Positions 1 through 37,355 of a stretch of DNA of 37,355 nucleotides are shown piece after piece. The notes below the pieces were generated by a model. The model saw nothing but the letters and a program-made list of their open reading frames with translations. It was not told where the DNA came from and ran no database searches. The stretch is from IMG/VR virus record IMGVR_UViG_3300037991_004413, positions 1 to 37,355 of that record; one strand, written 5' to 3'. The stretch comes from a virus. Taxonomy: Duplodnaviria > Caudoviricetes. The translations under genes were made by a program, and so were the position numbers. Numbering within the stretch: the stretch's first letter is position 1; the number at the start of each line of letters is the position of its first letter.

Positions 1-56
1 ATAATTCTGTTTGCTCTTTGTCGTGGCGTTGGGTTTTCTGACAATAACCATTTCAT
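1..56 (-). CDS. Hypothetical protein, truncated by window edge (MKWLLSENPTPRQRANRI...)
   Basis: ATG (cat 54-56) lies directly after the stop of the 57..260 ORF, with a GGAGAG RBS at 65-70 on the minus strand; the frame stays open to position 1. Confidence 0.5.
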   Translation of the reverse strand, partial: MKWLLSENPTPRQRANRI

Positions 57-260
57 CTAAACACCTCTCCAAATTCTAGATAGTTGAGCAATCATCATTG
101 AAATTGTGAGGATCAATAACTCAAAATTATAATTGGTAAAAGAAAAATAAATTATTAAAATATTTCCCACCATAACTAGAGCCATTGATACATCTTTAGA
201 CAATGGATAAATTGCTTGAAGTCCTAAGAAAACAATTCCGAAATATAAATATAATTCCAT
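57..260 (-). CDS. Small hydrophobic membrane protein (2-3 TM)
   Basis: 67 aa, almost entirely hydrophobic; its start overlaps the stop of 260..475; GAGGAG RBS. Confidence 0.65.
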   Translation of the reverse strand: MELYLYFGIVFLGLQAIYPLSKDVSMALVMVGNILIIYFSFTNYNFELLILTISMMIAQLSRIWRGV

Positions 261-475
261 TAGTTATTCTCCTCAAATTCAATTCTTATTCTATGTCCTT
301 GCTCTTGAAGTCGTCTATATTTATCAAGAACATTAACAGCATTAGTCGATTGAAATGCCATAAACCAATCAATGACATCTAACTCAATCAATGTATAAAG
401 TCGATATATCCAACGAGGATTTTCGTTGGTGTCGTTGGTTATATCGTTTTCTAAATAAGCAAAATGTTTTAACAT
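260..475 (-). CDS. Hypothetical protein
   Basis: 71 aa ORF with GAGGAG RBS (ctcctc at 483-488); part of a coupled minus-strand run. Confidence 0.65.
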   Translation of the reverse strand: MLKHFAYLENDITNDTNENPRWIYRLYTLIELDVIDWFMAFQSTNAVNVLDKYRRLQEQGHRIRIEFEENN

Positions 476-487
476 CTTTTTTCTCCT

Positions 488-739
488 CTAAATTAAGATA
501 ATTAAAGTAAATAAAGGAATTACAATCCAAATAATAATATCTGTAATCAGCGAATATCTAAAATAGATTTTCTTTCCCAATTCAGTAGCGACAATTTCAC
601 TCCCTTTCTTAAAATCAATCCCTTGTTCTTCGAGGATTTTACACGCCTTTTCAAAGGCAATAACATCATCTTCAATCTTAGGATTGTATTTAGTCTTGAT
701 TGTTAAATGTCGTTTAAATAAATTATTAAATAGTTTCAT
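488..739 (-). CDS. Hypothetical protein with C-terminal TM helix
   Basis: 83 aa; AAGGAGA RBS at 748-754; C-terminal IIIWIVIPLFTLIILI. Confidence 0.7.
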   Translation of the reverse strand: MKLFNNLFKRHLTIKTKYNPKIEDDVIAFEKACKILEEQGIDFKKGSEIVATELGKKIYFRYSLITDIIIWIVIPLFTLIILI

Positions 740-760
740 AATTTCTTTCTCCTTGTATTT

Positions 761-789
761 ATTATAATTCTTTTACCCTAACATTACAA
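761..789 (-). promoter_or_regulatory. Sigma70-type promoter for the leftward small-gene operon
   Basis: Minus strand TTGTAA (784-789), 17 bp, TATAAT (761-766), upstream of the RBS and the ATG at 739. Confidence 0.6.
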
Positions 790-984
790 AATTAAATTTT
801 GAATTAGGTCTTGACAAACCAACAACCCCTATGAATGAGAATTGAAAAATAGTTGTTTACTTTTTCTGTGAGTTATGGTAATCGATAGGGTAGCAGTTAG
901 CAGACGACACATACTGACGCAGCCGCCGCACCTCTTCACGTACAACTTTGGGAAATTTTCAAAAAGGATAAAAACGCCCAGCAG

Positions 985-999
985 GTATCATAATGATAC
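985..999. promoter_or_regulatory. Perfect palindrome, possible operator
   Basis: GTATCAT-A-ATGATAC, 16 bp upstream of the -35 at 1016. Confidence 0.35.
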
Positions 1000-1003
1000 T
1001 TCT

Positions 1004-1050
1004 TAAAAATATTTCTTGACATTTGCCCTCGACTTTGGTATAATTACATT
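1004..1050 (+). promoter_or_regulatory. Consensus sigma70 (T5-type strong) promoter P1
   Basis: AAAAATATTTC-TTGACA(1016-1021), 17 bp, TATAAT(1039-1044); ATG at 1051. Confidence 0.9.
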
Positions 1051-2097
1051 ATGAGTAAATGGATAGACGAAAATAATATTTGGTGGCACACCAACAATGC
1101 TGGAGAAAGTAAAAAACTTTTACTAAACCCAGAAACTAAACAACCTTATAAAAATGGTGAGATTATACACTTAAATGGCAGAAAATTTAAAGAGTATAGA
1201 TATGATAGAATCTGGGCATCAAATATTGACTATTGGCCTATAAAGTATATGCCAGAAGCAAAAAGTTTAGATACTTACGACAAATCATACAAACTTCCAA
1301 CTCCTAGCCTAATATCTTTTTCTGGTGGCCGTACTTCGGCATACATGCTAAAAAAGATTATAGACGCATACAATGGTAAACTTCCAAAAGATGTAGTAGT
1401 CTGTTTTGCCAATACAGGAAAAGAAATGGAAGAAACTCTAGAATTTGTACATGAGTGTGAAAAAAGATGGAATGTAAAAATACACTGGTTAGAACTTGAC
1501 ATTGCCACTACCTCGCCAATCTGGAGAAGTAAAGAAGTCACATATGAAACCGCTTCTAGAAACGGCGAACCATTTGAAAAACTCATCACAAAGAAGGGCA
1601 GATTGCCTTCTCTTTACCAAAGAACTTGTACTATAGAACTTAAGATTAATACTATTAATAGGTTTATGAGAAACCTAGGATATAAAGAATGGTACTCAGC
1701 CTTAGGTTTGAGGTACGATGAACCCCGCCGAGTCTCTGATTCAAAAAAGAGCTCACAAAAGCATGTAAACATTGCTCCACTATACGAAGCAAAAGTAACC
1801 AATGAAGATGTACTAGAATATTGGAAGAATAGTCCTTTTGATTTGAAACTTCCTAGTATAAATGGGAAGACAGTTGCAGGTAACTGTGATTTGTGTTTTT
1901 TGAAAGGTACACAAACTATTTTAAATTTATTGAAAGAAAGACCTCAGTTAGCAGACTGGTGGTCAGATATAGAAACTAAACATGATTCTAAGTTTCGAAC
2001 AAATAGACCAGATTATATAAAATTAGTAGATTTATCACAGAAAGACTTTGAGACAGATTTAGATGATACACACTTTAGTTGCTTTTGTCATGACTAA
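1051..2097 (+). CDS. PAPS/APS reductase-family (CysH-like, PP-loop) protein with N-terminal extension
   Basis: ISFSGGRTS PP-loop, FANTGKE, CT.ELK, GLRYDEPRR, GNCDLCFLK and terminal SCFCHD. Confidence 0.85.
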   Translation: MSKWIDENNIWWHTNNAGESKKLLLNPETKQPYKNGEIIHLNGRKFKEYRYDRIWASNIDYWPIKYMPEAKSLDTYDKSYKLPTPSLISFSGGRTSAYMLKKIIDAYNGKLPKDVVVCFANTGKEMEETLEFVHECEKRWNVKIHWLELDIATTSPIWRSKEVTYETASRNGEPFEKLITKKGRLPSLYQRTCTIELKINTINRFMRNLGYKEWYSALGLRYDEPRRVSDSKKSSQKHVNIAPLYEAKVTNEDVLEYWKNSPFDLKLPSINGKTVAGNCDLCFLKGTQTILNLLKERPQLADWWSDIETKHDSKFRTNRPDYIKLVDLSQKDFETDLDDTHFSCFCHD

Positions 2098-2102
2098 GAT
2101 AT

Positions 2103-2149
2103 CAAAAATATTTCTTGACATTTGGTGTCAATTTTGATATAATTCAAAT
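2103..2149 (+). promoter_or_regulatory. Consensus sigma70 promoter P2
   Basis: CAAAAATATTTC-TTGACA(2115-2120), 17 bp, TATAAT(2138-2143); ATG at 2150. Confidence 0.9.
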
Positions 2150-2620
2150 ATGAGTAAAGAAATATCAACACGAATAAGTCCAGAGGGACTCGAGGTAGCT
2201 AATGCTTATCTAGAACTGGGTAATATTCCCGCTGTTTGTGCTCGTCTAAAGATTGATGAAGGAGAGTGTTCTGAAATCCTAGCTAAAAGAGAGATTAAAC
2301 AGTATGTAGACCAAGTCTATCTAGATACAGGCTATAGAAACAGATTCAAACTAGCAGAAGCACTTGACGACATCATTGACCAAAAGATGGAAGAGGCAGC
2401 TGAATCAGAAATCTATACAAATAAAGATTTGGCAGATTTAATTCAACTCGCACACAAAATGAGAATGGACGAAATGAAAGCTCAAGCAGAAATGGAAAAA
2501 GCAAAAGCAGCAAACATAAAGAATCAAACCAATGTTCAGATAAATGGTGAAGTGCCTTTTGGACAAGGCAACTATGGTCAGCTAATGAAGAAGTTACTAA
2601 AAGATGATAGAAATAACTAA
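2150..2620 (+). CDS. terS: Terminase small subunit, T5-like
   Basis: SPEGLEVANAYL...YLDTGYRNR...KMEE...AHKMRMDEMK...NVQIN matches the pattern of T5-family TerS; size ~156 aa. Confidence 0.8.
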   Translation: MSKEISTRISPEGLEVANAYLELGNIPAVCARLKIDEGECSEILAKREIKQYVDQVYLDTGYRNRFKLAEALDDIIDQKMEEAAESEIYTNKDLADLIQLAHKMRMDEMKAQAEMEKAKAANIKNQTNVQINGEVPFGQGNYGQLMKKLLKDDRNN

Positions 2621-2969
2621 TGAGGCCATCGCCAAGATTTTGGAGAAACAAGGAAAAGAAGCCTTCGACGCTATACGCCTTGGTATCACTGGTGGCGGTT
2701 GCGCTGGTTTTGAGTATATATTCGATAGCTGTAACGATAGCACTAGTACTGAAGATGTTAGATTAGACTACGGAAAGTTTGCAGTTATCATTGATAAACT
2801 TTCAGTTCCATACTTAGTAGGTATGACACTAGACTATCAAAAAGAAGGATTAAATGAAGTATTTAAATTTATAAATCCAAAAGAGACAGCTAGTTGTGGT
2901 TGTGGTGTTTCGATAAATTTTGACTTAAATAAAGTAAACCAAGACCAAATATTTGCAGTAGAACTATGA
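2604..2969 (+). CDS. iscA: A-type Fe-S cluster carrier (IscA/HesB family)
   Basis: IEITNEA, RLGITGGGCAGFEY, LDYQKEGL..FKFINP, SCGCGVS. Confidence 0.93.
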   Translation: MIEITNEAIAKILEKQGKEAFDAIRLGITGGGCAGFEYIFDSCNDSTSTEDVRLDYGKFAVIIDKLSVPYLVGMTLDYQKEGLNEVFKFINPKETASCGCGVSINFDLNKVNQDQIFAVEL

Positions 2970-3271
2970 TAGAAGAATATACCATATTTAATTTTATTAG
3001 TGATGTGGGAGCACCCATTGCAGCTGCAGTATTTATGGGTGGTTTTATATTTATTATCATACGAAAGATTATGGAAGATGTAGTAGGAAATACTGAAGAA
3101 TTAAAAGGTATTTGCAAAATGTTAGTTACTCGTATAAAAACAATGAACAACGATATGATTAGAATAGATGTAAGCGTTAGTTCTGCACTTGAACTTACAC
3201 CTGATTTAGATAGAATAGCAAGAGCAGAAAACTTTGTAGAAGATGGCACAATAGACGCACGGAGGGACTAG
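2966..3271 (+). CDS. Single-TM coiled-coil membrane protein (paralog A)
   Basis: FISDVGAPIAAAVFMGGFIFIII TM segment followed by heptad region ..MNNDMIRID; ATGA overlap with iscA. Confidence 0.75.
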   Translation: MIEEYTIFNFISDVGAPIAAAVFMGGFIFIIIRKIMEDVVGNTEELKGICKMLVTRIKTMNNDMIRIDVSVSSALELTPDLDRIARAENFVEDGTIDARRD

Positions 3272-3396
3272 TGGATTTTGCAGGTATTTGGAATGACTTA
3301 AGTTATTATGATGGTTTAATCTTTACCGTTTATCTAGGAATTGTCTACTGGTGTAAAAGCTGGATAGATGACTACTGGTGGAGGAAAAAGGATTGA
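3271..3396 (+). CDS. 41-aa Trp/Tyr-rich membrane peptide (not in ORF track)
   Basis: GTG start overlaps the upstream TAG, GGAGGG RBS at 3261; MDFAGIWNDLSYYDGLIFTVYLGIVYWCKSWIDDYWWRKKD; its TGA overlaps the next ATG (TGATG). Confidence 0.65.
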   Translation: MDFAGIWNDLSYYDGLIFTVYLGIVYWCKSWIDDYWWRKKD

Positions 3397-3692
3397 TGGA
3401 AGATATTGCTGAAATAATCCAACAGTTTGGATTTCCTATACTTGCGATGTTAGGGCTAGGATATTTTGTTTATTTTGTGTGGACTACTATAACAGAAAAG
3501 ATTGACCCTGCAACCGAAGACATGAAGATGACAGTCTTGAAGTTAATTGACCAGATAAGACTTATGGATAATGACATGATTCGCTTGCAAAAGAAACTGG
3601 ACACAGTTTTACAAATGAAAGAAAATGAACGTAAAAATAATAATAGGACTTCTATTCGCAGGGAGTCTGACAGCAGACGAGATAACTCATAA
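3396..3692 (+). CDS. Single-TM coiled-coil membrane protein (paralog B)
   Basis: Start moved to ATG 3396 (GGAGG at 3380, TGATG coupling); IIQQFGFPILAMLGLGYFVYFVW...MDNDMIRLQ parallels 2966..3271. Confidence 0.75.
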   Translation: MEDIAEIIQQFGFPILAMLGLGYFVYFVWTTITEKIDPATEDMKMTVLKLIDQIRLMDNDMIRLQKKLDTVLQMKENERKNNNRTSIRRESDSRRDNS

Positions 3693-4089
3693 GTTTAAAA
3701 ATCCTTCTTTTAGTGGGATAGGTACTGGTGCACACTATTTAACTATTGAGAATCAAGAACATGCAAGAAAGAAAGCAATCGAAGATGCACTAGAAGCTGC
3801 GCGCAAAGCTGCAGAAAGAGAAGCAGATAACTCAACACTAGCTAAGTTCATTCGTAACTTAGAATCAAGAATATATGCCCAAATGGCAAAACAATTAGTA
3901 GAAAATATGTTTTCAAACGACAACCCTGTCAGGTTTGGAAGCTTTACACTCGAAGGTAATGTAGTTACTTACGAAGTTATAACAAATGAAGACGGGAGCG
4001 AGTTTATAAGAATGACTATAGTATCATCTGATGGTACTGAAACAGTTATTGAGATTCCAATTGGAACAGGTTCGTTCGGCGGAGGATAA
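3625..4089 (+). CDS. csgF: Curli assembly protein CsgF-like
   Basis: Signal peptide, then EITHKFKNPSFSG (compare CsgF TMTFQFRNPNFGG), FIRNLESRIYAQ, terminal TVIEIP; directly upstream of csgG. Confidence 0.88.
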   Translation: MNVKIIIGLLFAGSLTADEITHKFKNPSFSGIGTGAHYLTIENQEHARKKAIEDALEAARKAAEREADNSTLAKFIRNLESRIYAQMAKQLVENMFSNDNPVRFGSFTLEGNVVTYEVITNEDGSEFIRMTIVSSDGTETVIEIPIGTGSFGGG

Positions 4090-5007
4090 ATGATTAGAGG
4101 GTTGTTAGCACTCACAATTTTATTGAGTGGTTGTGCAGCTGTTCCTAGATACAGCGAAAACCCTCAAGATTGTAACCCTGAAACATGGGAAGAAGGAGTA
4201 GACTATCCAAAAGATGTTTGGAATATAGTGAAAGCTGGAGGAAGAACATTTGAAAGAGCTATGCCCTTCATATGTGTGGAAGAGCCAGAAGTTGTAAAAC
4301 TACCGTCTTACATTGAACTACTTAACTTACCACCAGCAGAAAAGATGCCTATTGTGGCTGTATACAGTTTTGGAGACTTAACAGGTCAAAGAAAAAGTGT
4401 ACAAAACATTGCGAGTTTTAGTACTGCAGTAACACAAGGCGGAACAGAGATGTTGATTGATGCACTCAAATCTGCTGGAAACCAAACATGGTTCCGTGTA
4501 GTTGAAAGAAAAGGAATAGATCATCTTGTTCGTGAAAGACAAATCATTCGTTCAGGTAGAGAAGAAGCAGCAAAAGTGTTGGGAGAAGAAGCTCCAACAT
4601 TAGGGCCTATGCTTTTTGCAGGAATGATTATTGAAGGTGGCATTATAGGATATGATACAAATCTACTTACAGGTGGTAGAGGAGCAAGATACCTAGGAAT
4701 AGGTATGTCAAGACAATACAGACAAGACCAAGTTACTGTTAGTCTCCGAGCAGTAAGTGTACTTACAGGAGAAGTTCTTCTGAATGTACAAACTAAAAAG
4801 ACCATACTTTCGTATGGAGCTTCAGGAGACATTTTCAGGTTTATTGAAGAGGGCACCGAACTTGTAGAATACGAAGATGGTGAAGGAAATAATGAATCTG
4901 TTACTTATGCAGTACGCACAGCTATTGAAGCTGCCGTACTAGAGTTAGTCGAACAAGGACACGAAAGAGGTCTTTGGAAGATAACTGGGAGAGAGAATAA
5001 TGATTAG
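4090..5007 (+). CDS. csgG: Curli secretion outer-membrane lipoprotein CsgG
   Basis: Lipobox LSGC; VAVYSFGDLTGQRK, FSTAVTQG, WFRVVERKG.DHL.RERQII, EGGIIGYD, GGRGARYLGIG, QDQVTVSLRAVSVLTGEVL, AIEAAV. Confidence 0.95.
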   Translation: MIRGLLALTILLSGCAAVPRYSENPQDCNPETWEEGVDYPKDVWNIVKAGGRTFERAMPFICVEEPEVVKLPSYIELLNLPPAEKMPIVAVYSFGDLTGQRKSVQNIASFSTAVTQGGTEMLIDALKSAGNQTWFRVVERKGIDHLVRERQIIRSGREEAAKVLGEEAPTLGPMLFAGMIIEGGIIGYDTNLLTGGRGARYLGIGMSRQYRQDQVTVSLRAVSVLTGEVLLNVQTKKTILSYGASGDIFRFIEEGTELVEYEDGEGNNESVTYAVRTAIEAAVLELVEQGHERGLWKITGRENND

Positions 5008-5731
5008 AATATTATTAGGCCTAATTCTGATTCCATCATTTCTTTTCGCACAAGCAACTGACGACAATGAAGTTTGGATTGATCAAACAGGGGACACTCT
5101 TACATTGTATATAGACCAAATTGGATTTGGTAACAAAATTGGATTAGATGATTTTTCTGGTTCAGCAGACTATATGACAATTACTGGTGACACTCTTACA
5201 TTTGATTTAGACTTCACAGGTAATCAAAACTTACTATTTGGAACACTAGTAGCAGATACTTCTACTTTTAATTTGGATTTCACAGGAGACTCAAATGAAT
5301 TAGATTGGAATATTGGCTATATTGGTTCCTCAGATGACTCAACTTGGGATATTACTGTAACAGGTGATTCTAATACTTGGGACATCGACCAAGGGTATGT
5401 AGCAAGTGCTGAGAGATTGGATTTAGATCTTACCTTAATTGGAAGTAGCAATATTTTTGATTTGGATTTTGAAAGTGACGATAACACATGGAACTGGGAT
5501 ATTACTGGAGATTCCAATAATATTAATGTTCTTATGAACGACGGTTCAAATGAGCAGACAGTTACTTTTGTCGGAGATAGCGCAGATATCGATATTAATC
5601 AAATATCAGGTACTTGTGCAACAGGAGCAAGCAATAGCTGTTCCTCTCCAAACGGAAATATCCAATTGGATATAACATCTGACGATGCAACAATTCAGAT
5701 TAATCAAAAAGATTCAGCTAACGACAGCTAG
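5000..5731 (+). CDS. Secreted, very acidic curlin-like beta-solenoid repeat protein
   Basis: Signal peptide; DNEVWIDQTGD..LYIDQIGFGN curlin-type start; repeated (D/T)xTGDSN.(W/F)DI units; C-terminal Cys pair. Confidence 0.7.
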   Translation: MIRILLGLILIPSFLFAQATDDNEVWIDQTGDTLTLYIDQIGFGNKIGLDDFSGSADYMTITGDTLTFDLDFTGNQNLLFGTLVADTSTFNLDFTGDSNELDWNIGYIGSSDDSTWDITVTGDSNTWDIDQGYVASAERLDLDLTLIGSSNIFDLDFESDDNTWNWDITGDSNNINVLMNDGSNEQTVTFVGDSADIDINQISGTCATGASNSCSSPNGNIQLDITSDDATIQINQKDSANDS

Positions 5732-6815
5732 TCTAATGTGCGCAATAGGGTTGGCATCAGCTGACCCTATAGGCGACATAATAGAGAGCACAGGTTCAGG
5801 CTTTCTCTCAAGAAATAATGATACTATTTTATCAGCAGTAAATGTAGGAGTACAACTATATGATACTGCAGAAACTACAAATGGTAGAATGTTGATTGAG
5901 TTTTTAGATAAAGCAGAATTAGCACTAACAGAACATACTAGGGTTATAATTGATGAAATAATATATGACCCAAATCCTAATAAGTCAAAGATGGTAATGA
6001 AAATGACTTTTGGAACAGCACGATTTGCAAGTGGAATTACAGGTCAAATAAATAAAAATAACATTGACATATCCACACCAACAGCACAGATTGCAGTTCG
6101 TGGAACTAACTTCACTACTACAATAGATGAACTAGGAAGAAGTTTAGTAATACTACTACCTGATGAATTTGGCGACCCATCAGGAATAATTATAGTTAGT
6201 AATGACGCAGGAGAAGTTACACTAGATCAAGCATACGCAGCAACTATGGTATCTTCAGCAGATTCAATGCCTACTAAATCAGTAGTCATAAATGGGATAA
6301 CACCTGCTATAATTGATAATATGTTTATTGTCAATCCGCCACAAGAAATAAGACAAGAAATTGAAGAAAGTGTGCAAGTAGACCAAGATTCAGGACTATT
6401 AGATGTAGACTTTTTAGAATTTAATGAACTAGAACAAGACGCACTTAGTGATACTGAAGTAAACCTTGAATTTAGTGAACTAGATATCGATTTCTTAGAA
6501 GCAGACTTTTTAAGAGACTTGCTCGATGTCATAGAAGAATTAGAAAAGACTACAGTCAAACTAGCAGATGCACAAGCAACAAGCGGCGGAGACTTTTCAC
6601 TAAAGGGAGCAACTCTAGGTAAGAATACAGACAGCCAGTATAACATATTTGTAGAAGACGGTGGCGTCGTATTTTATAGAGATGTACAAGGAGTAATCAG
6701 AATCAGAGTACCAATCGGCAGCAGTACAAAACTTATGACTAATGTCGAAGGCTACGAAGGAATAATTGATTTAGATGGAGGAGACGATTCATTAATCGTA
6801 ATAACACAAGAATGA
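5685..6815 (+). CDS. Secreted FecR-domain protein with acidic C-terminal region
   Basis: ETTNGRMLIEFLDKAEL.L.EHTRV, GTARFASG, ISTPTAQIAVRGTNF (FecR-type motif); cleavable-looking ..LASA|DPIG. Confidence 0.85.
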   Translation: MQQFRLIKKIQLTTASLMCAIGLASADPIGDIIESTGSGFLSRNNDTILSAVNVGVQLYDTAETTNGRMLIEFLDKAELALTEHTRVIIDEIIYDPNPNKSKMVMKMTFGTARFASGITGQINKNNIDISTPTAQIAVRGTNFTTTIDELGRSLVILLPDEFGDPSGIIIVSNDAGEVTLDQAYAATMVSSADSMPTKSVVINGITPAIIDNMFIVNPPQEIRQEIEESVQVDQDSGLLDVDFLEFNELEQDALSDTEVNLEFSELDIDFLEADFLRDLLDVIEELEKTTVKLADAQATSGGDFSLKGATLGKNTDSQYNIFVEDGGVVFYRDVQGVIRIRVPIGSSTKLMTNVEGYEGIIDLDGGDDSLIVITQE

Positions 6816-7639
6816 GTAAAGGTAGTAATAGAAGACCAAGAAATATCACAGAGAAACAGTTTGAAGAAAACTGGGAAAAGATATTTGCTCGTAAAAAGAC
6901 TCCAAAACATGGAAGAACAAAAGTGCATAAAGATAAGACTAAGTATACAAGAAAGATGAAACATGATGCAGAATTAGTTGCCTTAGTTAGTATCTTTTGT
7001 ATTTCCTTACTAGGAGTTAGCCCTAATATTTCAGCAGGGCCAACAGATGATAACCATGTTCACATTGAACAAGTAAATAGTGGAGATGGTACAGACATAA
7101 TGATAAATCAAGTGGGATTTGGTAATAGTATTGAATTTTCATTTGACCATGCAAATAATATTTTTAATTTAAATCAATATGGTAACGGTAACTCAATATC
7201 TTGGGTTCCTTACTGGGGTTCTGGAAAGAGCTGGGGAGGAGATGTAGATGGTACAGGCAATAATGAAGCGGTTATCCAATATGACGGAGCAACATATGGT
7301 AGACATATTTGGGGTAACAATAATGATGTTGATATATATCAAAGTGGGTCTCACACTCACTGGTTAGATATTCATGCAGATGAAGTTGAACACGAAGTAT
7401 GGCAAGAAGGAGCAGGAAGTCATTATAGTCATGTTTACTACTATGGTAATACTGATGGCTCAATCTCTGACATAGAGCAAAAAGGTGATGCAAATCATAA
7501 TATACAACTTACTATTCAAGGTTCTTATGCAACTACATTGAATTTATCTCAGTTGGGAAATACAGCACAATCTTACAGTATAACACATAGTTGTTTCACT
7601 GTCGGAGGCTGCACAGTAAATGTGAGCCAAGGAAACTAA
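6812..7639 (+). CDS. Curlin-like (CsgA/CsgB-type) repeat protein with a basic N-terminal extension
   Basis: DNHVHIEQ..IMINQVGFGNSI, NLNQYGNGN, NNEAVIQ, NNDVDIYQSG, DIEQKGDANH, NLSQLGN; C-terminal C-x5-C; hydrophobic signal at aa ~54-75. Confidence 0.75.
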   Translation: MSKGSNRRPRNITEKQFEENWEKIFARKKTPKHGRTKVHKDKTKYTRKMKHDAELVALVSIFCISLLGVSPNISAGPTDDNHVHIEQVNSGDGTDIMINQVGFGNSIEFSFDHANNIFNLNQYGNGNSISWVPYWGSGKSWGGDVDGTGNNEAVIQYDGATYGRHIWGNNNDVDIYQSGSHTHWLDIHADEVEHEVWQEGAGSHYSHVYYYGNTDGSISDIEQKGDANHNIQLTIQGSYATTLNLSQLGNTAQSYSITHSCFTVGGCTVNVSQGN

Positions 7640-7640
7640 T

Positions 7641-7787
7641 ATGCCAGTAAGAAAAGTAAAAGGCGGATATAAATGGGGCAAGTCTGGAAAGACTTACAAG
7701 ACTAAAAAGGCAGCAGAGCGCCAAGGTAGAGCAATCTACGCGTCAGGATATAAAAATGGCAAGAGGAAGAAAAAGAAGAAGAAGTAG
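7641..7787 (+). CDS. 48-aa highly basic protein (not in ORF track)
   Basis: MPVRKVKGGYKWGKSGKTYKTKKAAERQGRAIYASGYKNGKRKKKKKK; starts 1 nt after the upstream stop. Confidence 0.75.
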   Translation: MPVRKVKGGYKWGKSGKTYKTKKAAERQGRAIYASGYKNGKRKKKKKK

Positions 7788-7944
7788 AGCTAAAACCAAA
7801 AGGAATATACCTACTAATTCAAAACTATATGCAAGAGTGAAAGCAGCAACTAAAAGAAAATTTGCTGTTTATCCAAGTGCATATGCGAACGCTTGGTTAG
7901 TACGAGAGTACAAGAAGCGAGGAGGGAAGTATCGTCGTGGCTAA
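7756..7944 (+). CDS. Highly basic protein (possibly DUF5872-like N-terminal half)
   Basis: PTNSKLYARVK...YPSAYA...LVREYKKRGGKY. Confidence 0.75.
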   Translation: MARGRKRRRSRAKTKRNIPTNSKLYARVKAATKRKFAVYPSAYANAWLVREYKKRGGKYRRG

Positions 7945-8098
7945 GAGAAAGAAACTTACAAAGAGACAAACAAAAGCTTTAGCTAGACATCGTCGTCATC
8001 ACACGAAAAAGCACATGGCATTTATGAGAGCTCAAATGAGAAAAGGTAAAACTTTTACTCAAGCTCATAGAGCTGCCATGAAAAAGGTAGGAAGATAA
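7937..8098 (+). CDS. 53-aa basic His-rich protein (not in ORF track)
   Basis: GTG start with GGAGGG at 7921; MAKRKKLTKRQTKALARHRRHHTKKHMAFMRAQMRKGKTFTQAHRAAMKKVGR; TAATG overlap with the next gene. Confidence 0.75.
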   Translation: MAKRKKLTKRQTKALARHRRHHTKKHMAFMRAQMRKGKTFTQAHRAAMKKVGR

Positions 8099-8385
8099 TG
8101 GCTAGAGGCGGATTAGGCAAGTGGTTTGGAGAAAGATGGGTAGATATCTCTAGACCGAAGAAAGGCGGAGGCTACAAATCTTGTGGCAGAAGAAAAGCAG
8201 GAAAAGGTGGATATCCAAAATGTGTTCCTGCTGCAAAAGCTGCAAGAATGAGCAAGAAACAAATTAAATCAGCTGTTCGTAGAAAACGAGCAAAGAAACA
8301 AGGTGTAGGCGGGAGACCGACTAATGTAAAAACCTTTGTTAGAAGAAGGAGAAGAAATGGCCGTGCGAAGAAAAACTCGAGGTAG
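8098..8385 (+). CDS. Highly basic protein (possibly DUF5872-like C-terminal half)
   Basis: GLGKWFGERWVDI...CGR...YPKCVP...KSAVRRKR. Confidence 0.8.
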   Translation: MARGGLGKWFGERWVDISRPKKGGGYKSCGRRKAGKGGYPKCVPAAKAARMSKKQIKSAVRRKRAKKQGVGGRPTNVKTFVRRRRRNGRAKKNSR

Positions 8386-8668
8386 AAAAAGAGACCCACG
8401 ATTAAAAAGAGCTGGAGTTTCTGGATATAATAAACCAAAAAGAACTCCAAAGCACAGAACTAAATCTCACATAGTTGTTGCAAAGGTAGGAAATAGAATA
8501 AAAACTATTCGATTTGGACAACAAGGAGCAAAGACTGCTGGTAAACCAAAGAAAGGTGAATCAGAGAGAATGAAAAAGAAAAGAGCTTCATTCAAAGCAA
8601 GACACAGAAAGAATATAGCGAAAGGCAAAATGTCTGCAGCTTACTGGGCAAATAGAGTAAAATGGTAA
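8357..8668 (+). CDS. Highly basic protein (possibly DUF6321/DUF5754-like)
   Basis: Start moved to ATG 8357 (AGGAGA at 8347); KTIRFGQQG...SFKARH...SAAYWANRVKW. Confidence 0.8.
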   Translation: MAVRRKTRGRKRDPRLKRAGVSGYNKPKRTPKHRTKSHIVVAKVGNRIKTIRFGQQGAKTAGKPKKGESERMKKKRASFKARHRKNIAKGKMSAAYWANRVKW

Positions 8669-9090
8669 GATTATTACTATTATTTTTATCTTTTCCAGTC
8701 TTTGCTGACTTAGACTTGACTCTCCCACAAGAGTTTGATTATGAACAAATGAAAAGAGATTCAAGAATGATAAAAGATTGGGAAGATAGAAATAATCTTA
8801 GATTTTGGGATAATGAACCTTATCCTTCTAAAGAGCAGATAAGATATTCTTGGAGAATACATGCTCTTGATATGATTACTACTATATATGCTTTAGAGAA
8901 TAGAGATACTATAAAAGAAGCAAACTGGGTACTCGGAGAAGAACCTGAAATGCATGAAGTAGTAGCATTAAAATTGTTAGTGCTACCTTTTTTACATCAA
9001 AATTCAAATGAGCATATGATGGTATATTTTAACGCAGTAACTACAGCTACTGTTATAAATAATTTATATGTAATAAATAAATATGATTAG
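8662..9090 (+). CDS. Exported or membrane hypothetical protein
   Basis: Signal peptide MVRLLLLFLSFPVFA; overlaps both neighbours. Confidence 0.7.
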   Translation: MVRLLLLFLSFPVFADLDLTLPQEFDYEQMKRDSRMIKDWEDRNNLRFWDNEPYPSKEQIRYSWRIHALDMITTIYALENRDTIKEANWVLGEEPEMHEVVALKLLVLPFLHQNSNEHMMVYFNAVTTATVINNLYVINKYD

Positions 9091-10864
9091 ACTACTAATA
9101 GCAATACTTAGTATCGGACTTTTTGTCTGGAACCCTTATCCTTTCAAAATACTAGAACTTCAAACATTCGATTGGCTTATGAAAACACAGCCCGAAGTTC
9201 AAAATCAAAATATAGTACTCGTCGATCTTGACGAGGAAATCGTAGAGGCATATGGAGGATATCCATTACCTCGCACACTTTACTCAGATATGATGGATAG
9301 AGTCTCGGGTGTACCGGGATTCACTATCCTCATGCCTGACCCAGACATAAGAGATAAAGAAAATGATTTATATCTGTCAAGAAGTATGGCAGATAAACCA
9401 ACTGTGTTAGCTTTTGCAGCTTCAACACAAGCAGATGAGCTTGGACCTCATGTAGGTAGTGCTCAAATAGGAGGTGATCCATCAGAATGGCTATTACAGT
9501 ATCCAGGAATTTTAAGACAAACACCAATATTATCCATCAGCGCAGAAGGCAAAGGTGTAGTAAATTCAAGAAGCGAAATAGACGGAATCGTAAGGCGCGC
9601 TCCGGTCGTCGTAAGTAGTGCAGGAAAAGTATTTCCTAGTTTTGGGCTTGAAATGTTAAGACTAGCAACAGGAGATAAAAGCTACCAAATAAAAACTGGA
9701 GAGTACGGAGTAGAGTGGGTAAGAATACCAGCATATGGTAAGATGAGTACTGATGCAAATGGAAATATTTGGATTAGCACTAATGTAAAATTTTACAGAC
9801 AATCTGCGTCAGAGTTTATGGAGAATCCAATACAGGCACCTTTTGTAATTTTTGGTGTAACTGCAGAAGGAGTATCAAACCCAGTTCCTACGGCTTCTGG
9901 ACCAAAATATCCACATGAAATACAAGCAAACATATTACACAATTTAATAGAAGGAAAAGCGCCTTCAGTTCCAAACTGGAGTGCTGGAGCAGAGCTAGGA
10001 GCTGCAGTTCTAGCTTTGCTACTTTTATTCCTAACTGCAAGTAGAGTATATTTAAGTTTTCCTACTTTAGCACTAGTATTAGGAGGTTCGGTCTACGGCG
10101 CCTGGTATGCGTTTCAATCTTCCTATTTGTTTGACGTTTCTGGTATCGTAATTATCTCCATACTTTTTTGGAGTATCGAAAGTTTCAGGAATTTTATGAA
10201 GACCTATTTCGAGAAAATGGAAATTAAACGACAATTTGGGACGTATGTTAGTCCTGCCTTGGTTAAAAAATTACAAAATGACCCATCATTACTGAGATTG
10301 GGTGGGGAGACAAAACGACTAACATTTCTTTTTTCTGATATTCGAGGATTCACACCAATTTCAGAAAAATATCAAAAAAATCCTCAAGGACTCACAGAAC
10401 TTATTAATAGATTCCTTGACAATCAAACACAAATTATATTAAAACATGGTGGTACAATCGATAAATATATGGGAGATTGTATCATGGCATTTTGGGGAGC
10501 ACCACTTGATGATGAGAACCAGGTGGAGAATGCAACCAAGGCGGTTCTTGAGATGAGAGAATCGTTGGAGGAACTTAATGAAAGACTCAGAGAAGAAGGC
10601 CTGGATCAAATTAATACAGGAGCGGGAATCAACACCGGTCTCTGCGTGGTGGGAAACTTCGGTAGCTCGAATAGGTTTGACTATAGTGTTCTTGGTGATA
10701 GCGTTAATCTTGCAGCAAGGTTAGAATCTAGTTGCAAAGAGTATGATACTAGTCTTATCATATCTGAATACAGTATGATTGACGGATACGACTACAAATT
10801 CTTAGATGAAGTTACGGTCAAGGGCAAATCAGAACCAGTTAAAATCTACACCATTGAAAAATAG
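9083..10864 (+). CDS. CHASE2-domain class III adenylate cyclase
   Basis: N-terminal TM; CHASE2 motifs (IVLVDLDEE, YPLPR, DGIVRR.P, PSFGLE, EIQANIL); 3 TM; cyclase motifs LFSDIRGFT, DKYMGDCIMAFWGAP, GINTG, FDYSVLGDSVNLAARLE, VKGK. Confidence 0.95.
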   Translation: MIRLLIAILSIGLFVWNPYPFKILELQTFDWLMKTQPEVQNQNIVLVDLDEEIVEAYGGYPLPRTLYSDMMDRVSGVPGFTILMPDPDIRDKENDLYLSRSMADKPTVLAFAASTQADELGPHVGSAQIGGDPSEWLLQYPGILRQTPILSISAEGKGVVNSRSEIDGIVRRAPVVVSSAGKVFPSFGLEMLRLATGDKSYQIKTGEYGVEWVRIPAYGKMSTDANGNIWISTNVKFYRQSASEFMENPIQAPFVIFGVTAEGVSNPVPTASGPKYPHEIQANILHNLIEGKAPSVPNWSAGAELGAAVLALLLLFLTASRVYLSFPTLALVLGGSVYGAWYAFQSSYLFDVSGIVIISILFWSIESFRNFMKTYFEKMEIKRQFGTYVSPALVKKLQNDPSLLRLGGETKRLTFLFSDIRGFTPISEKYQKNPQGLTELINRFLDNQTQIILKHGGTIDKYMGDCIMAFWGAPLDDENQVENATKAVLEMRESLEELNERLREEGLDQINTGAGINTGLCVVGNFGSSNRFDYSVLGDSVNLAARLESSCKEYDTSLIISEYSMIDGYDYKFLDEVTVKGKSEPVKIYTIEK

Positions 10865-10867
10865 TAC

Positions 10868-10896
10868 TTGACTTTTGAGCATAGTTTTGATATAAT
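10868..10896 (+). promoter_or_regulatory. Sigma70 promoter P3
   Basis: TTGACT(10868-10873), 17 bp, TATAAT(10891-10896), right after the cyclase stop. Confidence 0.85.
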
Positions 10897-10946
10897 TACA
10901 CCATAACGAAAATAAAATTTTCAAGAATCAACAAGGAAAAACCGAA

Positions 10947-11171
10947 GTGGACAAAGATGTACAGAAAAACACGGCAGATATCGCAGACCTAGACAAAAGA
11001 ATGTCTAGTCATGAAGCCATGTGTGAGGAAAGATGGAAGACTTGTTTTAACCGCTTCGATAACATGGATTCCTCAGTAGGCAGATTAGAGTCAATTTTAA
11101 TAGCAGCGTCAGGAAGCTTAATAGTGGGTGGAGCAGTATTAATATTGACAATGTGGAACATTCATGTATAG
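10947..11171 (+). CDS. Coiled-coil protein with C-terminal TM (XhlA/holin-like architecture)
   Basis: HEAMCEERW coiled coil, then LIAASGSLIVGGAVLILTMW; AAGGA RBS. Confidence 0.65.
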   Translation: MDKDVQKNTADIADLDKRMSSHEAMCEERWKTCFNRFDNMDSSVGRLESILIAASGSLIVGGAVLILTMWNIHV

Positions 11172-11180
11172 GAGAAAACA

Positions 11181-11357
11181 ATGGAACTAGAATACGATAA
11201 AAAAGATATAAAGAAAACACCAAAAGTAAAAAAAGTAGTAAAGAAGGAAGGTGTGTATAAAGAAGGAGACGTATGGTGTTTCGACTCAGGAAAACATCAC
11301 TACTGTTTTACTACTAAAGAAAATGCGGAGATTGCTTATGACAGAGAAGTTGGATAA
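11181..11357 (+). CDS. 58-aa hypothetical protein (not in ORF track)
   Basis: AGGAGA RBS at 11170; MELEYDKKDIKKTPKVKKVVKKEGVYKEGDVWCFDSGKHHYCFTTKENAEIAYDREVG. Confidence 0.7.
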   Translation: MELEYDKKDIKKTPKVKKVVKKEGVYKEGDVWCFDSGKHHYCFTTKENAEIAYDREVG

Positions 11358-11541
11358 AAAAGAGTTTGTCTCAGGATATGATACTATGCCTGATGTAGAG
11401 GATTTAGAAAAAATAGTAGATAAAGAACTTGAGAAATTAGAAGAAAATCCCGCAGTACCAAACAGACAAAAACTAATGCTTGCAAAGAAAAAGAGATTAC
11501 TAAGACAGAGGAGACAAGTTATTCCACGTTCTCTTAGATGA
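11338..11541 (+). CDS. Hypothetical protein, acidic N-half and basic C-half
   Basis: Start moved to ATG 11338 (GCGGAG upstream); MTEKLDKKEF...RQRRQVIPRSLR. Confidence 0.65.
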   Translation: MTEKLDKKEFVSGYDTMPDVEDLEKIVDKELEKLEENPAVPNRQKLMLAKKKRLLRQRRQVIPRSLR

Positions 11542-11681
11542 ACTCAGAAGAAAGATATGACACTTGCAAAAAGTGTCCACACTTTAATAAAACATGGAAA
11601 ATTTGCAAGTTATGTAAATGTTTTATGCCCCTCAAAGTAAAAATTAAGAGGGTCAAGTGTCCTGATGGACGATGGAGATAG
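11538..11681 (+). CDS. 47-aa Cys-rich metal-binding protein (possibly DUF6171-like; not in ORF track)
   Basis: ATGA overlap; RYDTCKKCPHF...ICKLCKCFMPLKVK...CPDGRW. Confidence 0.75.
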   Translation: MNSEERYDTCKKCPHFNKTWKICKLCKCFMPLKVKIKRVKCPDGRWR

Positions 11682-11683
11682 AA

Positions 11684-11779
11684 ATGCCATACCACTACAA
11701 ACCTAAAAAAGGTAAAAAGAAAAAAAGAAAAAACGGAATGAAAAAGAGAAGAGGCAAAAAAGGTCACCACTCTTGTTAA
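11684..11779 (+). CDS. 31-aa Lys/Arg-rich peptide (not in ORF track)
   Basis: GGAGA RBS at 11674; MPYHYKPKKGKKKKRKNGMKKRRGKKGHHSC. Confidence 0.6.
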   Translation: MPYHYKPKKGKKKKRKNGMKKRRGKKGHHSC

Positions 11780-11799
11780 TTCTACAATAGAGGAGAATC

Positions 11800-11928
11800 A
11801 TGATAGATTTTATCAAAGTTAAATTAATCCAGTTTTGGAATATCCTTAGTGGTAAAGACAAGAACTGGGACGGTCAAGTCGACATAAAAGACAAAATGAT
11901 AGAAGCTGAACAAAAAGTAAGCGACTAG
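11800..11928 (+). CDS. 42-aa peptide with EF-hand-like loop (not in ORF track)
   Basis: GAGGAGA RBS; contains DKNWDGQVDIKD. Confidence 0.7.
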   Translation: MIDFIKVKLIQFWNILSGKDKNWDGQVDIKDKMIEAEQKVSD

Positions 11929-11942
11929 AAAAATTTTTAGTT

Positions 11943-12143
11943 ATGGAAAGAGAAGGTTTTATAACGAATCTGAAAAAGCTCTCACGACTTTTAGATGGAG
12001 TCACTGATAGGACTCACACTTACATACAAGAGAACAGAAAAGTCAGAAAACTAATAAACCTTCGTCCTACCATACATAATAAAACTCGATTAAAAAATGA
12101 AATCGAAAAAGCAACGCACTACAATAAAGTGCAAGAAAATTAG
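11943..12143 (+). CDS. Hypothetical protein
   Basis: 66 aa ORF filling the gap in a + strand run; weak RBS. Confidence 0.5.
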   Translation: MEREGFITNLKKLSRLLDGVTDRTHTYIQENRKVRKLINLRPTIHNKTRLKNEIEKATHYNKVQEN

Positions 12144-12151
12144 GAGAAATA

Positions 12152-12415
12152 ATGAGATTTAGAGTCGAAGGAGCATCAGCTGCAGCAGGTACCAGTGTTG
12201 GAGCCGCAAGCACAGTTTCAGATGCAACAGAAGTACTAGCTGTAAACACTGCAGCGGGAGCACATTTAGTCACTATAGCAAATAGTGGAGACGCAACACT
12301 TGGTTCTTTCAACTTACCAGGAGGAGATTCCGTGATAGTTGTAAAAGGTTCAAGCGATCAAGTATTTGCTGCAAACGTAGCGGTTACACTAACTCCCATA
12401 AACACAAGGGTTTAA
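12152..12415 (+). CDS. Small Ala/Ser/Val-rich beta protein, possible virion structural or decoration protein
   Basis: TAGGAGA RBS; ATEVLAVNT...VTIAN...GSFNLP...VVKG..DQVFA. Confidence 0.6.
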   Translation: MRFRVEGASAAAGTSVGAASTVSDATEVLAVNTAAGAHLVTIANSGDATLGSFNLPGGDSVIVVKGSSDQVFAANVAVTLTPINTRV

Positions 12416-12423
12416 AAATTAAA

Positions 12424-12660
12424 ATGCTAAAAAATCAAATTGACTTAAGACTAGTATGGCTCGATGAAGCAGCTATAACCAGTGGTAAAGTTGTGGATAA
12501 AATTTCAGCAAAAGAAGTTCTCGGGCAAAAGCTAACACCTGTAGAAACTGAGTACGCCAAAGTTTGTGGTGCGTACCTCTATCTTCTAAAGTTAGCTAAA
12601 GATAGCAATTTGCTAGTGGAAAAAGACGAAGTACTAACTAGATACGAGACAATACATTGA
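12424..12660 (+). CDS. Hypothetical protein upstream of terL
   Basis: 78 aa; stop overlaps the terL TTG start. Confidence 0.65.
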   Translation: MLKNQIDLRLVWLDEAAITSGKVVDKISAKEVLGQKLTPVETEYAKVCGAYLYLLKLAKDSNLLVEKDEVLTRYETIH

Positions 12661-13958
12661 TTGAAGTAAGTAGAAAAGATGTAGAGTCCAGTTACCTAAT
12701 GAACTTCGATTCAGAAGATAGATTCATTAAACTTCCTATAAATGGCTATATGGACTTGTTAGGTATTCAACCTAATTCTAGTCAATCAGCTATAATTAAT
12801 GCTATCAACAATCCAAAGTATAGATTTGTTTGTGCCGCTATCGCTAGAAGGCAAGGCAAAACCTATATATCAAATATAATAGGACAGTTAGTGTGTCTAG
12901 TACCTAACAGTCATGTTCTATTAATGTCACCAAATTATTCTTTATCACAAATATCATTTGACTTACAAAGAAATCTTATTAAGCACTTTGATTTAGAAGT
13001 GATAAGAGATAATGCAAAAGATAAAGTAATAGAACTAAGTAATAACTCTACTATAAGAATGGGATCAATCAATCAAGTTGATTCAGTAGTTGGTAGAAGT
13101 TATGATTTAATAATTTTTGACGAAGCGGCGTTGACAGACGGCCGAGATGCCTTCAATGTCGCGCTTCGTCCTACACTAGACAAAGACAACTCAAAAGCAA
13201 TATTTATTTCTACGCCTCGTGGCAGAAATAATTATTTTGCAGAGTTTTACTACAGAGGATATAATAATGAATTTCCAGAGTGGGCAAGTATAAAAGCAAC
13301 TTGGCATGAAAATCCTCGTGTATCTGAAGAAGATATTTCAGAAGCTAAAAAGACGATGTCGGAGAATGAGTTTGCTCAAGAGTATTTGGCAGACTTTAAT
13401 GTTTACGAGGGTCAGATATGGGCGTTCAATTATGAACGTTGTGTCGCTGATCTTAGTCAGTTTGATACTAGTAAGATGGACGTATTTGCTGGTCTCGATG
13501 TGGGTTACAAAGATCCTACAGCATTTTGTGTTATAGCATATGATTGGGACGAGCAAAAGTTTTATTTAGTTGATGAATATCTAGATTCAGAAAGAACAAC
13601 AGAACAACACGCAGTAGAAATAAATAAATTAATTAAAAAATGGGATATAGATTTTATCTATATAGATTCTGCTGCACAGCAAACTCGATTTGATTTTGCA
13701 CAAAATTATGATATAACAACCATAAATGCTAAGAAGTCAGTATTAGATGGTATTGGTCATGTAGCAGGTATAGTCGACAATGATAATCTTATAGTAGATC
13801 AACAATGTCAACAGGCTATATCTTGTTTAGACCAATATCAGTGGGACCCAAACCCTAATCTGATGAAAGAGAGACCGAAACATGATGGAGCATCGCACAT
13901 GGCAGATGCTATAAGATATGCACTATATACATTCGAAACTACAGCCACCTCGTTCTAA
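12657..13958 (+). CDS. terL: Terminase large subunit, T5-like
   Basis: Walker A ARRQGKT, Walker B LIIFDE, FISTPRG, QEYLADF, nuclease GLDVGYKDPTA and HMADAIRYA. Confidence 0.95.
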   Translation: MIEVSRKDVESSYLMNFDSEDRFIKLPINGYMDLLGIQPNSSQSAIINAINNPKYRFVCAAIARRQGKTYISNIIGQLVCLVPNSHVLLMSPNYSLSQISFDLQRNLIKHFDLEVIRDNAKDKVIELSNNSTIRMGSINQVDSVVGRSYDLIIFDEAALTDGRDAFNVALRPTLDKDNSKAIFISTPRGRNNYFAEFYYRGYNNEFPEWASIKATWHENPRVSEEDISEAKKTMSENEFAQEYLADFNVYEGQIWAFNYERCVADLSQFDTSKMDVFAGLDVGYKDPTAFCVIAYDWDEQKFYLVDEYLDSERTTEQHAVEINKLIKKWDIDFIYIDSAAQQTRFDFAQNYDITTINAKKSVLDGIGHVAGIVDNDNLIVDQQCQQAISCLDQYQWDPNPNLMKERPKHDGASHMADAIRYALYTFETTATSF

Positions 13959-13968
13959 CAATACCTGT

Positions 13969-14009
13969 CAAAAATATATCTTGACATTTGGTGTAGAATT
14001 AGGTATAAT
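13969..14009 (+). promoter_or_regulatory. Consensus sigma70 promoter P4 (head operon)
   Basis: CAAAAATATATC-TTGACA(13981-13986), 17 bp, TATAAT(14004-14009). Confidence 0.9.
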
Positions 14010-14027
14010 TCATATTAAGAGTTAGAT

Positions 14028-14402
14028 ATGAAATTTAAGAGAGATTTAGTTAAATACGTACGAGACAAGGCTAAATCACAATATAAGAAAGGAAGCGAAT
14101 GTTTTATTTGCGGCAAAACTGACGAATTAGATTTTCATCACTTTTACGGATTGACCGAATTGCTAGAGACTTGGCTACGCACTAAGAATATAACAATTGA
14201 AAATGAACAAGATATCCTAGATATTCGTGAACAATTCATTGATGAAAACCGTGAAAAAGTGTACACTAAGACGGTGACCCTCTGCCATCAGCACCATTTA
14301 CGACTTCACTCAATTTATGGTAAGCGACCCAAATTGATACACGCAGAGAAACAACAACGATGGGTCGAGAAAATGAGAAAGAAACACAATGGCATGGTAT
14401 GA
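14028..14402 (+). CDS. HNH nicking endonuclease (T5-type, between terL and portal)
   Basis: CFICG..ELDFHH...VTLCHQHHLRLHSIYG; position matches T5. Confidence 0.85.
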   Translation: MKFKRDLVKYVRDKAKSQYKKGSECFICGKTDELDFHHFYGLTELLETWLRTKNITIENEQDILDIREQFIDENREKVYTKTVTLCHQHHLRLHSIYGKRPKLIHAEKQQRWVEKMRKKHNGMV

Positions 14403-15600
14403 CAGATTTTTAGGTATTAACAGAGAAGAGAAGCTAAACCCTTCTCAGTTTGTTATTGCCCGTAACGAAGGCTCTGATATAAGCAGTCGTGAAGTAATAC
14501 ATAATTACAGAAACGCTTATGAGCAACTCGAAGTTGTAAATAGAGCTGTTAATATGATTGTAGACGATGTTTCCGAAATACCATTTACGGTAGGAGAGAA
14601 AAGAACTGGTACTACAGATATAGTAAAAAATATAAGAAAAAGTAGAGTAGATTTATTACTTAATACTGAACCAAATCCATTTCAAGATGTAAGTACATTT
14701 AAAAGAAATCTGATAATTGACTTACTAATTGATGGTAATATATTTATATATTTCGATGGTGCACATTTGTATCATCTACCAGCAGAAAAAGTTACAATAC
14801 ATACAGACGATAGAACATATATAGAAAAATACTCTTTTGATAGTAATATTGATTACAATATAAATGAAATTATACATATCAAAGAAAATAGTTTTAATTC
14901 TATATATCGTGGAGTTCCAAGACTAAAACCAGCATTTAGAACAATGCAACTTCTTGGAAGTATGAGAAAGTTTCAAGATAACTTTTTTAAGAACGGAGCA
15001 GTCCCAGGACTAGTAATTAAAAGTCCTAACACTCTTTCAGAAAAGATTAAGGAAAGAATGTTACAGGCTTGGAGTGCTAGATATAATCCAAATACAGGAG
15101 GTCGAAGACCTCTTATCCTAGATGGAGGATTAGAAGTAACAGGACTGACAGAAGTTAATTTTAAAGAATTAGATTTTCAAGATTCTATAAAAGCAAATGA
15201 AAAAGTAATTTTAGAATCTATTGGCATACCACCAATTCTAATGGATAGTGGAAATAATGCTAATATAAGACCAAACCATAGACTATATTATTTAGAAACT
15301 ATACTACCTATAGTAAGAAAAATATCCTATGCGTTTGAAAGATTTTTTGGGTTTACTCTTGCTGAAGATGTAACAGGAATTCCTGCTTTACAACCAGAAC
15401 TAAGAGATCAAGCGGCATACTATGCTACACTTGTAAATACAGGAATTATGAGTGCAAACGAAGCTAGAGAGGCGCTTGGTAAAGAACCTATAGAAGGATT
15501 TGATGAACCAAGAGTTCCTGTAAATTTAGCAGGTTCGTCAACAAATCCAGAGGAGGGAGGACGACCTTCAGAAAGTCCTTCTATTGAAGAGGATAATTAA
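14389..15600 (+). CDS. Portal protein (HK97/T5-type)
   Basis: PNPFQ, LLIDGNIFI, EIIHIK, FFKNGAVPG, ILDGGL, GIPPIL, GIMSANEARE. Confidence 0.95.
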   Translation: MAWYDRFLGINREEKLNPSQFVIARNEGSDISSREVIHNYRNAYEQLEVVNRAVNMIVDDVSEIPFTVGEKRTGTTDIVKNIRKSRVDLLLNTEPNPFQDVSTFKRNLIIDLLIDGNIFIYFDGAHLYHLPAEKVTIHTDDRTYIEKYSFDSNIDYNINEIIHIKENSFNSIYRGVPRLKPAFRTMQLLGSMRKFQDNFFKNGAVPGLVIKSPNTLSEKIKERMLQAWSARYNPNTGGRRPLILDGGLEVTGLTEVNFKELDFQDSIKANEKVILESIGIPPILMDSGNNANIRPNHRLYYLETILPIVRKISYAFERFFGFTLAEDVTGIPALQPELRDQAAYYATLVNTGIMSANEAREALGKEPIEGFDEPRVPVNLAGSSTNPEEGGRPSESPSIEEDN

Positions 15601-15602
15601 AA

Positions 15603-15890
15603 ATGACTAAAAACATGATGTTAAAAGCTTTGCAAGATTTTTTCGTAGAGAAAAAAGTTGATACTATGTCTCTTGCAGAGTACAAAGGTTATGGTAGTGA
15701 GGTTCCTGTTAAGGATTATATGCTTAGAAGAGCATATGGTTCTTGGAGTAGAGTCTTATCCGTAGCAAAACACAGACATCCGATTGAAGTTCCTGTTGTC
15801 GAGGCTCCTGTTGTTGAGGAAAAGGTTGTTAAAAAAACACCTGCTCCAAAACCAAAGGCTAAGAAAGAGGTAAGTAAAGATGTCGAATAA
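15603..15890 (+). CDS. Hypothetical protein with RRAYGSW motif and Lys/Pro-rich tail
   Basis: Occupies the slot between portal and protease; GAGGA RBS. Confidence 0.65.
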   Translation: MTKNMMLKALQDFFVEKKVDTMSLAEYKGYGSEVPVKDYMLRRAYGSWSRVLSVAKHRHPIEVPVVEAPVVEEKVVKKTPAPKPKAKKEVSKDVE

Positions 15891-17937
15891 AACTAAAATT
15901 TTTCACTGGACTAATACATTCAAAACTTTGGGTGAAACCGAAGATGGTGGCGTTGATATTAAAGGTTCTGCGAGTACAAATGCACTAGACAGAGCTGGTG
16001 ATATAATCGAAGCAGGAGCTTGGACAAAAGGTGGATTGGATAACTTTAGTAGTAATCCAATAATACTTTTTAACCATGATTATAATAGACCAATAGGTAA
16101 AGCCACAGGTTTAGATGTTACAAACGACGGTCTTGAAATATCCGCAAGGATATCTAAAGCAGCCGGAGATGTAAAAGAATTAGTGAAGGACGGTGTTCTT
16201 GGAGCCTTTTCCGTTGGTTTCAGAGTCAAGGACGCTGATTATATGTCAGAAACTGACGGATATAAAATCAAGGACGCAGAGTTATTCGAAGTGTCCGTCG
16301 TATCTGTTCCCTGCAATCAAGGGGCTACTTTTTCAGTAGCAAAATCTTTTGATAGTATGGAAGACTACGATAAATTCAAAAAGCAATTTATAAAGGCTAA
16401 CTCAGAAGAAACAGCAGACGCTGTGAAAGTTGAGCAGCCAAGCGGGGAGAAATCCCAAAAAATGGAGACTGATATGTCAGAAGAAATGAAGACTCCTGAA
16501 AGCAACTTCGACTTAGAGAAGCAAGCTAATGAATTAGCTGAAAAAGCTATTGCTAAGTTTGCAATGCAACAAGCCGAAGAAAAAGCAGCAAAAGAAGCAG
16601 CAGAAGCTGAAGCCGCTGAGAAAGCAGCTAAAGTCGAAGCTGAAGAAAAGGCTGCTCAAGAAGCTAAGCAGGAAGAACAGAAAACTATTGTTCAAGCAGG
16701 ATTATCAGGCGCTGAAAGACTCATGGAAGATGTTGAGAAAAGAGTTCTCGATAAGCATGAAGACTTAAAAGAAGTTGTAGACTCATTAGAGAAGCAACTT
16801 GCTGAAAAGTCAGAAGAAATCATGAATATCAGAGAATCAAAAAGAATTTTCTCAGATAGAACAGGTCAAGGCGACTGGAAGAAAGCTTTTGAGCAAGACA
16901 TTGTTGACGCAAAATTTGCTGGTTTAGCGACTGGTAAAGGTTGGGACAACGACTACGCAAAATCAGTAATGCAAAAGGTAAATCAACACTCAGGTATTGA
17001 TGTATCCTCAGCAGACTTTGAGCAAATCGTTTCAACAAATGTCGAAAGAGACATTCAGAATGAATTGGTATTAGCACCTCTATTTAGAGAAATTCCAATG
17101 ACTTCTGCAAACATGATTATACCAATCCTACCAGATGCCGGTTACGCTGAGTTTACAGGTAACGCACAGGCTTCAGGTTCAGCCCCTCATGGTAACTTAG
17201 ACCCAAGAGGTGACGCATATGATCCTGCAAATGGTGCTGGTATTGTTATGACTGAAAGAACTCTTTCAACCAAAAAATTAATATCTCAATCATACTTAGG
17301 TAATGAGACAGAAGAAGATGCAATTATGCCAATACTTCCTTTAATTAGAGAGTCAATGGTAAGATCTCACGCAAGAGCTATGGAAAATGCTATCCTAGCT
17401 GGTGACGATGCTGATGGTGCTTTTGGTACTTCAGGTGCAGCTTTTGAAGGTTTATTACACCTAGCAAGAAACGACTCAGACTTTACACAGTCCTCAACTG
17501 CATTTGCAAGTGATACTGTTACAGCAGCTGAGTTACTCGGGTTGAGAAAGAACATGGGTAAATATGGTGTAAACCCAAGTGAAGTAGTTTATATTGTTTC
17601 ACAAACAGTTTACTTCCAGTTACTAGAAGATGCAGAGTTCCAAGATGCTAACCTAGTTGGTGACTTGGCAACCAAAATCAATGGTGAAATTGGTCAAGTG
17701 TATGGCTCAAGAGTCCTACTCTGTGATGAATTTGCAGCACCAGCAACTTCTAAGTTCGCAGCAATCGCTGTTAACCCAAGAAACTTTGTAATGCCAAGAT
17801 TAAGAGGCGTTACAGTTGAGTCAGACTACGAAGTAGCAAACCAAAGAAGAGTCCTAGTGGCTTCACAAAGAATCGGATTTACCGATCTTATCGATGGTGC
17901 AACTTCTAAGTGGGCATACATGTATAAAGCTAGCTAA
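15880..17937 (+). CDS. Prohead protease - scaffold - HK97-fold major capsid protein (single ORF)
   Basis: Protease motifs G.AST..DRAGD, ILFNHD, FSVGF, ELFEVSVVSVP; E/A/K-rich coiled coil; capsid domain ending RVLVASQRIGF. Confidence 0.93.
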   Translation: MSNKTKIFHWTNTFKTLGETEDGGVDIKGSASTNALDRAGDIIEAGAWTKGGLDNFSSNPIILFNHDYNRPIGKATGLDVTNDGLEISARISKAAGDVKELVKDGVLGAFSVGFRVKDADYMSETDGYKIKDAELFEVSVVSVPCNQGATFSVAKSFDSMEDYDKFKKQFIKANSEETADAVKVEQPSGEKSQKMETDMSEEMKTPESNFDLEKQANELAEKAIAKFAMQQAEEKAAKEAAEAEAAEKAAKVEAEEKAAQEAKQEEQKTIVQAGLSGAERLMEDVEKRVLDKHEDLKEVVDSLEKQLAEKSEEIMNIRESKRIFSDRTGQGDWKKAFEQDIVDAKFAGLATGKGWDNDYAKSVMQKVNQHSGIDVSSADFEQIVSTNVERDIQNELVLAPLFREIPMTSANMIIPILPDAGYAEFTGNAQASGSAPHGNLDPRGDAYDPANGAGIVMTERTLSTKKLISQSYLGNETEEDAIMPILPLIRESMVRSHARAMENAILAGDDADGAFGTSGAAFEGLLHLARNDSDFTQSSTAFASDTVTAAELLGLRKNMGKYGVNPSEVVYIVSQTVYFQLLEDAEFQDANLVGDLATKINGEIGQVYGSRVLLCDEFAAPATSKFAAIAVNPRNFVMPRLRGVTVESDYEVANQRRVLVASQRIGFTDLIDGATSKWAYMYKAS

Positions 17938-17950
17938 TAGCTAATACTAT

Positions 17951-17977
17951 TGGAGGGGAGCAATCCCCTCCACTTTT
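17951..17977 (+). terminator. Intrinsic terminator after capsid gene
   Basis: TGGAGGGGA-GCAA-TCCCCTCCA then CTTTT; the short T tract suggests partial read-through. Confidence 0.8.
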
Positions 17978-17987
17978 ACGGAGAATT

Positions 17988-18599
17988 ATGGCAAACTTAG
18001 TAACATTACAAGAATACAAAGACTTCGCGGGGATTACGGGAGTAAATCAAGACGCGAAGATAAATGTTATTATACCTGCAATAAGTCAAGCTGTAAAAAC
18101 ATACTGTGGAACTTCATTCGTGGACTTTTACAGTAGCAATAAAACTGAGTTTTTTGATATCACTGATGATGGAACAACAGCAGTAATGACTGATGAGAGT
18201 CCATTAGTAAGTGTAAGTTCAGTACAAGAAAGAGAATCTCAAGCAGATGATTATGTTACTCTAATCACAGAAAATTCTGATAATAGTGGTAAATATGAAT
18301 ATGTTATAGATACTGACCTTGACATGATAAGAAGAACTACTGATAGTAAAGACAAAGCATTTCCGAAAGGAAGAAAAGCAGTAAAAGTTGTATACAGAGC
18401 AGGCTACTCGTCTACTCCAGAAGATTTAAAACTTGCTTGTTTTGACTTAATTAAATACTATTTAAAAGATGAAAGAAAAGACAGACTTAGTATAGCAGGA
18501 GCTCAGATACAGAACCCTGTATCAACTAGCTTAAAGGATAATATAGATTTCCCAGACCATATAAAGAGGATTCTAGATTTTCATAAGGTTTATAAATGA
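17988..18599 (+). CDS. Head completion / head-tail connector (T5 p144-like)
   Basis: LVTLQEYK, VKTYCG, VKVVYRAGY..PEDLKLA, FPDHIKRILD; position. Confidence 0.85.
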   Translation: MANLVTLQEYKDFAGITGVNQDAKINVIIPAISQAVKTYCGTSFVDFYSSNKTEFFDITDDGTTAVMTDESPLVSVSSVQERESQADDYVTLITENSDNSGKYEYVIDTDLDMIRRTTDSKDKAFPKGRKAVKVVYRAGYSSTPEDLKLACFDLIKYYLKDERKDRLSIAGAQIQNPVSTSLKDNIDFPDHIKRILDFHKVYK

Positions 18600-20125
18600 G
18601 CAAGAAAAGATTAACTATACAAAAGAAAGATGCAGGAATTCAAGCTTACTCAGAAAAGCATTTAAAAAACTATTTACAAGCACATCAATATGAAATGATT
18701 ACTAGAAAAATAAGTGGTGAGATTGAAAAAAATACTCAAAGTAGATTAAGAGTAGTAAAAGAGTTAATGAACGATGCTAATGAAGAAGCAGAGGGATTTA
18801 AGGCTGTTGCTAATTTTCTTGATGATGTAGATAAAGGTGTTTATGGTACTACAAGTACTTCAGGCAAAAAGAGTGATGTAAGAAGCACAGCATCAGTAAG
18901 AGATGCTTTTAATCGAGTGAAAAGAGATATTACAGGCTTAACCTCTTCAAATGATGATAGATCGTTAAGTCATGTAGGAATATCAAACTTATCTATACAC
19001 CTATATGCTTTTTATGTTGAATTGAGAGCGTTTGGAACCAACTTTAATTGGAAGGCTCAAACTACTACTCAAAGAGGAGGAGGACCTTCTGGATTTATAG
19101 ATGAAGTTCCTATGATAGACGAATATGATGAGGTTAGGGGGATTGAGTCTAAGCCAGTTCTTACAAAAGTAAGAACATATAATCAAACTCAGTTTACCGC
19201 GTTTACTGAAAGGATTAGACAATTATATTTTATGGCAAAAGCCGTAGCTGAAATGCCTATATCTAAATTTACAGGAGATAAGGTTGCAGATATGCAAACA
19301 GCATTAACCGATTATTTTGCTAAGGGTAATGATAAAATCTTAGCAGACAAAAAACAAGTTGTAGATGTAGCAACTGGAAAAGCAGAGTTAGAGCTTATTT
19401 TTGAAGAACAAGACTTACGAAGTGAAGTAGAAAATTTAATTGGTACATCAAAAGCTAAAGAATTACTGGGAAGGAAGAAAGTAGCAGACATAGAATTTAT
19501 TAGAAAACATTTTGCAAATGATTTTTCACAAATAGTAGGCTCTCCTAGTATAAAAGAAGATGTTATAAAAGGACTAAGCGAACAATTAGTAACAGGTAAG
19601 AAACCTAAAACAAGAAAACATAGTAGTAAATATACTAATACAAAGAAAAGGAAAAAACCGGCAGCAGCCCAAAGAGTTGAAAAAAATATTAAAGATACTC
19701 TAAAAGCAGCAGCTGTAGCGGGAGCAGCTTTTAAAGGAATAAGAGATGTAGGAAAAAGCAAGGCACCGGGTCAAAAACCACAAAGAAAAGCAGATGGTGA
19801 AGCCTTAACTCCAAAACAATTAGGATACTTAAGAAGAAAGATAAATACAAGACTACCACAACAAGTAGCAGAAAATATGGGAAGACCTGCATTGATTTTT
19901 CAAACAGGTAGATTTGCAAATAGTACTAGACTAGTAGATTTAAAACAAGGAGACAAAAACTTAGTAGGTAAATATACTTATATGTTAAATCCTTATGAAA
20001 CTTTTGAAAACACAGGAAGATATAGATGGCCAACTGGATATAATCCTAAACCTCTTATAGCACAAAGTATAAGAGAATTAGCAGAACAATATACGAATAA
20101 AAAATTTACACTTAGGAGACAGTAA
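18596..20125 (+). CDS. Tail completion protein (T5 p143-like), extended
   Basis: C-terminal QTGRFANS...YTYMLNPYETFE...NPKPLIAQSIRELA; position. Confidence 0.7.
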   Translation: MSKKRLTIQKKDAGIQAYSEKHLKNYLQAHQYEMITRKISGEIEKNTQSRLRVVKELMNDANEEAEGFKAVANFLDDVDKGVYGTTSTSGKKSDVRSTASVRDAFNRVKRDITGLTSSNDDRSLSHVGISNLSIHLYAFYVELRAFGTNFNWKAQTTTQRGGGPSGFIDEVPMIDEYDEVRGIESKPVLTKVRTYNQTQFTAFTERIRQLYFMAKAVAEMPISKFTGDKVADMQTALTDYFAKGNDKILADKKQVVDVATGKAELELIFEEQDLRSEVENLIGTSKAKELLGRKKVADIEFIRKHFANDFSQIVGSPSIKEDVIKGLSEQLVTGKKPKTRKHSSKYTNTKKRKKPAAAQRVEKNIKDTLKAAAVAGAAFKGIRDVGKSKAPGQKPQRKADGEALTPKQLGYLRRKINTRLPQQVAENMGRPALIFQTGRFANSTRLVDLKQGDKNLVGKYTYMLNPYETFENTGRYRWPTGYNPKPLIAQSIRELAEQYTNKKFTLRRQ

Positions 20126-20580
20126 TGCCAGACAGTCAGTATAGAACAAAACGAAAAAAGATTGCAGTAGCAATGGCAGAACAATTAAAAAAGATTGATG
20201 GCAACTATCCATACAATTCAAATGTATTTGATAACGTGGATAGTCATTTAAAATTTTTAGATGAAATCGACCAATATCCGAAAATTTGTGTAGTTGCAGG
20301 AGATGAAACTAGACAATATTTGCCCGATAATTATAAATGGCGATTTTTAACTTTAACAATTAGAGCATATGTTCATACAGAGGACGATGCTCAAGAAGAA
20401 TTAGCATTATTAATCGAAGATATCGAAAGAGTTATTGACGATAATGATGTTTTGGTGTATGACAGCTCTGTTTCTCCAAACGAGCAGACCACATCTTTAA
20501 CGATTGAGTCAATCGGTACTGATGAAGGAGTAATCGCTCCCTTAGGTATAGGAGAAGTAGTAGTTGATGTACGATACTAG
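20125..20580 (+). CDS. Tail terminator (T5 p142-like)
   Basis: FLDEIDQYP.ICVV.GDETRQY, LLIEDIE.VID, I.TDEGVIAPLGIGEV. Confidence 0.85.
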   Translation: MPDSQYRTKRKKIAVAMAEQLKKIDGNYPYNSNVFDNVDSHLKFLDEIDQYPKICVVAGDETRQYLPDNYKWRFLTLTIRAYVHTEDDAQEELALLIEDIERVIDDNDVLVYDSSVSPNEQTTSLTIESIGTDEGVIAPLGIGEVVVDVRY

Positions 20581-20642
20581 GAAACGATAACGCTCATTAA
20601 AATGACGCGGAATCCTTTCCAAAGCAATAATAGGAGAAAGCA

Positions 20643-22289
20643 ATGGCTTTAAATCTATCGAGAAATACCAAAGTATTTGTTAGTTCAGTGAATGGAGTAA
20701 CAGCCTCAGCAGCCTCAAGTGAAGGTGGAATAGCTGGTACTAAAGACCATGGTGGAAGTGCTTCTGGTACTTATGCAGTAGGTGATATACTTACTATGCA
20801 GAAGTCTGGAGAAGCGGCAACCGTATGTAAATTAGTAGTTTTAGCAGTTTCAAGTTCTTTACCAAGTAAACTTGGAATTCCAAATAACTTTAGAGGTAAA
20901 AACTTTGCGGCAAATGATGCCTTAGTTCAAACAGCTACTACAGGTAGTGGAACAGGTTTCACATGTAAAGTTGCTGCAGTTTCTGACCAACTTAATACCG
21001 CAGAAGGTGGAAGAGTAGGAACAGGATTGTTTAAAGGTAACGAAGACGACCCAAATACTTTTAAAATTGGTGTACTAGATGGTTATAGTTTTTCTCAAGC
21101 TAGTGAAAGTTCAGACATTACTGTTAGTGAAGCGGGTACAAGCCCTAACAGAAGTATGAAAAGATTCAACGACTCATTGGCACCTGCAGAATGGTCATTC
21201 TCAACATATGTGAGACCATTTAAGCACGGTACTAACAGTTTCAGAACATCTGGAACTCATGATTTAGTTGAAAACATACTTTGGGCAGGTATTGCAGGAG
21301 CTAGCATTACAGGAGACAACCCAGCAGGAACAGCAAGTGACCCAGCGGTTACTTGTGATTCAACTGATGCAGATGTCTCATTTGAAAGATCTGACCATCA
21401 CGAGTTATTAAAACTAAACATTTTCTTTGCACTAGAAAATACAACTTATAGACTAAATGATTGTCAAGTTAACCAAGTAGAAATTGACTTTGCGATTGAT
21501 GGAATTGCAACATTAAACTGGTCTGGTAATGCAACAAGTATTGACCAGGTTACAACAGTAATTGAAGACCCATCAAAGATACTAACTTGCGATTCTGGTT
21601 CTGATGTAGATGGCACAAATACACCTACAAACTCAGAAGATGCAGAAGGTACTTATGCAGAAAAGCACAACTATATTGATGTTGGTGCTCCTGACGATGC
21701 TGACTATTTAAGAAATAAACTTTCTTCACTAACTTTAGCAGTTGACGCTGCACAAGGTGGTGGTAAATCAGCAGGTGGATTGGATGCAAAAACTTATTCA
21801 ATTAATATAACTGGTGGAAGTATTACTATTACTAATAATATTACTTACTTGACACCTGAAACACTTGGTCTTGTTGATAAACCAATCGGATCATTTAGTG
21901 GTTCTAGACAAATGACAGGTTCTTTAACTTGTTATCTAGACACAAAATCAAACGGTTCTAACCAATTGTTATCAGACTTAGCCGCTGCGACATCATTGGT
22001 TAAACCAGAGTTCAACATGAGCTTATTTATGGGTAATGCTTCTGGCACAGTCCCACAAGTAGAGTTCGATATACCACTAGCTATGTTATCAATTCCAACA
22101 ATTGAAACAGCTGATGTTATATCAACAACAATTGAATTCGCGGCCTTAGGTACCGGACTAGATTCTGGTGGTACTTCAGGTAATGATATGACTGTTAAGT
22201 ACAAAGGTTCAACAACCTTTAGTCAGACAGGTTATGCTGCTTCAAATTCCGTAGCATGTAATGCTGACGGTACACAAGATACTGCATAA
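20643..22289 (+). CDS. Major tail tube protein (T5 pb6-like)
   Basis: MALNLSRNTKVFVS; DITVSEAG..P.R..KRFNDSL.PAEWSFSTY; TNNITYLTPETLG; TAGGAGA RBS. Confidence 0.92.
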   Translation: MALNLSRNTKVFVSSVNGVTASAASSEGGIAGTKDHGGSASGTYAVGDILTMQKSGEAATVCKLVVLAVSSSLPSKLGIPNNFRGKNFAANDALVQTATTGSGTGFTCKVAAVSDQLNTAEGGRVGTGLFKGNEDDPNTFKIGVLDGYSFSQASESSDITVSEAGTSPNRSMKRFNDSLAPAEWSFSTYVRPFKHGTNSFRTSGTHDLVENILWAGIAGASITGDNPAGTASDPAVTCDSTDADVSFERSDHHELLKLNIFFALENTTYRLNDCQVNQVEIDFAIDGIATLNWSGNATSIDQVTTVIEDPSKILTCDSGSDVDGTNTPTNSEDAEGTYAEKHNYIDVGAPDDADYLRNKLSSLTLAVDAAQGGGKSAGGLDAKTYSINITGGSITITNNITYLTPETLGLVDKPIGSFSGSRQMTGSLTCYLDTKSNGSNQLLSDLAAATSLVKPEFNMSLFMGNASGTVPQVEFDIPLAMLSIPTIETADVISTTIEFAALGTGLDSGGTSGNDMTVKYKGSTTFSQTGYAASNSVACNADGTQDTA

Positions 22290-22294
22290 TAATC

Positions 22295-23224
22295 ATGTCA
22301 GGATTTAACTTTCTTAAAGAAAGCCAAGTCCATGTAGTTCATGGGGGTAATCGATACAATGTAAAGGTTACTCCCGAACTATCGTTCACTCAAACATTTG
22401 CGGAAGATGCATACGAAGTTAAGACTTTGCACGATCAAACAAAGATGTTTAAGGGAACAAGTATAACTAAAGCTAACCCTGCCAACTTTAGTTTTGAGAC
22501 TCATCTTACAGCAGAAAAAGACGAGTCTATCGTGTTAGATCTTTTAACTGACTATGACACATCATCAGGAGAACAATTATTAAAATCTTTTGATATGTAT
22601 GTAGTCACTAATGAAAGCACATTCAAATTAGAAGGGTGTGTCATAACTCAAGGAGAGTTTAAATTTGAAAGAGGAAGCCATTTACGATTAGCAGTAAGTG
22701 GTTCAGCGAAAAAACTAGAAAGGGTTGGAAATGAAAGTTATTCACTTCCTGGTAGTTTGCAATCTGCATCTACCACAAGAACTCCCACAGTACCTATACT
22801 TCGTGTAGATATTGGTGGTAATGAACAGCCAAATGTTGCAGCTGCTACTATTAGTGTACAGAACAACATAAACTGGACTCCATATGAAACATTACAAAAT
22901 AGCCTTAATGTAAATAATGTTGTGGCAAATGTAATGTATCCCTCTAGTTATAGTTTAAATGATAGAGTTGTAAGCGGAAATGTCACTCAATTTATGACTG
23001 ACTCAACCTTAACAGGCGGAGCTAGAGCAACTCAATTCCAAACTTTCAATGAAAGCACTTCAGTTAGAATAAGAACTTTGCACAATGGTTCTTTTTTCTT
23101 TGACGCAAACATGACAGGTTGCATGTTTACAAAGCGCCCAGGAGTTGCAGATGTGTTTTCGCAGACTCTTGATTATAGAATAGTCACTAGTCCTGCAGAT
23201 TTAGGAACATTAATAACATATTAA
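22295..23224 (+). CDS. Minor tail / baseplate tube protein (T5 p140-like)
   Basis: SFTQTF...KTLH...I..ANPANFSF; position after the tube gene. Confidence 0.8.
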   Translation: MSGFNFLKESQVHVVHGGNRYNVKVTPELSFTQTFAEDAYEVKTLHDQTKMFKGTSITKANPANFSFETHLTAEKDESIVLDLLTDYDTSSGEQLLKSFDMYVVTNESTFKLEGCVITQGEFKFERGSHLRLAVSGSAKKLERVGNESYSLPGSLQSASTTRTPTVPILRVDIGGNEQPNVAAATISVQNNINWTPYETLQNSLNVNNVVANVMYPSSYSLNDRVVSGNVTQFMTDSTLTGGARATQFQTFNESTSVRIRTLHNGSFFFDANMTGCMFTKRPGVADVFSQTLDYRIVTSPADLGTLITY

Positions 23225-23240
23225 CAGAGGAATAAAAATT

Positions 23241-23690
23241 ATGGAATTGAAATCATTACTAGTCGATAGTAAAACTGCTTGGGTAGAATTCCCAGGCCTC
23301 GAAGATTTTGAAGTAGAGTTAGCAAATCTTTCTAGAAAAGAGTTAATAAATTTAAGAAAGAGATGTACTACTAATAAATTTGATAGAAAAACAAGAATGT
23401 TTAATGAAGAATTAGACGAAAGTAAATTTGTAGTAGAATTTAGTAAAGCAACAGTATGTGGTTGGAAAGGTTTAAAATTAGGATACCTAGAAGATCTTAT
23501 ACTAGTTGATTTAAAAGGTAAAAATAAAGATGATTTATTACCTTATTCTGAAGAAAATGCAAAATTACTTGTCGAAAACTCACAAGAGTTTGACAACTGG
23601 CTCAACGAGGTAGTCTTTGACTTAGACAACTTTCGTTCAAAAGAACCGGAAAAAAGTCCTAAAACAGCTAGACCTGTATCTCAAGAATGA
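23241..23690 (+). CDS. Tail assembly chaperone (T5 p139-like)
   Basis: WVEFPG, LSRKE, GWKGL, YSEENA..L..NS..FD.W..EVV.DLDNFR. Confidence 0.85.
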   Translation: MELKSLLVDSKTAWVEFPGLEDFEVELANLSRKELINLRKRCTTNKFDRKTRMFNEELDESKFVVEFSKATVCGWKGLKLGYLEDLILVDLKGKNKDDLLPYSEENAKLLVENSQEFDNWLNEVVFDLDNFRSKEPEKSPKTARPVSQE

Positions 23691-23700
23691 TGCAGTAGGC

Positions 23701-24036
23701 ATGACCAAGGACCAATACTTGGACATGTGTGAACAAATGGGTGAAGAACCCGATTGGAAAAAATGTCCTCCAGCATATGAGGACTTTCCACAAATTGTTT
23801 TAGACGCTATTTCTATCTTTCACAGTATGGGAGATAGAATGTATCCAGACATAGGATATATTGGAAAAGATTTTACAAACTGGAAATTTCTACTAGAAAG
23901 ATATGCAATCAAAGAACATTTAATAGATTATGTTTTTGATTTAGTACTATGGTTAGACGGTAGAAAAATCGAAGACTCTCAGAAAAGATTGAAAGCTGAG
24001 TATGATAAGGTAAAGAGAAAAGGTAACATTAGGTAA
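23701..24036 (+). CDS. Tail assembly chaperone extension (T5 p138-like), probably reached by frameshift
   Basis: MTKDQYLDMCEQMGEEPD...CPP..EDFP...YIGKD; this frame is open from 23626. Confidence 0.8.
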   Translation: MTKDQYLDMCEQMGEEPDWKKCPPAYEDFPQIVLDAISIFHSMGDRMYPDIGYIGKDFTNWKFLLERYAIKEHLIDYVFDLVLWLDGRKIEDSQKRLKAEYDKVKRKGNIR

Positions 24037-27000
24037 TGGCTAAAGGCGATATTAATATTAAACTTACTATTTCAGGTGACGGCTCGTTAAAGAAAGCCTC
24101 TACTGGAATAGATAAAGTTGTAAAAAGCGAGAAAGATGCTGAGAAGCAGTCGAAAAAGACTGATCAACAACTTAAGAAAACGAATAAAACTGCAAAAGAT
24201 TACGATAAGCAGAATAAATCGTTATATCAAAATAACTTAAGTTCAGCAAAAGGTTTCTCCAAAATGAATCAAACAATGGGCTCAGGAAGTTCTGGGCTTG
24301 TTGCTGCATATGCGACTTTAGCGGCTAACGTCTTTGCTGCAACAGCAGCTTTCAATGCTCTTCGTAGAGCTTCACAAACAGAACAGCTTATCCAAGCGTT
24401 AGAATCTCTAGGAGAAGCCTCAGGTAGAAACTTAGGTATTTTAGCAGATTCAATAAAAGACGCTACAGGAAATGCTATAGCACTTGACCAAGCACTCGCA
24501 ACAGCTTCAGTCGGAGCTAGTGCTGGTTTTGACCCATCACAAATCAAAGGACTAGCGGAAGTTGGTCGACTCGCAGCTATATCTCTTGGTAGAGATGTAG
24601 GAGATGCGGTTGACAGGCTCACAAGAGGTGCCGCTAAGCTAGAACCTGAGATTCTCGATGAATTAGGTATATTCGTTAGACTAGATGATGCTGCTGCACA
24701 GTATGCGGCATCTATTGGTAAATCTGCTTCTGAATTATCACGATTTGAAAAAAGACAAGCATTTACAAATGCTATTCTTACTCAAGGTAAGCAGAAGTTT
24801 GATGCTGCAGCAGCAATTGATCCAAGTCCATATGATCAATTAGCAGCTACTCTTTCAGACTTAGCAAGAACTATTATGAATGTATTTAATACTTTACTTG
24901 CTCCAATTGCAGGATTCTTTGCAAATAATACACTCGCTCTTGCAGGATTCTTAGCTATGATTACAAAAGGTATCATGGCTCAAGCTCTTCCAGCTTTACA
25001 AACTTTTGGTGAGAGAGCATTAAAAAATGCAGAACAAGCTGAGTCAAATGCAAACAGAGAAATAAATGCAAGTAATAAAGCAATTGCAACATTAAGAAAA
25101 AGACATACTCCAATTAAAGGATTAGGAGCTTCTTATAACGACTTAGCTAAAAAGATTCAAAAAGGGGAACATGAAACAAAAGATTTAGAAGCTGCACAGA
25201 AAAAACTCACTAACTATATATTAGGAGCGCAAAAAAGAATACAAAAAGGCGAAGTTAAAAATATAGAACTTGTAAATGAAAGAATAAAACAAGCAGAAAC
25301 AAGATTAAAACAAACAAGACAACTAGCAGAAGAAACAAAAAAAGCTCAAGCTGGTAGTGGAGCTATCGGTAGAGCTAGAGCAACCCAAAAGCTAGAAGGA
25401 AGAGGCGCAGCTATATTTGGCGACTTAGAGAAATCTGATGGAGGTCTAAAAGCTCACATGACTGCTATGAAGCGGTCAATAACAATTGGTAAACAGCATA
25501 TGCATACAACTGCCAAGAATACTCAGATGAATAAATTTATGGGCATGAGTTTTCTAGGATTAGCAAAACCAATGAATATAGCAAAAATAGGAATCACATC
25601 TTTTGGTATTTCAGCAAGGGTTGCTATTAAAGGTATAACAACAGCAATACCTGTTATTGGTCAACTATTACTTGTATTTGACCTACTTATATCTGGACTG
25701 AAAAAATTTACGCAATTCTTGAGAGGCATGGGAGATGAACAAACTGCACTACAAAAATCTAATAAAGCACTAGCAGAAAGTGCCAGAACATTTGCAAATG
25801 TACAAGAAAGAGCAAATAGAGAAGTTCTGAGTGCACAAGAAAGTTTAATATCACAAGGAAACGCTACTAAAGGTTTAATTGAGGCAAGTAAAGAGCAACA
25901 AAAACAAGCTAAAGCATCATACGACGAGCAAAATATTTTAGGAAAAATGCAAATAAAAATGGCTCAGAGAATAACATCATTCTTTAAAATAATGGGAAGA
26001 ACTTTTGGTGTTATGTCAGATGGCATTAGAAAGGCTCAATTAAATATGACTATTACTTTCAAATCAAGCCTACTTGAAATGCAAAAAGCTATGCAGCAGC
26101 TTGCAAAAGACTTTCCTAGACTTGCAAGTACAATGGGTATTTCAGCAGGTGATATTGATGTAAAAGGTACTGAAGATGCCTTAAACAGACTGAAGGACGA
26201 GATGGAAGAAATTGAAACTAAACAAGCATTTCAAGCAAGCTCAGCTGGGTTAGCCCAGTTAAATAAAATACTTAATGTTTCTGACGCGTCTTTTAGTACT
26301 TTTGAAACTATACTTACTGGTGTAGGAGACGCTTCTAACGAATTAAGAAAATCTATAGGAGGAATAGATGCTGATTTAGTTATTGCAATGGCAACCTCAG
26401 GAAAAGCTTTTGGCGAGTTTGAGAAGGGAACAAAAATTCAAGAGCTTCTTGCAAATGCTATAGATGAGAATGGGGCCCATAAATACCCAGAATTACTAGA
26501 TGGTATTCAAGGGGCAGCAGAGATGCAAACATTCTTCAATGCTATAGCTGAAGAAGGAACAAAAAATACTGTAACTTTAGCAGAAGGCGTTGAAAATATG
26601 AAAAATGCTTTTAGAGAAAGTGAGCAAAAAGTTGGAGAGTTTGTAAATACACTTAAAAAGAGTACTAAGTTTAGAACTGTTATATCAGAATTACAAAATA
26701 TTACATCTGAAATGGATAAGATGTTTCAAAGAGATGAAGACGGCGAGCTAATTAATGCAGATAACTTAGAACAAGCAAAAATGGCAATATTCCAAACTTT
26801 TGGAGAAATGGGTAAAGGATTTAATGACTTAGTTATTGGGCCAATTGATCAGCAAACTCTGGAAACTACCAGACAAAAATTTGACGATCAAGTATCAGCT
26901 TTAGAGAATGGAAATGCAGAACAAAGAGAAATGGCTGCACAGATGAGAGCTAATGGTTTCCAAGCTTTTCTTATTTCTGAGTTATACGAAGGAAATACAG

Positions 27001-28937
27001 AACTTTTAGAAGCGCAAGTCAGAAAAGTAGAAGAACAACTTAAACTTGCAAATAATTTAGTAGGAACAGAAAAAGTTAGATTGAGTATACTTAAATCTCA
27101 AGAAACAGCAGTTAAAGCTTTTAGCAAACAAAATGAAGCTGCAGCCGAAATACAAGCAAGGTTAGCAAATGATCAACTAAATGTAACAGGCGATAGAATG
27201 AGAGCGGAAGCAGCAATTCAAGAGGGCTTACTAACAGAAGAAACTCTTAATAAAGTCAAAAGAGGTGATATAGCAGCCATAAATCAGTTAAAAGGAGAAG
27301 AACAAGATAGAGCCTTTGCATTACTTGAAACATATGAAAACATACGAGTAAATGATGAAAAGATAAAAAGCGAAAGAGAAATACAACTTGATGTAGATAG
27401 AGCACTATATGAACAAGCTCTTTTAAATGAAAAAAATAGAAAAGAAGGAGTAAAAACACTAAAAGCACAAACAAAACAATTAGCTATTCAAGCAAATCTA
27501 GCTGTAGGTAGAGGAGGACAAGAGTCTCCGGCAGCTAAACTAAAAGCAGAAAGAACTGCTGCAAGAGAAAAAGTAAAAGCCGCTATACAAGAATTATCAC
27601 TATTAGGAGAAAGACTTAGTATTGAGTCAGAAATACTCCTTATTAATTTAGAACAATCAGGGGTTGCTACCGATGATGAAAGATATATAAGAATTAAAAA
27701 ATCATTAGAAGAAAGACTTGAGCGAGAAAAAGAGATATCAAAAGAAAAAATAAAACAAGCAATAGCCGAAGAAAAAATGGTTGGAGCAAGTGCATTTAAA
27801 GGACTTCAATCAGATACTACTGGAAGTAAATTAGTAGAAGGCACAGACACATTTTTAACAAGTATTGCAGATAGACAAGTCGGTACTGGAGAGTTAGATG
27901 CCGAAGGTAATGAAATAATGGAAACCCAAAAAGCTACTATGCAAGAAAGATTAGAGGCTATGAGTACTGCACTACAACCTATGAGAGATGAATTAATGAA
28001 ACTTGGGCCAGAGGGAGAACTTGTAGTTGCTGCTCAAGAGGGAATACTACTTATGGCTTCTTCATTTGATATTATTGCAGAAAAAGGATTGGGTAGTGCA
28101 GAAGGACTAGCCGCTATGGGGTCAGCAATAGGATCAATGGGTAAAATATTTGCAGCAGAAGCAAAAGCACAGACAGCTGAAATAGACAAACAAATAGCGG
28201 CAGAACAAAAGAGAGATGGTAAGTCTGCAGAATCTATGGCAAAAATAAAAGCTATGGAGAAAAAGAAAGAAGAGATAGAAAGAAAAGCATTTGAAAGAAA
28301 TAAGAAAATGCAAATGGCACAAACTGTAATGAATACTGCGGCATCTATTATGGGTGTACTTTCTGGTGTAAAAGATCCGCTAGTTACTGCTCCTCTCGCT
28401 GTTGCACAAGCAGTTATGTTTGGTGCTATGGGTGCTGCTCAATTAGCAATTATTTCAAAACAAACTTTCCAAGGAGGAAGCACAAGTATAGAAAAACCTA
28501 GAGCTTCTTTAAATATAGGAAAAAGAGCAGACTCAGTAGATGTTACAAGAGCTACAAGTGCAGGAGAACTTAACTACTTACGAGGCGGCAGAACAACAGG
28601 ACAAGATTTAGGTGGCATACCGGGTGGAGCAATGGGTAGAAAAGGATACGCAATGGGCTTCAAGAGCGGGTATGCAGATGGTGGAGTAGTAGTCGGAGAA
28701 AGAGGCCCAGAGGTAATAACTCCAGCTACTGATGTAGATATAGTACCAAACTTTGCACTTGGTGGAGGAACTACAAATGTAAACTTCTCAATAAATACAA
28801 TTGACGCCTCTGGAGTAGAAGATGTTCTTATGAATCAACAAGGAAATATCATAAGAATGATTAGACAAGCAGCCAACGAAAATGGCGAAGATTTCTTAGA
28901 AACAATAGACACACAGACATATGGGAGTAGTACATAA
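24036..28937 (+). CDS. Tape measure protein (T5 pb2-like), 1633 aa
   Basis: LVAAYATLAANVFA, RLTRG.AKLEPEILDELGI, long Ala/Gln/Glu-rich helices, C-terminal YADGG..VGERGPEVITP. Confidence 0.93.
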   Translation: MAKGDINIKLTISGDGSLKKASTGIDKVVKSEKDAEKQSKKTDQQLKKTNKTAKDYDKQNKSLYQNNLSSAKGFSKMNQTMGSGSSGLVAAYATLAANVFAATAAFNALRRASQTEQLIQALESLGEASGRNLGILADSIKDATGNAIALDQALATASVGASAGFDPSQIKGLAEVGRLAAISLGRDVGDAVDRLTRGAAKLEPEILDELGIFVRLDDAAAQYAASIGKSASELSRFEKRQAFTNAILTQGKQKFDAAAAIDPSPYDQLAATLSDLARTIMNVFNTLLAPIAGFFANNTLALAGFLAMITKGIMAQALPALQTFGERALKNAEQAESNANREINASNKAIATLRKRHTPIKGLGASYNDLAKKIQKGEHETKDLEAAQKKLTNYILGAQKRIQKGEVKNIELVNERIKQAETRLKQTRQLAEETKKAQAGSGAIGRARATQKLEGRGAAIFGDLEKSDGGLKAHMTAMKRSITIGKQHMHTTAKNTQMNKFMGMSFLGLAKPMNIAKIGITSFGISARVAIKGITTAIPVIGQLLLVFDLLISGLKKFTQFLRGMGDEQTALQKSNKALAESARTFANVQERANREVLSAQESLISQGNATKGLIEASKEQQKQAKASYDEQNILGKMQIKMAQRITSFFKIMGRTFGVMSDGIRKAQLNMTITFKSSLLEMQKAMQQLAKDFPRLASTMGISAGDIDVKGTEDALNRLKDEMEEIETKQAFQASSAGLAQLNKILNVSDASFSTFETILTGVGDASNELRKSIGGIDADLVIAMATSGKAFGEFEKGTKIQELLANAIDENGAHKYPELLDGIQGAAEMQTFFNAIAEEGTKNTVTLAEGVENMKNAFRESEQKVGEFVNTLKKSTKFRTVISELQNITSEMDKMFQRDEDGELINADNLEQAKMAIFQTFGEMGKGFNDLVIGPIDQQTLETTRQKFDDQVSALENGNAEQREMAAQMRANGFQAFLISELYEGNTELLEAQVRKVEEQLKLANNLVGTEKVRLSILKSQETAVKAFSKQNEAAAEIQARLANDQLNVTGDRMRAEAAIQEGLLTEETLNKVKRGDIAAINQLKGEEQDRAFALLETYENIRVNDEKIKSEREIQLDVDRALYEQALLNEKNRKEGVKTLKAQTKQLAIQANLAVGRGGQESPAAKLKAERTAAREKVKAAIQELSLLGERLSIESEILLINLEQSGVATDDERYIRIKKSLEERLEREKEISKEKIKQAIAEEKMVGASAFKGLQSDTTGSKLVEGTDTFLTSIADRQVGTGELDAEGNEIMETQKATMQERLEAMSTALQPMRDELMKLGPEGELVVAAQEGILLMASSFDIIAEKGLGSAEGLAAMGSAIGSMGKIFAAEAKAQTAEIDKQIAAEQKRDGKSAESMAKIKAMEKKKEEIERKAFERNKKMQMAQTVMNTAASIMGVLSGVKDPLVTAPLAVAQAVMFGAMGAAQLAIISKQTFQGGSTSIEKPRASLNIGKRADSVDVTRATSAGELNYLRGGRTTGQDLGGIPGGAMGRKGYAMGFKSGYADGGVVVGERGPEVITPATDVDIVPNFALGGGTTNVNFSINTIDASGVEDVLMNQQGNIIRMIRQAANENGEDFLETIDTQTYGSST

Positions 28938-29650
28938 TGGCAACATTTAGTAATTTTACAGATAGATTACCAGATCCAAACTGGACAATAAGTGCCGCAG
29001 GTGACGGGCATGCTAGTAGTTATACTGCTGGACCAGGTTTCAAGACAGTAAAATTCACTAGTGAGCAACCAACTTCGATATCAAGAACAAATAGTGGAAG
29101 AGTGATAACTCGAGCAATAGTAGGACAGAGGTGGAAAATTTCTATAACATACAATCCAATGACTCGTGCGGAGTTCGAGCCCGTATACAATTTTTTATTA
29201 GAGAAGCGTGGTAGACTAAAGCCATTCTTCGTTAAATTACCGCAACATAGTCCTCAAACATCAACTTCATCAGCATATACAATTCAAGGGCCAGTATCTG
29301 CTGGAGCGGATAATTTATTAGTAACTGTCGCAGCCTCAGGAGCAAATTTAGCTGTAGGCGATACTTTTACGATAACAGACAGTCAAAATTCAAATCACAA
29401 AAAACTTTATCAAATAGTAAGAGTCGCAGACTCTTCAAATAAATTAAGTTCTGATTCAGCACTTAATTTAGCTACTGAAAGAAGGTTGTATATACACCCA
29501 CCACTTCAATCAAGTGTAACTAATGGTTCCACATTGAGCTATGCAACTCCTTTAATAAGAGTAATCTCTACCTCAGATGTAAGAGAGTATAGTCTTGGAA
29601 CAAATAACTTATACAACTTTTCTCTGAGTTTAGAGGAGGCTCTTCCCTAA
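28937..29650 (+). CDS. Distal tail protein (T5 pb9-like)
   Basis: RLPDP, GPGF..V, NSGR, W.ISITYNPMTR.EF; follows the tape measure gene (TAATG overlap). Confidence 0.85.
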   Translation: MATFSNFTDRLPDPNWTISAAGDGHASSYTAGPGFKTVKFTSEQPTSISRTNSGRVITRAIVGQRWKISITYNPMTRAEFEPVYNFLLEKRGRLKPFFVKLPQHSPQTSTSSAYTIQGPVSAGADNLLVTVAASGANLAVGDTFTITDSQNSNHKKLYQIVRVADSSNKLSSDSALNLATERRLYIHPPLQSSVTNGSTLSYATPLIRVISTSDVREYSLGTNNLYNFSLSLEEALP

Positions 29651-32600
29651 TGGCAAAAAGAATAATTGATAGTGCAATCGAAACTCATTTAATTAATAAT
29701 GAGCCGTTTGAGTATGCGCATTTAATAAAGTTTGAAAGACCTTTTCACTCAAAAGACGGTGAGTTTCGTAGTAATGATAATCGTTTTGTACATCTAACAG
29801 ATGGAGCAAGAGATATTGAATTTAGAGGAGATACTTATAGAGCTCATCAACTAGTCACCGTAGGAAACTACTCAGAAACTGTTCAAGCAAAAGCAACAAA
29901 TATGAACTTAACAATGCCAGGTGAGTACTTAGGCAGCGAAGTCGTAGTTACAGGAACACTATCAGCAAATAATTCAGCAAGAGCATTATCAGATACTGCT
30001 ACTTTAGAAGTTACAACAACTTTCTATGAAGGATATAAATTTGATTGGATAGAGCAAGGATTCAAAGTTGGAGATAAAATATCCATTAAAAGAAATAATG
30101 GACAAGTATTTGCAGCAGGAACAGATGCGGCAAGTGTAGTAAGACCTGCTACAAATGAAAAAAGATTTATCATAGCTGGAGTAAGTAATGATAACTTAAC
30201 AATAACACTAAAACAAACTGGTATTGATGAAGATGATTCTTCATTCTTAGTATCAAATTCAAGTGATACTTTCAAAGTTGCACTACTAAATGATGAATTA
30301 CGAGGGGCTTTACAAGATAAAGGAACAGAAAGCACACTAAATCAAGATGTAAGAAACTCTACTACTTTAACTATTCAAACAGCAAATAACAAAATAGAAC
30401 TAGGACAACTTGTTTCTGGTATAGGAGTTGAAGTTGAAACTTATGTAACTTCTGTAAGTGGAACTACCATTACAGTAAGTAAAAGTCAAAACTACATCTC
30501 AGCGTCTACAAAATTAGTATTTACCAACCCTTCATTCATAAATAGAAAAGTAGAAGTTTATAAAGTATTTTTTGATTCAGAAGGAAATATGTTGGGTAAT
30601 GGAGTTTTAACTTTTAAAGGATTTATTACTTCTACTAATATTCAAGAAGCTCCTAACTCAAGTAAAGTTCAATGGAATATGACAAGTCATTGGGGAGACT
30701 TTACTCAAGTAAATGGAAGAATAACTTCTGATGAGATACATAGAGCATTAGACTCAAACGGTAAACCACAAAAAGCGTTAGCAGTACGACCATCATATGC
30801 AGGAGACTTAGGTTTTTTACATGGAGATAGCTCACTTAACGCTCTTGCAACTTATCAAACTTCTGAAACTAGATATAGAAATAAGTCAAAGAAAAGAGGT
30901 GGCTTAGCAGGACTTCTTGGTGGAACTAAAAACTATATAGAAGAATATCAAGAAACAGTAGATCACGAAGTTGATTTAAGTGTATATCTACAAGGTAAGT
31001 TTTTACCTGTAGTTTATGGAGTTCAAAGAGTACCTGGTATACCTGTGTTTGCTGATACTAAAGCAAATGACCCAAATCAAGTATATGTAGCATATGCAAT
31101 CGCAGAAGGAGAGATTATGGGTATATACAATATGTATGTCGATAATCAGTCAATACTTTGTGTAGACGAGCAAGATTCAGATTTAAGATCACTAACAAAT
31201 ACAGATACAGACGATAGTCAAGTACTAGTATGTGTTGGACGAGTTGACCAAGGACAAACTTTAGGTGGAGCAGATGCAACATCTGGAGGAACTCTCTCAT
31301 TTGAAGAGTGGCTTGATGAAATGGGCGAAGAGTTAGAAGATGAATGGAATGGAGATAATGACCATCTTTTTGGAGAATATGAGGACTATGTAGCACTAAA
31401 TGAAGGAGCTATTGGAAATGTAAGCGCATCTAATAATGCAGGTGGGTTACAGCACAAAGAATCTATAACAGTAGGTCACCCATTTGATATGAAGTTTGAG
31501 TTTCATTCAGGACAACCACATCAGAAAGCAAGTAACATGCTTGTTTCAGTAGCTCAGGCAACTGGTGATGCAAATAAGTTTAAAAGACAAGTTGATTATT
31601 ATACTGGAGATGAGCCTTATTGGAGTACTCATTCTAGATTATTAGACACGGCTTATGTTGCAACTAAATTTACAGTTGACCCAGACCAAACAACAGTCCC
31701 AGAAATAGAGTATGTTGTTAGAGGTAAATCTATAGACGCATATAACTATGATGGAACTTTCTTTCCTGACCCTGTGTATCAATTAAGCACACATTCTGAC
31801 TTTGGTGGAGAAGCAGATAGTGAAGCTAATTTCAAAGAGGGAGATATAGTAACAGTAGAAACTTCCTCAAATGGAACTACTTGGCAAGCAGAAACAAACT
31901 TTAGAATACTACATAAGTATCAATTACAATCTACAAGAAATACTTTTGAATACAGATTCATACTAGATAAAATGCCAAACCTAGGAATCAATGGTGTTTC
32001 AGGTATAGAAATAACAAATGCAGGATCGGGATATACTTCAAATCCAACTATATCGTTCTCAGGTGGTGGAGGTAGTGGAGCTGCTGCAAGTACTGAAAAA
32101 GTAGTAAAGAGTACTTTTGGAGTAAAACATACTCAAGGTTTTATAAATAACTCAAATGGTTCATTAACAGGAGCAAGGATAACTGATGCAGGTTCTGGAT
32201 ATACTTCAGCTCCAACTGTAAGTATATCAGGTGGCGGAGGCTCTGGAGCAACTGCTACTGCAATAGTTGGTGAGTATGGAGTGCCTATAAGAAAATTTGT
32301 AAGACTAAAATCAAGTAATAATAAATATTGGCATATGATGACATGGAACACAAATGTTCATGATACTCCTGTAAACTTTGCAACTTCAAATAGTCTCGGT
32401 GTTAGCAGTATGGTTACTAATAGTAATGGCTATATAGAAATAACTCTAACATCAGATGGAGCTACAAAGATAGGACAACTTTATCCTAATATATCAAATA
32501 GTTCTGATACAAGTAACGCTTACATTCAGTTAGGTGGTACGTTGCCAGCAGTTATTGGTTCTGTAAAAGATAAAACTTTACGAGTTACAAAAAGTGGAAA

Positions 32601-35600
32601 TGTACTGACTGTACTTGGTAGAAAGTTTAATGCAAATGTAAGTAATTTTGCAAGTGGAGTTACAGTTCACCCAGCAAGTGCTTATTACTTACAAAGCACA
32701 ACTCACGACCATAGAACTAATATTTCAGCACTAACTTCAGCAGAGTTAGTAGGGTCTTACTTAGAGCATGTAGAAACAGGAGAATTTAGAAGAATTGAAT
32801 CAGTTGATACATCTAATAACATTGTATTCTTAGAATCTGGTTTAGCATTTACTCCAACAATAACAGGAACTTTATCTAATAATGATACTTATGTAATTCA
32901 TGGCAAAGGTTTAGATAGAAGAAGCTCTATAAATCCAGCACTACAAACCACAGATATGCTTACAAATAATAGATACGGTAAAGGATTAAGTATTGAAGAC
33001 GATATTGATATAGCTTCAGTTAGAGAATCTGCACTTTTATGTGATACTCGTTCTGATGTAATTGTACCTCTAGATGGTACTAGTGCCAATGTTGTTGCAG
33101 GAGAAGTTTATAAATTAACAGATGGTAGTGGAAATCATATTGCTTCTGGTAAAGTAACAAAAACTGTTAGTAATGCAACAAGTGTAACTTTTACTGATGT
33201 CTCAGGGAAGTTCTGTAGAGATTATCATAACTACATATTATACAGGCCAGGAGACATACTTAGAACTTTCGATGGCACAACTCCAAAATATTTTAGATTT
33301 ACAGGAGGCACAGCAGCATATCAAGCTACTCAACCAACCGCAACTGGAGGAAACTGGACACTATTAACTGGAACATCAGTTAATTTAACCAGAGTTGATG
33401 CTTTTGGTACTTCTGGAAGTTCTACTATTCCTATGGAAATAGAAGGAGTAAGATTAAGATATACACTATATGATTCAGACTTTGTAAGATATTGGAGATA
33501 CATTGGTTGGGAAGATAACAGACAATGGGCAGTAACAAGACACCAAACTAATTTTGTCATTGACACATCAAAATCGGTGTTTGCAAACATGAACGCTATA
33601 CTATCTCACTATAATGGAATTTTATCATATTCAAATGGAAAGTATGTTTTAGATGTAGAAACTCAAGAAGCCACTCCAACAGCTTCTATTTCAAATGGAA
33701 TTCAATCAAATCCCGAATACATTGATGAATCTGATATTATTGGAACAATAAATTTAAATGATAATAGTAATAAAAATGGAAAAAATACAATTAAAGCAAG
33801 TATAAATGATCCACAAAATCATTTTGGTTCTCGTAGTGTTTCATTCTTTAATTCAGACTATCTAAAAGCAGATAGAAATGTAGTTAAAACAGGAAGCTAT
33901 CCTGTTACTGGAATAACAAGTTACTATAATGCAAGAATCGGAGTAGAAAAAGAATTAGTACAAAGTAGATTCAGCAAAGAGATTTCTTTTACAGTCGGGC
34001 CAAGAGGTTTACTACTCAAACCAGGACAGGTTTTTGCTTTAACTTATGCTCCATTTGGTTTTGAAAGTAAACTATTTAGAATAGAAAATTTAACTTTTAA
34101 TGCTAACTGTAATACAAGTATTAAAGCAAGGGAGTATGATGATACAATTTATGCAATCACAGAACAAACTGCATCAAGAGCGCACAGGTCTTCTGCAGGT
34201 ATTAGAACAACATTAACAGCACCAGGAGCACCAACAAGTTTAGCTACTGCTACAGCTAAGCCAGGTATAATTACTTTAAACTGGACAAATGCATCAGACT
34301 ACAAAGAAGCTAGTGATTCAACAGAAATCTGGAGAGCAACTAGCCAGAGTGGTAATGCATCAACAGCGGTAACAGCTCATGCTACTTTAATCTCAGTAGT
34401 TGATAATGCACAAACATTTAATGATGCAGTAGGTACGCCAGGTACTTATTATTACTGGATAAGACACACTAGAATGACTGCAAGAACAGGTACTAATGCA
34501 GCACAGAAACTAGACGGTAATTTTGATATCGTAAGTGGAACAACTTCAAGAAACTCAAATCAAGGAGTCTCAGGAACAGCGAACTTACTATCACCACAAC
34601 TTGATGTTGATATATCAAGTATGCAAATTAAATTTAATGATAGTGGCTCAATTAGTCCTTCAGGCTCAGCACAAGATGTAACAGCTACGGCAACTCTCAG
34701 AAACATAAACGCAAGTAGTGTAGATTTTAAGATTGTAGACCTTAACTATACAAGTGGTACGAATAGTCAAAATGATGTACTATTTACAAGTCCTGCAGCT
34801 GCAAACGCAACTGTAAATACTTCAGGAAGTCCTAAGACAGCATCAATAACAATTGACGCAGATACTGCAAGTGAAAATACTACAAATAAATTCTTATTAG
34901 TACAAGCTACTGATACAGGAGAAACATTTACAGAAAAGATACCAATTACAATTACAAAAGATGGTAGCTCAGGAAGTATTGGTTCTGACGCATTTGCTGT
35001 TAAAATAGTACCAAATCGTCATGTAGTAACTTATTCTGCAAAAAGAGATGTTGAAGAAGAAACTGACACTTCAAACATTACTTTTGACTGTTCGGGTGAT
35101 TTAACACAAGGAACATTTACTGGAACTAAAAAATATGAATTTATAGTTACTCCACCAGGTGGAGGAGCAAGAACAGCACAAGCAAGTAGTGCTACAGATA
35201 CTTTTACTCTTGATGATAATGCAGCCGTTACTGTTGCTTTTACAAATGGAAGTAATGCAGCTGTAGCTTCAGGTGGAACAAGTGACTTCCAAGTAGGACA
35301 AAGTGTTCGTGCTTCAGCTGTACCTAATAATACTACTGTAACAGCATTAAGTGGAAATAATATTACTTTAAGTGCAAATGCAACTGCAACTGGAAACTTT
35401 ACTACTGATATAAGTGATGAACCGGGAGCAGGACAAGTAACAACTGTTAAAGTAAAATTAAGACAAGGAAGTAGCAACACAGTATTAGCACAAGATAGTG
35501 TTTCAATATTTGGTGTAAAAGATGGGTCAGATGCAATTACTGCCTTTCTAACTAATCCAAGTCACACAGTTCCAACTGATTCAAGTGGAAACATAGACGC

Positions 35601-37355
35601 TAGTTTAATAAGTAGTGGGAATGTAACTTCAGCAGGAGGTACTTATAAAGTATTTATTGGTGGAACAGATTTTACCACAGCAAATACTGTTACATATACT
35701 GTACTTAGTGAATCAGGAGTAGACGCAACTATTGGAAATCAAAGTGGTGCATATACAATTGCATCAAGCGGATTAGGTGATATTGGTACTGTTACTTTTA
35801 GAGCTACAATCGCAGCTTCAGTTTCACCTTCAGGTGTTGCTACAACTATTGACCAACAGTATGTAATAGTAAAATCAAAAACAGGAGCAGCTGGATCGGC
35901 AGGTTCTGCAGGTAGAAGTACACATTTAAGTTCAACTGCATATGCAATCTCATATGATGCAACAGGTTTAAATCCTACTCCAAGTAGTATTGATTTAACA
36001 GCAACTGCACAAAACTTTGATGCAGCACGACATAAGTTTGAACTAGATGGAAGCACAATTCAAAATTTTGGTACTAGTAATACTATGACATCTGGTAGTG
36101 ATTTAGATATGCCAAGTAGCGTATTTACTACTCCAAAAATTTATAAAGTAACCACAAAAGAAAATGCTGATGCAAGTATTACAGCATTTGACACAATATC
36201 AGTTTATGGAGTTCAACAAGGAACAACAGGAGATTCAATATATCTAACCAATGCGGCACATACATTCCCTGCTGCAAACAATGGAACTGTTGCAGATTCA
36301 GACGAAGCTGTTGGAGCAACAGAAATAAGAGTATTTAGAGGAGCAACTCAGCTAACTTTTGATAATTCAGGAAGTGGTGGTAATGCTGGAACAACAACTT
36401 ATAAAGTTATATCAGCTACTTCATCTACAACAAGTGGTGAAGACGATATTACTATGGCCGCTTCTACTTCTAATAATCAAAGAGTTTTTACACCAACTGC
36501 TGTAAGACAAGGTTCTGATACAGGTATCGTAACATTTACTATAAAAGTAAACGGAGTAAATACTACCGCAATATACTCATTTAGTAAATCGAAAAAAGGT
36601 GATACTGGAGACGACGGTAATAATCAAGCAACAATAAAACTATATAAACGAAATAATAATATGTTAAGTGGCCCTGCTCACCCAGACCATAGAACTAGTT
36701 ATAGATTCACAACAGGAGTTTTAACTGGTGATGATGCAGGTAGTGCTGGTGGCGGAGGCTTTGGTAGTAATGCAGCAGATTTAGATGGTTGGTCACAAGA
36801 TAGAGATATAGCCGTTGGAAGTAACTTTGTATTATGGAGTTGTTCTGCTACTGCAATAGGAAATACAGACTATGATGTAATAGAAGTTGCCGATTGGGAC
36901 GATCCAGTTGTTGAATCTGCAGCTTTACCAAGGTTTAGAAGAGTACGAGTTTTTTATGATGCATGGACACCTGATTCTCCTAACTTTGTATTAGCAAATA
37001 ATTGGGCAACATCGTTCAATACAACATATGATTCAGCAGGTAATGGGCAAGGAGTAAAATATGATTTTGATAATGATACAATTGCACTTGGAACAAATAA
37101 TACTAATACTGCAACTAGAAATGGTGTTAGTGGCTCTTGGAGTACAACTTTAGGAAGTCTGCCTTATGCAGAAGCTACTTTAAGTATTAGAGAAGACAGT
37201 CCTGGTGGTAATCAAACTATCACTATATTATATATGACAGGATTAAGTGATATTATAAAAATACCAAGAGATGGATTAGAATTACAATGGGACGACAGTA
37301 ATGATAGACTCAAATTTAGATTAGGAGATGATTTAGCTTTTCAAAATGCTACTTA
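29650..37355 (+). CDS. Giant baseplate hub (T5 pb3-like) fused to FNIII and Ig-like fibre repeats; >2,560 aa, truncated by window edge (not in ORF track)
   Basis: TAATG overlap, GAGGAGG RBS; MAKRIIDSAIETHL..EPFEYAHLIKFERP, SHWGDF.QVNGR.T, LPVVYG, NPALQ..D.LTN.RYGKG; no in-frame stop seen in the stretches read and none implied by the ORF track. Confidence 0.9.
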   Translation, partial: MAKRIIDSAIETHLINNEPFEYAHLIKFERPFHSKDGEFRSNDNRFVHLTDGARDIEFRGDTYRAHQLVTVGNYSETVQAKATNMNLTMPGEYLGSEVVVTGTLSANNSARALSDTATLEVTTTFYEGYKFDWIEQGFKVGDKISIKRNNGQVFAAGTDAASVVRPATNEKRFIIAGVSNDNLTITLKQTGIDEDDSSFLVSNSSDTFKVALLNDELRGALQDKGTESTLNQDVRNSTTLTIQTANNKIELGQLVSGIGVEVETYVTSVSGTTITVSKSQNYISASTKLVFTNPSFINRKVEVYKVFFDSEGNMLGNGVLTFKGFITSTNIQEAPNSSKVQWNMTSHWGDFTQVNGRITSDEIHRALDSNGKPQKALAVRPSYAGDLGFLHGDSSLNALATYQTSETRYRNKSKKRGGLAGLLGGTKNYIEEYQETVDHEVDLSVYLQGKFLPVVYGVQRVPGIPVFADTKANDPNQVYVAYAIAEGEIMGIYNMYVDNQSILCVDEQDSDLRSLTNTDTDDSQVLVCVGRVDQGQTLGGADATSGGTLSFEEWLDEMGEELEDEWNGDNDHLFGEYEDYVALNEGAIGNVSASNNAGGLQHKESITVGHPFDMKFEFHSGQPHQKASNMLVSVAQATGDANKFKRQVDYYTGDEPYWSTHSRLLDTAYVATKFTVDPDQTTVPEIEYVVRGKSIDAYNYDGTFFPDPVYQLSTHSDFGGEADSEANFKEGDIVTVETSSNGTTWQAETNFRILHKYQLQSTRNTFEYRFILDKMPNLGINGVSGIEITNAGSGYTSNPTISFSGGGGSGAAASTEKVVKSTFGVKHTQGFINNSNGSLTGARITDAGSGYTSAPTVSISGGGGSGATATAIVGEYGVPIRKFVRLKSSNNKYWHMMTWNTNVHDTPVNFATSNSLGVSSMVTNSNGYIEITLTSDGATKIGQLYPNISNSSDTSNAYIQLGGTLPAVIGSVKDKTLRVTKSGNVLTVLGRKFNANVSNFASGVTVHPASAYYLQSTTHDHRTNISALTSAELVGSYLEHVETGEFRRIESVDTSNNIVFLESGLAFTPTITGTLSNNDTYVIHGKGLDRRSSINPALQTTDMLTNNRYGKGLSIEDDIDIASVRESALLCDTRSDVIVPLDGTSANVVAGEVYKLTDGSGNHIASGKVTKTVSNATSVTFTDVSGKFCRDYHNYILYRPGDILRTFDGTTPKYFRFTGGTAAYQATQPTATGGNWTLLTGTSVNLTRVDAFGTSGSSTIPMEIEGVRLRYTLYDSDFVRYWRYIGWEDNRQWAVTRHQTNFVIDTSKSVFANMNAILSHYNGILSYSNGKYVLDVETQEATPTASISNGIQSNPEYIDESDIIGTINLNDNSNKNGKNTIKASINDPQNHFGSRSVSFFNSDYLKADRNVVKTGSYPVTGITSYYNARIGVEKELVQSRFSKEISFTVGPRGLLLKPGQVFALTYAPFGFESKLFRIENLTFNANCNTSIKAREYDDTIYAITEQTASRAHRSSAGIRTTLTAPGAPTSLATATAKPGIITLNWTNASDYKEASDSTEIWRATSQSGNASTAVTAHATLISVVDNAQTFNDAVGTPGTYYYWIRHTRMTARTGTNAAQKLDGNFDIVSGTTSRNSNQGVSGTANLLSPQLDVDISSMQIKFNDSGSISPSGSAQDVTATATLRNINASSVDFKIVDLNYTSGTNSQNDVLFTSPAAANATVNTSGSPKTASITIDADTASENTTNKFLLVQATDTGETFTEKIPITITKDGSSGSIGSDAFAVKIVPNRHVVTYSAKRDVEEETDTSNITFDCSGDLTQGTFTGTKKYEFIVTPPGGGARTAQASSATDTFTLDDNAAVTVAFTNGSNAAVASGGTSDFQVGQSVRASAVPNNTTVTALSGNNITLSANATATGNFTTDISDEPGAGQVTTVKVKLRQGSSNTVLAQDSVSIFGVKDGSDAITAFLTNPSHTVPTDSSGNIDASLISSGNVTSAGGTYKVFIGGTDFTTANTVTYTVLSESGVDATIGNQSGAYTIASSGLGDIGTVTFRATIAASVSPSGVATTIDQQYVIVKSKTGAAGSAGSAGRSTHLSSTAYAISYDATGLNPTPSSIDLTATAQNFDAARHKFELDGSTIQNFGTSNTMTSGSDLDMPSSVFTTPKIYKVTTKENADASITAFDTISVYGVQQGTTGDSIYLTNAAHTFPAANNGTVADSDEAVGATEIRVFRGATQLTFDNSGSGGNAGTTTYKVISATSSTTSGEDDITMAASTSNNQRVFTPTAVRQGSDTGIVTFTIKVNGVNTTAIYSFSKSKKGDTGDDGNNQATIKLYKRNNNMLSGPAHPDHRTSYRFTTGVLTGDDAGSAGGGGFGSNAADLDGWSQDRDIAVGSNFVLWSCSATAIGNTDYDVIEVADWDDPVVESAALPRFRRVRVFYDAWTPDSPNFVLANNWATSFNTTYDSAGNGQGVKYDFDNDTIALGTNNTNTATRNGVSGSWSTTLGSLPYAEATLSIREDSPGGNQTITILYMTGLSDIIKIPRDGLELQWDDSNDRLKFRLGDDLAFQNAT
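32002..32271 (+). repeat. Two Gly-rich protein repeats in the hub ORF
   Basis: GIEITNAGSGYTSNPTISFSGGGGSGAAAS and GARITDAGSGYTSAPTVSISGGGGSGATATA. Confidence 0.8.

Follow-up and report, generated by a model that had tools for sequence, protein, structure and literature searches.

A SAR11-phage cassette of curli-type pore, FecR-fold and predicted adenylate cyclase genes lies between the terminase genes of a phage with T5-type tail genes

Since one stretch of phage DNA (IMG/VR record IMGVR_UViG_3300037991_004413, positions 1 to 37,355; this whole stretch is called the window) carries genes for a curli-type pore, curlin-like proteins, a FecR-fold protein and a CHASE2 cyclase in a single run, we asked whether this run is new and whether its parts may work as one device. 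The initial annotation had taken the full module to be undescribed in a T5-like phage. A viral T8SS-FecR-cyclase cassette was described in 2022 in Podoviridae and Myoviridae pelagiphages and consists of small 'HK' gene(s), csgF, csgG, curlin, fecR, often a second curlin and the cyclase (PMC9599517). The cultured phages HTVC008M (NC_020484 gp011-gp019) and Melnitz (MZ577097 genes 97-104) have the cassette in the same order. In the window csgF, csgG and a gene of the curlin-repeat type are adjacent in the published order, and the genes around them are homologous to those that HTVC008M and Melnitz have at matching positions, the small genes ahead and fecR, curlin 2 and the cyclase after. The window carries an intact copy of the known ocean SAR11-phage cassette and is not the discovery of the cassette itself; the module as such was in print for pelagiphages, and what stands of the claimed novelty is the T5-like carrier, none being found in the published literature.

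The identities to the HTVC008M proteins are 45% for TM1 (gp011), 42% for TM2, 39% for CsgF, 51% for CsgG, 29% for curlin 1, 39% for FecR and 36% for the cyclase. The window's cassette differs from that of the pelagiphages in its T5-like long-tailed carrier and its site between terS and terL, in the one exported and five basic ORFs that are inserted ahead of the cyclase, and in its cyclase, the T5-like cyclases forming a separate clade.

Analysis of the flanking genes revealed the T5-type tail genes p140, p143, pb9, the terminator and a long tape measure, while no match to a sheath protein was found among the proteins scanned. Its terminase and its morphogenesis genes of T5 type mark the carrier as a long-tailed phage of the T5-like kind, a likeness (Demerecviridae) that rests on 37 kb and on a terL about 48% identical to cultured members, and it falls outside the podo- and myovirus carriers of the published SAR11-phage cassette. 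The terL patterns match about 2000 IMG/VR stretches (an estimated count) and the T5-like clade of the carrier seems to be common. Nothing on the host of the phage was found in the literature. A scan of genome contigs using the FecR alignment found 13 loci, 11 of which showed more cassette genes; the metagenome bins that contain them belong to unrelated phyla, and the loci are read as binned phage contigs, so that no host was taken from them. Seven marine metatranscriptome runs share 5-12% of sampled words with the sequence, and in contigs from four runs stretches of csgG, of both curlin genes and of the cyclase are found that differ little from it, these contigs being silent on transcription, strand and level.

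An ORF check found all named ORFs on the plus strand at the positions originally given, and those of the 2966-10864 run overlap or abut as described (Table 1), provided that two small ORFs are included, one of 41 aa at 3271-3396 and one of 48 aa at 7641-7787. A promoter motif scan found perfect TTGACA-17-TATAAT sites at 1016, 2115 and 13981, and the next promoter was indeed located 4 nt past the cyclase stop (10864), as an 11/12 site beginning at 10868. The promoters at 1016, 2115, 10868 and 13981 belong to one 55-nt repeat family and are the only four that stand out, the whole scan giving 67 promoter-like sites versus 56.7 +/- 6.3 in shuffles, which is near chance. P2 lies upstream of the run as proposed, but the run does not form an operon by itself because P2 drives terS (2150) and the IscA-like gene (2604) first. 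The IscA-like gene frequently adjoins the cassette in relatives at a varying position. The cassette itself lies between terS and terL in eight of nine relatives having enough flank, and this placement is a new point. No tRNA or tmRNA was found within the window. The core genes showed dN/dS of 0.02-0.14 (one pair, versus relative L004); the cassette genes have stayed intact and conserved, and purifying selection acts on them.

Table 1. Features of the cassette and its flanks in the window
Feature	Coordinates	Strand	Evidence or remark
Promoter P2	2104..2158, TTGACA-17-TATAAT at 2115-2143	+	5' of terS, IscA-like gene and cassette
Terminase small subunit terS (flank, phage backbone)	2150..2620	+	phrog_3802 E 8e-40
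IscA/HesB-like Fe-S protein	2604..2969	+	PF01521
TM1, 101-aa single-pass membrane protein with polar tail, no His	2966..3271	+	phrog_18771
41-aa hydrophobic ORF, accessory	3271..3396	+	between TM1 and TM2
TM2, TM1 paralogue, no His	3396..3692	+	phrog_18771
CsgF	3625..4089	+	PF10614 E 2.8e-14
CsgG lipoprotein pore subunit, lipobox ending in Cys15	4090..5007	+	PF03783 E 4.5e-55
Curlin-like protein 1, predicted acidic beta-solenoid with signal peptide	5000..5731	+	model pLDDT 80.8
Exported FecR-fold protein	5685..6815	+	PF04773 E 7.4e-8 and model
Curlin-like protein 2	6812..7639, signal peptide from ~6956	+	basic N-terminal piece in frame matches phrog_2701
Five small Lys/Arg-rich ORFs, 36-42% K+R	7641..8668	+	T5-like backbone, inserted into run
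142-aa exported protein, no known family	8662..9090	+	dN/dS 0.30
CHASE2, membrane segments and class III nucleotidyl cyclase	9083..10864	+	CHASE2 E 1.3e-28, Guanylate_cyc E 3.6e-20
Promoter P3	10868..10896	+	5' of 74-aa membrane protein gene and genes leading to terL
Terminase large subunit terL (flank)	12657..13958	+	cultured best matches T5-like, ~48% identity

The Pfam identities first assigned to CsgF, CsgG, FecR, CHASE2 and Guanylate_cyc hold, all five scores exceeding the curated cut-offs, and CsgG matched solved CsgG with E 7e-50. Like bacterial curli (T8SS) loci, the window encodes CsgG, CsgF and predicted beta-solenoids that carry a signal peptide and N/Q positions; no Pfam match to CsgE, CsgC or CsgD was found among the cassette's genes. 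A difference lies in the curlin repeats (N-x-hydrophobic-x-hydrophobic-x-Q, about 23 aa), for which the CsgA/CsgB architecture was taken from PMC10192328: in the window they are degenerate and scored 16.9 (curlin 1) and 15.8 bits (curlin 2) with Curlin_rpt, below the cut-off of 20.7, and amyloid fibres are putative. Curlin 1 has GxxN arcs every 22-32 residues with the degenerate repeats in its centre, and the best match of its model was CsgA 8c50 (Z 16.4, rmsd 8.9, 192 aligned), and a solenoid of the SufBD type tied with it at Z 15.9. Curlin 2 is optional (26/35 loci) and in relative L062 clears the Curlin_rpt cut-off with E 8.5e-16.

The two small membrane proteins both match phrog_18771 and are therefore paralogues, as the initial annotation had it. 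By position TM1 and TM2 are probably the 'HK' genes of PMC9599517. A histidine kinase identity was rejected, both proteins being about 100 aa long with no His in either; across 32 aligned TM members no conserved His column was found, nor any match to HisKA/HATPase at E <= 1. On these sequence grounds they are not histidine kinases, and the published label is corrected.

The FecR-fold protein comprises an N-domain (~27-213), an acidic low-confidence linker (211-302, 29% D/E) and a C-terminal beta domain. It has a signal-peptide-like N-terminus and no segment above the hydropathy threshold, and is without a membrane anchor; neither an ECF sigma factor nor a TonB-dependent transducer was found among the cassette's Pfam matches. 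An anti-sigma role was rejected on the lack of a cytoplasmic anti-sigma part, an anchor and an ECF sigma or TonB-dependent partner; by sequence and model, the protein has the periplasmic FecR fold but is not an anti-sigma factor. Residues 57-213 of the model matched the PupR/FecR signalling domain 6OVM (Z 14.8, rmsd 2.8, 136 aligned), PupR being a membrane-anchored anti-sigma regulator while the phage protein is unanchored, and residues 26-126 matched the RIN plug of the Marinomonas adhesin MpIBP, 5IX9 (Z 10.8, rmsd 2.2, 72 aligned). The modelled N-domain thus resembles the adhesin's periplasmic pore plug, a likeness of fold that carries no proof of function. Its succession of a folded domain, an extended linker and a beta domain also recalls the pore-retained tether of MpIBP, although that adhesin is a type I substrate which TolC retains (PMC5550230), and the phage protein is exported by Sec, has no anchor and is far smaller. 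No Foldseek match at E <= 0.001 was obtained with the FecR or the curlin 1 model, and an Atlas search with FecR residues 296-376 gave no usable match. A curlin repeat in the C-terminal domain, suggested by eye from a similar final IxIxQ strand, was discarded after profile comparison (A1 vs A4) gave a probability of 1.2%, which is not significant.

The cyclase has its best solved match in CyaB (E 2.9e-39). Its catalytic residues in the window are D419, K461, D465, S535, N542 and R546, and all six positions are intact in 9/9 T5-like cyclases. In class III adenylate cyclases two Asp bind metal, Lys and Asp/Thr/Ser contact adenine, and Asn and Arg serve the transition state. The enzyme is predicted to be an ATP-specific adenylate cyclase. 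A domain for binding cNMP was found in 0/5 related T5-like records, mostly incomplete ones.

The initial annotation had linked the parts into a trans-envelope sensor, a reading that the sequences leave plausible. Tentatively, and with somewhat less than even confidence, we favour a cassette acting as an envelope-spanning sensor that would signal through cAMP what state a pore or fibre built by the phage is in. The cassette may be transcribed from P2 together with the packaging genes, since P2 has its motif in common with the promoter in front of the genes for portal, capsid and tail. Going by homology, a pore of CsgG and CsgF in the outer membrane would secrete the curlin-like solenoids after their export by Sec; the FecR-fold protein could be a pore or fibre accessory with its N-domain kept in the periplasm, and CHASE2 may sense the presence or position of this domain and tune the cyclase. 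Conceivably the cAMP would act on a host receptor and adjust the infected cell (surface contact, superinfection or lysis timing). Clumping was not seen in Melnitz infections (PMC9004378), which counts against this reading, as does the lack of a cNMP-binding domain in the five related records.

We infer the coupling between pore and cyclase from co-occurrence and from bacterial FecR-CHASE2 pairs. The predicted co-occurrence was borne out from both ends: cyclase and FecR were present in 34/35 CsgG-anchored loci (at least 6 kb downstream), and csgF, csgG, fecR and curlin 1 in all 34 cyclase-anchored loci (at least 7 kb upstream). It survives a split of the cassette into divergent halves (L205, L207, L227, L236, L051 and L054), which plain hitch-hiking would not predict. 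Against the sensor, in relative L119 the cyclase is absent from the 0.7 kb visible directly 5' of the 74-aa gene, its place in relatives. In seven csgF-positive bacterial genomes 4/9 FecR matches lie within 3 kb of a CHASE2 match, and 3/4 of these pairs are accompanied by an outer-envelope component: one pair, a CHASE2-EAL protein and a FecR protein whose linker is of low complexity, has a TpsB/ShlB pore next to it; in another FecR is fused to OmpA and accompanied by a CHASE2 kinase; in the third FecR and OmpA go with CHASE2-SpoIIE. As in the phage, an exported FecR-domain protein adjoins an inner-membrane CHASE2 receptor together with an outer-envelope component, but this component is a beta-barrel receptor, TpsB pore or OmpA domain in bacteria and CsgG/curli in the phage. 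The Sinorhizobium meliloti cascade NsrA-CyaK/CyaD1/CyaD2-Clr differs in that the phage cassette encodes no Crp-like receptor. NsrA carries a FecR domain. In Sinorhizobium inner-membrane cyclases relay a signal from an outer-membrane receptor (PMC7529298), which favours the sensor; against it, a FecR-domain gene near cyaD1 is dispensable for signal perception (PMC5498481).

The strongest rival, which we hold to be rather unlikely, is that two uncoupled functions are co-inherited, one a curli-type fibre that serves aggregation or shielding and has FecR as a fibre or pore accessory, the other a cyclase answering its own cue by raising cAMP. The trees speak for it: a single T5-like clade was rejected for CsgG (p-AU 1e-5) and FecR (3e-8) and was seen for the cyclase, so by phylogeny csgG-curlin1-fecR was swapped in as a block from other phages while the cyclase stayed. 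Against the sensor, FecR distances correlate at 0.85 with CsgG and curlin 1 versus 0.61 with CHASE2, the pairs being non-independent, and adjacency alone could account for this closer tracking. The FecR-cyclase pairing, too, is not tightly specific, since T5-like cyclases that are 69-72% identical in CHASE2 have partner FecR domains sharing only 50% identity with that of the window. For uncoupled functions, FecR and CHASE2 are absent from the csgF neighbourhood in the seven bacterial genomes, unlike in the window, and aggregation and shielding are proposed in PMC9599517 and PMC7029224. Against uncoupled functions, the cyclase never occurs without the pore genes in the loci examined (34/34), even after rearrangement, and the FecR-CHASE2 pairing recurs in bacteria.

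A lysis-timing device, in which the TM pair would be holin-like, CsgG/CsgF a gated outer-membrane pore and the cyclase a timer or reporter of lysis, is a version of the pinholin/secretin idea (PMC9004378) and appears improbable. It would fit a cassette that lies amid the packaging genes and is preceded by a promoter like that of the structural genes, and the TM pair is found in 41-42/42 loci. The nearest named look-alikes of TM2 are the YvrJ (0.87) and BhlA holin (0.85) clusters, with YvrJ at best E 0.026 in 3/32 alignment members; however, both fall under the lead threshold of 0.9, the conserved curlin-like subunits are unaccounted for, and the TM pair is out of view in 4/34 cyclase-anchored loci and in several others lies downstream on the opposite strand. 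Uptake or nutrient sensing (proposed in PMC9599517), with an ungated pore importing cofactors or iron complexes sensed by FecR/CHASE2, agrees with the absence of a CsgE gate, the neighbouring Fe-S gene and a URO-D inside the cassette in L017, but is very unlikely, the FecR protein being without anchor or cytoplasmic anti-sigma part, the cassette without a TonB-dependent receptor and the curlins left unexplained.

The basic proteins had been counted as module members. They did not hold that place, 0/27 non-T5 cassette loci having them, and by distribution they are T5-like phage backbone: one basic ORF was found in 22/22 terL loci, including L119, L134 and L135 where no cyclase is in view. Weak 29% matches to one basic ORF occur on the opposite strand in seven near-identical loci. 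On the same distribution a role as cassette ligand (compare the basic uL2 signal for NsrA) was discarded. The 142-aa exported ORF is variable and was not detected in L006, L008 and L009; its counts in non-T5 loci were set aside, since its profile included two antisense ORFs.

Returning to the sensor, one specific form of it seems to us unlikely: the C-terminal beta domain of FecR would exit via the ungated CsgG and join the curlin fibre, the acidic linker would span the pore, and pull, release or capture of the RIN-like periplasmic N-domain would be read by the CHASE2 cyclase.

The separate histories of the outer block and the cyclase are a new point and, together with the two corrected labels ('HK' genes that are not kinases, FecR that is not anti-sigma), narrow the experiments but do not settle the function. 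The cassette is widespread among ocean phages and the window adds a third virion type to its carriers. If the tether form were true, three unrelated marine phage lineages would equip the infected cell with a contact or force sensor, its cAMP would report crowding or superinfection, and the outer block would be swappable between phage families while the cyclase stays.

Analysis of the window showed that every open reading frame named in the initial annotation is present on the + strand, and that these ORFs form the overlapping or abutting run proposed there when two extra small ORFs are counted. The CsgF, CsgG, FecR, CHASE2 and cyclase calls were supported by Pfam scores above the cut-off; the two curlin-like ORFs are also present, but both score below it. 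Four related sigma-70-type sites were found, the third starting 4 nt past the cyclase stop, as in the initial annotation. The run does lie behind P2, but terS and the IscA-like gene come first after this site, so that the cassette promoter is common to a packaging gene. Since a site of the P2 type also precedes the portal, capsid and tail genes, the cassette would be expressed late. The start codons behind P1 and P2 follow the -10 hexamer by only about 6 nt, which suggests leaderless messages.

Coordinates of the features in the window and in the related loci
Feature	Record	Position	Remark
P1 motif copy	window	1005-1059	site at 1016; extended A/T-rich motif common to the four copies
P2 motif copy	window	2104-2158	site at 2115
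P3 motif copy	window	10857-10911	site at 10868
Fourth motif copy	window	13970-14024	site at 13981
PAPS-reductase-family gene	window	1051-2097	behind P1
terS	window	2150-2620	
IscA/HesB-like Fe-S gene	window	2604-2969	behind terS
Cassette run	window	2966-10864	
Extra small ORF	window	3271-3396	
Extra small ORF	window	7641-7787	
Basic piece	window	6812-6955	matches phrog_2701
Five very basic small ORFs	window	7641-8668	
terL	window	12657-13958	
Prohead protease and major capsid protein	window	15880-17937	single 685-aa ORF
Open-ended ORF	window	29650-37353	at least 2568 aa, beyond the distal tail gene; probable central tail/fibre protein
Uroporphyrinogen decarboxylase gene	L017	5657-6595	between curlin 2 and cyclase
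Cyclase with Asp/Ser	L017	6591-8633	
Cyclase with Asp/Ser	L023	13497-15533	
Six-ORF run	L119	1442-4571	downstream of the 74-aa gene
Two curlin-repeat proteins and a FecR protein	Melnitz (L056, MZ577097)	8719-11513	as annotated in the record

The downstream genes of the window are T5-type: terminase, portal, fused protease-capsid, p143, terminator, tail tube, p140, a 1633-aa tape measure and pb9. No tail sheath match was obtained among the 31 window proteins scanned. The terL product is about 48% identical to its best cultured matches (best 25 of 1320 records), which we take to be T5-like phages, e.g. Slocum, phi 3, My1 and phiR2-01. RNA runs sharing sequence with the window are marine.

The gene co-occurrence anticipated in the initial annotation was recovered in sets of loci that are not independent, each ranked by likeness to the window. 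Among the 54 CsgG-anchored loci, 35 have 6 kb or more of downstream sequence; of these, 34 carry curlin 1, 34 FecR, 34 the cyclase and 26 curlin 2. The one miss, L053, begins within csgG, so that its upstream side is out of view. Where at least 2 kb upstream was available (42 loci), CsgF and TM2 were always present and TM1 was present in 41. Of 80 cyclase-anchored loci, all 34 with at least 7 kb upstream carried csgF, csgG, curlin 1 and fecR, and 30 carried the TM1/TM2 pair of small membrane proteins; in four loci of this set the pore genes are divergent from the cyclase. CsgG, FecR and cyclase occurred together in eight of the nine terL-anchored loci (80 in all) with at least 7 kb upstream. 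The exception, L119, is a T5-like relative (terL 80%) in which no cyclase is visible ahead of the gene for the 74-aa membrane protein; several products of its six-ORF run look secreted, none gave a Pfam match above the cut-off, and the run is possibly another surface-structure cassette. The dN/dS values of the core cassette genes were 0.02-0.14 in one pair, the window and L004.

The basic proteins, initially counted as cassette members, were present in none of the 27 non-T5 cassette loci. Across the T5-like clade the five basic ORFs are kept near terL in changing order and persist in loci without a cyclase in view, which together indicate that they belong to the phage backbone; perhaps, as a guess, they are DNA-condensing virion proteins. 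In the window, L004, L008 and L057 the phrog_2701 piece forms an in-frame fusion with curlin 2, whereas L001, L084 and L089 have it as its own small ORF close to terS.

The cassette itself is already known. PMC9599517 describes CsgF, CsgG and CsgA/B in pelagiphages of the Podoviridae and Myoviridae, with one or two 'histidine kinases' before them and FecR, often a further curlin, and adenylate cyclase after them, and reports transfer across families. Its GOV2 survey hits were placed only in these two families, on the basis of the best BLAST hit, and may therefore include unrecognised T5-like copies. No siphovirus or T5-like carrier was found in a literature search covering few subscription journals. 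HTVC008M, for which csgF/csgG were already known, and Melnitz were confirmed to carry all cassette genes in the order of the window; at odds with the Melnitz record, PMC9004378 reports both csgA and csgB as absent. The small genes labelled 'histidine kinases', taken here as TM1/TM2, encode no histidine and gave no kinase domain match, which rules out that label; YvrJ and BhlA holin clusters are look-alikes, as leads only.

The window cyclase retains D419, K461, D465, S535, N542 and R546, as do all nine T5-like copies. By class III cyclase residue rules such a set predicts ATP use, and ATP is the predicted substrate of the window cyclase. In a hydropathy scan the N-terminal segment exceeded the threshold, as did two of three segments expected after CHASE2; the third is assumed from the family. 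In seven of 32 compared loci Asp and Ser occupy the S535 and N542 positions; these cyclases make up a long-branch clade, with Melnitz among its members, and may differ in activity or specificity. The curlin 1 model is a beta-solenoid (pLDDT 80.8) whose top match, CsgA 8c50, ties with a SufBD-type solenoid; its central repeats have Gln replaced by hydrophobic residues and resemble the degenerate repeat class of PMC10192328. In the model of the FecR protein, a signal-peptide-like start leads into a confidently predicted N-domain, and a beta C-domain follows after an acidic linker of 92 residues modelled with low confidence. Its fold search against 48,161 chains gave Z of at least 5 for three only: PupR (14.8), BDI_1681 (12.7) and 5IX9 (10.8). 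The last is a periplasmic plug by which the adhesin MpIBP is retained in its TolC pore (PMC5550230).

CsgF matches were obtained in nine of 401 bacterial genomes sampled from the class of G001. Two of the nine were set aside, G208 for a score below the cut-off and G001 itself as a bin containing phage-like contigs. In the remaining seven, neither FecR nor CHASE2 matched in the csgF neighbourhood, so the phage cassette unites two modules separate there. For four of the nine FecR matches in these genomes a CHASE2 match is no more than 3 kb away; three of these pairs combine an outer-envelope component with a full CHASE2 receptor of varying output, and in the fourth the CHASE2 match is a 91-aa fragment. 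In Sinorhizobium such cyclases relay a signal from an outer-membrane receptor (PMC7529298), although the FecR-domain gene near cyaD1 was dispensable for perceiving the tested signal (PMC5498481).

We tentatively favour a coupled sensor, in which secretion would be followed by FecR-pore contact, FecR-CHASE2 signalling and an output. Five related T5-like records, four of them under 90% complete, yielded no cAMP receptor. A fibre and a cyclase working uncoupled are less likely, and a lysis timer less likely still; an uptake device is the least probable. Sibling capture, uptake and lysis control are discussed in PMC7029224 and PMC9004378.

The histories of the parts were compared in 32 loci, duplicates removed, with full-length TM1, CsgG, curlin 1, FecR and cyclase, terL being in view in nine. 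Pairwise distances correlated at 0.85-0.87 among CsgG, curlin 1 and both FecR domains, and at 0.47-0.61 between CHASE2 and these parts, both descriptive only. The nine T5-like cyclases fell on one side of a branch in a quick CHASE2 tree (SH-aLRT 98) and likewise in the catalytic-domain tree (SH-aLRT 99), while in the CsgG and FecR trees the window, L001, L004 and L008 nest within 18 loci without T5 terL in view. Several of these (L023, L031, L136) neighbour head, clamp and clamp-loader genes, presumably T4-type. A single T5-like clade was rejected for CsgG (p-AU 1.4e-5) and FecR (p-AU 2.7e-8). Thus csgG-curlin1-fecR was exchanged as a block between phage lineages and the cyclase stayed, which speaks against a tightly specific FecR-CHASE2 interface; the direction was likely into the sub-lineage of the window, although the trees are unrooted. 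What the T5-like carrier, the block swap and the corrected labels add to a known cassette is modest, and the block exchange extends the cross-family transfer described in PMC9599517.
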